Shown here: in pieces, positions 1 through 64,000 of the stretch
Layout: every line of letters begins with the position of its first letter
Position numbering within the stretch: position 1 is the first letter of the stretch
Source: an uncultured Ruminococcus sp.
GTDB taxonomy: Bacteria > Bacillota > Clostridia > Oscillospirales > Acutalibacteraceae
NCBI GenBank assembly: GCA_902794395.1
Contig: CADBHB010000001.1
Location: forward strand, 91,289-155,288
Direction of reading: 5' to 3'
DNA: 64,000 nt
Made by a program: the position numbers and the translations under genes
Notes under the pieces: generated by a model
Told to the model about the DNA's origin: nothing
Databases searched by the model: none
The model's input: only the letters and a program-made list of their open reading frames with translations

Positions 1-84
1 GACGCCGTGACGGACGGAAGGACGCCGAACGAGAAAAACGCTTTGCTGGAGGAGGCAAGGCGGATATTCGATAAAAACAAATGA
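1..84 (+). CDS. 3' end of an upstream gene (partial; C-terminus DAVTDGRTPNEKNALLEEARRIFDKNK*), possibly an HD-domain/CCA-adding-type nucleotidyltransferase
   Basis: Open frame 1 from base 1 to TGA at 82-84, followed by a terminator hairpin. The product guess rests only on a weak C-terminal resemblance. Confidence 0.4.
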   Translation, partial: DAVTDGRTPNEKNALLEEARRIFDKNK

Positions 85-115
85 TGTTTCAGTAAATCAC
101 ACAAACTGCTTTTTC

Positions 116-140
116 GGCGGCTCCTATGGGGCTGCCTTTT
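116..140 (+). terminator. Intrinsic terminator
   Basis: GGCGGCTCC-TAT-GGGGCTGCC stem followed by TTTT. Confidence 0.7.
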
Positions 141-169
141 ATTATATTGAAAAAATTTCAATAAATAGG

Positions 170-198
170 GTGACAAGCTCCGCAAAGTATGGTATATT
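170..198 (+). promoter_or_regulatory. Sigma-A-type promoter for the 1644-aa surface protein
   Basis: GTGACA-17 bp-TATATT with a TG extension; GGAGG RBS before ATG 263. Confidence 0.6.
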
Positions 199-262
199 AA
201 GAATAGAAAAGTATAAAAATAACACAAAATATTGTTAAAAACATCACAAAGGAGGCTTTTTT

Positions 263-3200
263 ATGATGAAAAAATCCGTTTCCGTGCTGTTGGCTGTAAT
301 GATGGTCCTCGGCTTGCTGCCGATGGGCGTCCTTCACGCTTTTGCCGAAGGCGACGGAGGGATAACGGCTGACTACACGCTTAGCGAAGGTCAGCGTACT
401 ATGGTGACCATCAGCGAGGGCGGCGGTATGAAGTACTGCGCCTTTACCCCCGCGGAGGACGGCGTATACATTTTTGAGTCATTCTCGGACGGGGATACTT
501 ACGCTGTCCTTTTCGACGAGAACGGCAACACTATTGACGAGCAGGATGAGGGCGGCGACGGCAATAACTTTTTGCTTGAGTCGGTTTTGTCGACTGATGC
601 CACCTATTATCTGGGAGTGAGATACTATTATTCCAACGATACCGGCTCGTTCGAGGTCTCGGCGAATATGAAGCCGCACGCAACGTCTATGAGCATAGAC
701 CCCGACGAATTAACGGGATATGTTAACATGACAAGGAATCTCAGCGTTTCATTCCAGCCTGATAACGCTGTTGAGGAAACCGTGACTTGGCAAAGCTCAA
801 ACGACACAGTCGCTTCGGTAGACAGCAGCGGCATGGTGTCTTTGAACGCGGCCGGCACGGCGACTGTTACCGCGACCTCACAGAGAGGGCTTACCGCCTC
901 CTGCACCGTGACGGTGGCGGACTATGAAACGATACTGGCGGGCGATACCAAGCAGGTTTTGATCGACGAAGAGGGCAAAGAGGTTTATTTCAAATTCGTT
1001 CCTTCCGAGTCCGGCTCATACAGCTTTTATTCGCTGGGAAATTATGATACCTACGGTTATTTGTACGACGATTCTCTCAACCTTCTGGAAAGCAGCGATG
1101 ACGGCTCCGACAGAAATTTCCGCATAGAATACGACTTGATCGCGGGCGAGACCTATTTTTTGTCGGCGAAGCTTTACGACAGCGAAGGAACAGGCGACTT
1201 CTCGGTAAAGCTTACCAAGAATGTTGCCGCCACCGCGATAGAGATAAATCAGGGCAACGCTGTCACGGGTTATGTCAACACCGATATTAACTTTGGGATC
1301 ACCGCTGTTCCGGACGGAGCCTTGGTGGGTACAGTCAGCTGGAGCAGCAGCAACACGGACGCGGTGTCGATAGACGAGCTTTACGGTTACGCTCATCTGG
1401 AGGCGACGGGCACAGCGGTCATCACCGCAGAGTCCTCAAGCGGCTTGATAGCGACTTGTACGGTAACTGTTATCGATTATGAGCAGATACTTGCCGGAAC
1501 GCCGAAAACCGTGAGCATCACAGACGGCGTTTCCCAAGCGATGTATAAATTTGTTCCCCAAAGCAGCGGCAACTATATTTTCAAATCGACGGGCAATTGG
1601 GGTCCCACCGGTTATTTGTATGATGAGAATATGAGCATGCTTTACGGCTGCTCCGGTGGCGGCGAAGGCGATAACTTCAAGTTCTCCCATTATCTTTACG
1701 AGGGAGAGGTATATTTATTTGAAACCAAGCTGCAAGACAGCGGCAACGGCACCTATCAGGTTAGCGTGACCGCCGCGCCGAGCGCTACCTCGGTGGCGTT
1801 CAATGAGGGCGAAAGCTTCACCGGCTATGTCAACACCACGAAAACGCTCTCCCTTACATTCTTTCCCGAGGATGCTTCCGAGGTCGAGGGCGAGCTTAGC
1901 TCCTCTAATCCTTCCGTGGTATCTGTAAGCGATATGACGCTGCACTTGAACAGCGTAGGCACCGCGGACGTCACCTTCACCGCGGCAAACGGTCTTAGCT
2001 GCGTGTGCCACGTTACTGTTATTGATGCTGAGCTGTTGACCGTGGGCGAAAGCAAGAGCGTTGTTATCTCGACCGCCGGAGATGAAAAGATATTTAAGGT
2101 GACTCCCTCCGAGGATATGTGCGTCGAGTTCTGTTCCGCGGGCGATGCAGATACCTATGGCACCTTGTGCAACGCGAGTATGGACGTGCTTGCGAACGAC
2201 GACGACAGCGGCGACAACAACAATTTCCTCTTGCAATATGAACTTGAGGGCGGCAAGACCTATTATTTTAGGGCGCAGTTATATGGCAATAAAACGGGCG
2301 CCTTCATGCTTGTCTCGCGTCAGATCACTTACGCGGAAAGCATAGCTGTCACACAGGGGACCGCAATAGAGACCTACATGATGCAGTTTCCCGACCTGAC
2401 TGTTACCGCAACGCCTTCCGACTCTTACGTGGGCACTTTGACATGGACCAGCTCGGACAACAGTGTGGTGACGGTCGACGATTACGGTGACCTCAGTTCC
2501 GTCGGTCTCGGCACCGCGACTGTCACCGTCACCAACGACAGAGGTCTGAGCGCCTCCGTCACCGTGACCGTGAAGGATTTTGAGAATATTACCGAGGGGC
2601 AGACCGAAACGGCGAGCATCCTCTATCCCGGGCACTGCATCGTCTACCGCTTTACGCCCGACAACGATTATCATTACGCATTTTATTCCGAGGGAAATCT
2701 GTATACCTACGGCAAGATTCTTGACAGCGACGGCGATCTTTTGGTGGATGATTACGGGAGCAACGGCAGGAATTTCCGTATTTCCGCCGCGATGGAGAGC
2801 GGACATACCTATTATCTGGTCACGGGTATATACAGCGGCAAAACAACAGGCAGCTTTACTGTCGGCGTACAACAGACGGTATATACGTCTGAGCTTGAGA
2901 TCCTGACTCTGCCCGACAGACAGACTTATGTCACGGGCTTTGTGGGCAGGTATGCCGAATTTGAAGGGCTGAGCGCGCGCATCACCCGCTCGGACGGAGA
3001 GGTCATAAACTGGACCTACGGCGACAGCCGCAACATCTGCGGAGATTATTTGGAGATTATCATCAGCGGCAGCACCGTTTCGCTGAGCTGCGGCGAAGGC
3101 AGCGACAGCTTCCAACTGACGCTTACAGAAAACCCCGTTGCGGATCTGACTGTTACTCAGGGGACTTCCGCGACCCTGACAGAGAATTACGACGGAGAAA

Positions 3201-5197
3201 TGGACAACTTTGCAGATCCTCCGTTCTTCCGTTATGACTACGGAGCGCTTAGAAGAGACATCGAGGTGCTCATAACCTATAAGGACGGCACACAGAGGAC
3301 CGCGCACGCGGGAGATGTAGTGGACGGCTATGAGATCGAGGTCAGTGATTACCAATCGGCACAACCGTGGACTCCGGGAGAGAACCCGATAACAGTGTCA
3401 TATCTCGGCTTCAGCGACGAGACGACCATCACCGTAGAGGAGAGCAACGTTACGGGCATCGAGATCATCGACGCTCCGGAAATAACCTTGATCGAATACG
3501 CGGACGGATATATTAATCAGCGCTACGACCAGGATTCCGGAGAATATGTGGACTACTTCTATTACCGTCTTGCAAATCTGGACGAAATTAAGGTGCGCAT
3601 CCACTTTAAGGACGGCTCATCAACAGACGCCTATGTATATCAAACCGTAAACGACTGCATGATCGAAGCCGATTCAAACCAGTATAACAATCCCTATGTG
3701 CTCGGCAGCGACAATGAGGTCGTGGTGTCATACATGGGCAAGACCGCTGTGCTGTACGTCACCGTGGTCGAGAATCCCGTTGTCGGCATCACGGTGACAA
3801 GGAACACCTCGGCGACGCTGATAGAAAACAGCGACGGATACTGGACAAAGAATTACGATCCCGATACCGATGAATACACTAGTGACTTCTTCAACTACAC
3901 GCTTCCCGATATGAGCGACGCTGAAATCACCATCTTCTATTCCGACGGCACCTCAAGAACGGCGAATGTAGGCGATTACGTGGACGGCTACTATGTGGAG
4001 GCTTACTCCGACCAGTACGAAAATCACTGGTCGCTCGGCGAAAACACCGTTACTGTCAGCTATATGGGCGTGGAAGCTACGATGCCGGTCACTGTAGTCG
4101 AAACACCGGCGGCGACCATCACCATCAACAGCGCTCCCGTCAGAGAATATGTTTACAACGACTGCGTCTACGGCGAACCCGATTACTTCACCCCTGACGA
4201 TATGACGGGGCTCAGCTTTACCGTCGGCTTCAAGAACGGTACATCCAAGACCTACACATACGCGGACATAGACGAAAACGGCATGATAGACGGACATCCG
4301 TATTCTGCGAAAGCGGTCAATAATGTTCAGACCGTCGGCAGCAACGCCGTGACTTTCAGCTATCTGGGCGTGGAGGCTACCTACAATGTCACGGTAAAGG
4401 ATAGCAGCGTGTCTGCTCTGGAGATAGTAAGGCTTCCCGATAAGCCCGTGGTTTCACGTTATTATTTGCCCGACTGGCGCGGCATGCAGGTCAAGTTCAC
4501 CAAGAAGAACGGCAGTACCGAAACCGTGACCATCAGCGACGCTAATATGGTGTTCGGCTTCTGCGGTTACTACGGCTTCTATGTCGGCTTTGAGTATGAC
4601 GGCACTATGGCGGTCATTTGCAGGACCCATTACAATGACTCAACAGGCTTTGCTGTGTTTTACGCGGGGCTCAGCGCCGAAATAGGGGGATTGACCTACC
4701 GCGAGGACAAGGTAGTTACCGACGTACAGATAGAGGACTTCAGCATTACCGGCGAGAATATGCTGGTCAAGGCGACCTTCGCGGACGGCACCAATGAGAA
4801 CATCCGCCTTACCGACATCAGGGACTGCAGATCCGGCTGGACAAAAGACTGGATTATTTGCAGAGCCATGACCGATAAGGGCATGCTCTATGTTCAGATA
4901 TCCGTCAAAGATAAACCTCAGCAAAAGGTTGTTGTATTTGACCTCGAAACGTGCGTGGCGGGCTCCGGCTCTGAAATGCTGCTGGGCGACGTTACAGGCG
5001 ACGGTGCGGTCACGATTGACGACGTGACAAGGCTGCAAAGCTATTTAACAGAGTACAGCGTGCCTAACGTTTCGCGCATCCGCAGCTGCGGCGACGTCAA
5101 CGGCGACGGAAGGATCGACGTCAATGACATCACCGACATCCAGCGCTATTTGGCTGAGGTCGAAGCTCCGGCGGGCATCGGCGCTCCTATAGCATAA
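263..5197 (+). CDS. Large secreted modular surface protein: signal peptide, alternating PPC-like and Ig-like (Big_2-type) modules, further Ig-like repeats, C-terminal dockerin
   Basis: MKK...FAE signal peptide. Repeated VTWxSSNxxVAxVDxxGxV...GTATVT motifs alternate with YxFxPxxxGxYxFxSxGxxDTYxxLxD...DD..NF modules. C-terminal duplicated Ca-binding loops GDVTGDGAVTIDD and GDVNGDGRIDVND. Confidence 0.9.
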   Translation: MMKKSVSVLLAVMMVLGLLPMGVLHAFAEGDGGITADYTLSEGQRTMVTISEGGGMKYCAFTPAEDGVYIFESFSDGDTYAVLFDENGNTIDEQDEGGDGNNFLLESVLSTDATYYLGVRYYYSNDTGSFEVSANMKPHATSMSIDPDELTGYVNMTRNLSVSFQPDNAVEETVTWQSSNDTVASVDSSGMVSLNAAGTATVTATSQRGLTASCTVTVADYETILAGDTKQVLIDEEGKEVYFKFVPSESGSYSFYSLGNYDTYGYLYDDSLNLLESSDDGSDRNFRIEYDLIAGETYFLSAKLYDSEGTGDFSVKLTKNVAATAIEINQGNAVTGYVNTDINFGITAVPDGALVGTVSWSSSNTDAVSIDELYGYAHLEATGTAVITAESSSGLIATCTVTVIDYEQILAGTPKTVSITDGVSQAMYKFVPQSSGNYIFKSTGNWGPTGYLYDENMSMLYGCSGGGEGDNFKFSHYLYEGEVYLFETKLQDSGNGTYQVSVTAAPSATSVAFNEGESFTGYVNTTKTLSLTFFPEDASEVEGELSSSNPSVVSVSDMTLHLNSVGTADVTFTAANGLSCVCHVTVIDAELLTVGESKSVVISTAGDEKIFKVTPSEDMCVEFCSAGDADTYGTLCNASMDVLANDDDSGDNNNFLLQYELEGGKTYYFRAQLYGNKTGAFMLVSRQITYAESIAVTQGTAIETYMMQFPDLTVTATPSDSYVGTLTWTSSDNSVVTVDDYGDLSSVGLGTATVTVTNDRGLSASVTVTVKDFENITEGQTETASILYPGHCIVYRFTPDNDYHYAFYSEGNLYTYGKILDSDGDLLVDDYGSNGRNFRISAAMESGHTYYLVTGIYSGKTTGSFTVGVQQTVYTSELEILTLPDRQTYVTGFVGRYAEFEGLSARITRSDGEVINWTYGDSRNICGDYLEIIISGSTVSLSCGEGSDSFQLTLTENPVADLTVTQGTSATLTENYDGEMDNFADPPFFRYDYGALRRDIEVLITYKDGTQRTAHAGDVVDGYEIEVSDYQSAQPWTPGENPITVSYLGFSDETTITVEESNVTGIEIIDAPEITLIEYADGYINQRYDQDSGEYVDYFYYRLANLDEIKVRIHFKDGSSTDAYVYQTVNDCMIEADSNQYNNPYVLGSDNEVVVSYMGKTAVLYVTVVENPVVGITVTRNTSATLIENSDGYWTKNYDPDTDEYTSDFFNYTLPDMSDAEITIFYSDGTSRTANVGDYVDGYYVEAYSDQYENHWSLGENTVTVSYMGVEATMPVTVVETPAATITINSAPVREYVYNDCVYGEPDYFTPDDMTGLSFTVGFKNGTSKTYTYADIDENGMIDGHPYSAKAVNNVQTVGSNAVTFSYLGVEATYNVTVKDSSVSALEIVRLPDKPVVSRYYLPDWRGMQVKFTKKNGSTETVTISDANMVFGFCGYYGFYVGFEYDGTMAVICRTHYNDSTGFAVFYAGLSAEIGGLTYREDKVVTDVQIEDFSITGENMLVKATFADGTNENIRLTDIRDCRSGWTKDWIICRAMTDKGMLYVQISVKDKPQQKVVVFDLETCVAGSGSEMLLGDVTGDGAVTIDDVTRLQSYLTEYSVPNVSRIRSCGDVNGDGRIDVNDITDIQRYLAEVEAPAGIGAPIA

Positions 5198-5204
5198 AAC
5201 AGGT

Positions 5205-5233
5205 AAGGGGTCGGCTTTTACAGCCGCCCCTTT
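5205..5233 (+). terminator. Intrinsic terminator
   Basis: AAGGGG(T)CGGCT...AGCCGCCCCTTT hairpin just after stop 5197. Confidence 0.65.
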
Positions 5234-5388
5234 GCTTACAAGGTCTATAGTGCTCGGCTGTGACACTGTATTGCGGTTTACAGTGCGAGGACTATATGGT
5301 AAAATAGTACCGATACCGACAAGCGGACGGGCTTGCGCTCTGCTTTCCGTCGGTCAACGGTACAAATCAGAAAATCGGGAGGACTGTT

Positions 5389-6486
5389 ATGTTTTGCAAC
5401 AGGTGCGGTAAGGAAAACCGCGACGAAGCCGCGTTTTGCGGCGGCTGCGGCGCTGATCTGGCGCCGATGAAGCAGGCTGCGGCAAGACCTGCCGCTGTGC
5501 CCGGGCAGGAGTCAAGGGGCAGAAAGATATTTTCGCTGGTGCTCTACATGGTGTGCGGCGGAACGGCTATCTACAACATGCTGCTGCCGCTGTTGCCGCA
5601 GGTGATAGCGAAAAGCAAGGGTACCATGAATTTTGTTCAGATATTCATTCACATTATGGAGAATGTAAGCTCGTCCGGCGGCACGGGCTTCTTCGGCGGC
5701 AACAACGAAGCTGCCGCTGCCGTGACGTTTTTCTTCATCTCGTTCGTTATAATCGCAGCGTTTTATGTCACCTGGGCCATCCTTTCCTTTACCAGAAGGC
5801 GCTCGGCAGGCGGCTGGGGCATAGCCTCAAACACGCTTATGCTGCTGGTTTCATTCATTTGGACGGTAATGTTGAATATATCGGCTAAGGACTCTTCCCG
5901 CATGGGGCTGGTAGTGACGGCGGTGCCGTACTTGATGATGTTTTCCGCTGTCGAGGGCGTTGCGTTCGGAATAGTGCAGCTTGTGTTCCGCGATACGGTG
6001 CGAAAAAAGCTGACCGTGGCGCAGAAGGCTAAAAAGACGCAGGGCGCTAAGGTTTTGTATTGGATATGCGCGGGCTGCGGCGCTTTGAACGCGCTGATGA
6101 TGTTTTTGCCTACGCTGGAATACCGAAATGACTTTGGTATCGGCGTGAAAGCACACCCTTTTTCGATGATACAGTTTTTCTCAAAGGCGTCTGACGGCAC
6201 CTTTGAAAAAAACACCAAGACGGTGGCTGTAATGTTTATCATCGGTACGTTGTTGTTGATCGCGTGGGCGGTGCTGTCTTTTATGAAGCTGCCCTTTGCG
6301 GGCGGCATAGGCATCGTCGCGTCGCTTACGGCGGTCATCTTTCCGTCTGTTTACTGTTCACTGCTGTATGACCACACAAAGCCGGTCTATGTAGACCCGG
6401 GCACGGTGTATGGGCTTGTTTTATTCTTGTCCTTGGCGGGATTTGTGCTGGCTATCATCCAGCAGGTAAAATGGAGACGTGTTTGA
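5389..6486 (+). CDS. Zinc-ribbon-domain multi-pass membrane protein
   Basis: N-terminal CxxC-x13-CxxC (MFCNRCGKEN...FCGGCG), ~8 hydrophobic segments, GGAGG RBS. Confidence 0.85.
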   Translation: MFCNRCGKENRDEAAFCGGCGADLAPMKQAAARPAAVPGQESRGRKIFSLVLYMVCGGTAIYNMLLPLLPQVIAKSKGTMNFVQIFIHIMENVSSSGGTGFFGGNNEAAAAVTFFFISFVIIAAFYVTWAILSFTRRRSAGGWGIASNTLMLLVSFIWTVMLNISAKDSSRMGLVVTAVPYLMMFSAVEGVAFGIVQLVFRDTVRKKLTVAQKAKKTQGAKVLYWICAGCGALNALMMFLPTLEYRNDFGIGVKAHPFSMIQFFSKASDGTFEKNTKTVAVMFIIGTLLLIAWAVLSFMKLPFAGGIGIVASLTAVIFPSVYCSLLYDHTKPVYVDPGTVYGLVLFLSLAGFVLAIIQQVKWRRV

Positions 6487-6516
6487 CATGTGACTCGGTA
6501 AGTTAGGAGGCTCGTT

Positions 6517-7564
6517 ATGTTTTGCACTAAATGTGGTAGGGAAAACAACGATAACGCCGCGTTTTGCGGCGGCTGCGGCGCCGAGGGAAGCGTCGCGCGG
6601 CAAAAAGATATTTGTAAAGGTGCTGTGCATAGTCAGCGGCTTTACGGCGCTGCTTACAGCTTTAATGCTGCTTTTGCCGCAGGTAGTGCTTACAAAAGAT
6701 GGTTCACTGAATTTTTTCGAGATTTTTGCGAGCGCGATGAGCAACGATATGAAACCGGATTTCGGCGGCGGCGTGACAACCGTAGTGTTCTTCTTCCTCG
6801 CTTTTTTGCTGACTACGGTGTTTTACATCGTATGGATGATAAATTCTCTTGCAAGAAGGCGTTCGGCGGGCGTGTGGGGCATTGTGACCAACGCGCTGAT
6901 GCAGACGATCTCTATCTTCTGGCTGGTCGCGTTGAGGAACGCGTTGAGTGATTCGAGCTTTCACGGCTTTGTGACGCCGGTTCCGATGCTGATGACAACG
7001 ATGGCGACAGACGGCTTGGCGCTTTCGGTACTGCAGCTGATTTTCCGTGACACGATACGCAAAAAGCCGACGGCTGAGGAGCTCTCGGTCAAAACCCGGG
7101 GCGCTAAGATGCTGTTTTACGTCTGCTCTGTTTTCGCCGTGCTGGAAGCGCTGACAGTGTTCATTCCCGCTTTGTCCCGCCATTACAATAAATTTAAGGT
7201 GTTGTATGATGATGCGGGCAACATAAAACATACGATAACTTTAAACAGGTTAGAGCATTTCTCGCCGGCGGGGTTCATAGGCAAGGCGTTCAGCGGTGAA
7301 ATAGAAGGTAACGCGGTCCCGGTGGTGGTAATGATAATCCTGTCTGCGGCGCTGCTTATCGCGTGGGCGGCGCTTTGTGTGCTGAGAAAGCCGTTTGCCG
7401 GGTTCATCGGACTGGGCGCGTCTGTCTTTGCCCTTGTATATCCCTTTGCGGCGACCGCCTTTGTAAAAATCGGTATCGAAGACGCGTTTTGGCTTTCTTT
7501 TCTGAGCTATATCGCGGGCATCGTGCTGGCGAGCATACAGATCGCAAAGCGGAAAAGGATTTGA
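6517..7564 (+). pseudogene. Frameshifted paralog of the 5389-6486 zinc-ribbon membrane protein
   Basis: AGGAGG RBS and ATG 6517 encode MFCTKCGRENNDNAAFCGGCGA. The homologous membrane part (REASRGKKIF...) lies in the +1 frame (ORF 6533-7564). The linker present in paralog 1 is missing around 6580-6585. Confidence 0.75.
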
Positions 7565-7581
7565 CTATAATTCTAATTAAG

Positions 7582-7615
7582 AAAAAACGGACGTGTCATG
7601 TGACACGTCCGTTTT
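7582..7615. terminator. Bidirectional terminator between convergent genes
   Basis: AAAACGGACGTGTCA-TG-TGACACGTCCGTTTT perfect inverted repeat. Confidence 0.85.
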
Positions 7616-7638
7616 GTGCGTTTTTGTGCGTTTTGGTG

Positions 7639-8811
7639 TTATATTCTCGCCACGCCGGAGTCGATAGCTGCCTGCTTTACGGCGGCTGCTACCGCCTTGC
7701 CCACACGGGGGTCGAAGGCGTGGGGGAGGATGTAGTCGGCGCTCAGCTCGCTTTCGTCGATGATGGAGGCGAGGGCGTAGGAGGCGGCGATCTTCATTTC
7801 CTCGTTGATGTCGGCGGCGCGGCAGTCAAGCGCTCCGCGGAATATACCCGGGAAGGCGAGGACGTTGTTTATCTGGTTGGGGAAGTCGCTTCTGCCCGTG
7901 CCCACAACAGCCGCGCCCGCGTTTTTGGCTAGGTCGGGCATTATCTCGGGGGTGGGGTTAGCCATGGCGAAGATAATGGCGTCGCGGTTCATGGAGCGCA
8001 CCATGTCCTCGCTGACGCAGCCCGCGGCGGAGATGCCGAGGAACACGTCCGCGCCGACCATAGCGTCGGCAAGCGTGCCGGTCTTGTGCTCAAGGTTGGT
8101 TATCTCAGCCATTTCGCGCTTTACGGCGTTTAGGCGCTCGTCGCCCTTGCAGATTATGCCCTTGCTGTCGCACATGGTGATGTGGCGCACGCCCATGTTC
8201 ATAAGGTGCTTCGCTATGGCGATGCCCGCGGCGCCCGCGCCGTTCATCACTACCTTTATTTCATCTATCTTTTTGTTTGTGATCTTCAGGGCGTTCAGCA
8301 GTCCCGCCGCTACGATTATTGCGGTGCCGTGCTGGTCGTCGTGGAAGATCGGGATGTCGCATTTTTCCTTGAGCTTGCGCTCGATCTCAAAGCAGCGGGG
8401 AGCGGAGATGTCCTCGAGGTTGATGCCGCCGAAGGAGCCGCTGATGAGGTAGACGGTGTTTACTATCTCGTCCACGTCCTTGCTCTTGACGCAGAGCGGA
8501 AAAGCGTCAACGTCGCCGAAGGCTTTGAACAGCGCGCATTTGCCCTCCATTACTGGCATGCCCGCCTCGGGACCAATGTCGCCCAGACCCAGCACGGCGG
8601 TGCCGTCGGTGATCACCGCCACCAGATTGCTGCGGCGGGTCAGCTCATAGCTTTTGTTGATGTCCTTTTGCACCTCCAGACATGGCTCCGCGACGCCCGG
8701 GGTGTAGGCGAGCGCCAGGTCCTCGGAGGAATTGATGGGGACGCGCGAGATGACCTCTATCTTGCCGTTCCAGTCGTAGTGCAGTTTTAATGATTCTTCT
8801 CTGATGTCCAT
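7639..8811 (-). CDS. NAD(P)-dependent malic enzyme
   Basis: Motifs YTPGVAEPC, VAVITDGTAVLGLGDIG, FHDDQHGTA, GAGAAG, FAMANPTPEI, GRSDFPNQINN. Start reassigned to MDIRE behind an AAAGGAG RBS. Confidence 0.95.
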   Translation of the reverse strand: MDIREESLKLHYDWNGKIEVISRVPINSSEDLALAYTPGVAEPCLEVQKDINKSYELTRRSNLVAVITDGTAVLGLGDIGPEAGMPVMEGKCALFKAFGDVDAFPLCVKSKDVDEIVNTVYLISGSFGGINLEDISAPRCFEIERKLKEKCDIPIFHDDQHGTAIIVAAGLLNALKITNKKIDEIKVVMNGAGAAGIAIAKHLMNMGVRHITMCDSKGIICKGDERLNAVKREMAEITNLEHKTGTLADAMVGADVFLGISAAGCVSEDMVRSMNRDAIIFAMANPTPEIMPDLAKNAGAAVVGTGRSDFPNQINNVLAFPGIFRGALDCRAADINEEMKIAASYALASIIDESELSADYILPHAFDPRVGKAVAAAVKQAAIDSGVARI

Positions 8812-8874
8812 AAAATTACTCCTTTCTAACCATCGACCATTATAAATCAAAACGCGGGTGATGGCAAGAACTAT

Positions 8875-8903
8875 TTGACTTTTTTCGCTTTTTGTTTTAT
8901 ATT
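8875..8903 (+). promoter_or_regulatory. rnpB promoter
   Basis: TTGACT-17 bp-TATATT, 6 nt upstream of the RNA 5' end. Confidence 0.7.
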
Positions 8904-8909
8904 ATAGTT

Positions 8910-9254
8910 GCGAGTGCGCCGAACAGCCGCGAGCAGCGCCCGAAAGGGTCTGTGCGAGGAAAGTCCGGGCTTCACAGAGCAAAAATAACGGCTAACGGCC
9001 GCCGGGGGCGACCCCAGGGATAGTGCAACAGAAAGTTACCGCCCGCTTTGCGGGTAAGGGTGGAAAGGTGAGGTAAGAGCTCACCGGAGGGCGGGAGACC
9101 GCTCTGCCGTGTAAACCCTATTTGAAGCAACACCGTGGAGGGACATATGCGCTTGCTCGGCGCGTCCCGGGGAGGTGGCATCGAGCGGCTCGGGCAACCG
9201 ACCGCCAAGATAGATGGCTGTTCAAGACAGAACCCGGCTTACAGACGCAGTCGC
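8910..9254 (+). ncRNA. rnpB: RNase P RNA (type A)
   Basis: Universal GAGGAAAGTCCGGGC and ACAGAACCCGGCTTA P4 strands, GATAGTGCAACAGAAA, GGTAAGGGTGGAAAGG and GTAAACCC motifs; the 5' and 3' ends pair. Confidence 0.97.
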
Positions 9255-9260
9255 GCTTTA

Positions 9261-9289
9261 AAAAGCTGACCTTTGGGTCGGCTTTTTTT
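9261..9289. terminator. Terminator shared by rnpB and the convergent flavoprotein operon
   Basis: AAAAGCTGACC-TTT-GGGTCGGCTTTTTTT. Confidence 0.8.
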
Positions 9290-9327
9290 CGTGGTCTGTA
9301 ATAACGCGGTGCGGATGTGTCTGCCTG

Positions 9328-10914
9328 TCAATTATGCTTGATGACCGCTTCCGCGCACTTTATGCCGTCTACGGCGGCTGAGATTATGCCGCCCGCGTAG
9401 CCCGCGCCTTCACCGCAGGGGTACAGCCCCTTTACGGCTATTGAGCGCAGCGTCTCGGGGTCGCGCAAAATACGGATAGGGGAGGAGGAACGGGTCTCCG
9501 TACCCGTGAGCACCGCGTCGGGACAGTCAAAGCCGCGCAGCCGCCTGCCCATTTCTGTGATAGCCTGCTTCATGCTGTCACATACATAGTCGGGCAGGAT
9601 ATTATTAAGGTCGCTCGGCACGGCGTCGGGACCGATCGAAGGGACAACGTCGCCGAAATGCGCGGAGGCGCGGTTTTGCAAAAAGTCCTCCACCCGCTGC
9701 ACAGGCGCGGCGTAGGTGCCGCCGCCGAGGCGAAAGGCTTTTTCCTCCAGCTCGCGCTGGAAGTACATTCCCGCCAGCGGAGAGTCGTTGCCGTAGTCGT
9801 CGGGCGTGACGCTGACAAGCAGCGCCGCGTTGGAGTTTTCTTTGTCGCGGGCAAATTCGCTCATGCCGTTGGTGCACAGCCTGCCGCTCTCGCTTGAGGC
9901 ATTGACCACCGCGCCGCCCGGGCACATGCAAAAGGTGTAGGCGCCCCTGCCGTTGGCGGTGTGGACGTTCATTTTATAGGGCGCGGCGCCCAGGGCTTTG
10001 TGCCCCGCAAAGCTGCCGTACTGCGCTTTGTCTATCATTTCGCGGCGGTGCTCTATCCTTGCTCCCACCGAAAAGGGCTTTGGCTCTATGGGCAGTCGCT
10101 TGTCGGCAAGCATTTCAAAGGTGTCGCGCGCGCTGTGCCCTATGGCGAGGATGACGGAATCCGTTTCGATGGTCTCCGTTTTGCCGCCGCTTTCAACAAC
10201 AGCGGCGCACACGCGGTCATTCTTGACCTCATAGCCGGTTAGCTTGGTTTTAAAGAGCACCTTGCCGCCCAGAGAGATTATCTCGCGGCGGATATTTTTT
10301 ACGGTTATCTTGAGCTTGTCGGTGCCGATGTGAGGCTTGGCGTTATAGAGTATCTCCTCGGGAGCGCCGTGGCTCACAAATTCCTCCAGCACCTTGCGCT
10401 GACGGCTGTCCTTGGTGCCCGTGTTTAGCTTGCCGTCGGAAAAGGTGCCCGCACCGCCCTCGCCGAACTGTACGTTGGAGGTTTCGTCAAGCTGACCGCT
10501 CGTCCAAAAGCGCTGCACATCCGCTGTGCGGGCGTCGACGTCTCTGCCGCGCTCAACGACTATCGGCTTTGCGCCGCTCTGCGCCAGTACCAGCGCCGCG
10601 AACATGCCCGCGGGACCGAAGCCGACCACCACGGGAGAAGCGCCGCCCGTCCATTTGAGGGCTTCGTAGCGATAGGGGGTGACCTTTACCGCGTTTTTAG
10701 CCTTTCTCAGCAGGTTGTTTTCGTCTGCGGCGACCTCCACGTCGAGGGTGCAGGTAAAGTGCAGCTGAGCCTTTTTGCGGGCGTCGACCGAACGTCTGAA
10801 AAGGCTGACGGTCTTTATCGCCTTCGGCTCAACGCGCAGCTCTTTTGCCGCCGCTTTGCGCAGCACAGCGTCGTTGTATTCAAGGGGTATGTTGATGTTA
10901 TTTAGTCGTATCAT
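9328..10914 (-). CDS. FAD-dependent oxidoreductase (uncharacterised FAD-dependent dehydrogenase family)
   Basis: VVVGFGPAGMFAAL Rossmann motif, QFGEGGAGTFSDGKL, ETRSSSP, GEGAGYAGGI. Start MIRLNN overlaps the upstream stop (ATGA). Confidence 0.9.
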   Translation of the reverse strand: MIRLNNINIPLEYNDAVLRKAAAKELRVEPKAIKTVSLFRRSVDARKKAQLHFTCTLDVEVAADENNLLRKAKNAVKVTPYRYEALKWTGGASPVVVGFGPAGMFAALVLAQSGAKPIVVERGRDVDARTADVQRFWTSGQLDETSNVQFGEGGAGTFSDGKLNTGTKDSRQRKVLEEFVSHGAPEEILYNAKPHIGTDKLKITVKNIRREIISLGGKVLFKTKLTGYEVKNDRVCAAVVESGGKTETIETDSVILAIGHSARDTFEMLADKRLPIEPKPFSVGARIEHRREMIDKAQYGSFAGHKALGAAPYKMNVHTANGRGAYTFCMCPGGAVVNASSESGRLCTNGMSEFARDKENSNAALLVSVTPDDYGNDSPLAGMYFQRELEEKAFRLGGGTYAAPVQRVEDFLQNRASAHFGDVVPSIGPDAVPSDLNNILPDYVCDSMKQAITEMGRRLRGFDCPDAVLTGTETRSSSPIRILRDPETLRSIAVKGLYPCGEGAGYAGGIISAAVDGIKCAEAVIKHN

Positions 10915-12116
10915 AGCTGTTCTCCCGCGATAATGCCGCTCGCGAAGGCGAAGTGAAGGTTGTATCCGCCGCACACTCCGCAAATATCAAGCGCCTCTCC
11001 GCAGAAATAAAGGTTTTTGCGCAGGCGGCTTTCAAGGGTCACGGGGTCTACCTGACCCTTCACCGTCACGCCGCCCCTGCACGCCTGAGCGCGGTCAAAG
11101 CCCGCGTTGCCCTTTACCGAAAAACGCAGCGACTTTGCACATTCGGCGGCGCGGCGCAGCTCGTCCTCGCCAAGCGCGGAGCAGGGTCGGGAGAAGTTCT
11201 TGACTTCCGCCGCCTTCAGCACCGCCACAGCTATCCGCTTTTGCAGTATGCCGGTGAAAAGGTTGTCCGCGCTTTGCCGCGAAAAGCGATTTTGATTCTT
11301 TTGAAGAATATTATATAATTCTGTATCGGAAATATCAGGCAGGAGGTCGAGCGTTACGGTGCTGTCGGGAGTCGTGAACAGCGAAAGGTTGAACACGCAG
11401 ATGCCCGAGAGGTTGTCCTCATTGAACTGCACCTCGCCGCGCTCGCTCCTCAGCGTTTTTCCGCCTCTTTCCAGCCGTACCTCCGCCTGCGCACGCAGCC
11501 CCTTTAGAGATCTGAGTATGTCGGAGCGCACCAATATCGGGCAGAGCGCGGGGGAAAAGGGCACGGCGCGGTGACCGATGTTAAGCTGAGTCACGCTGTC
11601 GCAGCCGCCCAGCTTCGGAGCAGCTTTAGAGCCGGCGGCGATGACCAGCTTTTGCGCAAAGTAGGTGTTTTGTTTGGTTTGGACGCGGAAGGTGTTTTGA
11701 GCTTTGACGCTTACGGCGGTCTCGCCGCAGAACATCTCTACGCCCAGATTCTCGCAGTGGAAGCGCAGGACGTCGAGCACCGCGGACGCCTGCCGCGACA
11801 ACGGGTAGTAGCGCCCTTCGCTGTCCCTGAAGGTCAGCAGCCCGAGGCGTTGAAAGCGGTCGAGCAGTGTCGGGGTGTCGATGGCGTCAAACACGGGCTT
11901 CAGCGCCCACGCTTCGCCGACGTAATCGGCGGGACTTATGTTGTCGTGGGTTAGGTTGCACCTGCCGTTGCCGGTGGAAAGGAGCTTTTTGCCCACGCGG
12001 TCGTTTTTTTCAATAACGGCGACGCGCAGGCTCGGATTATGTTGTTTAGCGGTAACGGCGCAGAGCAAGCCCGAAGCGCCGCCGCCGATGATTATAATGT
12101 CAAAGTGTAGGTTCAT
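10911..12116 (-). CDS. HI0933/YhiN (BaiN-like) flavoprotein
   Basis: IIGGGASG, GKKLLSTGNGRCNLT, AQACRGGV, GGYNLHFAF. True start MNLHF behind an AGGAG RBS; the ORF-track extension to 12530 runs through repeats. Confidence 0.9.
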   Translation of the reverse strand: MNLHFDIIIIGGGASGLLCAVTAKQHNPSLRVAVIEKNDRVGKKLLSTGNGRCNLTHDNISPADYVGEAWALKPVFDAIDTPTLLDRFQRLGLLTFRDSEGRYYPLSRQASAVLDVLRFHCENLGVEMFCGETAVSVKAQNTFRVQTKQNTYFAQKLVIAAGSKAAPKLGGCDSVTQLNIGHRAVPFSPALCPILVRSDILRSLKGLRAQAEVRLERGGKTLRSERGEVQFNEDNLSGICVFNLSLFTTPDSTVTLDLLPDISDTELYNILQKNQNRFSRQSADNLFTGILQKRIAVAVLKAAEVKNFSRPCSALGEDELRRAAECAKSLRFSVKGNAGFDRAQACRGGVTVKGQVDPVTLESRLRKNLYFCGEALDICGVCGGYNLHFAFASGIIAGEQL

Positions 12117-12131
12117 TGTGACTCCTAAAAC

Positions 12132-12549
12132 ACAAGGCAGCGGAACGCTGCACCACGCCCGCCTTTGGAAGCGCGGATATGTTTCACACGTATGCGCAAC
12201 GGCGGGGATAGAACAGTAATGAAAAACAAGACAAGGCAGCGGAACGCTGCACCACGCCCGCCTTTGGAAGCGCGGATATGTTTCACACGTATGCGCAACG
12301 GCGGGGCGATCCTTTCTGCTCAAACAAGACAAGGCAGCGGAACGCTGCACCACGCCCGCCTTTGGAAACGCGGATGTATTTCGCACGTTTGCGCAACGGC
12401 GGGGATAGAACAATAATGAAAAACAAGACAAGGCAGCGGAACGCTGCACCACGCCCGCCTTTGGAAACGCGGATGTATTTCGCACATTTGCGCAACGGCG
12501 GGGATAGAACAATAATGAAAAACAAGACAAGGCAGCGGAACGCTGCCTT
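12132..12549. repeat. Tandem array of 4 full ~99-bp hairpin-rich units plus a terminal 18-bp terminator hairpin
   Basis: ACAAGGCAGCGGAACGCTGC recurs at 12132, 12231, 12329, 12428 and 12527 (periods 99, 98, 99, 99). Confidence 0.95.
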
Positions 12550-12559
12550 TCGATTAAAA

Positions 12560-13054
12560 CTATTTCGCGTTTGCCATAAGCGAGAATATGCCGCCCATGC
12601 CCATTTTGACCGCGTAAGTGCCCGCGCCCATGATGGTGCCGGCGATCAGCACGCCGCAGATTACTGCTATAACGCTCTTTTTAAAGCCCATATTCAAAAA
12701 GCTTGCCGCAAGCGTTCCGGTCCACGCGCCCGTGCCGGGGATGGGTATGCCTACAAAAAGCATCAGCGCGACAAAGAGTCCCTTGCCGCCGTTCTTTTGC
12801 AGCTTTTGACCGCCTTTTTCACCCTTTTTAAGGCACCAGGTGAAAAACTTGCCGATGACCTTTTTATCCTTGCCCCAAAGCAGGACCTTTCTGGCGAAAA
12901 AATAGATAAACGGAACGGGGATCATATTGCCGATGATGCAGATAGGGAACAGCCAAAAGACGTTAAGACCCTTGGCGATGCCAAAGGGGATAGCGCCTCT
13001 CAGCTCGATTATCGGCACCATGGAAATCAAAAAGCAAACTAAATACCAAATCAA
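12560..13054 (-). CDS. Small multi-drug export (COG2426-like) membrane protein
   Basis: SMVPIIELRGAIP and FVGIPIPGTGAWTG motifs; likely TTG start behind an AAGGAG RBS. Confidence 0.85.
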   Translation of the reverse strand: MIWYLVCFLISMVPIIELRGAIPFGIAKGLNVFWLFPICIIGNMIPVPFIYFFARKVLLWGKDKKVIGKFFTWCLKKGEKGGQKLQKNGGKGLFVALMLFVGIPIPGTGAWTGTLAASFLNMGFKKSVIAVICGVLIAGTIMGAGTYAVKMGMGGIFSLMANAK

Positions 13055-13090
13055 AATACGACGCTCCTTACTCTGTTTTAAAGTCAATTC

Positions 13091-13119
13091 AGTATAGCAG
13101 AAATAGTGATATTTTTCAA
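13091..13119 (-). promoter_or_regulatory. Sigma-A promoter for the COG2426 gene (and possibly the flavoprotein genes)
   Basis: TTGAAA-17 bp-TATACT on the minus strand. Confidence 0.65.
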
Positions 13120-13180
13120 TACATTCGGCGAATGTTCCCGAGTTTATTCAAGACAGCCGCTTTTTTTCCCTTTTTTTTCA

Positions 13181-13208
13181 TTGACTTTGCCCAGTTTTAG
13201 TGTAAAAT
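13181..13208 (+). promoter_or_regulatory. Divergent promoter for vanZ-like/MATE genes
   Basis: TTGACT-16 bp-TAAAAT. Confidence 0.55.
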
Positions 13209-13230
13209 AGAAAGCGTATGGAGTGATTTA

Positions 13231-13701
13231 ATGGAAAAGGATAGGGCTTCCAAGCGGTTTACCGCTGTGATTTTTTCACTGACAGCTGCTATGATGCTGT
13301 TTGCGTGGATCCACTCGTGTTTTCCGGCAGACCTTTCCTCGCGCGAGAGCGAGGGCGTTATGATGCTGGTGTACAAGCTGTTCGCGCTGTTTGGCGCCGG
13401 GCAGGCGCTTACTCAGCATCTTATACGCAAGCTGGCGCATTTTACGGAGTTTTTTGCGGTCGGCGCCTTGCAGTTTGGCTGCGCCTACTGCTTTGACAGG
13501 CGGCGCCCCTGGCGCTTCGGCGTTTATGTGCTGTCGGCGGGCTTGATGACCGCGGTGATCGACGAAACTATACAGCTCTTTGTCGAGGGACGCGCCGGTA
13601 TGATCGCGGATGTGTGGATAGACCTTGCGGGCGTTTGCTGCGGCGCGGCGCTTATGCTGGGCTGCATTGCCCTGCGTATGAAGCGGAAAGGAAGGAAATG
13701 A
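13231..13701 (+). CDS. VanZ family protein
   Basis: IRKLAHFTEF, DETIQLFVEGRAG and DVWID motifs. Confidence 0.9.
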   Translation: MEKDRASKRFTAVIFSLTAAMMLFAWIHSCFPADLSSRESEGVMMLVYKLFALFGAGQALTQHLIRKLAHFTEFFAVGALQFGCAYCFDRRRPWRFGVYVLSAGLMTAVIDETIQLFVEGRAGMIADVWIDLAGVCCGAALMLGCIALRMKRKGRK

Positions 13702-13705
13702 AGCT

Positions 13706-15097
13706 ATGGCGAAAGAAGCGCTTCAAAAAGAAAACAAGATGGGCACCATGCCCATGACAAAGCTGATTTTGAGTATGTCGCTGCCCGCGATGTTTTCAAT
13801 GACCATAATGGCTATGTACAACGTGGTGGACAGCATATTTATCAGCAAATACGATATGGACGGCTTTACTGCGGTGTCGCTGGCATATCCGCTGCAGCTG
13901 CTGCTAATAGCCGCCTCTGTGGGCACCGCCGTGGGTGTCAACTCGCTGGTGTCGCGCAAGCTGGGCGAAAAGGATTTTAAAACGGCTAACTCCGTCGCTA
14001 CGCACGGACTGCTGCTGTGTTCGGTAACCTACGCCTGCTTTTTGCTTATAGGACTGTTCGCGGTGCGCCCGTTCATGGAGGCGTTCAGCCGCAATCCGCG
14101 CGTCATAGAGGCGGGCGTGCAGTACTTTACCTGCGTGCTGTGCCTGTCGCTCTTTGCCATAGTGCAGATAATGATAGAAAAGACGCTGCAGGCTACGGGC
14201 AATATGATATATCCCATGCTGTTCCAGCTTATGGGCGCGGTGGTCAACATCATCTTTGACCCGCTGCTTATCTTCGGCATAGGTATCTTTCCCGAGATGG
14301 GCGTGCTCGGCGCGGCTGTGGCTACGGTGTTCGGACAGTTCTGCGGCATGGTGTTTTCCGTGGTGGTGCTTTTTACGCGGTCGCACCGCATCCGCATAAG
14401 CTTCAAGGGCTTCCGCGTAAACGCGATGATCGTTAAGAACATCTACGCGGTGGGCTTTCCCTCAATTATTATGCAGAGCATCGGCGCGGTTATGATGCTG
14501 GGGCTCAACGCCATTTTTCAGGCGTACGATTCGATCGTGTCGGTGGACGTGTTCGGCATCTATTTTAAACTGCAGAGCTTTGTGTTCATGCCCTGCTTCG
14601 GACTCAGCCAGGGAGTCATGCCGATAATCGGCTACAACTACGGCGCGCGCAACAAGGCGCGTATGTACTCGGCGATAAAGCGCGGCGTGATAATCGCGGT
14701 GATAATAATGTCGGTCGGAGTGGTGCTGATGTGGACGATACCCGACCTGCTGCTGTCGATGTTCGGCGACGAGTCAAGCTTTACCGATGTAGACCCTCAA
14801 ACGCTCAGAGAGGTGGGCGAAAAGGCGTTCCGCATAATCAGCCTTTGCTTCCTTCCCGCTGCCGCGGGCATCATTTTGACCACCATGTTCCAGGCTGTGG
14901 GCAGAGGCTTCCGAAGTATGATGATGTCGTTCTGCCGCCAGCTTATCCTGCTGCTGCCCATGGCGTTTGTGCTGTCGCTGACGCTCGGCGTCGCCTATGC
15001 GTGGTACGCTTTCCCGATAGCGGAGTTCGGCTCGCTGGCGCTGGCGCTGGTGCTGTTCGTGAATCTGGTCAAAACGGATTTCAAGGATCTGAAATAG
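13706..15097 (+). CDS. MATE family efflux transporter
   Basis: YNVVDSIF, NIIFDPLLIFG, GVLGAAVAT, PIIGYNYGA; 12 TM. Confidence 0.95.
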   Translation: MAKEALQKENKMGTMPMTKLILSMSLPAMFSMTIMAMYNVVDSIFISKYDMDGFTAVSLAYPLQLLLIAASVGTAVGVNSLVSRKLGEKDFKTANSVATHGLLLCSVTYACFLLIGLFAVRPFMEAFSRNPRVIEAGVQYFTCVLCLSLFAIVQIMIEKTLQATGNMIYPMLFQLMGAVVNIIFDPLLIFGIGIFPEMGVLGAAVATVFGQFCGMVFSVVVLFTRSHRIRISFKGFRVNAMIVKNIYAVGFPSIIMQSIGAVMMLGLNAIFQAYDSIVSVDVFGIYFKLQSFVFMPCFGLSQGVMPIIGYNYGARNKARMYSAIKRGVIIAVIIMSVGVVLMWTIPDLLLSMFGDESSFTDVDPQTLREVGEKAFRIISLCFLPAAAGIILTTMFQAVGRGFRSMMMSFCRQLILLLPMAFVLSLTLGVAYAWYAFPIAEFGSLALALVLFVNLVKTDFKDLK

Positions 15098-15133
15098 TAT
15101 GTTTTATCACCTCGGCGCATATACTGCGTTGAG

Positions 15134-15472
15134 GTGATTTTTTTGGAGGAGCGCAGGGACAACATCAGCTACGACGAGGGCTGGCAGAGCGTAAGCGTGC
15201 CGGAGCCGGCGCTGACGGTGACGCCCGAGGAGGAGCCGGAGGCTCACTCATCGCGGCGCAGGCGGTTTCCAAAGCAGCCTGTGCTTACGCTGCGGCTGGC
15301 GGTCTGCCTGCTGCTGGGCTTTGCGGCGTTTGGCTGGCGGAGCGTCGGCGGCGCGGCGTATGAGCGGGCAAAGGCGGAGTATTCGGCGGCGCTGAACGAT
15401 ACCGCCATCTTTGATAAAGCCCGCGGCTTTGATATGAAAAGCCTCAGCGGCGCTACGGCGGATGAGATTTAA
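15134..15472 (+). CDS. Small single-TM hypothetical protein in the position of spoIVFA
   Basis: One hydrophobic segment; overlaps the start of the M50 protease; no M23 domain visible. Start may be TTG 15143. Confidence 0.55.
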   Translation: MIFLEERRDNISYDEGWQSVSVPEPALTVTPEEEPEAHSSRRRRFPKQPVLTLRLAVCLLLGFAAFGWRSVGGAAYERAKAEYSAALNDTAIFDKARGFDMKSLSGATADEI

Positions 15473-16067
15473 GCTCGGCGGCACCGAGGCGGAGCTTTCG
15501 TTCTCGCTGCTGTGCGCGGCGGCGCTTTGCGCGGTGTCGGGCATGATGAAGGGCTTTTTATGGTGCGTTTCGGCTATCCTGCTGCACGAGGGCGGGCACA
15601 TTTTGATGATGCGGCGGCTCGGATATTTTCCTGAAAGAATAAAAATCTCGCTGTTTGAGATCACCATAGAGGACGGCGGCAGACAGAGCAGAAAAGCGTA
15701 TGAAAACGCCCTCATCATTTTTTTCGGACCTTTTGCGAATTTTATTTGTTTTTCGCTGAGTTTTCTGTTATACTTAGGGGGTATGGAAAAGCTGTTGCCC
15801 TTCGCGGCGGCAAATCTGTCGGTGGGACTGTTCAACAGCCTGCCCGTTTTGTCGCTGGACGGCGGACAACTGCTGTATCTGGGGCTGTGCCGTCGGCACG
15901 CTCCGCGATTTGCCGAGAGGGCGGTGGACGCCGCTACCTTTTGCTGCGTGTTCCCGCTTGCGGTGCTCGGCTTTATGCTGCTGCTGCGCTCAAGGTACAA
16001 CGTGTCGCTGCTGTTTGTCAGCCTGTATCTGGCGGCGTCGCCCCTGCTGCGCAGAGAGCACTTTTAA
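15462..16067 (+). CDS. Site-2 protease (peptidase M50), SpoIVFB-like
   Basis: HEGGH (HExxH) and FNSLPVLSLDGG (NxxPxxxLDG) motifs in a hydrophobic protein. Confidence 0.85.
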   Translation: MRFKLGGTEAELSFSLLCAAALCAVSGMMKGFLWCVSAILLHEGGHILMMRRLGYFPERIKISLFEITIEDGGRQSRKAYENALIIFFGPFANFICFSLSFLLYLGGMEKLLPFAAANLSVGLFNSLPVLSLDGGQLLYLGLCRRHAPRFAERAVDAATFCCVFPLAVLGFMLLLRSRYNVSLLFVSLYLAASPLLRREHF

Positions 16068-16115
16068 GGCGGGGCATAGTTTTACGAGAAAATAATTTAT
16101 CCGGAGGGGAAAAAG

Positions 16116-18008
16116 ATGGTCAACAGGGAAGTGGAAAAGCTGCTTTTGAAGGTCCAAAAGCCCGGCAGGTATGTGGGCGGTGAGCTGAATGAAGTGATAA
16201 AGGATAAAAAGGATGTGGACCTGCGCTTCGCGTTTTGTTTTCCGGATACCTACGAGGTGGGCATGTCGCATTTGGGCATGAAGATCCTTTACAGCCTGTT
16301 CAACAGCGTGCCCTACATCTGGTGCGAGCGAGTGTTTGCGCCGTGGATAGATATGGAGGAGGAGATGCGCAGGCATAACATCCCTCTGTACGCGCTCGAG
16401 AGCGGCGACCCTATTTCGGACTTTGATTTTATCGGCTTTACCTTGCAGTATGAGCTGAGTTATTCCAATATGCTTAATATGCTTAAAATGGGCAACGTGC
16501 CGATACTGTCGAGCGAGCGCACCGAGCTTAAGAATATCGTCGTCGCGGGAGGTCCCTGCGCCTGCAACCCCGAGCCTATAGCGGATTTTGTAGACATCTT
16601 TTTCATAGGCGAGGGCGAGGAGGTTGACCTCGAGGTGATGGAGATATTCCGCCGCTGCCGCGACGAAGGCGCGGACAAGCCCGAGTTTCTGCGCCGCTGC
16701 GCGCAGGTGGAGGGCGTTTATGTGCCCGCGCTGTACGAGGTCGAGTATAACGAGGACGGCACTATAAAGAGCTTTACGCCTAAGGACGGCGCGCCCGCGG
16801 TAATACGCAAGCGCCTTATGCTCGATATGGACAAGTCCTATTACCCCGACAACTTTGTGGTGCCGCTGATCGAGATAGTCCACGACCGCGCGGTGCAGGA
16901 GATATTCCGAGGCTGCATCCGAGGCTGCCGCTTCTGCCAGGCGGGCTTCCTCTATCGACCGGTGCGCGAAAAATCTCCCGATACCATCAATGCCCAGTGC
17001 CGCGCGCTCTGCGACAACACGGGCTATGACGAGGTGTCGCTGTCGTCGCTAAGCTCAAGCGACTACAGCCGGATAGTGCCTTTGCTTGAAAAGCTGACCG
17101 ACTGGACATACGGGGAAAAGGTGAGCATCTCGCTGCCTTCGCTGCGCGTGGACGGCTTTTCGGACGAGATAATGAACAGGATAAAAACCGTGCGCAAAAG
17201 CGGACTTACCTTTGCCCCCGAGGCGGGCAGTCAGCGGCTGCGCGACGTCATCAACAAAAACGTGCGCCACGATGAGCTGATGCAGACCTGCGCCACCGCC
17301 TTCGCGGGCGGCTGGACGACGGTTAAGCTCTATTTTATGATCGGACTTCCCACCGAAACCATGGATGATGTGGCGGATATTGCCCACCTGGGTCAGGATG
17401 TAGTGGAGACCTTCTATCACACGCCCGAGCGCGCCAAGGGCAAGAGCGTGCGCGTGACGGTGTCGGCGTCGAGCTTTGTGCCCAAGCCCTTCACGCCGTT
17501 CCAGTGGGAGCCTCAGGACACTATCCCCGTGTTGCACGAAAAGCAGCGGCATATCAAGGACAGCATAAAGTCCAAGAAGATCAGCTTCAACTATCACGAC
17601 GCGGACACCAGCTTTTTGGAGGCTGTGTTTGCCAGGGGCGACCGCAAGCTGTGCCGCGTTATGCAGACAGCCTGCGAGCGCGGGTTCCACTTTGACGGCT
17701 GGAACGACTGCTTCGATCTGGACAAGTGGCTGGAGATCTTTGAGGAGTGCGGCATCGACCCCGCGTTTTACGCCAACCGCCGCCGCAGCTTTGACGAGAT
17801 ACTGCCGTGGGATCACCTTGACTACGGAGTTAAAAAGAGCTTTTTGATAAAGGAGTGTCAAAAGGCTTATGAAAATACCACGACGCCGCATTGTCGCCTG
17901 CAGTGCTCGCAGTGCGGCGCGGCAAAATACGGAAAGGGTGTATGTTTTGAAGAACTTAAGGATCTGGTTTCAAAAGTGTATGGAGTGCCGCTATATCTCG
18001 CACCTTGA
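16116..18008 (+). CDS. B12-binding radical SAM protein (TIGR03960-like)
   Basis: VQKPGRYVGGE N-terminus, FPDTYEVGMSHLG, CxxxCxxC (RGCIRGCRFCQAG), FAPEAGSQRLR. Confidence 0.9.
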   Translation: MVNREVEKLLLKVQKPGRYVGGELNEVIKDKKDVDLRFAFCFPDTYEVGMSHLGMKILYSLFNSVPYIWCERVFAPWIDMEEEMRRHNIPLYALESGDPISDFDFIGFTLQYELSYSNMLNMLKMGNVPILSSERTELKNIVVAGGPCACNPEPIADFVDIFFIGEGEEVDLEVMEIFRRCRDEGADKPEFLRRCAQVEGVYVPALYEVEYNEDGTIKSFTPKDGAPAVIRKRLMLDMDKSYYPDNFVVPLIEIVHDRAVQEIFRGCIRGCRFCQAGFLYRPVREKSPDTINAQCRALCDNTGYDEVSLSSLSSSDYSRIVPLLEKLTDWTYGEKVSISLPSLRVDGFSDEIMNRIKTVRKSGLTFAPEAGSQRLRDVINKNVRHDELMQTCATAFAGGWTTVKLYFMIGLPTETMDDVADIAHLGQDVVETFYHTPERAKGKSVRVTVSASSFVPKPFTPFQWEPQDTIPVLHEKQRHIKDSIKSKKISFNYHDADTSFLEAVFARGDRKLCRVMQTACERGFHFDGWNDCFDLDKWLEIFEECGIDPAFYANRRRSFDEILPWDHLDYGVKKSFLIKECQKAYENTTTPHCRLQCSQCGAAKYGKGVCFEELKDLVSKVYGVPLYLAP

Positions 18009-18606
18009 CCTCAACCGCACCATGCTGCGCGCCCTGCACAAAAGCAAAATACCTATTTGGCACACCGAGGGCTTCAATCCCCACCCCTTTGCCACCTTTC
18101 CGCTGCCGCTGTCGCTGGGCTTTCGCGGCGTGAACGAGTGCATGGACGTCAAGCTCGAGGATGATGATTATTCTTTTGAAGAAATAATAACGAAGCTTAA
18201 CGCCTGCCTGCCGCGCGGCATCCGCGTATTTGACGTGACCGAGGCGGTGATGAAGGCGGGCAAGATAGCCTACGCTTCCTTTACGGTAAAGCTGTCGGAG
18301 GAAAAAACGCCTTCGTCGGCTATCTGCAGTGAGCTGGAGGCTCTGCTGTCACAGGATGAGATACTAATTGAGAAAAAGTCCAAAAAGGGCTTCAAGACCG
18401 TGGACATCAAGCCCGCGGTGCAGTCGTATGAGATCAGCGAGCGCTTTGATTTCGCGCAGCTCGACATCATGCTGTCGGCGGGCAGCACCGATAATGTCAA
18501 CCCCAATTTGCTGGTGACCGCCCTTCAAAACAAAACCGGCGCCGAGTACGAGGCGGACATAACGCGCAACGATCTTTACAACGCGGAAAAAGAGCCGTTC
18601 AGGTAG
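17947..18606 (+). CDS. Radical SAM-linked protein (TIGR03936-like)
   Basis: RYISHLDL and TEGFNPHP motifs; overlaps the 3' end of the radical SAM gene; start (TTG) inferred. Confidence 0.85.
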   Translation: MKNLRIWFQKCMECRYISHLDLNRTMLRALHKSKIPIWHTEGFNPHPFATFPLPLSLGFRGVNECMDVKLEDDDYSFEEIITKLNACLPRGIRVFDVTEAVMKAGKIAYASFTVKLSEEKTPSSAICSELEALLSQDEILIEKKSKKGFKTVDIKPAVQSYEISERFDFAQLDIMLSAGSTDNVNPNLLVTALQNKTGAEYEADITRNDLYNAEKEPFR

Positions 18607-18614
18607 GTGAGAGG

Positions 18615-19304
18615 ATGTTTGAGTTTACTATCAGGGAGGCGGAGTTTCTAAACCGCTTCAAGGAAAAGATAAGCGAGTATATCAACAAGTCGTACAAGTA
18701 TACGATGAGCTTTTTGGCAAGTCCCGTGGTCTGTGACTACCGCGACAACGAGCGGCTCATACTTATTTCGGTCAACAAGTCGGTGTATCAAAATCTGTAC
18801 AGCTTCATGCACCTCAACGACAACCATATGCAGTACGCGGCTTTTGCCTGTCTTGAAAACGCGCTTTACGCCATGCGGTTTTACCGCGCGCTTGTTCTGT
18901 ACCCCGATCACCTGCACACGTTCATCACCAGCTCGGATTTCACGCTGGAGGAGAGCGAAAAGACCGAAAAGGCTGAGCGGGAGCAAAAGGAATACTCGGA
19001 AAACGAGGAGCAATTTTCCGTAATAGAATTTTACAACGCTCTGCACAGCTTCAATACCTTTGTGCTTAAAAGCCCCGCCATCTCATCTCAGCTGCACAAC
19101 CGTAACCTGTTTTTGGGGTTGTCCTGCGGCAAAGAGCTCAGCGACGAGCTTCAGGACGAGGTGCGCAAGAATCTGGCGGGAACATACCTGTCGCTGCGCA
19201 AGCATGTGGCGCTGTTTTTCAACGGCGGTCTGGACGAGAATATGGAGGACTTTGAGGACGAGCTCGACGAGCTGTTCAAGGAATATGTAGGAAAGTTTTC
19301 ATAA
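18615..19304 (+). CDS. Hypothetical protein (229 aa)
   Basis: GAGGA RBS, host-like codon usage, no recognisable motif. Confidence 0.75.
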   Translation: MFEFTIREAEFLNRFKEKISEYINKSYKYTMSFLASPVVCDYRDNERLILISVNKSVYQNLYSFMHLNDNHMQYAAFACLENALYAMRFYRALVLYPDHLHTFITSSDFTLEESEKTEKAEREQKEYSENEEQFSVIEFYNALHSFNTFVLKSPAISSQLHNRNLFLGLSCGKELSDELQDEVRKNLAGTYLSLRKHVALFFNGGLDENMEDFEDELDELFKEYVGKFS

Positions 19305-19319
19305 TGTTTTTGGGAAAGC

Positions 19320-19373
19320 TTCACAGAAGCTTGCGGTTTTCTTCATTTAGCTTTCACAAACAGGCTTTATGAT
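19320..19373 (+). promoter_or_regulatory. Putative OmpR/PhoB-type boxes plus -10 element
   Basis: TTCACA (19320), TTCATT (19342) and TTCACA (19353) on an 11-bp register; TATGAT at 19368-19373, 9 bp after the last box; no separate consensus -35. Confidence 0.5.
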
Positions 19374-19379
19374 ATAAGC

Positions 19380-19472
19380 ACAGTAAAGATAACAGTGCTT
19401 TCTACATTTTCTTAAAAGATTTTTTCATAGATGTTCCTCAGATAAAAACCGACCGCACGGTCGGTTTTTATT
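19380..19472 (+). ncRNA. Candidate csRNA-like trans-acting small RNA
   Basis: Promoter upstream; TTTTTTCATAGATGTTCCTC tract (anti-start codon plus anti-SD) at 19420-19439; perfect terminator TAAAAACCGACC-GCAC-GGTCGGTTTTTA at 19443-19470. Confidence 0.5.
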
Positions 19473-19486
19473 GTTTGGTGAGCAAA

Positions 19487-20401
19487 ATGTATTATTATTC
19501 TTTAAACGAATATTTGAAAAAGACCTTCGGCGAAAAGGTATATAAGCTGTCGCTTGACGGCGGCATGACCTGTCCCAACCGTGACGGCACGCTGGACACG
19601 CGCGGCTGCATCTTTTGCAGCGCCGGAGGCTCGGGCGAGTTCGCGGCGCGGCGCGAGCTATCCGTGACGGCGCAGCTTGAGCAGGCAAAGCAAAAGATCG
19701 CTGCAAAAACGGACTGCCGCAGGTTCATCGCGTATTTTCAGCCCTTTACCAACACCTACGCGCCCGTTAGCTGTCTGCGCAGACTTTTCTGCGAGGCGAT
19801 CGCGCCCGATGAGGTGGCGGCGCTGTCGATAGCTACAAGACCGGACTGCCTGGGCGATGATGTCATCGCGCTGCTCGACGAGCTTAACAAAATAAAGCCG
19901 GTTTGGGTGGAGCTGGGCTTGCAGACTATCCGCCCCGACAGCGCGGAGTATATCCGGCGCGGCTACGAGCTGCCCGTGTATGACGCGGCGGCAAAGCGGC
20001 TCAGGGACATCGGGGTGCAGGTCATCACGCACATCATCCTCGGCTTGCCGCGAGAGAGCCGCGAGGATATGCTGAAAAGCGTGCGCTACGCGGGCGAGAG
20101 GAGCGACGGTATCAAGTTGCAGCTGCTTCACGTGCTCAAGGGCACGGACTTGGAAAAGGACTATGCGGCGGGGCAGTTTGAGGTGATGGAGCGCGGTGAG
20201 TACATCGACCTGCTCTGCGACTGCATAGAAGCGCTGCCGCCCGGGGTGGTGATACACCGCCTCACCGGCGACGGCGACAAGAAGCTTTTGGTCGCGCCCT
20301 TGTGGAGCGGTGACAAAAAGCGGGTGCTCAATGAAATAAACAAAGCCCTGCGCGACAGAAACGTCGTACAGGGCAGGAAATATGAACGCAGCTTCGGTTA
20401 G
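19487..20401 (+). CDS. TIGR01212/YhcC-family radical SAM protein
   Basis: GGMTCPNRDGT...GCIFCS, YFQPFTNTYA, IATRPDCL, VELGLQT, VIHRLTGDG. Confidence 0.92.
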   Translation: MYYYSLNEYLKKTFGEKVYKLSLDGGMTCPNRDGTLDTRGCIFCSAGGSGEFAARRELSVTAQLEQAKQKIAAKTDCRRFIAYFQPFTNTYAPVSCLRRLFCEAIAPDEVAALSIATRPDCLGDDVIALLDELNKIKPVWVELGLQTIRPDSAEYIRRGYELPVYDAAAKRLRDIGVQVITHIILGLPRESREDMLKSVRYAGERSDGIKLQLLHVLKGTDLEKDYAAGQFEVMERGEYIDLLCDCIEALPPGVVIHRLTGDGDKKLLVAPLWSGDKKRVLNEINKALRDRNVVQGRKYERSFG

Positions 20402-21159
20402 TCGGAGCTGTTTTTCTTTTGTTTGCCGCGCAGCAGAAAGAAGCCTATCAGCGCTGCCGCTGCGGCGCCCGAGCAGCAGAGGACGATGACGGGGGTGAGG
20501 CGGTCGGCGTCCTTTTGGCTGACAGTGTTTAGCGTGCCCATATCGTGTATCGGCTCGGTGTTTTGACCATCGGCAGGATTGCCCTTTGAAGACCGCGCTT
20601 TCGGAGCAGAGCCGTGCTTGTCAGCGGAGGTCGTCTTTGGCTCGGTCGCCTTGGGGTGGGCGGCGGATTTGGACGAAGTGTCCGTTCTGCCCACACTGTC
20701 GCTCGCTCTCTGAGTTACAGTGACGCTGCCCGCAGTGCAGCTTCCTACATCAAGCGCTTGAACGTCCGCGTCAACGCAGTCCTCAACGGTGAAGCCGACC
20801 TCGCTGCTGCCCTCGGCTATGGTTTTGAATTCCAGCGTAAAAATCGGAGCTTGTCGGGTTATCTCGGCGCCGTAGGTATCCAGAAAGGAAAGCCGCACAC
20901 GTGACTCGTTTGTGTCGCTGACCACCTGAGCGTCGCCGCAGGGTTTGGCGTCGCGAAATTCCAGCACAGAGGGGTCGTAGGTGAATTCAAAGGTGGCGGC
21001 GCATAGCTTGCGGTCGCACTGTGCTCTGACCTCGATGTCAACAAGGCGGTTGTTTTTGCACTCAATCTCACTGAGCGAAAAGGACACGGCGCACTCGGCG
21101 CGGACGGGAAGGAGGGAGAGAAACATAAACAGCGTAATAACGGCGATGATTCTTTTCAT
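20398..21159 (-). CDS. Membrane-anchored single-cohesin protein
   Basis: Signal peptide; cohesin-like beta-sandwich with FEFTYDPSVLEF and IFTLEFK; S/T/K-rich linker; C-terminal TM helix and basic tail (RGKQKK); no canonical LPxTG. Confidence 0.75.
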   Translation of the reverse strand: MKRIIAVITLFMFLSLLPVRAECAVSFSLSEIECKNNRLVDIEVRAQCDRKLCAATFEFTYDPSVLEFRDAKPCGDAQVVSDTNESRVRLSFLDTYGAEITRQAPIFTLEFKTIAEGSSEVGFTVEDCVDADVQALDVGSCTAGSVTVTQRASDSVGRTDTSSKSAAHPKATEPKTTSADKHGSAPKARSSKGNPADGQNTEPIHDMGTLNTVSQKDADRLTPVIVLCCSGAAAAALIGFFLLRGKQKKNSSD

Positions 21160-21188
21160 ATGTTGCTCTCCTTTCGTGATTTGATTCT

Positions 21189-21217
21189 ATTGTACGACAA
21201 ATAAGCTTGAAAGGCAA
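21189..21217 (-). promoter_or_regulatory. Promoter of the cohesin gene
   Basis: TTGCCT-17 bp-TACAAT on the minus strand. Confidence 0.6.
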
Positions 21218-21258
21218 TACGTTTAGTGATATTATTTTGTTTTTCCGTTAAGGATGGG

Positions 21259-21391
21259 TTTGGCGGAGAGAAGGTGCTGCGGCAAAGGGAACGACGCACT
21301 GCGCCGCTTGATGGGGCGGGGGAGTCAAGGGTTCATCAACGCTCTCCCTCAAATCCCCTTTACTCCGTTTTTTCAAAACAAAAAAGCACCC
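21259..21391. repeat. tRNA-Ser-derived mini-element, copy A (short form)
   Basis: Begins with TTTGGCGGAGAGAAGG (identical to 34015-34030); shares AACGACGCACTGCGCCGCTTG and GGGGGAGTCAAGGGTTCATCAACGCTCTCCCTCAAA with 33712-33810; ends TCCCC...AAAACAAAAAAGCACCC as at 33961-33998. Confidence 0.9.
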
Positions 21392-21482
21392 GCGAAAAGC
21401 AAAAAGCCAAACCGCCCGACATTTCTGTCAGGCGGCGTTTTTGCGCTCGTTTATTCTGTTATCGGCTTCACAGCTAACGCAA

Positions 21483-21516
21483 AGCCCCGGCAAAACGCGT
21501 CGCGCTCGCCGGGGCT
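21483..21516 (-). terminator. Terminator-like hairpin after the LRR-dockerin gene
   Basis: AGCCCCGGC...GCCGGGGCT 9-bp stem; a second hairpin lies at 21412-21435. Confidence 0.6.
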
Positions 21517-21524
21517 GTATTGGG

Positions 21525-24500
21525 TTATGCTGTTGGCTGTTTTCCTAAGACTATGCCATCGAATTCCGCGAGATATTGCAGTAAAAGGGTCACGTCGGCT
21601 ATGGTCACTTCGCCGTCGCCGTTGGCGTCGGCATTGAAGATAGCAGCGCCCGTAAGGGGTTCTATCTCGGCGATATGGCGCTGGATGGCGGTGACGTCGA
21701 GGACGTTTATCTTGCTGTCGCCGTTCGCGTCGCCGATCAGCAGGGGAACAAAGTCTATTTCGTTTGCGTCGGCGTAGGTTTGCGCGGCTGAGCCTGCAAA
21801 GCCGTAGATCGTAAAGCCCTCAACCGTTACTTCGTCTGAGTTACGGCGTTCATAGCCGAACGCATTTGTTCCGATACTCGTGACCGTTATCGGTATAAGC
21901 ACGTTTGTCATAGAGGTGCCAAAGAATGCGTAGTTGCCGATGGTGGTGATTGTATCGGGGATCACGATCTTCTCTAAGCCGGTGCAGGAGGAGAAAAGAC
22001 TCGCCGCGATTTGGGTACTGCCCGCCTCGAAATGCACGGTTTTGAGCTGTTCGCAGCCGGAGAAGGGACCGTACTGTGCGAAGTCGCCGGCATTGGTGAG
22101 GGTCTTGGGAATGGTGATCTCGGTGATCGGACAGCCGGAAAATGCGGAATTGCCGAGCCTTTGCAGCGACGACGGCAGGGTGACCGTGGTGAGATCAGCG
22201 CAATCTGTGAAAGCCATGCCCTCAATATCGGTCACGGTGTCGGGGAAGCTGATCTCCGTGATACCGGTGCTTCTGAACATCTCGCCGGGGATCCGTGTGG
22301 AGCCGTTGGCGAAGTTGACGGTACGCAGCGCGGTACAACCCTCAAACGCATGATTTGCGCTGCCGCCGGTACCGCAGACGGTGGACGGCAGGTTGACCGT
22401 CTCCAGCGCGGTGCAGTTGCGGAAGGAATAGTTGCCAAGGCTTTTGACGCCCTCGGGAATGGTCAGCGTCTCCAGCGCGGAGCAGCCGTCAAAGGCGTAG
22501 CCTTCAATGGCGGTGATATTGCCGTGGAGCGTGAGGCTGCTCAGCGAGGTGCAGTTTTTGAAGGTGTTGTCTTTAATGATTGTCACACCGGCGGGCGCGG
22601 TGAAGGATTGCAGCGAGGAGCAGTTTGCAAACACGCTGTTCTCAATGGTGGTCATGGCGTCGGGCAGGGTGATGGTTTCAAGCGCCGAACAGCCGTAGAA
22701 GGTCGTGTTATAAAGCGTCGTTACGCCGTCGGGGATCGTCAGACTTTGCAGCGAGGAGCAGTTTTGGAACACGTAGTAGCCGATTTCCTCTAAATCGTCA
22801 GGTAGAGTGATGGCGGTCATGTTGGAGCACTCCGCGAACGCGTCGCGTCCGATCGTCGTCACGGTGTCGGGCAGCTCAATGGTCTGAATACCGGTGCAGC
22901 GGTGGAAGAGATAAGCGGGAATGGCTGTTCTGCCCGCGGTGAAGGTGACGTCGTTCAAGCTGTCGCAGTAGGAGAACGGACCGTAAACGCCGTCTACCGT
23001 CATGTTCGCCGGAATGTTGACGGAGGTCAGCGCGGTGCAGCTTGCGAACGCTTCACTGCCTAAGGTGGTCAGCGTTTCGGGCAGGGTGACAGACGGAAGT
23101 GCTTGACAACGGGCAAAAGCGTTGCTGCCAATGGTCTGCACATTCGTGCTCATCGTCAGATTTTGCAGATTCTCACAGCCGTAGAAGGCGTAGCTTCCGA
23201 TTTCGGTGACGGAGTTGGGAAGGTATACGCTGCTGAGGCTCTTGCAGTTGTAGCACGCGTAGTCGCCGATGGTCGTCAGCGAATTGGCGTTGTTCAGACC
23301 GAACAGGGAACGGAGGTTCTCAAAATTATAAAACGCGCGGGAGCCGATAGCGGTGAGAGTAGAGGGAAGGACGACGTAGCAGCCGTCTTCACTGTTGCCC
23401 GTGCAGTTTTCAAAGAGGTGCGCGGGGATGGTGGTGACGCCGTCGGCAATGGCAACGGAGTACAGCTTTGTCAAGCCGTAGAACGGCTCGCGAGTGCCGC
23501 AGGAGGTCAGGGTCTTGCCGATTTTGACGGTCGTTAATTCCGTCAGACGGCTGAACGCGGAATCACCGATATAGGTGACGCCGTCCCTGACGGTCAGTTT
23601 GGTGATCTGCCGCGGATTGTCGTCGTCGTCCTTGCCGAGATCAACATACATCCACGGCGGATTCTGGCTGTAGTAATCTCCCATAGCGCCGCTGCCGTAG
23701 ATGATCAGCTCCGCCTTGGGAATATCGACCGCCCATTTGACCTCGCCGGTATTGCCGGTGGCAAGAGCGGCGATGAAGGTAAAGCCGTTTTCGGTCGCGT
23801 AGGTTTCGGCGGCGGATTCCGCTTTGCCGCGAATGACAAAGCCGCTTTGCTTGACGGTCGCGTGGTTTTGATCGACGTAATAGCCGATGGAGTATTGTCC
23901 GATGCTCGTGACGCTCGGGGGAATGGTCACGCTGTTGATATTCGCGCCGAGGAACGCGTTTGCGCCGATCGATTGCAGCGTAAAGGGCAGACTCACTGCT
24001 ATCAGCGGACAGCCGACGAACGCGCCCGCCTCAATCGTCGTCAAGCCCTCGTTGAAGGTAACGGCGGTCAGGCTTACGCAGTTGCCGAACGCCGAATCGG
24101 GGATCGTGGTGACGCCGTCGGGAATGGTGACGTCGGTCAGCGCCGTGCCGCCGAAGGCGTATGTTCCGATGTTGCTGAGCGCAGCGGGCAGGCTAAGGGA
24201 TGTGATCTGCTCGCAGTAGCGGAAGGCGTTCGTGCCGATGGCTGTCACGGTGTCGGGCAGATTTACGTCGGTCAGGTTAGGCAGGTCATAGAAGCAGAAA
24301 TCGCCGATCTTGGTCACGCCATTCTGTACAACGACAGCGGTGAGCACATCACGCCACGCGTGCCACGGCGCCGTGGTAGAAGCGGTGTAATCGGCTGTTT
24401 GGGTGCCGCCGTAAATAGTCAGCACGTCGGTGTTGCGGTTGTACTTCCATTGGCAGTCGCCCGTGGTGCCGTTGAGCGCGACAAAGGTGAAGCCATTTTC

Positions 24501-27146
24501 GATAGCGTAGGTCTCGGCGGCGGTGCCGGAGCTGCCGTAAATGGTGAAGCCCTCTGTTTTGTGTAAGTGGTTGAGTTCGTTATAGCCGAAGGCGTCTTCG
24601 CCGATCGCGGTCACGCTGTCCGGAATGTAGACCTCCGTCAGGTTTGGACACCAAAGAAAAGCGTGTTCTCCGATAGAGGTCACGCCCTCATTCAAAGCGA
24701 CGCTTGTCAGTTGAGCGCAGTTCATAAACGCAAAGTCTCCGATGGTTTCTACGCTGTCGGGAAGTGTCAGCTCGGTGATATCGGTGAAAGCAAACGCCTC
24801 CTCTCCTATGTTTTTCAGCCCGCTGCCGAGGGTGACACTTTGAAGATACTTGTCACTGGCAAACGCCATTTTTCCGATGCTCTCTACACTGTCGGGGATG
24901 GTGATTTCGGTCAGCTTGCCGTCCGGTACCGTAATGCCGCAAAGGCTAAATGCCAATCTGCCGATGGTTTGCACGGTGTTGCCGATGGACAGCTCCGTAA
25001 CTTGAGAGAAATCACAAAACGAGAACTCTCCGACGTGCGTTACGCCGTCCTCGATCACGATCTTGGTGGTCTGATCACAAAAACCTCTCCACGGATCGAA
25101 ATAGGTATATGTATCGGTCCCTTGATTATATTCACAGACATAATCCGCCATCGCGCCCTCGCCGCTGATGGTCAGGGTGCCGGTGTAGGGGTCGAACTTC
25201 CATTTGCAGTCGCCCGTTGTACCGCCCGCTGCAACGAAGGGGATTTCGTATTCGTTGGCGTAGGTCTCGGCGGCGGAGCCGGGAACACCGTAGATGGTGA
25301 AGCCGTCGATTTTAACAAGCTCATGGTTTGAATCGGATTTAAAGCCAAACGCGTGGTCAATGATCTCTGTAACGCTTTCGGGGATATAGACCTTCGTAAA
25401 ACCGCACCCGAGAAACGCTTCGGTGCGTATTTCCGCGGGACATTCGCCGATGACAACGCTTGTCAGATTATGACAGCCAACAAACGCTTGCAGATCGACC
25501 CACTCCAAGCTGTCGGGAAGGGTGATCTCGGTCAGACCATAACAAGCGCTAAAAGCACCGGTTCCGATCCTTTTCAGATTTTTTCCAAACGTAATGCTTT
25601 GGAGCTCGGCATCTTTCGTGAATGAATATGCTTCCAATGCCTCCACACTGTCCGGCAGAACCACCTCGGTGAGCTCGCGGAGCAAATAAAACGAGAACTC
25701 TCCGACCGTCTGCACATTATTGCCGATGGTTAGCTCCGTAACATTATAAAACTTATAAAACGAACCGTTGCCGACGTGCGTCACGCCGTCCTCGATCAAG
25801 ATCGTGGTCGTTATCTCACTGTACTCCGCCCACGGAGTGGCGTTTACCATTACATGATCGTATGGGGTTTCATAATCCGCCATAGCGCCCTCGCCGCTGA
25901 CGGTCAGGGTTTGGGTGTAAGGGTCGAACGCCCACAGGCAGTCGCCGGTGGTGCCGGTGGTGGTAAAGAAGGTAAAGCCGTTGTTGTCGGCGTAGGTCGC
26001 GGCGGCGGTGCCGGATTCGCCGTAGACAACGAAATCGTCGACCGGCGTCATCTGCTCCGGCACCTGGCTGTTATACTCCGTATAGCCAAAGGCGTAGTCG
26101 CCGACAAACGTCACGCTTGAGGGGATAATGACGGAAGTGAGTGCGGTGTCCTTGAACGCGCCGATGCCGACCGTCTGCAAGCCGCTGTATAGCGTGATGC
26201 TGCTCAGTGCGTCGCAGCGGGCAAAGGCGGCGGTGCCGATCTCATGCAGGCTCGCGGGGAAATTGACGGTGGTCAGCGCCGTGCAAAGGGAAAACGCCAA
26301 TTGACCGATCTGTGTCAGGGTGTCGGGTATGGTGACCTCCTCCAACTGATTACAGCCGAAAAATGCGCCGTTGCTGACGGTGGTCAAGCCCTCCGAGATC
26401 ACGAGCTTTTTGACAAAGTGAGTGAGAGCCATGTCACGCGCCCAAAACTGCGGCAGGTCCATCGCGCAGTTGCCGTTGCCTTTGGGCGAGATGGTCAGGG
26501 TGTCGGTCGTCGTGTCGAACGACCAGTGGCAGTTGTCTGTTTCGCCCCAAAACTCATTCACGGTAAAGGCGAAATGCATAAAAGCTTTGTTGTAGGTGTA
26601 CTCAAAGCCGGCGGTGGAGTCGCTGTAGATCGTAAAGCCCGAAACAAAGTTCGTTATTTCGCCGTCTGCGCCCTCATAAGCGAACGCGTATTCGCCGATC
26701 TCCAAATCGCAGGGCTGATACGTCAGCGTGACGCTCGCCAAGCCGCAGTTGAGAAAGGCACAGTCGCCGATAGAATCAAGCGGCGTGATGAAAATGACGT
26801 CACAAAGCGAAGTGCAGCCCTCAAAGGCATAGCTGCCGATGCGCGTGATGCTGCCGCCGATGGTGATGGTATTGATGCTGTTGCGGTAAGCTGCCCAGGG
26901 TGTCTCGTAGCCGGAGTTGTAGTCCTGCAGCTCGCCCGTGCCGCCGATGGTCAGCTCGCCGGTGGCGTTTTCAAAGTACCACGTGACGTCGCCGACGGTG
27001 CCGCTGTCGTCGCCCACGGGGGCACTGTCAGCCGGTGCGCCGACCGCTTCGGTTTCGTCCGCTTCCGCTGCGAACGCTGTCATGGGCATGACAGACAGCA
27101 CCAGCAAAGCGGCAAGCAGGATAGATAATAGCTTTTTCATGTTCAT
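21525..27146 (-). CDS. BspA/TpLRR (LRR_5) surface protein with C-terminal dockerin
   Basis: Signal peptide; dozens of IGxxAFxxCxxLxxIxIPxxV repeats; recurring GTTGDCxW...TLTISG and FTIYGxxGxAAETYA capping modules; dockerin loops GDANGDSKINVLD and ADANGDGEVTIAD. Confidence 0.95.
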   Translation of the reverse strand: MNMKKLLSILLAALLVLSVMPMTAFAAEADETEAVGAPADSAPVGDDSGTVGDVTWYFENATGELTIGGTGELQDYNSGYETPWAAYRNSINTITIGGSITRIGSYAFEGCTSLCDVIFITPLDSIGDCAFLNCGLASVTLTYQPCDLEIGEYAFAYEGADGEITNFVSGFTIYSDSTAGFEYTYNKAFMHFAFTVNEFWGETDNCHWSFDTTTDTLTISPKGNGNCAMDLPQFWARDMALTHFVKKLVISEGLTTVSNGAFFGCNQLEEVTIPDTLTQIGQLAFSLCTALTTVNFPASLHEIGTAAFARCDALSSITLYSGLQTVGIGAFKDTALTSVIIPSSVTFVGDYAFGYTEYNSQVPEQMTPVDDFVVYGESGTAAATYADNNGFTFFTTTGTTGDCLWAFDPYTQTLTVSGEGAMADYETPYDHVMVNATPWAEYSEITTTILIEDGVTHVGNGSFYKFYNVTELTIGNNVQTVGEFSFYLLRELTEVVLPDSVEALEAYSFTKDAELQSITFGKNLKRIGTGAFSACYGLTEITLPDSLEWVDLQAFVGCHNLTSVVIGECPAEIRTEAFLGCGFTKVYIPESVTEIIDHAFGFKSDSNHELVKIDGFTIYGVPGSAAETYANEYEIPFVAAGGTTGDCKWKFDPYTGTLTISGEGAMADYVCEYNQGTDTYTYFDPWRGFCDQTTKIVIEDGVTHVGEFSFCDFSQVTELSIGNTVQTIGRLAFSLCGITVPDGKLTEITIPDSVESIGKMAFASDKYLQSVTLGSGLKNIGEEAFAFTDITELTLPDSVETIGDFAFMNCAQLTSVALNEGVTSIGEHAFLWCPNLTEVYIPDSVTAIGEDAFGYNELNHLHKTEGFTIYGSSGTAAETYAIENGFTFVALNGTTGDCQWKYNRNTDVLTIYGGTQTADYTASTTAPWHAWRDVLTAVVVQNGVTKIGDFCFYDLPNLTDVNLPDTVTAIGTNAFRYCEQITSLSLPAALSNIGTYAFGGTALTDVTIPDGVTTIPDSAFGNCVSLTAVTFNEGLTTIEAGAFVGCPLIAVSLPFTLQSIGANAFLGANINSVTIPPSVTSIGQYSIGYYVDQNHATVKQSGFVIRGKAESAAETYATENGFTFIAALATGNTGEVKWAVDIPKAELIIYGSGAMGDYYSQNPPWMYVDLGKDDDDNPRQITKLTVRDGVTYIGDSAFSRLTELTTVKIGKTLTSCGTREPFYGLTKLYSVAIADGVTTIPAHLFENCTGNSEDGCYVVLPSTLTAIGSRAFYNFENLRSLFGLNNANSLTTIGDYACYNCKSLSSVYLPNSVTEIGSYAFYGCENLQNLTMSTNVQTIGSNAFARCQALPSVTLPETLTTLGSEAFASCTALTSVNIPANMTVDGVYGPFSYCDSLNDVTFTAGRTAIPAYLFHRCTGIQTIELPDTVTTIGRDAFAECSNMTAITLPDDLEEIGYYVFQNCSSLQSLTIPDGVTTLYNTTFYGCSALETITLPDAMTTIENSVFANCSSLQSFTAPAGVTIIKDNTFKNCTSLSSLTLHGNITAIEGYAFDGCSALETLTIPEGVKSLGNYSFRNCTALETVNLPSTVCGTGGSANHAFEGCTALRTVNFANGSTRIPGEMFRSTGITEISFPDTVTDIEGMAFTDCADLTTVTLPSSLQRLGNSAFSGCPITEITIPKTLTNAGDFAQYGPFSGCEQLKTVHFEAGSTQIAASLFSSCTGLEKIVIPDTITTIGNYAFFGTSMTNVLIPITVTSIGTNAFGYERRNSDEVTVEGFTIYGFAGSAAQTYADANEIDFVPLLIGDANGDSKINVLDVTAIQRHIAEIEPLTGAAIFNADANGDGEVTIADVTLLLQYLAEFDGIVLGKQPTA

Positions 27147-27808
27147 TCCTCCTCGTTTGTATGATGATGGATTCTATCACTTTCGCTGACGACCAAGCCG
27201 AGGGACTTTGCGTTCATCGCCAGCTCCAGACGGCTTTCATAGCCGGTTTTCTCCATGATGTTCTGGATATGCCGCTTGACGGTGTTGGGAGAGATATGCA
27301 GCCGCTGAGCGATCTCGTCGTTAGAAAGGCTCTCGGTCAGTCCGCGCAAAACGTCAAGCTCTCTTTCGGTCAGGTCGGCGCGCGTGACCTTGCCGAAGCT
27401 CACCCTCGGCGGGTCGTCGGGATAGACGGATTCGCCCGCCATCGTCCTGTCCATAAGGTCAATCAAGCTTTCGTTCTCATACTCCTTGTACCAAAAGCTG
27501 TCGATTCCCGCCGCGCGCGCCTTGTCCTCCCAAGTCGTTTCGACCGCAGAGGTAGTCAGAATGATTTTGATTTTCGGATGTTCGCGCTTGATCTGTTCGG
27601 CGGCGGTCAAGCCGTCGATGCCGTCCGCCATCATCACGTCCATAATCAAGAGGTCGAACTCATTCGTGTCGGCATAAGCGACCGCCTCCCGCGCCGTGCG
27701 CAGCCCTGCCGTCAATGTATAGCCATTCGCCGCGCGGACGAACATTTCAAAAAAGCCGCGCGAGATATTCTGATCGTCTGCCACGACGACCCTTACAGAA
27801 GCGTTCAC
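27143..27808 (-). CDS. NarL/LuxR-family response regulator
   Basis: Receiver motifs VVADD and LLIMDVMM (phospho-Asp); C-terminal LuxR HTH LTERELDVL...ISPNTVKRHI. Its stop overlaps the ATG of the LRR gene. Confidence 0.92.
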   Translation of the reverse strand: MNASVRVVVADDQNISRGFFEMFVRAANGYTLTAGLRTAREAVAYADTNEFDLLIMDVMMADGIDGLTAAEQIKREHPKIKIILTTSAVETTWEDKARAAGIDSFWYKEYENESLIDLMDRTMAGESVYPDDPPRVSFGKVTRADLTERELDVLRGLTESLSNDEIAQRLHISPNTVKRHIQNIMEKTGYESRLELAMNAKSLGLVVSESDRIHHHTNEEE

Positions 27809-27845
27809 AGCATCACACCCCTTTCATTTGGATATACTCTTTTAT

Positions 27846-27875
27846 ATTATACCATGACAAAAAACGTGTTGTCTA
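27846..27875 (-). promoter_or_regulatory. Promoter of the response regulator-LRR operon
   Basis: TAGACA-18 bp-TATAAT with TG extension (TGGTATAAT). Confidence 0.6.
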
Positions 27876-28022
27876 TCACCTAAAAGTACCATTTGTGCAA
27901 CGGGACGTTGCATCACTCCGCCTTTGGAGAGTATAGCGTTATCATAAAGCTTCATCAACTTCAAAGACACTGCCATGAAAAATTTTGGGCACAAGCTCGA
28001 CAGTGAGTTCAATAAGCTTTTG

Positions 28023-28109
28023 TGTAGCAGATGTAGCAGATAAAATCATTAATCTCTATAAAAGAGAAACATATAGAAATCAACATATTTACCTGCTACA
28101 CCTGCTACA
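28023..28109. other. Inverted doubled octamer around an AT-rich core (origin-like relic)
   Basis: TGTAGCAG-A-TGTAGCAG (28023-28039) and CTGCTACA-C-CTGCTACA (28093-28109): 16/17 inverted match. Confidence 0.7.
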
Positions 28110-28199
28110 ACCTGAAACAGATGGTTCTTCCGTGAATAAAAAAGCAGTAATATGAAAAACGCTTCCATACCCAAACGGCAGGAAGCGCGGTGGATTATT

Positions 28200-28305
28200 C
28201 TGTCATCCCGAGCAGGATTGTGAAGTAATGTAGCCGAAGTACCCCTTTCGGCGATGAACGAACCGCCTCTGTCAAGGGGATTCTTCGGCAAGCTCAGAAT
28301 GACAG
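28200..28305. repeat. ~106-bp palindromic repeat element of the TGTCATTCTGAGC...GCTCAGAATGACA type
   Basis: Imperfect terminal inverted repeats CTGTCATCCCGAGC / GCTCAGAATGACAG (12/14). Confidence 0.6.
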
Positions 28306-29559
28306 CGATAGTTTAAACTCGGGCAGGCTTTGCACGGTCATTGTGCCGCCTGCTTCTTCTGCGCTGCGGCGCAGGGACAGCAGACCGCCGCTTTCGGCTA
28401 TCTCGCCCTTCGGCGGTTTACCGTTATTGGTAATGACGATCTCATTTTCGCTGAGCGTCACATTCAGGCGGTCGCCGCCTGCGTGCTTGACCGTGTTCGC
28501 GGCGCACTCCTGTATCGCGTGGGCGAGGATCGTGCGTTTGCTTGCCTGTTCGGACAGGCTGCCGTGAAGCTCAACCGTAACGCCGATCGACTGTACCATC
28601 CACAGCACCTCTGTCAGCAGATCGTCCTTATGCTCGGTCGGCTCTTTGTACTCGCCGAGCAGAAATGAATTCATCTGTGTCGTCGTGATATAGACGAGGT
28701 TCGCGTCGGTGTCGTCGGGGTGGTCCAGATAATGCCGCCCCATGAGCAGGACCTGTCCGAGCTGATTGTGCAGAGCGGCGCGCGCCGCCGCTTCTTCCTG
28801 CGCGACGAACATATCGCCCGACAGGTCAGACACCGCATGCATACGGCGCTTGATTTCCTGCAAATGCGCGTTCTTCGCTTTCAGCTCCTCGGTCACGCGG
28901 TAGCGCTCGGTCACGTCAATTGCCGTCAGGCAGTTATATTCTCTGCCGCTCTCGGTCAGGGCGCTTTGCACAAACTGACAAACCGTTCCGCTTCGGAGCT
29001 TTACAAAAGTTCTGTCGTTCTGCGATTCTCCCTCAGCTTCTATCTGCGCCGTAAAGCGGTTTGCGTCGGAGAGAAGGTGTCCCGTCAGCTCGCGGCATAT
29101 CGCGTTCATTTTGAGGTTGGAGAGCAGGACGGTTCCTTTATCGTCGCTGATACAGATTCCCGCAGGAAGCAGATCGACCGTCTGACGGATCGCGTCGGGC
29201 GTCAGGTGCGTATTCCGAAATTTGACGTCGCTGAGGAACAGCAGGATCAGTACGACGGTACAGATCAGCTCTCCGCATACGATCCACAGCCACGGCTGAG
29301 CGAACAGCGCCCATTCAAAAGACCGATATTTACATTCGTCCTCGGGCGAGATGAATCGCGTCATGGCAAAGTCCATAATAACGATCAGCAGCGCAAAGCA
29401 CAGCAGGAAGTTGATGACGGAAACGATCAGGTGCTTTTTTTCGCGTTTGTATCGGAATGTCTGAAAAAGCTCGGCGGTCTGACCGATCATAAGCAGGATC
29501 ACAAAAATGCCGATCAGATAATACAGCAGCGATCCGCTGATCGACTGTAAGCTCGTCAT
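28294..29559 (-). CDS. Membrane sensor histidine kinase, HisKA_3/NarX-like
   Basis: 3 N-terminal TMs; PAS-like LPAGICISDDKG segment; H-box RAALHNQLGQVL; N-box ECAANTVKHAGG; shortened G-boxes NNG and GGLLSL. Confidence 0.75.
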   Translation of the reverse strand: MTSLQSISGSLLYYLIGIFVILLMIGQTAELFQTFRYKREKKHLIVSVINFLLCFALLIVIMDFAMTRFISPEDECKYRSFEWALFAQPWLWIVCGELICTVVLILLFLSDVKFRNTHLTPDAIRQTVDLLPAGICISDDKGTVLLSNLKMNAICRELTGHLLSDANRFTAQIEAEGESQNDRTFVKLRSGTVCQFVQSALTESGREYNCLTAIDVTERYRVTEELKAKNAHLQEIKRRMHAVSDLSGDMFVAQEEAAARAALHNQLGQVLLMGRHYLDHPDDTDANLVYITTTQMNSFLLGEYKEPTEHKDDLLTEVLWMVQSIGVTVELHGSLSEQASKRTILAHAIQECAANTVKHAGGDRLNVTLSENEIVITNNGKPPKGEIAESGGLLSLRRSAEEAGGTMTVQSLPEFKLSLSF

Positions 29560-31199
29560 ACAGCCCCACCTCCCGTCGCGTTGATTGTCAGGAAGGTAAG
29601 ATCGTCGCTCACCTTGCGCTCTACAGGCAGCAGGGCCTGATGCAAATCGGGATCGCGCTGTGCTTCGATTGCCAGACGTATACCGCTCTTTGTCAGCGAG
29701 GCGGTCATACGCTTCATATACGGCAGGTAGGCTTCGATCACCGTTTCAAAGGTATCATATAAATTATGAATCGCGGATAAGGGCAGGTCGGAATACTCCT
29801 CGCCGACAGCTGCCGCCTGTATACCGCAGCACTCCAAAAACCGCGTCGTTTCCTGCAAGGACAGAAACAGCTCTCGGTTATGCTTCGGGAGCGTTTCTTC
29901 GGATAAAAGTATCAAATTGCTCTTGCGCTTTGAATAGGCGTTATAGACGCAGCATTCGGCAAGGGCTTTGCTGAATTCGGTCGTGTCAGGCTCAACGTCC
30001 GCTAAAAGCGCCTCGATCTTCTTCTGCTTCGGATAGAGCGCGCGGGCTATCTTGTCATACACCTGATTCTGCGCTTCAAAATGCGCCTGCTTCTCTTTCA
30101 GCTTGTTCTCAACGGCGATCAGGTCGTTTTCTTCGCTGAGGATTTCGTTCGCGGCTTCCAAACGGCAGTTCTCACGGTGCAGTTCGGTTTCATCCTCTGT
30201 CCAGAAGGCATAGCCCGCCTGTATCGGCATACCGGAAAGCCGCGTATCGTCATCAAGACAGACCGGCGCGGTAACGGACGCGGATAGCTGTTCCGCCGAC
30301 GCCGTGACGGGGACAGCGGATATGAAAACAGGCTCAAACCTCTTGTCCGCGATCATCACGGGCAGACCGAGCTGAGAGAAAAAGCCGCTGTGATTTTCGT
30401 TATATGGTATCAACCGCTCACGTATACAAATTTCCATAACGCCCAGCATACAGAAGATGTGTACCTCGGGTACATTGAACATAGCCGGTATTTTGTGCTT
30501 GTTAAAAAAGAGGACACAGACTAAAACCAGCGTTACCCATATCGCGATCACGACGATCAGCATGACCGTCATACGGACGGGGCGTTTTCTCGTTTCACGG
30601 AACAGCAGGATAAAACCCGCAAGCGCAGTCAGTCCCATCCACGCATACATCAGATAAAAGCCGATCCCGAGAGAATAAGTGCCGGTTTTGACGGCAAATT
30701 GAGAAAGCCCGACCTTTGGAGCGTAGACAAATCCGTGCAGATCGTTCGTCATCACCATCAGCGATAGCGCGATAGCGGGGATCAGAAGCAGCATTTCACG
30801 GTGCGTATCTTCCTCCCGTTCTCCGCGGCGAATCCGGATACAGGTCATCAAAAACAGCGTTGGGATCATCACCTGAGGTATCCAGTAGGCATACACGGCA
30901 ACCCTTGACGGTATCGCGTCGGCTTCGGCGATCCGGTATTTGAACACCCGCAGCGTCAGATACAGCAGCATGAGTAATGCCGCCGCGAGGATATACGCGC
31001 GCGCCTTTGTCGGCAACAGCCTTGAACGGACTGACTGTATCCAGTAAAGCAGCAGCCCGGCGTAGATTAGAAAATTAGCACTGAACATAAATGTGTTTAG
31101 AAACAGACTGTCCGTGCCGGTGAACAGATAACATACGCCCGACAAAATCAGAAAGCCGATAAACACAATCGTCTGTTTGATTTCTTTTCGGTCACCCAC
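29556..31199 (-). CDS. 7TM sensor-like membrane protein with a degenerate, kinase-less cytoplasmic part
   Basis: ~7 TMs, PAS-like region and coiled coil but no H/N/G boxes. GTG start behind an AAGGAGG RBS; stop overlaps the kinase ATG. Confidence 0.75.
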   Translation of the reverse strand: MGDRKEIKQTIVFIGFLILSGVCYLFTGTDSLFLNTFMFSANFLIYAGLLLYWIQSVRSRLLPTKARAYILAAALLMLLYLTLRVFKYRIAEADAIPSRVAVYAYWIPQVMIPTLFLMTCIRIRRGEREEDTHREMLLLIPAIALSLMVMTNDLHGFVYAPKVGLSQFAVKTGTYSLGIGFYLMYAWMGLTALAGFILLFRETRKRPVRMTVMLIVVIAIWVTLVLVCVLFFNKHKIPAMFNVPEVHIFCMLGVMEICIRERLIPYNENHSGFFSQLGLPVMIADKRFEPVFISAVPVTASAEQLSASVTAPVCLDDDTRLSGMPIQAGYAFWTEDETELHRENCRLEAANEILSEENDLIAVENKLKEKQAHFEAQNQVYDKIARALYPKQKKIEALLADVEPDTTEFSKALAECCVYNAYSKRKSNLILLSEETLPKHNRELFLSLQETTRFLECCGIQAAAVGEEYSDLPLSAIHNLYDTFETVIEAYLPYMKRMTASLTKSGIRLAIEAQRDPDLHQALLPVERKVSDDLTFLTINATGGGAV

Positions 31200-31248
31200 A
31201 ATCAGCCCTCCTTTCGTTTCGATTCCTTTATGTAAAATTATATCTGAA

Positions 31249-31368
31249 TCATAAGATAATTGCAACCGGCTGACAAAGAAATCGACACAACAAAAGCCGC
31301 TCTCCGAAATCAGAGAACTCTGTTCGTATATTGAGACGATTACCGTGTTCGTCGTAGTATCTGATCAT
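31249..31368 (-). CDS. Candidate 39-aa small protein (MIRYYDEHGNRLNIRTEFSDFGERLLLCRFLCQPVAIIL)
   Basis: AGGAAGGTGA RBS 6 nt before ATG; lies directly upstream of the sensor pair on the same strand; below the ORF-track cutoff. Confidence 0.4.
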   Translation of the reverse strand: MIRYYDEHGNRLNIRTEFSDFGERLLLCRFLCQPVAIIL

Positions 31369-31689
31369 AAACCGTCACCTTCCTTGCCCCGGATTTAAAC
31401 AAGAATCCTGCTTGCGTTATAACTAAAAATATTATATAATATATGTGTTAAAACTAATAATGAATTGGTATTTTCCCTTATACTGTACCGTGGAGACCGT
31501 CGTTTCACTATCCGGAAAATGAGGTCGGGGGAACGGAAATGGCTTGAAATCAGGGCATTTGCGGGTTTCAGCCGTCAGCGAGAGCATGGATAAGTTTCCT
31601 CTGACTGAAAGGGCAAAATTGAGAAAAATCGCTGCTGTAACTCTCGGTTTACTGTCAAGGGCAATTATATAATTGTTACACTGCACCCC

Positions 31690-31717
31690 CACTGCCGTTA
31701 CCGGCGGTGGGGAGCGG
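31690..31717 (+). repeat. 28-nt hairpin motif, copy 1 (CACTGCC-N6-GGCGGTG-GGGAGCGG)
   Basis: Matches 32130-32157 at 21 of 22 non-loop positions. Confidence 0.8.
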
Positions 31718-31736
31718 AGAAGAAGGAGGAACGCAT

Positions 31737-32102
31737 ATGGAAATAAATAAACTGCCATATAAACTGACAGTCTGCAAGGTGACAGATATTGTAGAGATTG
31801 ATACAAAGAAAGATTTTTATTTTATCGGAAAGACTGATGAAGAAATATCGCTGGTCTGCGTTACTGAAGAAACTCCTACAAACACCATCGAGCGTGAAGA
31901 CGGCTGGCGAGGCTTTCGTATTCAGGGAGTACTGGATTTCTCACTTATCGGTATTCTATCTAAAATATCCGGGATTCTCGCAGAAAATAAAATCGGCATA
32001 TTTGCGGCATCAACCTTCAATACAGATTATATCCTTGTGAAGGAAGAAAACTTTGAACGGGCTTTGGATGTTCTGCGCAAAGGCGGTTATGTTGTCGTAT
32101 AA
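31737..32102 (+). CDS. ACT-domain protein (CASTOR/ACT_7-like)
   Basis: IGKTDEEISLVC, GWRGFRIQGVLDFSLIGIL, FAASTFNTDYILVK; AAGGAGG RBS. Confidence 0.9.
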   Translation: MEINKLPYKLTVCKVTDIVEIDTKKDFYFIGKTDEEISLVCVTEETPTNTIEREDGWRGFRIQGVLDFSLIGILSKISGILAENKIGIFAASTFNTDYILVKEENFERALDVLRKGGYVVV

Positions 32103-32129
32103 GGATAGCAGGATGCCACACGGCACCAA

Positions 32130-32157
32130 CACTGCCATCATAGGCAGTGGGGAGCGG
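32130..32157 (+). repeat. 28-nt hairpin motif, copy 2 (CACTGCC-N6-GGCAGTG-GGGAGCGG)
   Basis: Direct repeat of 31690-31717, 440 bp downstream. Confidence 0.8.
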
Positions 32158-32191
32158 GATGTTGTAATCACCAAGCTGGAGGTGGTGATAA

Positions 32192-32743
32192 TTGAAGCGT
32201 AAGACAACAAAAGAAATACTTGCAGAATCATACCTTGAGCTTGCGGAGAGAAAAACAATCAACAAAATATCTGTTGTTGACATAGTAGAGAACTGTTCAA
32301 TGACGAAACCGACATTTTACAGGTACTTTAAGGATAAAAACGACCTCATTTCATGGCTCTTTGTTCAGGCAACGAAGGAAAATTTAGACAGGATCGGTAC
32401 CAACGGCTGTGCGTGGATCGATACGCTGCTTGATGGTATACGAAGCTATGAACAATACCGTAAATATGTGGTTAACGCCTTGAAGCATACCAGCGGCCGG
32501 GAGTCTTTCATCAATATCATGAATGAGACCGAAATTGAATTTATTGAATTAGAAATCAAGAGGAAGCTCGGTCAGGATACCGTTCCTGAAAACCTTGCTG
32601 CGATCGTAAGAATTTATTGTTATGGTTCCGGGCAATATATCTGCGATTGGCTTATGCACAGCAAGCCTGTTTCCTGTGAAAAAGTTGCGCAAGCTCTTAA
32701 AGCTGCTATCCCGGAGGAATTAAGACCATTTTTGTTTGAATAA
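32192..32743 (+). CDS. TetR/AcrR-family transcriptional regulator
   Basis: N-terminal HTH ISVVDIVENCSMTKPTFYRYFKDK; TTG start behind a GGAGGTG RBS. Confidence 0.9.
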   Translation: MKRKTTKEILAESYLELAERKTINKISVVDIVENCSMTKPTFYRYFKDKNDLISWLFVQATKENLDRIGTNGCAWIDTLLDGIRSYEQYRKYVVNALKHTSGRESFINIMNETEIEFIELEIKRKLGQDTVPENLAAIVRIYCYGSGQYICDWLMHSKPVSCEKVAQALKAAIPEELRPFLFE

Positions 32744-32894
32744 CTCGCAAATAACTTTACTCTTTTCTTCATCGGTAAAATGATATTACGGGTAACTAAA
32801 GCCGTAACTCGACATACGCTATAGTATTCCGCTATAATATAATTGTGCACAATAAAGAAGCGCACAACAGCGAAATAAACAGGAGGAATATATC

Positions 32895-33359
32895 ATGACA
32901 CTTGAAGAAAAGATCAAGATGCTTAACGATTATGCGGTCGGCTGGTATTCCAGCTCACAGGCGGACTATATCCACGAGGCTATTTTCCGTGCACAGGGGT
33001 TTGTGAAGTTTGCGGATCGCTGCAAGGAAGAGGGCGATGAGGAGCTGGAGGAAGCAAGAAAGTGTACGGCAAGGGTCGTTTCCCTCGGCGGACAGCCTGC
33101 GATCGGATATGTCGAGCAGCCGCTCTTCTGCGAGATCAAAGATCTTCTGAAGGATTGGGACGACGGATTCAGGGAATTCAAGGGAGTCGAGAGAATGGAG
33201 AATGAAATAGCGAATCTTGCGGACGACTCCATCACCAGAAAGCTTTTGGAAGGCTTCATTGAGTGTGAAGCCGAGCACCGTGCATGGGTGGCACAGCATA
33301 TGGGCATTATCGAAAGAATCGGCTATGAGAACTATCTGACCCTGCAGCTTGGCGACTAA
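32895..33359 (+). CDS. Bacterioferritin-like protein with altered ligands
   Basis: Aligns without gaps to the first two Bfr helices (H28, G36, E47, E51, R61) and the C-terminal ExxH...W...IGYENYL segment. Confidence 0.8.
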   Translation: MTLEEKIKMLNDYAVGWYSSSQADYIHEAIFRAQGFVKFADRCKEEGDEELEEARKCTARVVSLGGQPAIGYVEQPLFCEIKDLLKDWDDGFREFKGVERMENEIANLADDSITRKLLEGFIECEAEHRAWVAQHMGIIERIGYENYLTLQLGD

Positions 33360-33371
33360 GACACCGGCATC

Positions 33372-33536
33372 ATGGAAAACAAAAAGTATAAGTGTGCCAA
33401 ATGCGGCTATACCTATGATCCCGAAGTCGGAGATCCGAAGCACGGGATCGAACCGGGCACTCCGTTTGAAGCCCTGCCGGAGGACTGGAAATGCCCTCGC
33501 TGCAAGCGGGGCAAGGAGAAATTAAACAAGGCATAA
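33372..33536 (+). CDS. Rubredoxin (54 aa, missed by the ORF track)
   Basis: [54 protein letters not shown]: two CxxC motifs with YDPExGDP and LPEDWxCP. Confidence 0.95.
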
Positions 33537-33698
33537 TTACGCGATATCACTATACTTCGCTATTAAGGTAGATGTGATATTTTGTGTTCTTCATTTGTAA
33601 AACCTCCGTAATTTTCAGATTATATCCTACAAATCCAACTATCCGACTGTTTTATAAAAGCCAAAGGGAGACAACTTCCTTACGAAGTGCCTCCCTTC

Positions 33699-33998
33699 GG
33701 GTGCTTTTTGTTTTGGCGGAGAGAAGGTACTGCGGTGCTATAAACGACGCACTGCGCCGCTTGCTGCTGCGTGTGGGGGAGTCAAGGGTTCATCAACGCT
33801 CTCCCTCAAAACAGTCCACAGGACTGTTTTGACCCGCCTGCGGCGTGCGCCGGTGGGCGCTTTCTCCGCCTTTGGAGAACTTTCATCTTTTATAAAACGT
33901 CATCAACGGCGGGATGAAAAGTGCTGTCGGCTTGAAGTTTCATCAACGCTCTCCCTCAAATCCCCTTCTCTCCTTTTTTCCAAAACAAAAAAGCACCC
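33699..33998. repeat. tRNA-Ser-derived mini-element, copy B (long form, ~300 bp)
   Basis: Ends are imperfect inverted repeats built from the tRNA 3' end plus terminator arm. Internal 22-bp direct repeat TTCATCAACGCTCTCCCTCAAA (33789-33810, 33939-33960) and palindrome AAAACAGTCC-ACA-GGACTGTTTT. Confidence 0.85.
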
Positions 33999-34016
33999 TT
34001 GTGGGTGCTTTTGTTT

Positions 34017-34109
34017 TGGCGGAGAGAAGGGGATTTGAACCCCTGGTACGGCGATTACCGTACACATGATTTCCAATCATGCTCCTTCGGCCAGCTCGGA
34101 CATCTCTCC
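34017..34109 (-). tRNA. tRNA-Ser(GGA) with encoded CCA
   Basis: GGAGAGA/TCTCTCC acceptor stem, CATGA-TTGGAAA-TCATG anticodon arm, long variable arm, GGTTCAAATCC T-loop; terminator at 33982-34017. Confidence 0.97.
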
Positions 34110-34123
34110 GTGCGCCGCTTGTT

Positions 34124-34152
34124 ATTATAACAAATATCTTCAAAAAAATCAA
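34124..34152 (-). promoter_or_regulatory. tRNA-Ser promoter
   Basis: TTGATT-17 bp-TATAAT with TG extension. Confidence 0.75.
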
Positions 34153-34244
34153 GCCCTGTTTTTGTTTTATTTCGGAAAAATTTTCGCGGGGTCCCGAAAA
34201 TTGCATAAATATGCGGAAAACTTGATATTTAGCCGCTAAAATAC

Positions 34245-34273
34245 TTGATTTTTCTTATTGAGTCTGTTATATT
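34245..34273 (+). promoter_or_regulatory. Promoter of the amino-acid ABC operon
   Basis: TTGATT-17 bp-TATATT with TG extension. Confidence 0.65.
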
Positions 34274-34308
34274 AATAATTGTGATTATTTTAAAGGAGAT
34301 GTAAATCT

Positions 34309-35109
34309 ATGAAAAAAGTATTATCCGCGATTCTTGCGGGTGTTATGGTCTGCACCATGGCGTTTGCCTTTGCGGGCTGTGGCAGCAGCAAGGCAAAGAA
34401 AATCACCAAGGTAGACGATCTTAAGGGCGCTATCATCGGCGTGCAGTCCGGCACCACCGGCGACAACATCGCTACCGAATACGAGAAGGACGGCGCTACC
34501 GTTAACCGCTACAACAAGGGCGCTGATGCGGTAGTAGCTCTGAAGAACGGAAAGATCGACTGTGTTATCATCGACAGCGAGCCCGCTAAGGCGTTTGTAG
34601 CCAACAACAGCGGTCTTAAGATCCTCGACACCGCCGACGACGAGAACTTCGCCAAAGAGGAGTACGCCATCTGCATAGCCAAGGGCAACGAGGCGCTGCT
34701 TGAGAAGTTCAACACCGCTCTCGGTGAGCTTAAGGAAGACGGCACCGTTTCCAAGATCATCAACCACTTCATCGGCGACGAGGAGTACACCTACTCCACT
34801 CCCGAAGGCACCCAGTATCCCAACGGCGAGCTGCACATGGCTACCAACGCTGAGTTTGAGCCTTATGAATACATCGCCGACAATAAGATCGTAGGCATCG
34901 ACCCCATGATCGCTACCGCCATCTGCGACAAGCTCGGCTACAAGCTGGTTATCGACAACATGGAGTTTGAGTCTATCATCGGTTCCATTCAGACCGGCAA
35001 GGCTGATTTCGGTATGGCGGGCATGACCGTCACCGAAGAGAGAAAGAAGAGCGTCAGCTTCACCGACACCTACGCGGAAGCCGCTCAGGTCATCATCGTC
35101 AAGAAATAA
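34309..35109 (+). CDS. Polar amino-acid ABC transporter substrate-binding lipoprotein
   Basis: Lipobox FAFAGC; IGVQSGTTG, GKIDCVIIDSEPA, ATNAEFEPYEY, VSFTDTYA. Confidence 0.92.
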   Translation: MKKVLSAILAGVMVCTMAFAFAGCGSSKAKKITKVDDLKGAIIGVQSGTTGDNIATEYEKDGATVNRYNKGADAVVALKNGKIDCVIIDSEPAKAFVANNSGLKILDTADDENFAKEEYAICIAKGNEALLEKFNTALGELKEDGTVSKIINHFIGDEEYTYSTPEGTQYPNGELHMATNAEFEPYEYIADNKIVGIDPMIATAICDKLGYKLVIDNMEFESIIGSIQTGKADFGMAGMTVTEERKKSVSFTDTYAEAAQVIIVKK

Positions 35110-35175
35110 TCGAATCGCAATTCAGGCGCAGTCGGTGGTTTTGCTGACTGCGCCGTTGCTGAAAAGGATAGTTGT

Positions 35176-35982
35176 ATGCAGTTTTTGAATATGCTGGCAG
35201 CCTCTGTCGGCAGTACCGTTTCCGAAGCGACAAGCTCGGGTTCGGACGGGGATATGGGCTTTTGGCAAAGCATAGGGAATCGGTTTTACAGGACCTTCAT
35301 TGAGGAAAACCGCTGGAAGATGTTTTTGGACGGTCTTTCCAAAACGGTGCAGATCACGATATTCGCAGCCTTGCTCGGCGTTGCGCTGGGCTTTTTGGTG
35401 GCGATAATCCGCTCTACTCACGACCTGACCCTGCACAAGAAAAAATGCAAAAGCTTCGGCGACGTGCTGTTGAAGTTTTTCAATATCATCTGTAATATCT
35501 ACATCACTATCATCCGCGGTACCCCTGTGGTTATCCAGCTGTTGATAATGTATAATATCATCTTCGCCTCCTCGCGCAACGCGGTAATGATAGCCATTCT
35601 TTCGTTCGGCATCAACTCCGGCGCTTATGTCGCGGAGATCGTGCGCTCGGGCATCATGTCTATCGACAAGGGTCAGTTCGAGGCTAGCCGCTCCATTGGC
35701 TTCGACTACAAAAGCACCATGATCCATGTCATTCTGCCGCAGGCTCTTAAAAACATCCTTCCCGCGCTGGGCAACGAGTTTATCGTGCTGGTCAAGGAGA
35801 CCTCGGTCGCGGGCTATGTTGCGATAATGGACCTGACAAAGGTTGGCAACACTGTTATCAACAGGACCTACGACGCGTTTACGCCGCTGATCTCCGTAGC
35901 TATATTCTACCTGATCGTCGTGCTGATTCTTTCATTCATCCTCAAACGCATCGAAAGGAGGCTGCGCAACAGTGACCACTGA
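35176..35982 (+). CDS. Polar amino-acid ABC permease
   Basis: [27 protein letters not shown] (EAA loop), [11 protein letters not shown]. Confidence 0.95.
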
Positions 35983-36715
35983 TAATAAAGTGCTGATAAA
36001 GGTCGAAGACCTGTGCAAGTCCTTCGGCGATCTCAAGGTGCTCAAGGGCGTCAACGCCGAAATCAAAAAGGGCGATGTAATGGTGGTGATAGGCGCGTCC
36101 GGCTCGGGCAAGTCCACCTTCCTGCGCTGCCTGAACCTTTTGGAGGAGCCTACCTCGGGCACCATCACCTTTGAGGGCGTGGACATCACCGCCCCTTCCG
36201 TGAACATCAACAAGCACCGCCAGAAAATGGGCATGGTGTTCCAGCAGTTCAACCTGTTCCCGCACAAGACGGTGCTGAAAAACATGACCCTCGGTCCCAG
36301 AAAGCTGCTCAAGCAGAGCAAGAAAGAGGCTGAGGAAAACGCCATGAAGCTGCTGGAGCGCGTCGGACTTGCTGACAAGGCGAACGCCTATCCCAACCAG
36401 CTTTCGGGCGGACAAAAGCAGCGTGTCGCCATAGTGCGCGCGCTGGCGATGAACCCCGACGTCATGCTTTTTGACGAGCCGACCTCGGCGCTCGACCCCG
36501 AAATGGTGGGCGAGGTGCTCGAGGTAATGAAGCAGCTCGCCAGGGAGGGCATGACTATGGTCGTAGTCACCCACGAAATGGGCTTTGCCCGCGAGGTCGG
36601 CACCGACATCGTCTTTGTGGACGAGGGCGTTATAGTGGAGCAGGGAAGTCCGAAGGATTTCTTTGAGAATCCCAAAAACCCGCGCCTCAAGGACTTTTTG
36701 TCCAAGGTTTTATAA
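35972..36715 (+). CDS. Polar amino-acid ABC ATP-binding protein (GlnQ-like)
   Basis: [31 protein letters not shown]. Confidence 0.95.
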
Positions 36716-36725
36716 GTTCTTATTT

Positions 36726-36754
36726 GAGCGTCCCGTAACGGGGCGCTCTTTTTT
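36726..36754 (+). terminator. Intrinsic terminator
   Basis: GAGCGTCCCG-TAA-CGGGCGCTC followed by T7. Confidence 0.85.
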
Positions 36755-36854
36755 TCAAGCTGATTCAATAAAAAGGTCTTGTGACAGCCTTGTGCCTGCG
36801 ATGCAACAAAGATATTGATAAATACAAAATTCCCGACGGGGACAAGCGCGCTTT

Positions 36855-37012
36855 ATACTAATCTCAGATAAAAAGCGGACAAAGATTTGCGAGGATAGTT
36901 TTCGCAAGACGAGGCGAAGGACGCCGCAAGGCCGGCACCTTGCAAGGACGACAACGAAGTATTGCGGAAAACAGACCGCAAAGATTGTCTATTTTTTATT
37001 TGAGTTTAGTAT
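36855..37012. repeat. 158-bp palindromic MITE/REP-like element
   Basis: Terminal inverted repeats ATACTAATCTCAGATAAAAA / TTTTTATTTGAGTTTAGTAT (18/20) with nested internal inverted repeats. Confidence 0.7.
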
Positions 37013-37194
37013 TATACCGAAAACCGCTGTTATCACAACGGACTGCCGGGGGATACAATCCGTTGTTTTTTGCATAGGATAAAAAGCAGACGATGAGATT
37101 GGTATTACTTTGGAAAATATTTAGTGTTTTGCCTTTACTTTACTGCCAATATATTGTATAATATTAAATAACTATAGATAATGAGGTGTTTTAT

Positions 37195-37902
37195 ATGCAA
37201 CCGAAATATAAGAGAGTTTTGCTTAAGCTTTCGGGCGAGTCGCTCGCAGGTTCAAATAAGCACGGAATCGACTTTGACACCGTGCTCAAAATCTGCGAAC
37301 CCATTAAAAAATGTGTGGACGCGGGCGTGCAGGTCGGCATCGTGGTCGGCGGCGGCAATTTCTGGAGAGGCAGAAGCTCGGGAGAGATGGACAGGACCAG
37401 AGCAGACCACATGGGCATGCTGGCAACTACCATCAACGCGCTGGGCGTTTGCGACGCTCTTGAGCAGCTGGGACTTGATGTGCGCGTGCAGACCGCCATC
37501 TCCATGCGTCAGGTAGCCGAGCCCTACATCCGCAACAAGGCGGTCAGCCACCTCAACAAGGGCAGGGTGGTCATCTTCGGCTGCGGAACGGGCAATCCCT
37601 TCTTCAGCACAGACACCGCAGCGGCGCTGCGCGCGGTAGAGATCGAGGCGGACATCATTATGAAGGCTACGATGGTCGACGGCGTGTACGACAGCGATCC
37701 CAAAAAGAATCCCGACGCAAAACGCTTTGACGTCATCTCTTTTGCCGAGGTGCTCAACAAGGACCTCGCGGTCATGGACAGCACCGCTTCCGCGCTGTGC
37801 AAGGACAACAACCTGCCGATATTGGTTTTCAGCATAGAGGAGCCGGAGAACATCTACCGCGCGGTGTGCGGCGAAAACATCGGCACTGTAGTAAAAAACT
37901 GA
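37195..37902 (+). CDS. pyrH: UMP kinase
   Basis: [37 protein letters not shown]. Confidence 0.97.
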
Positions 37903-37974
37903 GTTTTTGAAACAAAGCTAACAGCTTTTTGATCGATCATTATTTTCTATCCACTAATATAGGAGGCGTTGATT

Positions 37975-38529
37975 ATGCAAGAACAACTCAAAAAAGCAGA
38001 AGAAAGAATGGGAAGAAGATATGACCATATGTGTCAGGATTTTTCCGAGATCCGCGCGGGCAGAGCCAACCCCGCTGTGCTTGACAAGGTGAAGGTGGAT
38101 TACTACGGTACTCCCACTCCCGTCAACCAGCTTGCCGCTGTTTCCGTGACCGAGGCGAGGACGCTGACCATCCAGCCGTGGGACGCTTCTATCCTCAGAC
38201 AGATCGAGAAGGCTATCCAGAAGTCCGACATAGGCATCAATCCCCAGAATGACGGCAAGATCATCCGCTTGATCTTCCCGCCGCTCACCGAGGACAGACG
38301 TAAAGAGATCGTCAAGGACGTGCAGAAGATCGCCGAGGAAACCAAGGTGCAGGTCAGAAATGTAAGACGCGACACCATTGAAAAGCTCAAGGCGATGAAG
38401 AAGAAGAGCGAGCTTACCGAGGATGACCTCAAGCTTGCCGAAAAGAAGACCCAGGAGCTCACCGATAAGTTCACAAAGAAGATCGACAAGACCTCCGCTG
38501 ACAAGCAGAAGGAGCTTTTGGAGCTGTAA
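37975..38529 (+). CDS. frr: Ribosome recycling factor
   Basis: IRAGRANP, VDYYGTPTP, IGINPQNDG, VRNVRRD. Confidence 0.97.
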   Translation: MQEQLKKAEERMGRRYDHMCQDFSEIRAGRANPAVLDKVKVDYYGTPTPVNQLAAVSVTEARTLTIQPWDASILRQIEKAIQKSDIGINPQNDGKIIRLIFPPLTEDRRKEIVKDVQKIAEETKVQVRNVRRDTIEKLKAMKKKSELTEDDLKLAEKKTQELTDKFTKKIDKTSADKQKELLEL

Positions 38530-38530
38530 A

Positions 38531-39283
38531 ATGGCGATCCCGTTTTTTAAAAAGAAAGAGCCGTCCGCGCCTTCACAGGCGCCGTCGGTTTTGCCCGTTC
38601 ACGTCGGCATCATCATGGACGGCAACGGCAGATGGGCAAAAAAGCGCGGTCTGCCGCGCAAGGCGGGTCACAGGGAGGGTGCTCAGACCTTCCGCAAGAT
38701 CACGCGCTACTGCTCCGAGATCGGCATAAAATACCTTACGGTTTACGCTTTTTCCACCGAAAACTGGAAGCGCCCCGAGGATGAGGTGGGCGCTCTGATG
38801 GGCTTGTTCAAGTCCTATCTGGAAGAGGCGCTCAGCGATTTTAAGGACGATGACATCGTGGTGCGCTTCATCGGCGACAAAAGCGGGTTTTCGCCCGAGC
38901 TGCGGGCGCTTATGGAGGAGAACGAGCAGAGCTCCAAGGACCGCGACGGCATGGTGCTCAACATAGCCATGAACTACGGCAGCCGCGACGAGATAGTGCG
39001 CGCCGTCAGGAACATCTGCGCCGACGTAAAGAGCGGCAGGGTAGAGCAGAGCGCCATCGACGAAGCACTGGTGTCCGACTATCTGTACACCGCAGGGCAG
39101 CCCGATCCCGATTTGATAATCCGACCCAGCGGAGAGTATCGCATTTCCAACTTTTTGCTTTGGCAGTCGGCGTATACTGAGTTTGTAATAATGAATAAGC
39201 TGTGGCCTGATTTTCAGAAAGCCGATCTGGACGAGGCGCTGCGTATCTACGCACAGCGCAACAGGCGTTACGGCGGAGTTTAA
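38531..39283 (+). CDS. uppS: Undecaprenyl diphosphate synthase
   Basis: IMDGNGRWA, YAFSTENWKR, DLIIRPSGEYRISNFLLWQ. Confidence 0.97.
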   Translation: MAIPFFKKKEPSAPSQAPSVLPVHVGIIMDGNGRWAKKRGLPRKAGHREGAQTFRKITRYCSEIGIKYLTVYAFSTENWKRPEDEVGALMGLFKSYLEEALSDFKDDDIVVRFIGDKSGFSPELRALMEENEQSSKDRDGMVLNIAMNYGSRDEIVRAVRNICADVKSGRVEQSAIDEALVSDYLYTAGQPDPDLIIRPSGEYRISNFLLWQSAYTEFVIMNKLWPDFQKADLDEALRIYAQRNRRYGGV

Positions 39284-39380
39284 GTAATTGAAAGCGGCGG
39301 GTCCGTCCGGTGTGCCGGGCGGACTGTGCTGCGGTGTTTTTTGTCCGCGCTGCACTTTTACTGCTGAAAAGGAGAATTAT

Positions 39381-40223
39381 ATGAAATCGTTAAAGCCGCG
39401 TTTGCTGACGGCGGCGATCGGGATCCCCGCGGTCCTGCTGCTGATCTTTCTTTCGGAGCTGTGGAACCCGCTTTTGGGTATCGTTGTCGGTATAGCCTCT
39501 ATGCTCATGGTGTTCGAGTTTTTGGGCGCCGGAAAGCTGCTGCATTTTTTACCTCTGGCTATCCTGTGTATGCTGTACGCCCTGGCGATGCCCAACCTGG
39601 TAGGTACGGGCGCGCTTAGTTATGTCGTTACCTACCTGTTTTTTATGGCGGCGTTTGCTTTCAGCCTGCTCCACCACAAAAAGCTGCGTTTTCTCAGCCT
39701 GGCGTATGCCGTTTTCGGCACGCTTATCATCGCCTTCGGCATGAGTTCCGTCGTTATCGCCTGCTGCTCCAACGGCATCAGCCTCAGCTTTTATTTTGTG
39801 CTGATCTTTTTGCTGCCCTGGATGGCGGACGCCGGCGGGTTCTTTGTCGGCAGTTACTTCGGCAGACATAAGCTTTGCCCCAATATCAGCCCTAAAAAGA
39901 CTGTAGAGGGCTTGTTGGGCGGCGTTGTTTTTTGCGTCGCTTCGGCTATGCTTATGGGACTGTTGTTCCAGTTTGCTATCCTTAAGAATTCGGTGCGCGT
40001 CAACTTCACCGCCCTGGTGGTGCTGGCTGTACTGGATTCGTTGGCTTCCGTGTTGGGAGACCTCAGCTTTTCGCTTATAAAGCGCAGCATGAACATCAAG
40101 GACTACGGTTCCATCTTTCCGGGTCACGGCGGCATGCTGGACCGCTGCGACAGCATAATTTTCACCGCCCCTCTGGTGGTGGTCATAAGCCAGTTTACAC
40201 CCTTTATTATGATGATGGAGTAA
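39381..40223 (+). CDS. cdsA: Phosphatidate cytidylyltransferase
   Basis: ISPKKTVEG, GDLSFSLIKR, KDYGSIFPGHGGMLDRCDS. Confidence 0.95.
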   Translation: MKSLKPRLLTAAIGIPAVLLLIFLSELWNPLLGIVVGIASMLMVFEFLGAGKLLHFLPLAILCMLYALAMPNLVGTGALSYVVTYLFFMAAFAFSLLHHKKLRFLSLAYAVFGTLIIAFGMSSVVIACCSNGISLSFYFVLIFLLPWMADAGGFFVGSYFGRHKLCPNISPKKTVEGLLGGVVFCVASAMLMGLLFQFAILKNSVRVNFTALVVLAVLDSLASVLGDLSFSLIKRSMNIKDYGSIFPGHGGMLDRCDSIIFTAPLVVVISQFTPFIMMME

Positions 40224-40226
40224 ATT

Positions 40227-41375
40227 ATGTCAAAGCTTTCTATCTTGGGCTCTACAGGCTCTATCGGCACACAGACGCTGGACGTCGTCGACAAGCTCGG
40301 GCTGAGCGTGACGGCGCTTACGGCGGCAAACAATATCGCGTTATTGGAACAGCAGGTGCGAAAGTACAGACCCGCACTTGCTGTGGTTTTCGATGAGGAA
40401 AAAGCAAAGCAGCTCAGGCTTAATATCAGCGACACCGACACAAGGGTAGCGGCGGGCATGGACGGTCTGGTGGAGGCGGCAAGCCTTCCGCAGGCGGATC
40501 TGGTGGTCAACGCCGTGGTCGGTATGGTGGGGCTGCGTCCCACGCTTGCCGCGGCCGGCGCAAAGAAGAACATCGCCTTTGCCAACAAGGAGACCTTGGT
40601 GGCGGGCGGCGATCTGGTCACGGACGCGGTAAGGGAAAACGGCGTTAAGCTGCTGCCTGTGGACAGCGAGCACAGCGCCATCTTCCAGTGCCTGCAGGGC
40701 ATTCCCGACAAAAAGGTGCTCAAAAAGCTCATTCTGACCGCTTCGGGAGGTCCCTTCTTCGGCAAAAAGACCGAGGAGCTGAGGGACGTCACCGTGGAGC
40801 AGGCGCTCAACCACCCCAACTGGAGCATGGGCGCGAAGATCACCATTGACTCGGCGACTATGATGAACAAGGGTCTGGAGATAATAGAGGCAGGCAGGCT
40901 GTTTGACGTAGCGGGAGATGACATAGATGTGGTGGTGCACCGCGAGAGCATCATCCACTCGCTGGTGGAATTTACCGACAATTCCGTACTGGCTCAGCTG
41001 GGGCTTCCCGATATGCGCATCCCCATCCAGTACGCAATAACCTATCCCATGCGCTATGAAAGCCCCGTGCAGGAGCTTGACTTGGCGCGCATAGGCAATC
41101 TGACCTTTTTCGAGCCCGACTACGACACCTTTGAGTGTCTGCGCGCCTGCAAAAAGGCATTTGCCATGGGGGGCGCGGCTACGGCGATCGCCAACGGCGC
41201 AAATGAGGAGGCAAACGCATTGTTCCGTCAGGGAAAAATAAAATTCCTTGAGATCGGACAGCTGGTCATGGGTGCGGTGGATGATATAGAGAATATCACG
41301 CCGAAAACCGTAGAGGATATACTTGAGGCGGACGCGCGAGCGCGCGCGTATGTGAGAGAACACGTCTTTTCCTGA
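40227..41375 (+). CDS. dxr: 1-deoxy-D-xylulose 5-phosphate reductoisomerase
   Basis: LGSTGSIG, ANKETLV, PVDSEHSA, HPNWSMGAKITIDSATMMNKGLE. Confidence 0.98.
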   Translation: MSKLSILGSTGSIGTQTLDVVDKLGLSVTALTAANNIALLEQQVRKYRPALAVVFDEEKAKQLRLNISDTDTRVAAGMDGLVEAASLPQADLVVNAVVGMVGLRPTLAAAGAKKNIAFANKETLVAGGDLVTDAVRENGVKLLPVDSEHSAIFQCLQGIPDKKVLKKLILTASGGPFFGKKTEELRDVTVEQALNHPNWSMGAKITIDSATMMNKGLEIIEAGRLFDVAGDDIDVVVHRESIIHSLVEFTDNSVLAQLGLPDMRIPIQYAITYPMRYESPVQELDLARIGNLTFFEPDYDTFECLRACKKAFAMGGAATAIANGANEEANALFRQGKIKFLEIGQLVMGAVDDIENITPKTVEDILEADARARAYVREHVFS

Positions 41376-41434
41376 CAGTACGTAATTTGGGCTTTGCGGA
41401 GTGCTGCCGCAAGCGATAACGGAGTTGAAACTAT

Positions 41435-42811
41435 TTGCAGATATTGATAAACATCGCGCTGGTAGTCATCGGCGTGCTGCTGTTTGAATTTATTATTTTC
41501 GCGCACGAATTCGGTCATTTTATCACCGCCAAAAAATCGGGGGTGCAGGTAAATGAATTTGCGCTCGGCATGGGTCCCAAGCTGTTCGGCTTTACCCGAG
41601 GAGAAACCACCTACAGCCTCAGGCTGTTTCCCATAGGCGGCTACTGCGCTATGGAGGGCGAAAACGAAGACAGCGAAAACCCGCGTGCCTTCAACAACGC
41701 CAAGGTGTGGAAGCGGATGATAATAATCGTCGCGGGCGCCTTTATGAATTTTGTCGTCGGCTTATTGCTTATGCTGGTCATCACCCTCAACACTCCGGTG
41801 TTCTACGAGCCCGTGGTAACGGGCTTTACGCCTGTGTCGTTCACAGCCACCACAGGGCTGGAAGAGGGCGACAAGATACTAAACGTAGGCGGCTACTCGG
41901 TCGGCAATATCCGCGATCTTGAGATGGGCATACAGCTGCTGCCCTGCGAAAAGGTGGACGGCGCCTCGCTCGAGGTCGCCAAGGAGGACTGCTGCTGGGA
42001 TCTGAAATCCGTGATAGAGCAGATGCTTTCAGACAAGCAGATCGACTATCCCACGGCGCAGAAGCTTTTGGAAGAGGTGCTCGGCGCCGAGAGCGTGAAG
42101 ATACGTCAGGCGCAGTCAAGTCAGGAGGTAGAGGAGCTTTACCGCGCCACCGTAGATGAATTCTACGAAACGGCGCAGGTGGAAAAGCCCAAGGATTTCA
42201 AGTACCCTACCTTTGAAAAGCCCGAGGAGCGCATGCGCTACAGGGGCGACGTCAAGGTGCTCAGAGAAGGAAAGAAAGTCACCTTGAAGGACGTACATTT
42301 TTTCACCTACGGCACCCAAAACGGCAACAAAGCCGTGGCTTTTGATTTCTTTGTGCAGACCAAGGACAAGAACTTCGTTACGGTGACACAGGAGACCTTC
42401 TCCGGCACCGTCAGCATGGGCAAGGTGGTTTGGAAGTCGCTGGAGCTGCTGGTGACAGGAAGGTTCCACCTTTCCGACATGTCGGGACCCGTGGGCATCA
42501 CGGTCGCGGTGTCGGACGTAGCGTCGGCGGGCCTCAAAACCGGATTCGGCGACGCCGTGCTCAATATCATATTTTTCATGGCGCTTATTACCGTGAACCT
42601 CGGCATAGTCAACATGCTGCCGTTCCCCGCGCTCGACGGCGGACGGTTCGTGCTGCTGCTGTTTGAGGCTATATTCCGCCGCCATATCCCGCGCAAGGTG
42701 GAATACATCATCAACGCCATCGGTTTGGCGCTGCTGATACTGATGATAATTTATATTTCGGGCAACGATATTAAGAAGCTTATAACGGGAACTTTCCCGA
42801 CAATGGAATAA
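41435..42811 (+). CDS. rseP: RIP metalloprotease RseP
   Basis: HEFGH, FPIGGYCAM, NMLPFPALDGG; PDZ-like region with an insertion; synteny. Confidence 0.92.
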   Translation: MQILINIALVVIGVLLFEFIIFAHEFGHFITAKKSGVQVNEFALGMGPKLFGFTRGETTYSLRLFPIGGYCAMEGENEDSENPRAFNNAKVWKRMIIIVAGAFMNFVVGLLLMLVITLNTPVFYEPVVTGFTPVSFTATTGLEEGDKILNVGGYSVGNIRDLEMGIQLLPCEKVDGASLEVAKEDCCWDLKSVIEQMLSDKQIDYPTAQKLLEEVLGAESVKIRQAQSSQEVEELYRATVDEFYETAQVEKPKDFKYPTFEKPEERMRYRGDVKVLREGKKVTLKDVHFFTYGTQNGNKAVAFDFFVQTKDKNFVTVTQETFSGTVSMGKVVWKSLELLVTGRFHLSDMSGPVGITVAVSDVASAGLKTGFGDAVLNIIFFMALITVNLGIVNMLPFPALDGGRFVLLLFEAIFRRHIPRKVEYIINAIGLALLILMIIYISGNDIKKLITGTFPTME

Positions 42812-42825
42812 CAACGGAGGCTGTT

Positions 42826-43869
42826 ATGGGAAGCAAAATGCAGGTAAAGGCGGGTAATGTGTTGATCGGCGGCTCAGCCGAGGTGTCGGTGCAGTCGATG
42901 CTGAATGTGCCCTCCACCGATATTGAGGGCAGCGTGGCGCAGGCGAAGCGTCTGGAGGAAGCCGGCTGTCAGATAATCCGCGCCGCGATACCCGATATGG
43001 ACGCTGTAAAGCTCATCCCCGCTTTGAAGCAAGCGGTGAGCGTGCCTATCGTCGCGGACATCCACTTCAACTACAAGCTGGCGCTGGAGGCGTGCGCCGC
43101 GGGCGTCGATAAGATCCGCATAAACCCGGGCAACATCGGCTCCGACGACAGGGTAAAGGCTGTGGCGGACGCCTGCAAAAGCCGCGGTATACCTATCCGC
43201 ATAGGCGTAAACTCCGGCTCGCTCGAGAAGGAAATACTGGCTAAGTACGGCCATCCCACTCCTCAGGCGCTGTGCGACAGCGCGCTGTACCACGCCTCTT
43301 TGCTGGAAAAATTCGATTTTCACGACATAGTGCTGTCGATGAAAAGCTCCACCGTTTCTACGATGATACAGGCTTACGAGCTGGCGGCTCAGCAGTGCGA
43401 CTATCCGCTGCACCTCGGCGTCACCGAGGCGGGCACCGAGCGCATGGGCATCATCAAATCGGCGGCGGGCATCGGCTCGCTGCTGCTGCGCGGCATCGGC
43501 GACACTATTCGCGTGTCCCTTACCGCCGACCCCGTGCGCGAGGTTTACGCGGCGGACGATATTCTGCGCGCGCTCGATCTTAAGAAGGGCGGCGTGCAGT
43601 TCGTGTCCTGTCCCACCTGCGGCAGAACGCGCATAGATCTGGTGAAGATAGCCGGAGAGGTAGAGGAGCGGCTGAGAGGCTGCGACAAGAATATCAAGGT
43701 CGCCGTGATGGGCTGTGTAGTCAACGGCCCCGGCGAGGCAAGAGAAGCGGACATCGGCATAGCGGGCGGCGACGGCTGCGGTCTGGTGTTCAAGAAGGGC
43801 GAGATAATCGCCAAGGTCGACGAGGATAAGCTCGTGGACGCTTTGATGGATGAGATCGAAAAGATGTAA
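42826..43869 (+). CDS. ispG: (E)-4-hydroxy-3-methylbut-2-enyl diphosphate synthase
   Basis: VSVQSM, VADIHF, RINPGNIG, GIGDTIRVSL, SCPTCGR, MGCVVNGPGEA. Confidence 0.98.
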   Translation: MGSKMQVKAGNVLIGGSAEVSVQSMLNVPSTDIEGSVAQAKRLEEAGCQIIRAAIPDMDAVKLIPALKQAVSVPIVADIHFNYKLALEACAAGVDKIRINPGNIGSDDRVKAVADACKSRGIPIRIGVNSGSLEKEILAKYGHPTPQALCDSALYHASLLEKFDFHDIVLSMKSSTVSTMIQAYELAAQQCDYPLHLGVTEAGTERMGIIKSAAGIGSLLLRGIGDTIRVSLTADPVREVYAADDILRALDLKKGGVQFVSCPTCGRTRIDLVKIAGEVEERLRGCDKNIKVAVMGCVVNGPGEAREADIGIAGGDGCGLVFKKGEIIAKVDEDKLVDALMDEIEKM

Positions 43870-43920
43870 TTTTATTTGAGAGCATATTCAGATTTTTATA
43901 GTGGAGAATCAAGGACATAG

Positions 43921-46900
43921 ATGAAAACTATAGCAGAGATATTCGGCTCCTTCCGCGAAAGCGCGGGCATACCCCGGGCGATCGCGGATGGAGTCGTTAC
44001 GAAAGTGAATATCATCAACGACGCGCGCGTGGTTATGATGTGGGCGGATTTTGCCTGTCTGATAGAGCGCGAGGCGCTGCTTGAGGCAGAAAAACTCTTT
44101 TCCAAGGCGCTCGACGCTTCCGTCTGCATCAAGCCGCATTTCGGCGCGGCGCTGTTTTCCGCCGACTGCTTTCCGCAACTGTATGCCGCTGTCAAGCGCG
44201 AGATGCCCAGCATAAACGGCACGCTCAACAACGCCGAGGTGCGGCTTGACGGCGACACCCTTACAATCCACCTGCACAACGGCGGCAAGGCGCTGCTCGA
44301 CGCCAAGGGCTTCGACCAGGCGCTTGTCCGCCTGATAGCCGAGGAGTTCGACCGTGAGATAAAGATACGCTACACAGGCACCTTTGAGGTCACCGGCGGC
44401 AGCGAGGAGTATCAGCAGGCTATCAGCAGCGCGCAGACGCAGATAAAGCGCGAGCGGCTGAAAAAGGCGGTGCAGTTCTTTCAGGAGGAGGAGGCAGCCG
44501 ACGCGGAGCGCGAGCAGCATGCCGAGGAGAAAGCCACCGAGGTCGAGATACGCGAGGGCGGCTTTGAGACCCCGCAGATACTGCGCTCGTCCGTGCGCCC
44601 GCTGTTCGGCAGAAGCATCCGCGGCAAGATGGAGCCGATAAAAAACCTCAGCGACGGCAAAAAAGGCGCGGTCGTGTGGGGCGATGTGATCGAGCTTGAA
44701 AAACGCATAACAAAAAACAACAAAAACGCTATAATCACCATAGACATCACCGACTACACGGGTTCAATAACCGCAAAGGTGTTTTGCGGCGTAAAGGAAG
44801 CCGAGGCGCTCGACGGGCTTAAGTCGGGCAAGACCATAGTGGTAAGCGGCAACGTGGAGTATGACGAGTTCCTCAAGGAGGTCGTGCTGTCCGCGTTTTC
44901 CATAGGCACCGCCGAGAAGCTCAAGGTGGTAGACAAAGCCGAGGAAAAGCGTGTAGAGCTGCATCTGCATACCAACATGTCGCAGATGGACGCGCTGACC
45001 CCCGCGGGCACGCTGGTCAAGCGCGCCTATGAATGGGGCCACAAGGCAATAGCCATCACCGACCACGGAGTGGCGCAGGCGTTCCCCGATGCGATGAAGG
45101 CGGCGGAGGAGATCCGCTACAAGCTGGGCGGCGACATAAAGGTGCTCTACGGCGTGGAAGCGTATTTCATGGACGATTTGGTGGAGTCGGTGTCGGGCGA
45201 GCAGGACTCGCCGCTGGACGGCACCTTCATCTGCTTCGATATAGAAACCACGGGCTTGTCGCCGCTGCGTGACAAGATCACCGAGATAGGCGCCGTTAAG
45301 GTGGTGAACGGCGAGATAACAGAAACATTTTCCACCTTTGCCGACCCCGAAATGCCCATTCCGGCTAAGATAACTCAGCTTACCGGCATCACCGATGAAA
45401 TGGTGAAGGGTGCGCCCTCTCAGCGCGACGCGGTTACGGCGTTTCTCGAGTTTGCCGGAGACGATGTGCTGGTGGCGCACAACGCGCCGTTCGACACCTC
45501 GTTCATCCGCAGGGCGTGCGAGAACATGGGACGCGACTATAACTATACTTCCGTTGACACGGTCGCTATCTCCCGCGCTATCCTGCCCGACATCAAAAAC
45601 GTCAAGCTCGACACCGTGGCTGCCTACCTTCGCCTGGGCAGCTTTAACCATCACCGCGCCACCGACGACGCGGAGATGCTGGCTAAGATTTTTATTTCGC
45701 TGTGCAGCCGTCTGGGCGACGACTTCGGCATTTTTTCCGTTAAGGACATCAATACAAAAATCGCGGGCGGCGACTTTAAAAAGCTGCCTACCTATCATCA
45801 GATAATCATAGCTAAGGATCAAACCGGCTTAAAGAACCTCTACAAGCTAATTTCCAAGAGCCACCTGGAGACCTTTTACAAAAAGCCGCGCATCGCAAAA
45901 AGCGATTTGGTTAAGCACCGCGAGGGGCTTATCATCGGCTCCGCCTGCTGCGAGGGTCAGCTTTATAAGGCGATCCTCTCGGGCAAGCCGTGGGGCGAGC
46001 TGAAGCAGATAGCTTCCTTCTACGACTATTTGGAGATCCAGCCCTCGGGCAACAACGCGTTTCTCATCCGCAACGGCACCTTCCGCACCGTTGACGAGCT
46101 TAGGGAGATCGACCGCACCATCATCAAGCTGGGCAAGGAGCTGGGCAAGCCCGTCTGCGCAACCTGCGACGTGCATTTCATGGACCCCTCCGACAGCGAG
46201 TACCGCAAGATCCTTCAGGCGGCGCTGAAATTCAAGGACGCCGATCAACAGGCGCCGCTGTTCTTCCGCACCACCGCCGAAATGCTCAGGGAGTTTGAGT
46301 GGCTCGGCAGCGAAAAGGCGTATGAGGTAGTGGTAAAGAACACCAATCTTATCGCCGACATGTGCGAGGACATCCGCCCGATACCCAAGGGCACGTTCCC
46401 GCCCTTCATTGAGGGCGCTCAGGAGCAGCTTGTATCCATCACCTGGGAGCGCGCCAAAAAGAAATACGGCGATCCGCTGCCCGAGATAGTCAAGGCGAGG
46501 CTTGAAAAGGAGCTAAACTCCATCACCACCTACGGCTTTTCGGTGCTGTACATGACCGCCCAGAAGCTGGTCGCCGACAGCGAGGCGCACGGCTATCTGG
46601 TGGGCTCGCGTGGTTCGGTAGGCTCGTCGTTCGTGGCGACGATGTCGGGCATCTCAGAGGTAAACCCGCTTTGCCCGCACTACGTTTGCCCCAAGTGCAA
46701 GCACAGTGAGTTCATCACCGACGGCAGCTACGGCTCGGGCTTCGACCTGCCGCCGAAGGACTGCCCCGAGTGCGGCACGCATATGGATCAGGACGGCCAC
46801 GAAATACCCTTCGAGACCTTTTTGGGCTTCAAGGGCGACAAGGTGCCCGATATAGACCTCAATTTCAGCGGCGAGTACCAGTCGAAGTCGCACCGCTATA

Positions 46901-48285
46901 CCGAGCAGCTTTTCGGTAAAAACAACGTATTCAAGGCGGGCACCATCTCTACGGTAGCCGAAAAGACCGCCATAGGCTTCGCCAAGAAATATCTTGAGGA
47001 GCGCGGGCTTTCCGCCAACAAGGCTGAGATAAAGCGCCTTGCCAAGGGCTGCACGGGAGTAAAGCGCACCACGGGTCAGCACCCGGGCGGCATGGTTGTA
47101 GTGCCGCGCACCAACGAGGTGTACGACTTCTGTCCGGTGCAGCATCCCGCCAACGATATGAAGTCGGACAACATTACCACGCACTTCGACTTCCATTCCA
47201 TCCACGACACCATTACCAAGCTCGACGAGCTCGGACACGATGTTCCCACCATCTACCACTATCTTGAGGAGTTCACGGGCATACCCGTTATGAAGGTATC
47301 CATGAGCGACCCCGAGGTAATGTCGCTGTTCACCTCCACCGAGGCGCTCGGCGTCAAGCCCGAGGACATCGACTCGCAGACGGGCACCTTCAGCATCCCC
47401 GAGTGCGGCACAAGCTTTGTGCGCGGCATGCTGCTTGAGGCAAAGCCCAAAACCTTTACCGACCTTTTGCAGATTTCGGGACTGTCACACGGCACCGACG
47501 TTTGGCTGGGCAACGCGCAGGAGCTTATCCACAACGGCACCTGCACTATCTCGGAGGTCATAGGTACCCGTGACTCGATAATGACCTACCTGATGCACAA
47601 GGGGCTTGAGGACTCAATGGCGTTCAAGATCATGGAAATAGTCCGTAAGGGCAACGCCACCAAGCTGCTCACCGAGGAGCACTTCAAGGCGATGCGCGAG
47701 CACAACGTGCCTGAGTGGTACATCGACTCTTGCATGAAGATAAAGTATATGTTCCCCAAGGCGCACGCCGCCGCCTATATGATAGCGGCGCTGCGGCTGG
47801 GTTGGTATAAGGTACACAGACCCACGGAATATTACGCGGCGTACTTTACGGTGCGCAGCGAGAATATCGACGGCGCGCTGCTTATGCAGGGTCACAGCGC
47901 GGTAAAAACGCGGATGAACCAGATAAAGCAGATGCAGAACGCGCACACCGCTTCCGACAAGGACGAAAAGGACTTTGCGTCGCTGCAGATCGTAAATGAG
48001 ATGATGGCGCGCGGCGTTGAGGTTTTGCCCGTTGATATTTACAAGTCGGAGGCAAAAATGTTCGCGGTGGAGGACGGAAAAATCCGCCTGCCGTTCTCGT
48101 CACTGCCCGGAGTGGGCGACGCCGCGGCGGTATCGCTTGCCGAGCAGGGCAAGCTCAATAAGGAGTATCTGTCTATCGAGGACATCCAAAGCAAAACCAA
48201 GGTGACAAAGGCGGTCATAGAAACGCTGGCGTCGGTCGGCGTGCTGGCGGGCATACCCGAAAGCTCGCAGATGTCTTTGTTTTAA
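43921..48285 (+). CDS. polC: DNA polymerase III alpha, Gram-positive type
   Basis: OB fold, PHP (ELHLHT), inserted 3'-5' exonuclease (FDIETTG), GSRGSVGSS, Zn finger, KVPDIDLNFSG, RTTGQHPGG. Confidence 0.98.
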   Translation: MKTIAEIFGSFRESAGIPRAIADGVVTKVNIINDARVVMMWADFACLIEREALLEAEKLFSKALDASVCIKPHFGAALFSADCFPQLYAAVKREMPSINGTLNNAEVRLDGDTLTIHLHNGGKALLDAKGFDQALVRLIAEEFDREIKIRYTGTFEVTGGSEEYQQAISSAQTQIKRERLKKAVQFFQEEEAADAEREQHAEEKATEVEIREGGFETPQILRSSVRPLFGRSIRGKMEPIKNLSDGKKGAVVWGDVIELEKRITKNNKNAIITIDITDYTGSITAKVFCGVKEAEALDGLKSGKTIVVSGNVEYDEFLKEVVLSAFSIGTAEKLKVVDKAEEKRVELHLHTNMSQMDALTPAGTLVKRAYEWGHKAIAITDHGVAQAFPDAMKAAEEIRYKLGGDIKVLYGVEAYFMDDLVESVSGEQDSPLDGTFICFDIETTGLSPLRDKITEIGAVKVVNGEITETFSTFADPEMPIPAKITQLTGITDEMVKGAPSQRDAVTAFLEFAGDDVLVAHNAPFDTSFIRRACENMGRDYNYTSVDTVAISRAILPDIKNVKLDTVAAYLRLGSFNHHRATDDAEMLAKIFISLCSRLGDDFGIFSVKDINTKIAGGDFKKLPTYHQIIIAKDQTGLKNLYKLISKSHLETFYKKPRIAKSDLVKHREGLIIGSACCEGQLYKAILSGKPWGELKQIASFYDYLEIQPSGNNAFLIRNGTFRTVDELREIDRTIIKLGKELGKPVCATCDVHFMDPSDSEYRKILQAALKFKDADQQAPLFFRTTAEMLREFEWLGSEKAYEVVVKNTNLIADMCEDIRPIPKGTFPPFIEGAQEQLVSITWERAKKKYGDPLPEIVKARLEKELNSITTYGFSVLYMTAQKLVADSEAHGYLVGSRGSVGSSFVATMSGISEVNPLCPHYVCPKCKHSEFITDGSYGSGFDLPPKDCPECGTHMDQDGHEIPFETFLGFKGDKVPDIDLNFSGEYQSKSHRYTEQLFGKNNVFKAGTISTVAEKTAIGFAKKYLEERGLSANKAEIKRLAKGCTGVKRTTGQHPGGMVVVPRTNEVYDFCPVQHPANDMKSDNITTHFDFHSIHDTITKLDELGHDVPTIYHYLEEFTGIPVMKVSMSDPEVMSLFTSTEALGVKPEDIDSQTGTFSIPECGTSFVRGMLLEAKPKTFTDLLQISGLSHGTDVWLGNAQELIHNGTCTISEVIGTRDSIMTYLMHKGLEDSMAFKIMEIVRKGNATKLLTEEHFKAMREHNVPEWYIDSCMKIKYMFPKAHAAAYMIAALRLGWYKVHRPTEYYAAYFTVRSENIDGALLMQGHSAVKTRMNQIKQMQNAHTASDKDEKDFASLQIVNEMMARGVEVLPVDIYKSEAKMFAVEDGKIRLPFSSLPGVGDAAAVSLAEQGKLNKEYLSIEDIQSKTKVTKAVIETLASVGVLAGIPESSQMSLF

Positions 48286-48393
48286 AAAGCGCTGACAGAT
48301 AGTATACCCTTATCCGGCATTACTTGCGCCGTGGCTGCCACGGAAATAATCTGCGCCCCCGACAGGGCTTCGGGCGCTTTAGGAGTGATTCGC

Positions 48394-49767
48394 TTGAAAA
48401 AACTGTTGTCGATGAGAAATGTGCTTATCGCTATCGCCTTTACGGTGTTTTTGCTGTATTTAAAGGACAACCTGGGTTCGATATGGGGCTTTTTTAAAGC
48501 GGTTTCCAATGTTTTGACGCCGTTTTTCATCGGCTTTTTGATCGCCTATATCCTTAACTTCCCCTATAAGTTCCTGTGCACCAAGGTGTTCGGCAGAATG
48601 GGGCAGAAGCACAAGGCGTTAAAGCGGCTCAAAAAACCGCTGGCGCTCATAATAACCTACTTGTTGACCTTTGCGATAATCGCCGCTTTGATCGTGGTGC
48701 TGATACCGCAGATCATCAACAACCTGACCAACATCGTCAAGGACTTCCCGTCCTACTACAAGACGGTGGAAACGGAAATACAAAACCAGGCTGACCGCAT
48801 AGCGGAGATGAACCTGCCCTTCATCAAGCATTTTTCTAAAGAAGAAATATTCCAGAACCTCACCAAGTTCTTCACCGGCAGCGAGGGCGCCACTAAGGCT
48901 ATCCTCAACTGGCTGCAAACCTTTATGGCAAGCTTTGCCAAGGGCGCCTACAACTTCCTTATGGGTGTTATCATCTCGGTGTATTTCCTGATATACAAGG
49001 AGCAGCTCTGCCGTCAGGTCAAGAAGGTCGCGGTGGCGTTCATCCCCATCAAATATCTGCCCAAGCTTTACGAGATAGTAGACATCACCGACACCAAGTG
49101 CGGCCGCTTTTTGGTGGGCGACATCATCGACTCCGCGGTGGTTGGCGTGCTGTTCTTTATGACGTTGTCTATCGCGCAGTTCCCGTATGCGTCACTTATC
49201 GCGGTCATCTGCGGCGTCACCAACATCATCCCGTTTTTCGGTCCCTTCATCGGCGCAATACCCAGCGGCTTCATCCTGCTGATGGTAGACCCGTGGCTGG
49301 CGTTCTGGTTTGTTATCATCGTAATAGTTATACAACAGATAGACGGCAACGTGCTCAAGCCCAACATAATCGGCAACCAGGTCGGCGTGTCGGGCTTTTG
49401 GGTGCTGTTCAGCGTAATAGTCGGCGGCGCGATGTTCGGGGTCATCGGCTTTGTGCTGGGCACGCCTATCTTCGCGGTCATCTATTCGCTGGTGGCTAAA
49501 AAGGCGCGTAACAAGGTAGAGGAAAAAGGAAAAATAGCCCGTGAGGCTCTCGACTTTAAGGTGCTCAATTACGCCGAGATTGCCGAGGAGCAGCGCAAAA
49601 TACGCGCGGAAAAGGAGCAGGAGCAGCGGAAAAAGCTGCAAAAGCTGCTGCATTTGGGCAAGGAAGAGCACGACGAGGACGACGACGGCGAGGATAACGA
49701 CGGCGACGCGGATAACGATAACGCGGAAGAGAAGTTCGCCGATAAGGTGCATGAAAACAAAAGCTGA
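48394..49767 (+). CDS. AI-2E family transporter with acidic C-terminal tail
   Basis: NIIPFFGPFIGAIP, QQIDGNVLKPNIIG; start inferred (TTG behind AGGAG). Confidence 0.9.
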   Translation: MKKLLSMRNVLIAIAFTVFLLYLKDNLGSIWGFFKAVSNVLTPFFIGFLIAYILNFPYKFLCTKVFGRMGQKHKALKRLKKPLALIITYLLTFAIIAALIVVLIPQIINNLTNIVKDFPSYYKTVETEIQNQADRIAEMNLPFIKHFSKEEIFQNLTKFFTGSEGATKAILNWLQTFMASFAKGAYNFLMGVIISVYFLIYKEQLCRQVKKVAVAFIPIKYLPKLYEIVDITDTKCGRFLVGDIIDSAVVGVLFFMTLSIAQFPYASLIAVICGVTNIIPFFGPFIGAIPSGFILLMVDPWLAFWFVIIVIVIQQIDGNVLKPNIIGNQVGVSGFWVLFSVIVGGAMFGVIGFVLGTPIFAVIYSLVAKKARNKVEEKGKIAREALDFKVLNYAEIAEEQRKIRAEKEQEQRKKLQKLLHLGKEEHDEDDDGEDNDGDADNDNAEEKFADKVHENKS

Positions 49768-49800
49768 GCGCCTTGCTAAAAGCCTGCGCTGACCCGAGGC

Positions 49801-49829
49801 TTGACAAAAGCGATTTATTGTGGTAATAT
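49801..49829 (+). promoter_or_regulatory. his operon promoter
   Basis: TTGACA-17 bp-TAATAT with TG extension. Confidence 0.75.
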
Positions 49830-49834
49830 ATTAG

Positions 49835-49854
49835 CACATTAGCAGACTAAAGTG
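49835..49854. promoter_or_regulatory. Putative HisR operator
   Basis: CACATTAGCAGACTAAAGTG, near-palindrome resembling the Firmicute HisR motif YACTTTA-N6-TAAAGTR (1 mismatch), located at the expected start site. Confidence 0.6.
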
Positions 49855-49868
49855 TTTTGAGAGGTAAT

Positions 49869-51041
49869 ATGAAGAGATATTTGAAGATGACACCCGAGGG
49901 CATGAAGGATTTTCTGTTTGCCGAGTGTTCGGCGATGGATGATATTTGCGGCAGAATAGAAAAAGTGTTCCGCTGCCGCGGCTTCAAAAAGGTCATCACC
50001 CCGGGTATTGAGTTTTACGATGTGTTTTCGCTGCCGTGCAGCGGCATCTCGCAGGAGGAGATGTTCAAGCTAAGCGACAACAAGGGCAGACTTATGGTGG
50101 TGCGTCCCGACTCCACCCTGCCTATCGCGCGGATGGTTTCCACCCGCCTGCAAAACAACGTTATGCCCGTGCGGCTTTATTACAAGCAGGCGGTGTACCG
50201 CAGCAATCCCACCCTTACCGGCAGACGCAACGAAATGATGCAGATGGGCGTGGAGCTGCTGGGCGTGCGCGGTGTGCGCGCCGATCTGGAGATAATAACC
50301 ACCGCCGTGCAGTCGCTTAAGGCAGTAGCGGACGATTTCCGCGTAGAGCTGGGTCACGCCGAGGTGTTTGACGCGCTTTCGGCGGAGCTCGATATAAATG
50401 ATTCTTTAAAAGAAAAAATCAGACTCACCATAGAGGGCAAAAACTACTCCGCCCTCAACAATCTTCTCGATAAGCTTGAGCCGTGCCGCGCGGTTTCCGC
50501 TATAAAGAGCCTGCCCTCGCTGTTCGGCGGCGAAGAGATGTTTGAAAAGGCTTATGAGATATGCCGCGGCACCGAGGCTGTGCAGGCGCTCGACTACCTG
50601 CACCTTGTTTACACCAGCCTTGCTGAGCTGGGACTGGGCGACAAGCTCATAATCGACCTCGGTCTGGTGCAGAGAAACGACTATTACACGGGCATAGTGT
50701 TCACGGGCTATGTCAACGGCATCGGAGACGCGGTGCTGTCGGGCGGCAGATACGACTCGCTGCTCGAGGAATTCGATATGCCCATGGGTGCCGCGGGCTT
50801 TGCCATCGACACCGACGCGGTCACGCTTAAATCCCTTTCCGACGGCGCTGTCAGCTATGCCGACAATCCCGAGGTGCTGGTGTATGCCCGCGACGGCTGT
50901 GAGATGGAGGCGATAGCCTATGTGGCGCGCCTCAACAGTCAGGGTAAAAAGGCGCAGTTCAGCGTGCTTGAAACGCTGGAGGAGACCCGCCGCTTTGCCG
51001 ATAGGCGCGGCATTGAAACTGTAGTTATCGTAGGAGAATAG
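49869..51041 (+). CDS. hisZ: ATP phosphoribosyltransferase regulatory subunit
   Basis: HisRS-like: TPEGMKD, VRPDSTLPIAR, YYTGIVF, SGGRYD; precedes short hisG. Confidence 0.95.
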   Translation: MKRYLKMTPEGMKDFLFAECSAMDDICGRIEKVFRCRGFKKVITPGIEFYDVFSLPCSGISQEEMFKLSDNKGRLMVVRPDSTLPIARMVSTRLQNNVMPVRLYYKQAVYRSNPTLTGRRNEMMQMGVELLGVRGVRADLEIITTAVQSLKAVADDFRVELGHAEVFDALSAELDINDSLKEKIRLTIEGKNYSALNNLLDKLEPCRAVSAIKSLPSLFGGEEMFEKAYEICRGTEAVQALDYLHLVYTSLAELGLGDKLIIDLGLVQRNDYYTGIVFTGYVNGIGDAVLSGGRYDSLLEEFDMPMGAAGFAIDTDAVTLKSLSDGAVSYADNPEVLVYARDGCEMEAIAYVARLNSQGKKAQFSVLETLEETRRFADRRGIETVVIVGE

Positions 51042-51683
51042 ATGATAAAGGATATGAGACCATTGAGGATAGCCCTTACAAAGGGCAGACTGGAAAAAAC
51101 GACAATAGAGCTGCTTGAAAAGATAGGCTACAACTGCGACGAGGTGCGCAACAAGGGCAGAAGGCTCATTCTGCCCGTGGGCGACAACGACTTTGAGGTA
51201 GTGCTCGCCAAGGCGGCGGACGTAATCACCTATGTGGAGCACGGCGTCTGCGATCTGGGCGTGGTTGGTAAGGATACCATCCTCGAGCACGGCAGCTCCT
51301 TTTACGAGCTGCTCGACCTGGGCTTCGGCAAGTGCCGCTTTGCCCTCGCCACAAAAAAGGACAGCGACTTTTACGGCGGCTATAATACAAAAACCATCGC
51401 CACCAAATACCCCAATGTTACGCGGGCGTTTTTTGACGACAAAAACATGGACGTGCGCATAATCAAGATAGAGGGAAGCGTAGAGCTCGCGCCGCTGGTG
51501 GGGCTCTCCGACGGTATCGTGGACATCGTTGAAACCGGCTCTACTCTTAAGGCTAACGGTTTGGAGGTCATTGAGTGGGTTACGGATATTTCCGCAAGGC
51601 TCATCGCCAACACCGCCGGGCTCAAGCTGAGAAAGCAGGAGATAGAAGCGCTGCAAAAGAAACTGGAGGAAGTGACGAAATGA
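51042..51683 (+). CDS. hisG: ATP phosphoribosyltransferase (short form)
   Basis: IALTKGRL, IATKYP, GSVELAP, DIVETGSTLKANGL. Confidence 0.97.
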   Translation: MIKDMRPLRIALTKGRLEKTTIELLEKIGYNCDEVRNKGRRLILPVGDNDFEVVLAKAADVITYVEHGVCDLGVVGKDTILEHGSSFYELLDLGFGKCRFALATKKDSDFYGGYNTKTIATKYPNVTRAFFDDKNMDVRIIKIEGSVELAPLVGLSDGIVDIVETGSTLKANGLEVIEWVTDISARLIANTAGLKLRKQEIEALQKKLEEVTK

Positions 51684-52969
51684 TAACGACGGTAATTGCC
51701 GACGGCAAGAAGGAATATGAATTTATAGATTATCTGAAAAAGAGGGCGCAAAGCTCCGACAAAAACGTTATCCCCGTGGTGTCCGACATTCTGGAGAACG
51801 TCAGGGAGAACGGCGACGCGGCGGTGCGCGAGTACACCGTTAAGTTCGACGGCAAGGCGCCCGAGCGCGCCGAGATCGACTCGGAGCAAATAGACAGCAT
51901 CATCGCGAAGTGCGATGAAAAATACATCGAGACCGTAAAGAAGGCGGCGGCAAACATCGCCGACTTCCACCAAAGACAGGTTCAGCAGAGCTGGCTTACA
52001 ACAAAGCCCAACGGCGTTATGATGGGTCAGCGCGTGCGCGGTCTTAAGCGCGTGGGACTGTATGTGCCCGGCGGCACGGCGGCTTATCCGTCGTCGGTGC
52101 TTATGAACGCCATACCCGCCAAAATAGCGGGTGTGCAGGAGCTGGTCATGTGCACGCCCCCGCAGAAGGACGGCACCCCCAATCCCGATATTATCGCCGC
52201 GGCTAAGATAGCGGGCGTAGACCGCATCTTTTTGATGGGCGGAGCGCAGGCGGTAGCCGCCATGGCTTACGGCACCGAGACCGTGCCCAAGGTGGATAAA
52301 ATAGTCGGTCCCGGCAACATCTTCGTGGCTACGGCTAAAAAGCTGCTCTACGGCACGGTGGACATCGACATGATAGCGGGTCCGAGCGAGATACTGATAG
52401 TGGCGGACAAGACCGCTGATCCCAAGTTCCTCGCCGCCGACCTTATGAGTCAGGCGGAGCACGACAGGCTCGCCTCCGCAATACTGCTTACCGATTCCGC
52501 CGAGCTGGCGGCTCAGACAGAGGCAGAGCTAGCTCGTCAGGTGCAGTCGCTCTCCAGAAAAGAGATCATCGAGGAGTCCCTTAGGAATTTCGGCGCTATC
52601 ATCGTTTGCAGCGACATCGCGCAGGTTATAAACTTTGCCAATGAGCTTGCGCCCGAGCACCTCGAGGTCTGCTGCGCCGACCCGATGGAGTACGTGGGCA
52701 AGCTTGACAACGCCGGCTCGGTGTTTCTGGGCAACTACAGCCCTGAGCCGCTCGGCGACTACTTCGCGGGACCCAACCACGTGCTGCCTACCAGCGGCAC
52801 CGCGCGGTTCTTCTCGCCGCTGTCTGTAGACAGCTTTGTCAAGAAGTCCAGCTTCATCTACTACACCGAGGACGCGCTGCGCGCCGACTCGGCGGATGTG
52901 GTGCGCTTTGCCGAAACCGAGGGCTTGACCGCTCACGCTAATTCCATCAAGGTCAGATTCGAGGATTGA
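51680..52969 (+). CDS. hisD: Histidinol dehydrogenase
   Basis: GLYVPGGTAAYPSS, GPGNIFV, IDMIAGPSE, SQAEHD, APEHLE, GPNHVLPT. Confidence 0.98.
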   Translation: MITTVIADGKKEYEFIDYLKKRAQSSDKNVIPVVSDILENVRENGDAAVREYTVKFDGKAPERAEIDSEQIDSIIAKCDEKYIETVKKAAANIADFHQRQVQQSWLTTKPNGVMMGQRVRGLKRVGLYVPGGTAAYPSSVLMNAIPAKIAGVQELVMCTPPQKDGTPNPDIIAAAKIAGVDRIFLMGGAQAVAAMAYGTETVPKVDKIVGPGNIFVATAKKLLYGTVDIDMIAGPSEILIVADKTADPKFLAADLMSQAEHDRLASAILLTDSAELAAQTEAELARQVQSLSRKEIIEESLRNFGAIIVCSDIAQVINFANELAPEHLEVCCADPMEYVGKLDNAGSVFLGNYSPEPLGDYFAGPNHVLPTSGTARFFSPLSVDSFVKKSSFIYYTEDALRADSADVVRFAETEGLTAHANSIKVRFED

Positions 52970-53016
52970 CGCGGCAAATTTTGCCCCTATTATATGGATA
53001 ACACGGAGTAAATCAA

Positions 53017-54072
53017 ATGTACGTACTGAACGATAAAATAAAAAACCTTGTGCCGTACGAGCCTATCAGCGGCACCTACGATATACGTCTGGACGCCAAC
53101 GAGTGTCCCGACAACCTGCCCGACGACATCCGCGCTCAGCTTAAGGCGAGGCTGGATGACATAAGCTTCAACCGCTATCCCGACCCGCTGGCAAGCCGCC
53201 TGGTCGCTTCCTTTGCGGACTATTACGGCATAGACCCCGCCTTTGTCACCGCGGGCAACGGCTCTGACGAGCTGATCTTCCTTATAGAGTCCGCCTTTTT
53301 GCAGAAGGGCGACAAAATGCTGGTGGTCGCTCCGGATTTCTCGATGTACAACTTCTATTCCTCCATCTGCGAGGTCGAGTGCGACACCTTTTTAAAGGGA
53401 GAGGACCTTGAAATAGACGTGGACGCGCTCATCGAGAAGATAAACCGCGACGACGTGAAGCTGGTGCTGTTTTCAAATCCCTGCAACCCCACCGGCAAGG
53501 GCATTACCCGCGAGGAGGCAGTAAAGCTGGTCACCTCGGTAAAGGCGCTGGTCATCCTGGACGAGGCGTACATGGACTTTTGGACCGAGAGCCTGCTCGA
53601 CAAGATCGGCATCTATTCCAACCTCATCATCTTCCGCACCGCCTCCAAGCTGGTCGGCTCCGCGGCGCTGCGCCTGGGCTTCGCGGTGGCGGACAAGACC
53701 GTGGCGCGCGCCATTCAAGCGGTAAAATCCCCCTACAACGTCAACAGCGTTTCGCAGGCGTTCGGAGAAATAATTTACCGCAATAAAGATTATTTGCAAA
53801 AAAGACAAAAAACGATTGTCAGAAACAAAGAAATACTGTATAATGGACTTATGGAGATCGCGGAAGCGCGCGAGGGCTTTGAGCCTTTCAGCAGCGTTGC
53901 CAACTTTGTCTTTGTAAAAACCGACGAAGCCAAGGATATTTGGACTTTTTTGAAGGACAGATCAATAGTTGTGCGGCTGATGGGCGCGTATCTGCGCATC
54001 ACTGCCGGTACCGAGCGCGAGGTGAGCGCGGTGCTGGCGGCGCTTAAGGAATATTTTGAGGTGAACGCATGA
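53017..54072 (+). CDS. hisC: Histidinol-phosphate aminotransferase
   Basis: LDANE, NRYPDP, GNGSDELI, NPCNPTG, DEAY, RTASK, LRLG. Confidence 0.95.
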   Translation: MYVLNDKIKNLVPYEPISGTYDIRLDANECPDNLPDDIRAQLKARLDDISFNRYPDPLASRLVASFADYYGIDPAFVTAGNGSDELIFLIESAFLQKGDKMLVVAPDFSMYNFYSSICEVECDTFLKGEDLEIDVDALIEKINRDDVKLVLFSNPCNPTGKGITREEAVKLVTSVKALVILDEAYMDFWTESLLDKIGIYSNLIIFRTASKLVGSAALRLGFAVADKTVARAIQAVKSPYNVNSVSQAFGEIIYRNKDYLQKRQKTIVRNKEILYNGLMEIAEAREGFEPFSSVANFVFVKTDEAKDIWTFLKDRSIVVRLMGAYLRITAGTEREVSAVLAALKEYFEVNA

Positions 54073-54647
54073 GAGAGGCTTTCATTGAACGCAGGACAAA
54101 AGAGACCGACATAAGGCTTACACTTGACCTGGACGGGGGAGAGGTAAGCGTAGACACGGGCGTCGGCTTCTTTGACCATATGCTCAACTCCTTTGCCACG
54201 CACGGCGGCTTTGGGCTGAAGCTGAGCGTCAAGGGCGACTTGCAGGTCGACGAGCACCACACCGTTGAGGACACGGGCATAGTGCTGGGTCAGGCTTTTG
54301 CCGAGGCTCTGGGCGACAAAAGCTCAATAGACCGCTTCGGCAGCTTTTATGTGCCGATGGACGAGGCTCTCGCCTTTGCGGCGGTCGACGTCAGCGGCAG
54401 ACCGTTTTTGGTGTTTGACGCCGCGTTCCCGCAGGAGCGCTGCGGCGGCTACGACTGCGCCATGACCGTTGAATTTATGCGCGCGCTGGCGTTCAACGCG
54501 GGCATCACCCTGCATTTAAAGGCTCTTTACGGCGACAATTCCCATCACATCACCGAGGCGCTCTACAAGGCGGCGGCGCACGCGCTGCGGCTGGCGGTGC
54601 GCCGAAACGACAGCGGCAAACCTCTTTCTACAAAGGGAGTGTTATAA
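54069..54647 (+). CDS. hisB: Imidazoleglycerol-phosphate dehydratase
   Basis: RRTKETDI, FFDHML, DEHHTVED, NSHHITEA. Confidence 0.97.
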   Translation: MREAFIERRTKETDIRLTLDLDGGEVSVDTGVGFFDHMLNSFATHGGFGLKLSVKGDLQVDEHHTVEDTGIVLGQAFAEALGDKSSIDRFGSFYVPMDEALAFAAVDVSGRPFLVFDAAFPQERCGGYDCAMTVEFMRALAFNAGITLHLKALYGDNSHHITEALYKAAAHALRLAVRRNDSGKPLSTKGVL

Positions 54648-55366
54648 TGATAATCTTACCCGCAATTGACATAAAGGACGGCAACTGCGTCCGCCTGCAA
54701 AAGGGTGTGTACGAGACCGCGCAAAAGGTAGCTCAGTCGCCGTATATCGCCGCGCAGAGCTTTGCCGAAGCGGGCGCGGAATGGATGCACATGGTCGATC
54801 TGGACGGCGCCAAGGACGCAAAGCTGATAAACGCCGACCTTATTGCCGACGTGGCAAAAAGCTCCGGACTCAAGGTAGAGGTAGGCGGCGGCATCCGCAA
54901 CATGGGGGCTGTTGAGTACTATCTCAGCCGCGGCATCGACAGAGTCATTCTCGGCTCGGCGGCGGTCAAGGATCCTCAGCTCGTACGCGACGCGGTCAAG
55001 GCGTTCGGCGACAAGATCATCGTCGGCATCGACGCCAAGGAAGGCATGGTGCAGGCGGAGGGCTGGCTGGACAACAGCGAGATCAACTACATCGAGCTTG
55101 CCAAGCGTATGGAGGATGTGGGCGTGCGCACCATAGTGTTCACCGACATCGACCAGGACGGTATGCTCTCCGGTCCCAACCTCAAGCAGCTCGACGACCT
55201 CGCCCATGAGGTAAGCTGCGACATAATCGCCAGCGGCGGCGTAGCGGTGCTTAAGGATATAATCAATCTTTCCGATCTGGACGTCTACGGCGCTATCTGC
55301 GGCAAGGCGATCTACAGCGGCACGCTCGATCTGAAACAGGCGATAGAAATGACAAGGAAAATTTAA
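54647..55366 (+). CDS. hisA: ProFAR isomerase
   Basis: [41 protein letters not shown]. Confidence 0.96.
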
Positions 55367-55367
55367 A

Positions 55368-55682
55368 ATGGATCTTGATAAATACTTCGTAAAATCCGAT
55401 CTTATTCCTGCCGTGGTGCAGGAGAAGTCTACGGGCGAGGTTTTGATGCTCGCCTATATGAACCGTGAAAGCATGCAAAAAACGCTTGAGACCGGCTACA
55501 CCTGGTTTTGGTCGCGCAGCCGTGGAGAGCTGTGGAACAAGGGCGCTACCTCGGGTCACTATCAAAAGGTGATTGAGGTATTTGCCGACTGCGACGACGA
55601 CACCCTGCTGATAACGGTGGAGCAAACAGGCGCGGCGTGCCACACGGGCAATCACTCATGCTTCTTTAAAAAATTGAAATAG
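55368..55682 (+). CDS. hisI: Phosphoribosyl-AMP cyclohydrolase
   Basis: [39 protein letters not shown]. Confidence 0.96.
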
Positions 55683-55693
55683 GAGGAATCCAT

Positions 55694-56032
55694 ATGGCAG
55701 ATCAAGAAAAATTAGTTCTGACAAACCTTTATAAGACAATTGAGCACAGACGGGACAATCCCATCGAAAACTCCTATACGTGCTATCTTCTTGACAAGGG
55801 CATCGACAAGATACTCAAGAAGGTCGGCGAGGAGTGTGCCGAAACAATCATCGCGGCAAAAAACGGCGATCATGTGGAAACCATCTACGAAATCGCCGAC
55901 CTGCTGTACCATTTGACCGTAATGATGGTAGACCAGGGCATTCCGCTTGAGGAAGTGCTGGCTGAAATAGCCGACCGCAGCAAAAAGACCCAGAACCTCA
56001 AGCCCATGCATGTGGTGGACAAAAACAGCTGA
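55694..56032 (+). CDS. hisE: Phosphoribosyl-ATP pyrophosphatase
   Basis: SYTCYL, KILKKVGEE, EIADLLYH. Confidence 0.95.
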   Translation: MADQEKLVLTNLYKTIEHRRDNPIENSYTCYLLDKGIDKILKKVGEECAETIIAAKNGDHVETIYEIADLLYHLTVMMVDQGIPLEEVLAEIADRSKKTQNLKPMHVVDKNS

Positions 56033-56058
56033 CAACAGCTTATATATTAAAATAAAAA

Positions 56059-56084
56059 AGCCCTATGACCTAGGTCATAGGGCT
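56059..56084. terminator. Terminator between convergent hisE and HPr-like gene
   Basis: 26-bp perfect palindrome AGCCCTATGACCT|AGGTCATAGGGCT with a flanking A-run (U-tail on the minus strand). Confidence 0.8.
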
Positions 56085-56100
56085 GCGTTTCAATATCGGG

Positions 56101-56343
56101 TCAGTGTACCGAAGCGGGCAAAAACCGCGAAATGGCTGATTTGAACTCGTCGTCGGGCTCTTTTTCGAGCAGCAGCTCGATGGGCTTGTTGATGTCAAGC
56201 GAGAACACGCCGATAAGCGAGTGGGCGTCCACGGTGTAGTTGCCCGAACGTATCATCATCATCATATTCGGAAACTGCGCCAGGGTCTCAAAAATATCGA
56301 TCAAACCGTTTTTATTGATTGCGGAAATAGGAAAAGAGAACAT
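56101..56343 (-). CDS. HPr-family protein lacking the His15 motif
   Basis: VDAHSLIGVFSLDI (Ser46-type motif); no GLHARP; GAGGTG RBS. Confidence 0.8.
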   Translation of the reverse strand: MFSFPISAINKNGLIDIFETLAQFPNMMMMIRSGNYTVDAHSLIGVFSLDINKPIELLLEKEPDDEFKSAISRFLPASVH

Positions 56344-56485
56344 TGGTATCACCTCTAAATATGATGAAAGATTTGCTTTGTTACATCGTTGTAACTATAT
56401 TTTAGCATTAATTTATCATTAAATCAAGGCGATAATGCAAAATAAAATAAAATCAATATATTGAACAAAAAGGAAGAACAAGTTT

Positions 56486-57781
56486 ATGGATTTTAATATA
56501 CTTACGCTCGGCTGCAAGGTCAATCAGTACGAATCGCAGGCGATGCGCGAGGATATGCTGCGCCACGGCTACACGCTGTCGCCGGACACGGAACGGGCGG
56601 ACATAACCATAATAAACACCTGCACCGTTACCTCGGTAAGCGACGCAAAAAACCGCAAGCTCATCCGCCGCGTCAGGCGCAACAACCCCGAGGGCGTCAT
56701 AGTGCTTACGGGCTGTATGCCGCAGGCGTTCCCCGAGGAGACCGAGAGCTTCGGCGAGTGCGACGTAATCCTCGGCAACCGCGAGCGCGCGCGGCTCGTT
56801 CCTGCCATAGAGGAGTTTTTGCATTCGCGGCGGCAGTACATTGAAATACCCGCTCACCTTGACAGCGGCGCGGAATATGAGGACCTCAGCGTGTCGTCCT
56901 TCGGCGGCCATACGCGGGCGTTCATCAAGATAGAGGACGGCTGCAACCGCTTTTGCTCCTACTGCATCATCCCTTACGCCAGGGGCAGGGTGCGCTCAAA
57001 GCCGCCGCAGGAGGTCAGGCGCGAGCTTGAGAATGTGGCGCAAAGCGGCTACCGCGAGGTAGTGCTGGTGGGCATAAACCTTTCCGCCTACGGACTGGGT
57101 GAGGATTATTCACTTGCCGACGCGGTGGACGCCGCGTGCGCGGTAGAGGGCATAGAGCGCGTGCGCCTCGGCTCCCTGGAGCCGGAGCAGATGGACGAGC
57201 CGCTCATAGCGCGGCTGGCGGCGCAGAAAAAGCTATGCCCGCAGTTCCACCTGTCGCTGCAATCGGGCTGTGACAAGACGCTTAAGGCGATGAACCGCCA
57301 CTATGATACGGCTGTGTACGCAGACATAGTGCGCAGGCTGCGCGCCGCCTTTGACAACGCCGCTTTTACCACCGACGTCATGGTGGGCTTCGCGGGCGAG
57401 GATGAGGAGGATTTTGAGGCGTCGCTCGGCTTTGTGCGGTCCGTGGGCTTTGCCAAGGTGCATGTTTTCCCGTATTCGGTGCGGCGCGGCACGCGTGCCG
57501 AAAAGATGCCCGACCATGTCAGTCCCAAAGAGAAGGAGCGCAGGGCGGCGCGGATGACAGAAGCTACAGATATTTCCAGAAAAGAATTTTTGCGCTCTCA
57601 GGTCGGCTTGACCGAGGAGGTGCTGTTCGAGCGCCTGCGCCATGGATATTTGGAGGGCTACACCAAAAACTATACCCCCGTGCATGTCGCTTCCGACAAC
57701 GCCGCGCTCTGCGGCGAGATACATCCGGTGAAGCTTACGGGCGTGGGCGAGGATTGGTGCGACGGCGAATTGGCGGTGTGA
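56486..57781 (+). CDS. mtaB: tRNA t6A37 methylthiotransferase
   Basis: TLGCKVNQYES, INTCTVT, KIEDGCNRFCSYC, HLSLQSG, VHVFPYSVRRGT, C-terminal TRAM. Confidence 0.93.
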   Translation: MDFNILTLGCKVNQYESQAMREDMLRHGYTLSPDTERADITIINTCTVTSVSDAKNRKLIRRVRRNNPEGVIVLTGCMPQAFPEETESFGECDVILGNRERARLVPAIEEFLHSRRQYIEIPAHLDSGAEYEDLSVSSFGGHTRAFIKIEDGCNRFCSYCIIPYARGRVRSKPPQEVRRELENVAQSGYREVVLVGINLSAYGLGEDYSLADAVDAACAVEGIERVRLGSLEPEQMDEPLIARLAAQKKLCPQFHLSLQSGCDKTLKAMNRHYDTAVYADIVRRLRAAFDNAAFTTDVMVGFAGEDEEDFEASLGFVRSVGFAKVHVFPYSVRRGTRAEKMPDHVSPKEKERRAARMTEATDISRKEFLRSQVGLTEEVLFERLRHGYLEGYTKNYTPVHVASDNAALCGEIHPVKLTGVGEDWCDGELAV

Positions 57782-57783
57782 GC

Positions 57784-58998
57784 TTACAGGGCGGCTGTCA
57801 GGTTTGCTATCTCCTGCCTTGCCTGCGCATCGTTCAGGCTTGCGTAGCTGTACAGCATGAAGCCGCTTACTTTTTTATTCTTTTGCAGAATCAAATACTC
57901 CTGCGCCAGTGTGTCGTCCTGCGTAAGCCAGGTGCCGCTGTCCTTGTCGCTGCCCGCCTTGTAGCCCGCAAGCCCCGCGTAAAGGCGGACGCCCTCGGCA
58001 TAGTCGAGCGACAGCCAGTCGTCAAGCGCGTCCTCAAAGCCCAAGGCTGGATTGTCGGGGCTGAAATACAGCTGGGGACAGATGTAATCTATAAATCCCT
58101 TTACTCCGCACCAGTGCACTACGTCGGCGGAAAGCTGCGCGTTGTTTGAAAGGTTGCCCTGCGGAGATATTCCGAACACCATTTCGGGGTGCGACTGATG
58201 GAGCCGCAGATAGGTCTGAGAGATAAGCAGGTTTACGTTGAACACGCGCCAGGTCGCCGTGTCCATAGCCTTGCCCTGCGGCACGGTGCTGCGGTAGGCT
58301 TCATAGGCAGCGCTGTCCTGTGTGTCCATGTCGGGCGGGTAGAAGTAGTCGTCAAACTGCACTCCGTCCACGGGGTAGTTGTCGGCTATCTCCATAACGC
58401 CGTCTATTATCAGCCGGCGCGCCTTTTCGTTGGAGGGGTCAAGGATGATGCCGCTGTCGGTTTTCAGCACCATGCTCTCGTCCTTTACGCAGGGGTGTTC
58501 AGCGCTCAGCTTTTCGGGCGTGTCGTTGGTGGCGACGCGGTAGGGGTTGACCCAAGCGTGGACGCGCAGACCCTCGTTTCGGCAGACCTCGCAGACGATT
58601 TTCAGGGCGTCGTAGCCGGCGCTTTCTCCCTGAGTGCCGCTGAGTATGTGCGACGCGGGAAAAAGCCTTGAGGAGTAGAGCGCGTCGCAGAACGGGCGCA
58701 CCTGCACCGCCAGGGTGTTGAAGCCCAGGCTTTTGCACCGCGCGGCTATGGCGGAGAATTTGGCGCGGAACGCGGACTCGCTTTTATCGGGCGAGCTTTG
58801 CATATCCAGGTCCATATATGTGACCCACACGCCGCGCATGCGGTCGAGGGTGTCGTCCTTTCGCGCGGCATACGGTGCGTCGGCGGTCGCTGAGGCAGGC
58901 GCCGCGGCGGGCAGGCGGCTGTCAACAGAGCTTACGGCGACGGTCGCGGCTAACAGAACGGCGGTAAAGGCGGTGGGCAGAAATTTTCGGATCTTCAA
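57784..58998 (-). CDS. Secreted GHL10/DUF187 (YngK/YddW-like) glycoside hydrolase-like protein
   Basis: Signal peptide, MRGVW, QVRPFCDALY, HAWVNPYR, DGVQFDDYFYP, FGISP, DYICPQLY. Confidence 0.88.
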   Translation of the reverse strand: MKIRKFLPTAFTAVLLAATVAVSSVDSRLPAAAPASATADAPYAARKDDTLDRMRGVWVTYMDLDMQSSPDKSESAFRAKFSAIAARCKSLGFNTLAVQVRPFCDALYSSRLFPASHILSGTQGESAGYDALKIVCEVCRNEGLRVHAWVNPYRVATNDTPEKLSAEHPCVKDESMVLKTDSGIILDPSNEKARRLIIDGVMEIADNYPVDGVQFDDYFYPPDMDTQDSAAYEAYRSTVPQGKAMDTATWRVFNVNLLISQTYLRLHQSHPEMVFGISPQGNLSNNAQLSADVVHWCGVKGFIDYICPQLYFSPDNPALGFEDALDDWLSLDYAEGVRLYAGLAGYKAGSDKDSGTWLTQDDTLAQEYLILQKNKKVSGFMLYSYASLNDAQARQEIANLTAAL

Positions 58999-59015
58999 TT
59001 TGTATCAACCTCGGA

Positions 59016-59297
59016 GTGAATATGAAAACGGTATTTATCATATATTTTTCGGCAATCAGTCTTGTCGCGGTCATCATCACTGTTTTTGACAAGCGGCGCG
59101 CTGTACGGCACGGATGGCGCGTCAGTGAGGCGACGCTGCTGGCGGTGGCGGCGCTGGGCGGCAGCGCGGCTATGCTGCTCACCATGATGGCTGTGCGCCA
59201 CAAGACCCGCAAGCTTAAGTTCATGCTGGGCATACCGCTGATAATCGCGTGTCAGCTTGCGCTGCTGTTCTTTGTAGGGAGGGGTATATTTGGCTGA
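59016..59297 (+). CDS. DUF1294 membrane protein
   Basis: DKRRA..GWRVSE, LGGS, RHKTRKLKF. Confidence 0.9.
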   Translation: MNMKTVFIIYFSAISLVAVIITVFDKRRAVRHGWRVSEATLLAVAALGGSAAMLLTMMAVRHKTRKLKFMLGIPLIIACQLALLFFVGRGIFG

Positions 59298-60162
59298 AAC
59301 TCTGCGTTTCACGGTGCCCGCCTGCTATGACCAAAAGCCTGCCAAGTGGTTTTTGAAGGACTGCTGCTCGCTTTCTACCAGAATGATAACACGGCTTAAG
59401 CGAGAAAAAGAGGGCATTTTGATGAACGGCAAAATTTTGCGCACCATCGACCCCGTGTCGGCGGGCGCTGAGGTAATAATAACCCTGCCCGACGAGGAGC
59501 CGTCGTTCATAACTCCGGTCGAGGGGGTGCTCGACGTAGTGTATGAGGACGCCTTTTTGCTCATTGTAAACAAGCCGCCCTACATGCCCGTGCACCCCGT
59601 AAAGCAGCACCAAGAGGACACGCTTGCTAACATAGCGGCATTTTACAGCGGACAAAAGGGCGAGCGCTATGTGTTTCGCGCGCTCAACCGGCTTGACCGC
59701 AACACCTCGGGGCTTGTTATGATATGCAAGGACAGGTTCACCGCCTTCAAGCTAAAAAACAAGGTGGAAAAGGTGTATTTCGCCCTGGTGCACGGCGAGC
59801 TGCGCGGCAGCGGCGTGATCGACGCGCCCATAGGTCTGCGCGACGACTCCAAAATAGTGCGCTGTGTGCGAGCTGACGGCGCGCCGTCGGTGACGCGGTA
59901 CGAGGCGTTATTTTCCTCAAAAGAATATTCCCTGCTGCGTCTGGTGCTTGAGACCGGCAGGACCCATCAAATACGCTGCCATATGGCGCATTTGGGACAT
60001 CCCCTGCTGGGCGATGACCTGTACGGCGGCAGCAGAGAGCTTATCGACCGTCAGACGCTGCACTGCGGCGAAATGCGCTTTGAGCACCCCGTTACGGCAG
60101 AGCGCATAGAGCTTAGCGCCGAGCTTCCGAAGGATATGAGGCGAGTTATCGACGACAAATAA
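59290..60162 (+). CDS. RluA-family pseudouridine synthase
   Basis: VNKPPYMPVHP, NRLDRNTSG, TGRTHQIRCH, LLGDDLYGG. Confidence 0.95.
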   Translation: MAETLRFTVPACYDQKPAKWFLKDCCSLSTRMITRLKREKEGILMNGKILRTIDPVSAGAEVIITLPDEEPSFITPVEGVLDVVYEDAFLLIVNKPPYMPVHPVKQHQEDTLANIAAFYSGQKGERYVFRALNRLDRNTSGLVMICKDRFTAFKLKNKVEKVYFALVHGELRGSGVIDAPIGLRDDSKIVRCVRADGAPSVTRYEALFSSKEYSLLRLVLETGRTHQIRCHMAHLGHPLLGDDLYGGSRELIDRQTLHCGEMRFEHPVTAERIELSAELPKDMRRVIDDK

Positions 60163-60206
60163 CAACGGCTGTTCCCGGGCTTGTTTAAGCCGGAACAGCC
60201 GTTGTT
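60161..60206. terminator. Bidirectional terminator
   Basis: 15-bp inverted repeat AACAACGGCTGTTCC / GGAACAGCCGTTGTT. Confidence 0.85.
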
Positions 60207-60214
60207 TTGTTTTA

Positions 60215-61933
60215 TCATTCGGCGCAGACCTTGTATATCTTGTAGCCGCTTGGCTCCGATATCGGGTCGTAGAACACCATGGCGCCGTCCTCGGAATAGT
60301 ATTGGGTGAAGTAGCGCTCCTTCTTGAATACTATGCCGTTGTCTATTACGAATACCTTTTTCTTGGTAAGCACGGTTTGATAGATGTTGTCGGGGTAGTT
60401 CCTGCGATGCATAACATCCTCGCGGTGGAAGTAACCGAAGTCGTCCAAATTGTCCAGGTAGTCGTCGCGGAAGCCCCACATGGGGTGCAGGTAGTTCTCG
60501 GTGTGTTTAATGAACCGCTGCTTTGTCACGGGGTCCATTACGTAGTAGCAGTCGGGATTGCGGTTAAGCTCCGAGATAAGGAACCGCGCGCTGTTTTTCT
60601 TGGGCGGCACGGTGCGGGTCTTAAAGTACAGCAGCCCGCTAACGGTTGCCAGCGCCACAACTACTGCGCACGAAACTATGAAGTAAAGGTGGTGCTTGCG
60701 CATTTGCCTGTTGAGCTGTCCCTCGCGCTCCAAATCAAAATTAAAGGAGTTGAGCAGCATTACTATCATCAGCAGCCACACGCCGTAGGTTATGTTGTCG
60801 GTGGGGTTGTATATCATGCGCAGCGTAAAGCTGGACATGTAGCCCACTATGAAGTAGAACAGAGGGAAGAAGGAGAATCGGTTTTTGTGGTAGAAGATGA
60901 ACACCAGCGACACCATAAGATAGACAGCTATGACTATGATGGAGCGGTTTAAGTGCATTATCTCGCTGTAGTTGTCCTTGAATACCGAGATGGAAACGTT
61001 GATGAAATTCTTGGGGTAGTCCTGAAGCTGGGCTTTGCGCACCGCCTTCAACGCGTCTGCGGTAAGTCCGGTGTCCTTGTCATAGTAGCCGTTTTTGAGC
61101 AGCTCAAATTTGTTTTCGTCGTCTATGCCCGCCTCGGCAAGCTCCTCCTTATGCTCGCTGTAGGAGGGGTAGGGCAGGGTGTTTATGGCACTGCGGGTCT
61201 GGGCGTATTCGTAGTACTGCGCAGCTTGCTCGTTGGAGTGGTTTACCGCATAGGAAAACTGCTGCATGCCCAGCGTTACCACCGACACCAAAAGGAACAT
61301 CAGCAAAAACGGGCGGAAGTACCAGAAGAATTTGCGGAAGGGCAGGCGGTATTTCTTTTTGGCTATCATGTCGCCGAAGAAGAAGGCAAAGGCGAAGCCC
61401 AGCGCCACAAAGAAGTAGGTGATGTTCAAAAACGAGCCGAACAGCACCTCAAGCACGCCGACCCAGCACGAAAGGCTGTAGCGCTTTTTATGTATAGCCA
61501 GCAGCACCAGCAGAAAGCCCGACGCGCACAGCAGCGCCGAGGTGCGGGTGCTGTCCACATTGGCGTAGTGGTGCAGGGCGAACATGATGTTGAGCAGGAT
61601 GGTGAACACAAGCGCCTTGACCTTGTTGTACTTGTCCGCGAAAACAAAGGTGACGGACGCGAACGCCGCGTAGGACGCCAGCACCTCAAAAAGCACAAAG
61701 CAGTTTATCGCGGGGAACGCCATTTGCACTGTGCCTATTATGATAGCCAGCACGTAGTTAATTGTGGGGTTCACATACATATGGTCGCGGCAGATGTATA
61801 TAGAGTTATAGTAGTCCGCTGTTCCCTCGTAGGTGAAGGAGGTCATAAAAAAGCAGCCCGCCAGAAAAAAGGCGTTTAGCACAAGCGCGAACAGGGCGCT
61901 GCTTTTTAGGACCCGCAAAAGCTTTTCTTTCAT
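60215..61933 (-). CDS. Multi-pass membrane protein with extracytoplasmic loop and C-terminal soluble domain (possibly GT-C-like)
   Basis: ~11 hydrophobic segments in a 572-aa ORF; function not recognisable. Confidence 0.8.
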   Translation of the reverse strand: MKEKLLRVLKSSALFALVLNAFFLAGCFFMTSFTYEGTADYYNSIYICRDHMYVNPTINYVLAIIIGTVQMAFPAINCFVLFEVLASYAAFASVTFVFADKYNKVKALVFTILLNIMFALHHYANVDSTRTSALLCASGFLLVLLAIHKKRYSLSCWVGVLEVLFGSFLNITYFFVALGFAFAFFFGDMIAKKKYRLPFRKFFWYFRPFLLMFLLVSVVTLGMQQFSYAVNHSNEQAAQYYEYAQTRSAINTLPYPSYSEHKEELAEAGIDDENKFELLKNGYYDKDTGLTADALKAVRKAQLQDYPKNFINVSISVFKDNYSEIMHLNRSIIVIAVYLMVSLVFIFYHKNRFSFFPLFYFIVGYMSSFTLRMIYNPTDNITYGVWLLMIVMLLNSFNFDLEREGQLNRQMRKHHLYFIVSCAVVVALATVSGLLYFKTRTVPPKKNSARFLISELNRNPDCYYVMDPVTKQRFIKHTENYLHPMWGFRDDYLDNLDDFGYFHREDVMHRRNYPDNIYQTVLTKKKVFVIDNGIVFKKERYFTQYYSEDGAMVFYDPISEPSGYKIYKVCAE

Positions 61934-61977
61934 GTAAGCTCCTCTTTTCGAGAATAAATTTTAACGCCGTGAGCTTA

Positions 61978-63999
61978 TCAGTAGTAGCCTCTTTTTATCT
62001 GCTCAAAGCGGATGGTGTCGACGTTTTTGCTTTCGTAGTCATTGAATATGACGTTGTCGTAAAATTCGCTTTCGTTATAGAGGGGCTTGTACCATGACTG
62101 CGAGTTGAAGTACGACGCGAGGTAGGAGTTGGTGAATATCCGGCCTCTGCGCGCGTATATCTCGTTTATAGCGATATTCAGCTCCTCTTGACTCATGCTG
62201 CTCACATCGGACTGAGTGAGGTAGGACGTGTTGTATTTGCAGGGGCTGAAATCGTTGCCGGTATAGTTGCTGTCGGAGCTGACGCGCATCCTCGTGCTGT
62301 TTGAGGAGCCCGAGGAGCTGCCGCCCGAGGAATTGTTGCCCGAGGAATTGTTGCCCGAGGAGCCGCTTCCGGTGCTTTCGCCGGTTTTGTCGGAGCGCTG
62401 TCGGGCAGCGTTGGCAGGCTGTGCGGCGGGTGCGGCGCTGCCGCTCATCGCGGTCTCGGTAAAGCCGTCGCCGTTGTCGCCGCCGTCGTTGTTATCATTG
62501 TCGTTGCTATCGTTATCGTTATCGTCGTAGTTGTCGTTATCGTTGTCGTTATAGTCGTTGTCGTCGTCGCTGTCGTTGTTGTTGTCGCCGCTGCCGCCGT
62601 TTTCGGAGCCCATGGAGACCACCAGAGTTATCGTGCTGTTTTTGGCGAGAGGGCTGCCGTCGTCGGGCGACATCGAGATAACATGTCCGTTCTCAAAGCT
62701 GTCGCTGTACTGATATTCGGAGACAAGCACGTTGAAGCCCTGCGCCTCCAGCACCATCTTGGCGTAGTCGTAGGAGAAGTCGGTGACGTTGGTCGGGACG
62801 ACCTTCTCGGAGTCGGCGGGCTTTGTGGTAGGAGCCGTAGTAGCCGGAACCGAGGTGGGCTGTGTGACGGCTTCGGTAACGGGGACAGCCTCAGTCGCTG
62901 TCTGCTCGCTTTGGCTCTCCTCCTTGGCGCCGAAGGGGAAGAGGCTGTTTTGATAGGCGTATACGCCGTAGCCCGCTACAGCGGCAAGCATTACCGCGAT
63001 GATGATAACGGCGGCTATAACGCCCTTTTTGCCTGTCTTTTCCGGCTCTGCCTCCTCGGTCTCGGGGGTGTTGTAGAAGGCGTTGCCTTCAAATTCCTCG
63101 GTTTGCGGAGCAACGGGCGGTACCGCCGCTACGGGCGCTTCGGTTTTGGGCGCCGCTTCCTCGGCAGGCTCGTCGTCGAAGAAGTCGCCGTAATCCTTTT
63201 CTCCGCCGCCGACGGCGTCGTTGATATTGAACACCTTGGTTTCGGGAACGTAGTTGTCAAATACGCGGTTGTCTATCTCCGGCTCCCTGTATGAGGGCGC
63301 GGGTATTGGCTCTGCCTTGTCAGGTGCGGGCTTTGCCGCTTCGTAAGCTTGAGCCGGCACATCGGGCGCTTTGAAGGCTTGAGCCGCTTCAGGTGTAGCT
63401 TCGCTCGCCTTGACGGCTTCCGCCGCCGAGACCGCGCCTGCTCCGGCGACTGCGGCGGTCACGGCTGCCGCTGCCGCCTTGCTTTCCCTGGGCTGCTCGG
63501 GAGCCTGCACTGGCTCCTCAAAGGCGTATTCCTCAAATACGTTGCTCTCAAATTCGGTGGGCTCGGGCGCTATGACGTTTTTATTCACGCTTTCCTTAGC
63601 TGGCAGCTCCGCCTTGATGGACGCCAGCGCGTTTTTCAGGTTGCCCGCGTTTTTCCAGCGGTTCTTGTTTTCGGGCTGGCAGGCTATTACTATTACGCTT
63701 TTAAGCTTTTCGCTGCCGTTGGCGGGCGCGGTGACAGGCGCGTTTGACAGGCGCTTTTCCACCGCAGAGGCGGTGTCGCCGTCCTCCTCAAAGGGCAGCT
63801 TGCCGTTGTTTGCCATGGTGTACATCATCAGACCCAGCGAGTAGATGTCGGTGGTGTAGTCGGGCTGACCGTTGCGATATATTTCGGGAGCGGTGCAGGT
63901 AAGGTCGTCTGAGTGATTGTCAAAGGCGGTAAAGCCGCCCAGACGGTAACTGCCGTCCTCGGCGACAAAGATGTTATCGGGCTTGAGGTTGCCGTGGAG
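61978..63999 (-). CDS. Ser/Thr-kinase-fold membrane protein with PASTA and YARHG domains (5' partial; likely pseudokinase)
   Basis: Frame open past the window end: LHGNLKPDNIF...LGGFT...APE...DIYSLGLMMY. Then an acidic/Pro linker, TM, PASTA-like (YSDSFENGHVISMSP), D/N/S low-complexity region and NEIYARRGRIF. Confidence 0.88.
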   Translation of the reverse strand, partial: LHGNLKPDNIFVAEDGSYRLGGFTAFDNHSDDLTCTAPEIYRNGQPDYTTDIYSLGLMMYTMANNGKLPFEEDGDTASAVEKRLSNAPVTAPANGSEKLKSVIVIACQPENKNRWKNAGNLKNALASIKAELPAKESVNKNVIAPEPTEFESNVFEEYAFEEPVQAPEQPRESKAAAAAVTAAVAGAGAVSAAEAVKASEATPEAAQAFKAPDVPAQAYEAAKPAPDKAEPIPAPSYREPEIDNRVFDNYVPETKVFNINDAVGGGEKDYGDFFDDEPAEEAAPKTEAPVAAVPPVAPQTEEFEGNAFYNTPETEEAEPEKTGKKGVIAAVIIIAVMLAAVAGYGVYAYQNSLFPFGAKEESQSEQTATEAVPVTEAVTQPTSVPATTAPTTKPADSEKVVPTNVTDFSYDYAKMVLEAQGFNVLVSEYQYSDSFENGHVISMSPDDGSPLAKNSTITLVVSMGSENGGSGDNNNDSDDDNDYNDNDNDNYDDNDNDSNDNDNNDGGDNGDGFTETAMSGSAAPAAQPANAARQRSDKTGESTGSGSSGNNSSGNNSSGGSSSGSSNSTRMRVSSDSNYTGNDFSPCKYNTSYLTQSDVSSMSQEELNIAINEIYARRGRIFTNSYLASYFNSQSWYKPLYNESEFYDNVIFNDYESKNVDTIRFEQIKRGYY

Positions 64000-64000
64000 G

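Follow-up and report, generated by a model that had tools for sequence, protein, structure and literature searches.

To understand what lies upstream of mnmL in this Ruminococcus sp. window (the whole 64000-nucleotide stretch of DNA that was analysed), we asked whether the locus is a gene in its own right, what controls it and what its product acts on. The preliminary description had proposed a small RNA (sRNA) resembling the streptococcal csRNAs, placed under an OmpR-type promoter and with a predicted target in the window. The reading that we favour, at a probability of about 0.6 and judged from comparative sequence analysis, is that positions 19380–19474 of the + strand are the gene of a trans-acting sRNA that inhibits translation initiation and belongs to a secretion-stress regulon like those of CssRS and CiaRH. 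The features of the locus are as follows.

19320–19325, + strand: promoter box 1, TTCACA, the distal one of four direct repeats in 11-bp phase; TTCAC(A) in 30 homologous promoters.
19331–19336, + strand: promoter box 2, TTGCGG, degenerate, in 11-bp phase; TTTaC or TTTGC in relatives.
19342–19347, + strand: promoter box 3, TTCATT; consensus cTTCAaA in 30 sRNA promoters.
19353–19358, + strand: promoter box 4, TTCACA, in place of a −35 and 9 bp before the −10; TCACA invariant in 30 homologs.
19368–19373, + strand: −10 hexamer TATGAT (TAnnAT); T1, A2, A5 and T6 kept across homologs.
19379–19389, + strand: start region CACAGTAAAGA; CACAG in 29 of 30 homologs.
19380–19474, + strand: predicted sRNA of ~95 nt; the window copy scores 92.4 bits with covariance model R1.
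19390–19419, + strand: variable A/U-rich body, scrambled in length and sequence (30–55% column identity among homologs).
19420–19439, + strand: seed TTTTTTCATAGATGTTCCTC (as RNA UUUUUUCAUAGAUGUUCCUC), made up of anti-(AAAAAA), anti-AUG, spacer and anti-Shine–Dalgarno.
19444–19476, + strand: intrinsic terminator, A5-CCGACC/GCAC/GGTCGG-U5 and then a U-rich tail, from a terminator scan and folding.
19487–20401, + strand: mnmL/ytqA, a tRNA-modification radical SAM gene (TIGR01212, 319 bits; Pfam Radical_SAM), outside the RNA.

Reading of the promoter confirmed the boxes previously noted on an 11-bp register at 19320, 19342 and 19353, with TATGAT 9 bp further downstream, and added the degenerate fourth box at 19331. 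A sigma-70 scan found no −35 partner for this −10 on the + strand, as expected of a promoter of this type, which would be activator-dependent. Box 4 with its flank, (T)TTTCACA, is equal to TTTTCACA, the canonical CssR box published for B. subtilis (PMC6749698).

Covariance model R1 detected the element in 53 of the 151 species genomes of the genus sample (rumen and gut 'Ruminococcus sp.' of the Acutalibacteraceae), and a promoter-plus-start pattern was matched in 52 of the same 151 genomes against one match for the reversed control. Thirty homologous copies were aligned in detail. All of them showed the four-box, 11-bp-phased TTCACA promoter (consensus TTCAC-, TTT-C, TTCAaA and TCACA), a TAnnAT −10, a scrambled body, a near-invariant tract and a covarying terminator, and this comparison of homologous promoters supported the earlier proposal of a direct-repeat, OmpR-type promoter without a −35. 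On these alignments, the element is more than a chance occurrence and is conserved together with its promoter, seed and terminator. Among 150 other genera of the family, the model gave only four weak matches, none of them with the boxes; exact-pattern matches in unrelated phyla were discarded as chance start regions. The recommended search for relatives thus returned homologs within the genus (53/151) and no paralogs: genomes usually have a single copy of this sRNA type, and BLAST found no other in the source genome.

The 5′ end of the predicted RNA was set at the A of the conserved CACAG, from its spacing to the −10. A similar start region, CA(C/A)A(G/C).AAAG, follows the same promoter at htrA and at a gene for a Usp-like protein, so it is probably a promoter or initial-transcript feature rather than one specific to the sRNA. 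Within the body, a 5′ hairpin was predicted in only 11 of the 30 homologs and is not general. The body is followed by a nearly invariant tract of 18–20 nt, UUUUUCAUAGAUGUUCCU(C/U), and then by the covarying terminator; across 30 species, identity is 90% or more in approximately 18 contiguous columns, with variable flanks, and the mean predicted unpaired probability of the seed is 0.64. This mostly unpaired tract is, as far as alignment and folding indicate, the only conserved internal element of the RNA. The order of an unpaired anti-Shine–Dalgarno/anti-AUG tract and then a terminator, put forward on the window alone, is thus borne out by the 30 homologs and their folds. In the window, the tract is the exact reverse complement of a ribosome-binding region plus ATG-AAA-AAA, as had been stated. 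The preliminary description had also made the sRNA depend on conservation of the anti-Shine–Dalgarno tract in relatives, and the tract is kept (at least 90% identity over ~18 nt).

The perfect terminator reported at 19443–19470 was confirmed by reading and by a terminator scan, with a stem of 19444–19454/19459–19469, a GCAC loop and a T-run extending to approximately 19476. In the 30 sequences, 92% of the cells of the helix were paired, four of ten pairs were changed on both sides, and the covariation exceeded that of all 500 shuffles. The element possesses its own conserved promoter and terminator, and no ORF is conserved on either strand; this comparative evidence supports an independent sRNA gene on the + strand, as first suggested. 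An opposite-strand reading, in which the conserved sequence would provide the ribosome-binding site and start for a micro-ORF, MKKSFKKM (minus strand, 19402–19428), encoding a small protein or leader peptide, is very improbable. Although GAGGA-N6-ATG on that strand is a textbook start region, the frame ranges from 3 to more than 41 codons in the 30 homologs, with two cases of MKK followed directly by a stop; the terminator hairpin lies directly upstream on the minus strand and leaves no space for a promoter, and the + strand carries both flanking genes as well as the conserved promoter. We rejected the micro-ORF because nothing past MKK is conserved in the 30 homologs.

The position of mnmL required a closer look. 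Its start lies 11–17 nt past the terminator, and 27 of the 30 homologous loci have it immediately after the sRNA and in the same orientation. A cis effect is possible, since these copies adjoin mnmL without space for a separate promoter, and with such a gap in the window mnmL would have to be reached by read-through from upstream. The element might accordingly be a cis-acting leader or attenuator of mnmL, in which the stress promoter mainly serves mnmL, by way of a terminator that is leaky or regulated, and yields the short RNA as a by-product. We consider this quite improbable. Three diverged copies (G016, G024 and G030) at unrelated loci retain promoter, seed and terminator, and another sRNA under the same promoter is unlinked to mnmL. 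The seed is not complementary to the start region of mnmL (GGUGAGCAAAAUGUAUUAU), no structure competes with the terminator in the predicted fold, and an Rfam search gave no cis-regulatory family. Furthermore, conservation is highest in an unpaired anti-start tract and not in a fold resembling a ligand pocket.

Next, we considered which start regions a trans-acting sRNA of this kind might recognize. The two matches proposed within the window are both present in the sequence: ATCTATGAAAAAA at 34305–34317 is the perfect 13-nt complement of 19420–19432, and ATGAAAAAATC at 266–276 is an 11-nt complement of 19418–19428. The 13-mer ATCTATGAAAAAA is found at four start codons in the source genome, and for 11-mers complementary to the RNA the genomic count is well over 100; both complementarities as such are weak evidence. 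For the amino-acid ABC binding protein, the 13-nt match at 34305 is real, but the extra ATCT that extends it to 13 nt is absent from all 15 of the orthologous binding-protein genes with readable starts, and the specific target is not supported; the lipoprotein gene, starting at 34309, was dropped as a target since no extended match is kept in its orthologs. The 11-nt match at 266, at the start of a 1644-aa surface protein, exists at chance level and does not support that gene as a target. Over the whole genome, every gene differed from the seed complement by at least 4 mismatches in 22, and target specificity is therefore not derivable from complementarity.

A genus-wide scan allowing at most three mismatches to the seed complement returned generic start regions only, approximately 10 per genome compared with 3–4 for the reversed control, and duplex energies at start sites were only ~2 kcal/mol better than those of shuffled seeds. 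The seed complement is a consensus start region of exported-protein genes. ATGAAAAA begins 20% of signal-peptide-like ORFs compared with 2.3% of other ORFs. Exported proteins were twofold enriched in the top 5% of predicted duplexes, an enrichment that is partly built into the seed sequence.

One feature of the seed is left unexplained by generic pairing with ribosome-binding sites, namely the spacer AGAUGU, which is invariant in ~25 species, although the start-region spacers of candidate targets vary. This invariance, the resemblance of the UUCCU tract to the 16S 3′ end, and the fact that the genome and genus-wide scans found no strong conserved mRNA partner would fit a genuine sRNA of the same regulon that has one or a few specific partners, be it a particular mRNA bound away from start regions, a protein or the ribosome. 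We regard such a dedicated partner as unlikely. The spacer is altered in more distant homologs (AAAUUU, AUAAUUU and AGAUUUU) with CAU and UCCU kept, in keeping with generic anti-start pairing, and variants with two anti-start modules exist among the homologs, in which the entire module has been duplicated. The design is also that of the csRNAs, which are thought to pair with start regions and so block access of the ribosome (PMC3091779).

Having favoured a trans-acting, anti-start sRNA, we analysed what else shares its promoter. When a promoter matrix was scanned over the 2.2-Mb source genome (4.4 million positions, noise up to 6.7), htrA (52.3) and the sRNA (50.0) scored far above all else, followed by a second non-coding RNA (20.7), the Usp-like gene (13.6) and the upstream region of an OmpR-type operon (8.8). 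The htrA product is a membrane-anchored protein of 572 aa with Trypsin_2 and PDZ domains. Wherever a genus genome had DNA upstream of htrA, the four-box promoter stood there (29 of 29); in these htrA promoters (n=29) the position of box 2 is a clear TTTCAa and that of box 3 is TTCATA. The proximal box is TTTTCACT at htrA and (T)TTTCACA at the sRNA. From this shared promoter, we infer that the sRNA and htrA are co-regulated by one two-component system. Membership of a two-component-type regulon, as first proposed, is thus supported by comparison, and the regulon includes htrA, as does that of CiaRH. The second conserved small RNA, which is C-rich and lies on contig C14, has the same promoter at all 12 loci inspected and is found 1.7–5.5 kb from a regulator of the type encoded on C6 (see below) in six genomes. 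Neither sRNA reached the threshold of any Rfam family. Regular-expression matches at C2:23600, C5:107155, C36:6231 and C9:60882 were dropped, being unremarkable with the full matrix.

The source genome has only six OmpR-type two-component operons. The fifth-best of the 4.4 million matrix positions lies upstream of one of them, the OmpR-type RR/HK pair G000:C6:24431–26630. The C6 regulator is kept in 40 of 41 genomes, as is the htrA promoter, and its orthologs mostly have aACATA-N5-TCACA-N9-TAnnnT directly upstream; NCBIfam gave only generic OmpR-family equivalog matches, all below cut-off. The C6 pair is, on these sequence features, the candidate regulator of this promoter set, which probably includes its own operon; the assignment combines a weak matrix match (8.8, near the noise of 6.7) with context. 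The likely signal would be secretion or envelope protein-folding stress, because the box equals the B. subtilis CssR box. In B. subtilis, CssRS acts as the inducer of htrA and htrB; in S. pneumoniae, both htrA and the csRNAs are under the control of CiaRH (PMC12826053, PMC8186281, PMC3091779).

The anatomy described above would stand equally if the regulator were not CssR-like but another OmpR/PhoB-family protein, such as that of the paralogous pair on C14 or a PhoP-like protein, with phosphate or cell-wall stress, for example, as a different signal. The regulators of C14 and C6 share 55% identity, and the C14 operon has a similar four-box promoter with TTCCAC boxes. The boxes of the sRNA promoter also resemble Pho boxes, which are TT(A/T/C)ACA repeats in B. 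subtilis and CTGTCAT-N4-CTGTCAT, 10 bp before the −10, in E. coli. This possibility is nevertheless rather unlikely in our estimation, since htrA is the conserved core target in every genome examined, which is the hallmark of CssRS and CiaRH and not of Pho regulons, and no box cluster precedes phosphate genes among the top matrix matches. In addition, the C6 regulator is kept in 40/41 genomes, whereas a C14-like paralog at that level of identity is found in the source genome alone.

How far does the sRNA resemble the known systems? In common with the csRNAs of the streptococcal CiaRH regulon, it would be a short RNA with an intrinsic terminator, and both have an unpaired tract in which a U-run is followed by an anti-AUG (CAU) and then an anti-Shine–Dalgarno CCUC/UCCU (PMC3091779, PMC8186281). 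Both also have a promoter of hexamer direct repeats in 11-bp phase, ending 9–10 bp before the −10 and without a −35 (PMC3091779, PMC8186281). The HtrA protease is in the same regulon in both cases, and there is more than one sRNA per regulon. No Hfq was found in the source genome. The csRNA hosts are not known to have it either.

The csRNA likeness previously claimed stood for the design (promoter repeats, anti-start tract and terminator) and failed for family membership: with the Rfam csRNA model RF02379, whose gathering score is 57, the element reached 26.2 bits (E = 0.44, aligned over the full model length), and the CiaR site TTTAAG-N5-TTTAAG is absent upstream of the −10, where the boxes are TTCACA, TTGCGG, TTCATT and TTCACA, four of the TTCACA type. 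In csRNAs, two stem-loops flank the unpaired region; here the 3′ terminator covaries, and a 5′ stem-loop is predicted in only 11 of 30 copies. There is usually one copy of the type per genome here, compared with about five siblings in S. pneumoniae, and the host is a genus of the Oscillospirales (Clostridia) rather than Streptococcus. The likeness is most simply explained by convergence.

The CssRS regulon of B. subtilis (htrA, htrB and cssRS) likewise has repeated TTTTCACA-type boxes before htrA-type protease genes. As in CssRS, the candidate OmpR-family regulator has as its partner a kinase with two membrane segments plus an extracytoplasmic loop, and an HtrA-family protease gene is the core target, with the top matrix match. 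Autoregulation may also occur here, judging from the upstream motif. Unlike in CssRS, the two-component genes are not adjacent to htrA in the source genome. No small RNA was described for the CssRS regulon in the literature searched. In Gram-negative bacteria, the sigma-E (MicA, RybB and MicL) and Cpx (CpxQ) envelope-stress responses couple the DegP/HtrA protease with sRNAs that reduce exported-protein synthesis, using an alternative sigma factor or 3′UTR processing, Hfq and target-specific seeds. The logic is the same as that proposed here, without any sequence relation, and the seed here is a generic anti-start tract.

Taken together, our results suggest the following mechanism. A response regulator would drive the sRNA from four TTCACA-type boxes that replace the −35 and end 9 bp before the TAnnAT −10, and the intrinsic terminator would close the ~95-nt RNA. 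Its seed, antisense to the Shine–Dalgarno sequence, spacer, AUG and AAAAA, would pair with translation-initiation regions, preferably those of ORFs starting with Met-Lys-Lys, mostly lipoproteins and secreted proteins, and by blocking 30S binding would lower the synthesis of exported proteins. The regulon would comprise the sRNA, the membrane-anchored HtrA, the Usp-like protein, the other conserved small RNA and, in all probability, the operon of the regulator, so that under stress HtrA would remove misfolded exported proteins and the sRNA would cut their supply. With its anti-start core and a four-box promoter that it shares with the HtrA protease, the sRNA may be regarded as a clostridial counterpart of the streptococcal csRNAs. 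A fuller proposal, for which we would claim slightly less than even odds, is that a CssRS-like system has an RNA arm, consisting of the anti-start RNA and the C-rich RNA on C14, that throttles initiation on Met-Lys-Lys exported-protein mRNAs alongside HtrA when extracellular folding fails.

If true, CssRS-type systems would gain their first described sRNA output, tied to a box for which the literature searched describes none, and the arrangement would be an independent, convergent re-invention of both the streptococcal csRNA design and the Gram-negative sigma-E/Cpx logic. Envelope-stress responses in which a protease and sRNAs together limit exported-protein synthesis are textbook knowledge in Gram-negative bacteria. 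In Gram-positive bacteria we know of them essentially only from streptococcal CiaRH, beside which the present system would be another case, far removed in phylogeny and apparently convergent. The proposal has testable parts, in the four-box promoter and in a small regulon of htrA, the Usp-like gene, two sRNAs and a candidate regulator. The 18-nt seed, with a U-run and CAU selective for Met-Lys-Lys starts, could be used as a compact and generic tool for knocking down exported proteins in Firmicutes. The hosts are abundant, little-studied fibre and starch degraders of the rumen and gut that secrete very large surface proteins, and it is in these organisms that such an RNA may hold back exported-protein synthesis.

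The intergenic region 19305–19486, flanked on both sides by plus-strand genes, holds the predicted ~95-nt small RNA gene (sRNA; 19380–19474, plus strand), and the phased boxes, TATGAT, A/U-rich stretch, anti-start tract and terminator from which the preliminary description had assembled it were all found in place. The features of the locus are as follows.

Upstream of the region, plus strand: 229-aa ORF without a family match
19320, 19342 and 19353, plus strand: promoter boxes TTCACA, TTCATT and TTCACA, in an 11-bp register
19331, plus strand: degenerate fourth box TTGCGG, added here to the three described first
19368, plus strand: −10 element TATGAT, 9 bp beyond the last box
Between promoter and seed, plus strand: A/U-rich body, read in the sequence
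19420–19439, plus strand: seed TTTTTTCATAGATGTTCCTC, read in the sequence
Beyond the seed, plus strand: terminator A5-CCGACC-GCAC-GGTCGG-T5, then a T-rich tail, from a consensus scan
Downstream of the region, plus strand: mnmL/ytqA, tRNA-modification radical SAM gene (TIGR01212, 319 bits)

A consensus scan found no −35/−10 pair on the plus strand of the locus, as expected of an activator-dependent promoter. Folding of the sRNA alone gave a z-score of −3.2, owing to the terminator. Accessibility of the seed is moderate (mean predicted unpaired probability 0.64). A palindrome at 19316–19332, AAGCTTCACAGAAGCTT then GCGGTTTTCT, was flagged as terminator-like and overlaps the first promoter box; it could be the end of the upstream gene's transcript and is not kept in relatives.

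BLAST against relatives revealed that the whole unit recurs within the genus. A covariance model built on ten copies detected the sRNA in 53 of the 151 species-representative genomes of the genus, with one copy each and rarely two. When the 30 best copies were aligned, the four phased boxes, the 9-bp spacer, TAnnAT, 5 nt and CACAG were all kept in the 75 nt upstream, the following 25–45 nt were scrambled in both sequence and length, and ~18 nt, UUUUUCAUAGAU(G/A/U)UUCCU, showed at least 90% identity. The terminator stem carried compensatory substitutions (92% of cells paired, four of ten pairs changed on both sides), and none of 500 shuffles or of the slid controls reached its covariation. The bare pattern TCACA-N9-TAnnAT-N5-CACAG occurred in 52 of the 151 genomes, whereas the reversed control matched once, and added approximately nine genomes missed by the covariance model; their variant RNAs contain two anti-start modules, or combine a CUCCUCC tract with a CAU...CUCC one. 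Some 40% of the species sampled are thus predicted to carry the family, a lower bound since many of the genomes are incomplete MAGs, and such counts across related genomes are non-independent observations. Matching public contigs came from "Ruminococcus sp." (e.g. YE282 and JE7B6), "Ruminococcaceae bacterium P7" and "Acutalibacteraceae bacterium", mostly of rumen or gut origin. In 150 other genera of the family, only four weak matches were obtained, all without boxes.

The locus could also be read on the minus strand as a micro-ORF. Its start region is perfect, yet its length ranged from 3 to >41 codons in the 30 homologs with nothing kept past Met-Lys-Lys, and on that strand the terminator hairpin immediately precedes the start region. 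The micro-ORF reading was rejected. Two further matches were noted. At locus L228 (G210:C122), from a different genus of the same family, CUUUUUCAUAAAUCUCCCUUCUUU and a terminator directly follow the stop codon of an HtrA-type-looking PDZ C-terminus, possibly an anti-start element derived from an htrA 3′UTR. At L028 (G034:C407:1126–1150), the −10/start region, TATTATATAATCACAGTAAAGATAA, is matched at 92% over 25 nt; this match lacks upstream boxes and precedes a tRNA-Ile(UAU)-Glu-Asp cluster by ~45 nt.

A position matrix derived from the 30 upstream regions was scanned over the 2.2-Mb genome and gave three outliers besides the sRNA itself. After extension of the matrix with htrA promoters, the ranking was as follows, with noise at scores of ≤6.7.

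Rank 1, score 52.3: htrA
Rank 2, score 50.0: the sRNA of the window
Rank 3, score 20.7: non-coding stretch C14:13708–13857
Rank 4, score 13.6: 140-aa Usp-like gene on contig C16
Rank 5, score 8.8: upstream of an OmpR-type regulator/kinase pair on contig C6

The htrA product (572 aa) combines a membrane anchor with Trypsin_2 and PDZ domains. The htrA ortholog is preceded by four TTCAnn boxes at 11-bp phase, 9 bp and TATTAT in all 29 genus genomes with upstream DNA, including those where the sRNA was not found. Both promoter type and regulator thus go back to the ancestor of the genus, and the sRNA was added in part of it. Because the start-proximal CACAG(U)AAAGA recurs in similar form past the htrA and Usp-like promoters, we assign it to the promoter or the initial transcript and do not regard it as an sRNA motif. 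Approximately 240 nt after the Usp-like gene (G000:C16, contig start region, minus strand), the 3′UTR contains TTTTCATAGATTTCAC ... CCATCTCCTTTCTT and then a strong terminator. This tract resembles the sRNA seed and could be a 3′UTR-derived relative; the G012 ortholog (L026) is without it.

The third-ranked stretch, outside the window, appears to encode a second small RNA.

G000:C14:13708–13857 (loci L280–L291), minus strand: small RNA of ~150 nt under the same four-box promoter

Its predicted fold comprises a 5′ hairpin, unpaired AUUGUUCUACCCUCCUCAAU, a second hairpin with compensatory changes, unpaired UACCCCUCAUUUUUUAC and a terminator; two hairpins covary, and the unpaired tracts are CCCUCCUC and CCCCUCAUUUUUU. 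It is 72–91% identical in 39 of 61 genus genomes, matched no Rfam family, and often lies near C6-type two-component genes or a second HtrA paralog (1–3 kb downstream of the latter in four genomes).

Whether the window's element is instead a cis leader of mnmL deserves attention, as 27 of the 30 copies lie directly upstream of mnmL. In the window the mnmL start is only 11–17 nt past the terminator (19470–19489). A separate mnmL promoter will not fit there, and mnmL must depend to some extent on read-through, either from the sRNA promoter or from the upstream operon. Nevertheless, an independent, trans-acting gene is favoured on four counts: three copies, the most diverged ones, keep promoter, seed and terminator although they stand at unrelated loci; the seed lacks a match to the start region of mnmL; the predicted fold contains no helix competing with the terminator; and the second RNA under the same promoter type is unlinked to mnmL. 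We put at roughly 0.85 the probability that the locus is a genuine sRNA gene with its own promoter, belonging to an htrA regulon.

Only six OmpR-type regulators were found in the genome. In the C6 pair (G000:C6:24431–26630), a regulator of 225 aa is partnered with a kinase that has two membrane segments, a ~170-aa extracytoplasmic loop and HisKA and HATPase domains; four TCA boxes in 11-bp phase and a weak −10 element lie in front of the pair. Orthologs of the regulator (72–93% identity, 40 of 41 genomes) mostly have aACATA-N5-TCACA-N9-TAnnnT right upstream. This regulator equals the htrA promoter in breadth of conservation, and one of its type lies 1.7–5.5 kb from the second sRNA in six genomes. 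We infer that the C6 pair regulates the sRNA/htrA regulon, and the assignment stays at that level because its matrix score is near noise, a paralog on C14 is 55% identical and no specific NCBIfam name applies. Four TCCACA/TTCCAC/TTCCCA boxes at G000:C14:53340–53400 (minus strand), in 11-bp phase and followed after ~10 bp by TATGAT, precede an ApbE-like/548-aa/regulator/kinase operon; the geometry is that of the sRNA promoter with a different box, presumably the site of the paralogous regulator.

In regulon terms the closest known system is CssRS, which in Bacillus subtilis induces htrA and htrB upon misfolding of secreted proteins (PMC12826053). The sRNA promoter box (T)TTTCACA equals the canonical CssR box TTTTCACA as PMC6749698 quotes it from Darmon et al. 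2002. In eight genomes of the genus (G009, G019, G021, G023, G025, G026, G061 and G063), most without an sRNA match, a second HtrA paralog lies 2.5–3.5 kb from another OmpR-type regulator (43–45% identical with that of C6), recalling cssRS beside htrB. Full-text literature searches returned no sRNA member of a CssRS regulon, and the literature searched held no sRNA of this kind in Ruminococcus. The second sRNA brings the regulon closer to that of CiaRH in Streptococcus pneumoniae, which includes htrA and in which five of 15 promoters, the strongest, drive sRNAs (PMC8186281).

Like these csRNAs (PMC3091779), the sRNA has a direct-repeat promoter ending 9–10 bp before the −10 element, an unpaired U-run/CAU/anti-Shine–Dalgarno tract, a terminator and, judging from its promoter, co-regulation with htrA. 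The Rfam csRNA model aligned over its full length and matched UUUUUUCAUA exactly; however, the sRNA scored 26.2 bits where the threshold is 57, it has no CiaR box (TTTAAG-N5-TTTAAG), the csRNA 5′ stem–loop is not general in the homologs, and the host is not a streptococcus. Of the interpretation proposed earlier on the csRNA pattern, the sRNA, the OmpR-type promoter and the regulon membership are supported, whereas membership of the csRNAs fails on the Rfam model and the CiaR box. The sRNA is csRNA-like in design, yet not a csRNA, and convergence accounts for the likeness most simply.

The seed is the complement of GAGGAACAUCUAUGAAAAAA. Among rough gene calls for this genome (1626 Shine–Dalgarno-supported starts, 75% of the genome covered), ATGAAAAA stood at the start of 20% of signal-peptide-like ORFs compared with 2.3% of others. 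Start regions of signal-like genes formed the stronger predicted duplexes with the seed (−14.5 kcal/mol, against −13.0), these genes were 2-fold enriched in the best 5% of duplexes (38% against 19%), and start regions were predicted to bind the real seed ~2 kcal/mol better than shuffled seeds. These enrichments indicate what the sRNA is built to pair with, not actual pairing, and much of them follows from the seed sequence. The genome contains no near-perfect seed site, the best having four mismatches in 22, and Hfq was not found in it.

The two targets named earlier, the binding-protein start at 34305–34317 (13 nt) and the surface-protein start at 266–276 (11 nt), are exactly complementary but were not supported as specific partners. 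Three further start codons carry the 13-mer ATCTATGAAAAAA of 34305 as well, and in 15 binding-protein orthologs with readable starts ATCT is replaced by TTTTC, TTTCT, TTTTT, AAAAA and others, even in species with an identical seed; generic pairing with this start region is possible. Generic pairing does not explain the spacer AGAUGU, invariant among closer relatives, which leaves room for a specific partner; none accounting for it was found.

In the full model, which we consider somewhat probable, the sRNA would repress the translation start of exported proteins by anti-start pairing under a CssRS-like system; its start site, signal, regulator and repression are all what we infer from sequence. 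Large leucine-rich-repeat surface proteins with dockerin (20398–27146 and 263–5197) adjoin a membrane cohesin protein in the window, and their Met-(Asn-Met)-Lys-Lys starts mark them as the kind of heavy secretion load that such a regulon would police.

Follow-up and report, generated by a model that had tools for sequence, protein, structure and literature searches.

Our analysis identified elements A and B, which border a 12.3-kb gene block behind tRNA-Ser(GGA) in an uncultured Ruminococcus sp., as two units of a tRNA-linked non-coding repeat family and not as attachment-site scars specific to tRNA-Ser. The region is thus a tRNA-linked accessory islet bordered by units of this family. The window analyzed, to which all coordinates without a contig name refer, is a stretch of 64,000 nucleotides from contig CADBHB010000001.1 (assembly GCA_902794395.1). 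As a joint reading, we consider it fairly probable that A and B form part of a tandem array behind tRNA-Ser(GGA), that they belong to a lineage-wide, protein-less tRNA-tail family, and that the cargo was captured between them.

The tRNA-Ser(GGA) gene (34017..34109, minus strand; ARAGORN; Rfam tRNA, 53.4 bits) ends in the 14 nucleotides CCTTCTCTCCGCCA, a tail (S) that is copied in B and A and is present at exactly three sites genome-wide (the tRNA, B, and A). The three copies (21261-21274, 33714-33727, and 34017-34030) share one orientation, as do the direct repeats of a tDNA island or CIME. In agreement with the preliminary description of this DNA, the 16-mer TTTGGCGGAGAGAAGG was found at 21259, 33712, and 34015, always on the plus strand (chance expectation in shuffled sequence, 0.03 matches), with the copy at 34015 overlapping the 3' end of tRNA-Ser(GGA). 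The relationship proposed there between the two elements was also reproduced: A (21259-21391) aligns to B (33699-33998) with a single 150-nt gap, which is bounded by a 22-nt direct repeat (TTCATCAACGCTCTCCCTCAAA, at 33789 and 33939), and B is flanked by a 28-29-bp direct repeat, GGGTGCTTTT(T)GTTTTGGCGGAGAGAAGG, at 33699 and 34003. What had been missed is an inverted copy of the tRNA tail within each element (33956-33973 in B and 21349-21367 in A). At B, this inverted copy folds with the tRNA's own end and the terminator into a predicted hairpin of ~37 bp (-33.9 kcal/mol, z = -8.76). This long hairpin (33956..34038, minus strand; inverted repeat 18/18 complementary) comprises tRNA positions 55-76, the terminator GCACCC-ACAA-GGGTGC, an A6 bulge, and an antisense copy of tRNA positions 55-72 (S', at 33956-33973), and a terminator-like site is located within its region at 34012-33989.

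Unit B (33699..33998, minus strand) was delimited by its sequence, by its alignment with A, and by a covariance-model match at 33751-33841 (68 bits, E = 5.7e-14). In the direction of the tRNA, it is composed of a leader, S', a rearranged 5' core, a nested REP-like repeat, the central hairpin, the 3' core, and S (33714-33727), followed by a 15-nt copy of the terminator arm at its end. The central hairpin of the core, AAAACAGTCC-ACA-GGACTGTTTT (33808..33830), is delineated by compensatory changes in aligned units. The nested repeat copy (33841..33913; 66-67 nt) is unrelated to the family and accounts for most of the 150 nt absent from A; the corresponding part of B (positions 143-215) has 82-95% identity to tandem arrays at other genomic sites (C5:177036-177284, C14:2895-3173, and C14:17950-18194). 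Unit A (21259..21391, minus strand) stands alone at a distance of 12.4 kb from the tRNA and was recognized by its sequence, its repeats, and a covariance-model match (21298-21374, 26.8 bits). It harbors a t' arm (GGGTGCTTTTTTGTTTTG), an A-rich leader, S' (21349-21367), a core without the central hairpin, and S (21261-21274). Membership in the tRNA-tail family of the R. bromii group was defined as a model R1 core, co-oriented and directly behind a tRNA, with that tRNA's S' (antisense 54-72) and S (sense tail to CCA); B carries both arms in full (S' 18/18, S 14/14), and A carries them with two mismatches (S' 16/18, S 14/14) and the hairpin absent.

All units follow one plan, which in the tRNA direction reads A-rich leader, S', common core, and S. 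The S' arm is an antisense copy of positions 54/55 to ~72 of the neighboring tRNA, S is a sense copy of the last 13-22 nt of the same tRNA with its exact end at CCA, and the common core has the form GAAGGCGAGCG ... AAAAC-stem-GTTTT ... GAGAG ... GATGA ... CACACGCC ... AAGCG. Units are 130-300 nt long and encode no protein. The elements had been described as tRNA-Ser-derived, a view that does not hold, as at least 12 tRNA genes of this genome (2.2 Mb) are followed by the same core, with arms matching each of them. Of the 20 copies found in this genome by model R1, 15 are co-oriented with one of 12 different tRNA genes and follow it directly, and three are at contig ends (unit tallies were made by hand from result tables). 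The complete genome of Ruminococcus sp. JE7B6 has 14 of its 17 copies directly downstream of co-oriented tRNAs (~0.1 expected by chance, an arithmetic estimate), and in the other R. bromii-group genomes a copy is located at most 200 nt downstream of a co-oriented tRNA in 42 of 60 loci. Within the genus (R. bromii group), 15 of 18 genomes contain such units, which are patchy in the wider taxonomic family; the cultured strain R. bromii ATCC 27255 has units. Across the group, more than 20 tRNA species carry the core, each with matching arms. The preliminary description had allowed that copies might turn out to be scattered at random, unrelated to island borders; they are indeed widespread, but their placement is tRNA-linked and not random.

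The arms of each unit reproduce the tRNA at its own locus rather than tRNA-Ser. They match the local tRNA at 18/18 positions for Ser, 17/18 for both Ala and Val, 16/16 and 18/19 for Leu-TAA, 16/16 for Leu-CAA, 18/19 for Leu-GAG, and 14/14 for Arg-ACG, and with small indels for Pro and Gly. Even a T-loop difference between species is tracked by the arm (TTCAAAT with ATTTGA in G000; TTCGAAT with ATTCGAA in G006), and related cores occur with different arms, as in the Ser and Gly-TCC units, which have AAGCGGCGCAGTGCGTCGTT in common. The central hairpin is the most conserved part of the family, and its pairs are kept via two-sided changes among 12 aligned units (CAGTCC/GGACTG, CGTCAC/GTGACG, CGCTCC/GGAGCG, and CGTGCC/GGCACG). 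The S-X-S' hairpins fold with z = -6 to -12.

Units have been gained or lost between species and multiplied in tandem. The spacing between tRNA-Arg(TCT) and tRNA-His is 5 nt in one genome and ~190-260 nt, with a unit, in two others, and tRNA-Ser(GGA) has a unit in G000, G006, and G012 but none in JE7B6. The number of units per tRNA ranges from 0 to 3.5, identity between units of tandem arrays reaches 99%, and truncated or decayed units without the hairpin or an arm were found at Gly-GCC, Glu, Arg-CCT, and Leu-CAA, on contig C19, and in A. No near-identical core was seen at two different tRNAs, where cores are ~75-88% alike, and the units thus give no sign of recent jumps to new tRNAs; this pattern could equally arise if old units, possibly functional ones, evolved in concert. 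Two other descriptions of the unit were rejected. A "terminator X" is not part of the element for at least tRNA-Gly(GCC), because its unit-free paralogue in JE7B6 has the same GTACC-type terminator, and an inverted duplication of a whole tRNA is at odds with a similarity that ends at position 54. A search of this region and of a relative's array against Rfam 15 gave no match beyond the tRNA itself (others far below threshold), and our literature search found no paper describing a tRNA-tail unit architecture.

In metagenome contigs of this species, breaks within tRNA-Ser are frequent, indicating that the repeats disturb assembly, which might suggest that the repeated tails are an assembly artefact or a product of chance similarity. 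We judge this to be extremely improbable, given that the 16-mer count is far above the shuffled expectation, that the unit family is present in complete genomes, and that both junctions recur in independent metagenome assemblies (A-side in ERZ1029115, 99% identical; B-side in ERZ27280517, identical), which excludes an assembly artefact.

The empty site that had been predicted was found in JE7B6, which lacks the cargo. There, the radical-SAM gene is followed by tRNA-Ser(GGA), a plain terminator, the cohesin gene (63 nt past the tRNA), and the solute-binding protein gene. In the window, the radical-SAM gene (19475..20401, plus strand; Radical_SAM and Radical_SAM_C domains) serves as a synteny anchor, its protein having 74% identity to the JE7B6 gene just upstream of tRNA-Ser. 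The cohesin-domain gene (20398..21159, minus strand; Pfam Cohesin), whose product is only 32% identical to that of JE7B6, is probably the ancestral downstream neighbor of tRNA-Ser. On the other side, synteny is anchored by the solute-binding protein gene (34309..35109, plus strand; Pfam SBP_bac_3), orthologues of which adjoin tRNA-Ser in G006, G012, and G002. The tRNA-Ser-to-cohesin block is inverted in place relative to JE7B6, showing that a rearrangement occurred at the locus. For the cargo, the polarity (insertion here versus deletion in JE7B6) is based on this one relative. Among contigs encoding identical proteins, no strain-level empty site was detected, as these contigs break in the tail repeat or equal G000.

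The cargo (21392..33698; 12.3 kb) is bordered by B on one side (S and the terminator arm) and by A on the other (terminator arm and S') and occupies a position that in compact arrays corresponds to a short hairpin or linker only. Its gene content, defined by Pfam matches of ORFs of at least 120 aa between A and B, includes an LRR/dockerin protein gene (21525-27146, minus strand; LRR_5/dockerin), a LuxR-type response regulator gene (27143-27808, minus strand), two histidine-kinase-like genes (28294-29559 and 29556-31265, both minus strand), a TetR gene (32192-32743, plus strand), and a ferritin-like gene (32895-33359, plus strand). A further small ORF (31432-31806, minus strand; 124 aa), listed as "ACT" in the preliminary description, has no Pfam match. 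In line with that description, no integrase or transposase is present among the Pfam matches. The cargo has the G+C content of its flanks, except for 42% at 31-33 kb, and is absent in JE7B6; its histidine kinase has no close homologue in the 18 genomes of the genus (best identity, 35%). Because of this host-like composition and a dockerin protein that is typical of the genus, the cargo may be native DNA moved by rearrangement and not an acquired island. Arrays elsewhere are compact, and units there almost never bound islands; putative capture of cargo by units is therefore limited to this one case.

A genome search for a tRNA-Ser-targeting integrase, as suggested in the preliminary description, detected none. 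The recombinases of this genome are one Xer-like protein, two phage-type integrases away from tRNAs, and one integrase fragment near tRNA-Val, 0.9 kb beyond its unit. The IS110 recombinase (PF01548, DEDD) of an IS110/IS1111 bridge-RNA system is absent from the genome (99.3% complete), as are the TnpB (PF07282) of a TnpB/IscB omega-RNA system and serine recombinases. Copying by a reverse transcriptase was rejected, the sole reverse transcriptase being a fragment of a group II intron maturase that lies at a contig end. A HUH/RAYT partner was likewise rejected, as Y1 genes and units are not co-distributed across the genus (JE7B6 has 17 units and no Y1_Tnp gene, and G009 and G011, with strong Y1_Tnp matches, lack units); a RAYT-like gene on contig C15 scores 59.5 bits against a cut-off of 80. 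With respect to a phage origin, also rejected, the units have six viral-contig matches, and in the two that were read the unit is host flank adjoining a prophage att site; the prophage att sites by units lie in the anticodon loop of tRNA-Met or tRNA-Asn, outside the units. An A x B recombinant junction, sought with two gap lengths, was absent from JGI metagenome contigs, among which the species may not be represented.

The preliminary description had explained the locus by nested integrase-mediated integration at tRNA-Ser, with A, B, and the tRNA end as attL/attR-type sites, B as a decayed mini-element, and the cargo as CIME-like and excisable by a helper. Consistent with this, B and the cargo are each flanked by direct repeats of the tRNA 3' end, the syntenic JE7B6 site is empty, and the S' boundary (G53|T54) and the S start (~61-63) correspond to the two edges of the T-loop, in which some tDNA integrases are said to cross over. 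In addition, prophages integrate into tRNAs in the R. bromii group, and accretion of CIMEs at tRNA 3' ends is established (PMC5704250; PMC4383910). However, a tDNA island or CIME has a single integrase specificity, whereas here one core, each time with matching arms, follows no fewer than 12 tRNAs within a genome of 2.2 Mb and over 20 tRNA species group-wide, for which as many integrase specificities would be needed. Moreover, no integrase is encoded at or near the loci (save the fragment beyond the tRNA-Val unit), the prophages seen use the anticodon loop, and attL/attR sites have no inverted tail copy, all of which makes this explanation quite unlikely.

We regard as rather unlikely that the units are functional tRNA-trailer modules, with gene conversion keeping pace with each tRNA, and that the cargo is ordinary chromosomal DNA that was rearranged in. 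Such modules could act as a second terminator or insulator, as a small RNA that pairs through its 5' end (S') with the tRNA 3' half, or as an acceptor-like S'+S helix with a 3' CCA that is handled by tRNA-processing enzymes. This would fit the core motifs and covarying hairpin being kept across species with proteins only 65-75% identical, the A and T runs on each side of the hairpin (as in a two-way terminator), the pairing of S' and S over ~10 bp with NCCA left free, and the in-place inversion of the tRNA-Ser-cohesin block relative to JE7B6. Units are also found inside tRNA operons (Pro-unit-Val, Arg-unit-His, and Glu-unit-5S) and must therefore be co-transcribed. Nevertheless, truncation or decay is seen in many units, a given tRNA may have a unit in one species and none in another, copy number per tRNA is as variable as described above, no promoter was detected inside units by consensus scan, and no Rfam family matches them.

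According to the reading that we favor, in which A and B are array units of a tRNA-tail family, the units would be DNA of a selfish or duplicative kind that is deposited at the tRNA 3' end, perhaps by structure- or homology-directed strand exchange or copying. Both arms would be taken from the target in the placement reaction, with one junction at G53|T54, at the T-loop edge, and the other at ~position 61-63. Arrays would then grow and shrink through recombination between repeated tails, and an insertion or rearrangement at the S-hairpin-S' palindrome would have trapped the cargo between two units, from where A x B recombination could remove it again. More tentatively, it is possible that the units constitute an undescribed class of protein-less mobile elements, whose arms (one inverted, one direct) would be written from the target tRNA tail via a structure-recognizing exchange or copying at the T-loop edge, and whose tail palindromes would capture and release islets without an integrase. 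If the arms are indeed copied from the target at insertion, the mechanism would fall outside the catalogued transposition and integration routes.

Islands and CIMEs at tRNA ends (PMC5704250; Islander, PMC4383910) resemble this locus in the duplicated tRNA 3' end at their borders, tandem stacking at one tRNA, integrase-free cargo, and variability of the site among relatives. In contrast, the units described here have one core at many tRNAs, tRNA-matched arms, and an inverted tail copy in each, are 130-300 nt long, usually bound nothing, and have no cognate integrase that we could find. MITEs, REP/REPIN-RAYT elements, and IS200/IS605 PATEs are likewise protein-less, hairpin-rich, multicopy, positioned at gene 3' ends, tandem or clustered, and assembly-breaking, whereas the units lack fixed terminal inverted repeats and a short fixed target duplication, end in 14-23-nt copies of the target in both orientations, and lie nearly only behind tRNA genes. 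The ends of the units vary from tRNA to tRNA, always being those of the local tail, with a repeated tail of 13-29 nt, which is not the pattern of a MITE, and the Y1/HUH co-occurrence proper to REP/REPIN-RAYT elements or IS200/IS605 PATEs is not observed across the genus.

Integron attC and CTX-phage attP are recombination sites that act as folded single strands. In a similar way, the sense and inverted tails of a unit can fold into a target-mimicking duplex, with structure prevailing over fixed sequence, and G|TT marks the unit junction just as it does in the core site of integrons (GTTRRRY). However, the T-loop GTTCRA misfits GTTRRRY, and the units have neither cassette ORFs nor a demonstrated dependence on an integron integrase or Xer. 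The 178-bp repeats behind E. coli tyrT (rtT RNA / tpr region) are similar in that they reportedly lie in tandem directly after a tRNA gene, each end in a copy of the tRNA 3'-terminal nucleotides, and are transcribed with the tRNA; unlike the units, they reportedly form a single locus at a single tRNA, with no inverted tail copy and no multi-tRNA family. This E. coli repeat locus is mentioned in 10.1101/2024.07.17.603846.

Duplications of tRNA 3' ends are routinely taken as integrase att scars and used to define island borders. In this lineage, most of them are small units with both tail orientations of the tRNA they follow, and island callers will place borders wrongly here. The units are also repeat hot spots that break assemblies, and they probably drive rearrangements, such as the in-place inversion and 12-kb insert at this locus, which is located in the cohesin/dockerin (amylosome) gene neighborhood of an important starch-degrading gut bacterium.

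The two mini-elements at this locus, A (21259-21391) and B (33699-33998), almost certainly belong to a family of short units that lie behind many different tRNA genes. At the locus itself, the 16-mer TTTGGCGGAGAGAAGG occurs at 21259, 33712 and 34015 (chance expectation, 0.03 matches), the last copy overlapping the 3' end of tRNA-Ser(GGA) (34017-34109, minus strand), and the entire 2.2-Mb genome contains exactly three copies of the 14-nt tail CCTTCTCTCCGCCA. A corresponds to B without 150 nt, a stretch bordered in B by a 22-nt direct repeat, and the longest stretch identical between the two elements is 36 nt (direct repeat D15). B is flanked on both sides by a 28-29-nt repeat composed of the tail and a terminator arm (direct repeat D17). 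The repeated 16-mer, the A/B homology and the repeat flanking B had been reported in the preliminary description and were all reproduced here; in addition, both the A-side and the B-side junctions were seen again in independent metagenome assemblies. The preliminary description had overlooked that A and B each also contain an inverted tail copy (inverted repeats I5 and I9), which is predicted to fold with tRNA positions 55-76 and the terminator as a hairpin of ~37 bp (-33.9 kcal/mol, z = -8.8).

The preliminary description had tied these elements to tRNA-Ser, which proved too narrow. Fragments of B are scattered genome-wide and are accounted for by two repeat families; B minus the REP-like one of these is common to sequences just 3' of other tRNA genes. 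Such a unit is found downstream of the tRNA genes Ala-CGC, Leu-TAA, Leu-CAA, Leu-GAG, Arg-ACG, Arg-CCT, Gly-TCC, Pro-TGG and Glu-CTC, of two Val-CAC genes and, as a decayed copy, of Gly-GCC. Every unit has the same four-part layout in the direction of the tRNA: (i) an A-rich leader; (ii) S', which is antisense to the local tRNA between T54/T55 and roughly position 72; (iii) a shared core; and (iv) S, a sense copy of the final 13-22 nt of the local tRNA, with CCA at its end. In most units, S' matches the local tRNA at 14/14 to 18/19 positions and, since the tRNAs are very different at these positions, the arms are copies specific to each locus. The relative G006, at its orthologous tRNA-Ser(GGA) locus, has the T-loop TTCGAAT and the unit sequence ATTCGAA; in the window, the tRNA reads TTCAAAT and the unit ATTTGA.

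The core has a central hairpin (AAAAC-stem-GTTTT), in which pairing is preserved despite substitutions in both strands of the stem. Subfamily features link the cores found at different tRNAs within a genome, an example being the 20-mer common to the Ser and Gly-TCC units, and such cores are more alike than same-tRNA units between species. One subfamily carries an additional module of ~95 nt (GCCGCCGGTGGCGGATGAAGGGAG…GAGGAAG…) between GGTGACGAG-ACGACC and ACCATGTTTCAA; it is present at both tRNA-Val(CAC) genes and on contig C19 (loci L046 630-760, L050 300-540 and L182 500-560).

R1, a covariance model built on the core, was run on genomes, and the resulting units were tallied by hand from the result tables. 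This genome has 20 copies, 15 of them directly 3' of 12 tRNA genes on the same strand; of the others, three lie at contig ends, one lies behind a tRNA-like 3' fragment and one is A. In Ruminococcus sp. JE7B6, whose genome is complete, there are 17 copies, with 14 directly behind co-oriented tRNA genes (about 0.1 expected by chance, by our own arithmetic) and two behind a 3' fragment of tRNA-Arg(CCT). In other genomes, a copy lies at most 200 nt downstream of a co-oriented tRNA gene at 42 of 60 loci, the tRNAs covering more than 10 amino-acid specificities. Within the genus, 15 of the 18 genomes carry the family, as do 6 of 139 sampled other genera of the same family; none of the 12 genomes searched that represent other families of the order has it. 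Among the carriers are R. bromii ATCC 27255, with a unit behind tRNA-Leu(GAG), Ruminococcoides intestinale, R. intestinalis and Eubacterium sp. OM08-24.

The second repeat in B is a REP-like sequence of 66-67 nt (…GCCGGTGGGCGC…CCGCCTTTGGAGAA…CATCAACGGCGG…; B positions 143-215, window 33841-33913), which is merely nested in B and elsewhere makes up tandem arrays in numerous intergenic regions (C5:177036-177284, C14:2895-3173, C14:17950-18194, C16:23321-23488 and C22:47298-47465). On C16, a 29-nt sub-unit of this repeat occurs in head-to-tail copies. A RAYT-like gene (C15:49349-49978) scored 59.5 bits on the REP-associated tyrosine transposase model (cut-off, 80).

The nearest known counterparts are tRNA-gene accretion of the CIME type (PMC5704250; PMC4383910), REP-, MITE- and PATE-type repeats, the E. 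coli tyrT repeats of 178 bp and folded single-strand att sites. Defining features of CIME-type accretion, and of REP-, MITE- and PATE-type repeats, were tested and did not apply to the units. Targeted literature searching turned up no description of such a tRNA-tail element.

Units are gained, lost and amplified. The spacer between tRNA-Arg(TCT) and tRNA-His measures 5 nt in one genome, whereas two others have a unit there and a spacer of ~190-260 nt; tRNA-Ser(GGA) is followed by units in this genome, G006 and a further relative, G012, and by none in JE7B6. Some arrays comprise 2-3.5 units of 99% identity, and the last unit of an array is often broken off in the core's 5' half. There are old, decayed units as well, such as that of Gly-GCC, common to this genome and JE7B6. 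In G012, the second of the tail units downstream of tRNA-Ser(GGA) contains a 100-nt run of N (C56; L039 2522-2621), either a scaffold gap or withheld bases.

The 12.3-kb cargo (21392-33698) lies between the two units and, in agreement with the preliminary description, its ORFs encode no recombinase. The empty site anticipated there was found in JE7B6, where the order is radical-SAM (+), tRNA-Ser (+), plain terminator, cohesin (+) 63 nt on, and SBP (+). The window has radical-SAM (+), cohesin (-), A, cargo, B, tRNA-Ser (-) and SBP (+), with protein identities to JE7B6 of 74% for radical-SAM and 32% for cohesin. Comparison of these orders (window 19475-35109; JE7B6 1145492-1148286, L041) indicates that the tRNA-Ser-to-cohesin block lies inverted in place, relative to JE7B6, between the radical-SAM and SBP genes, and that 12.7 kb (B, cargo and A) separates the tRNA from the cohesin gene. 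The cargo is host-like in composition; its histidine kinase has a best identity of 35% in the genus. Its LRR_5/dockerin gene (21525-27146; 1873 aa) is strongly repetitive inside (69-nt and ~740-nt periods), and metagenome contigs stop within it.

In the direction of the tRNA, the locus reads tRNA(S), terminator, S', core B, S, terminator arm, cargo, terminator arm, S', core A, S, cohesin promoter; from this layout, the cargo fills the slot that compact arrays give to a 4-nt loop or short linker. The end of B that faces the cargo doubles as the 3' half of the terminator of the last cargo gene. Since a search for a partner enzyme for unit insertion found none, our confidence, very high for family assignment, drops to a probable reading for insertion polarity at this locus and to at best a rather doubtful one for the mechanism. 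Tentatively, a placement reaction might copy the tRNA tail in both orientations, with junctions at the two edges of the T-loop, one at G53|T54 and the other around position 61-63. Arrays could then be altered through recombination between tails, and the cargo might have become caught at the tail palindrome, with A x B recombination as a possible route for its loss.

Several minor features were observed near tail units. An 11-nt unit, CAACCAAATGT, is tandemly repeated beside the terminator 3' of a solo tail unit (L033 700-860; C29 ~19700-19860 of this genome). On C44, the tRNA-Glu unit is followed by alternating tRNA-Asn and 5S rRNA copies (L049 660-1030), and G006 has the same 5S/tRNA-Asn end at a distance of 1.6 kb from its tRNA-Ser (L042). 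In JE7B6 (~409360-409910; L180 6560-7110), a tRNA-Arg(CCT) 3' half without its 5' half, upstream of which no known RNA family was found, precedes 2.3 tandem units of 99% identity. Finally, R. bromii-group prophages occupy tRNA-Met and tRNA-Asn at the anticodon loop (IMG/VR contigs; L176 13500-14050 and L174 14200-14480); a normal tail unit comes after the displaced tRNA 3' half, indicating that these viral contigs contain host flank.
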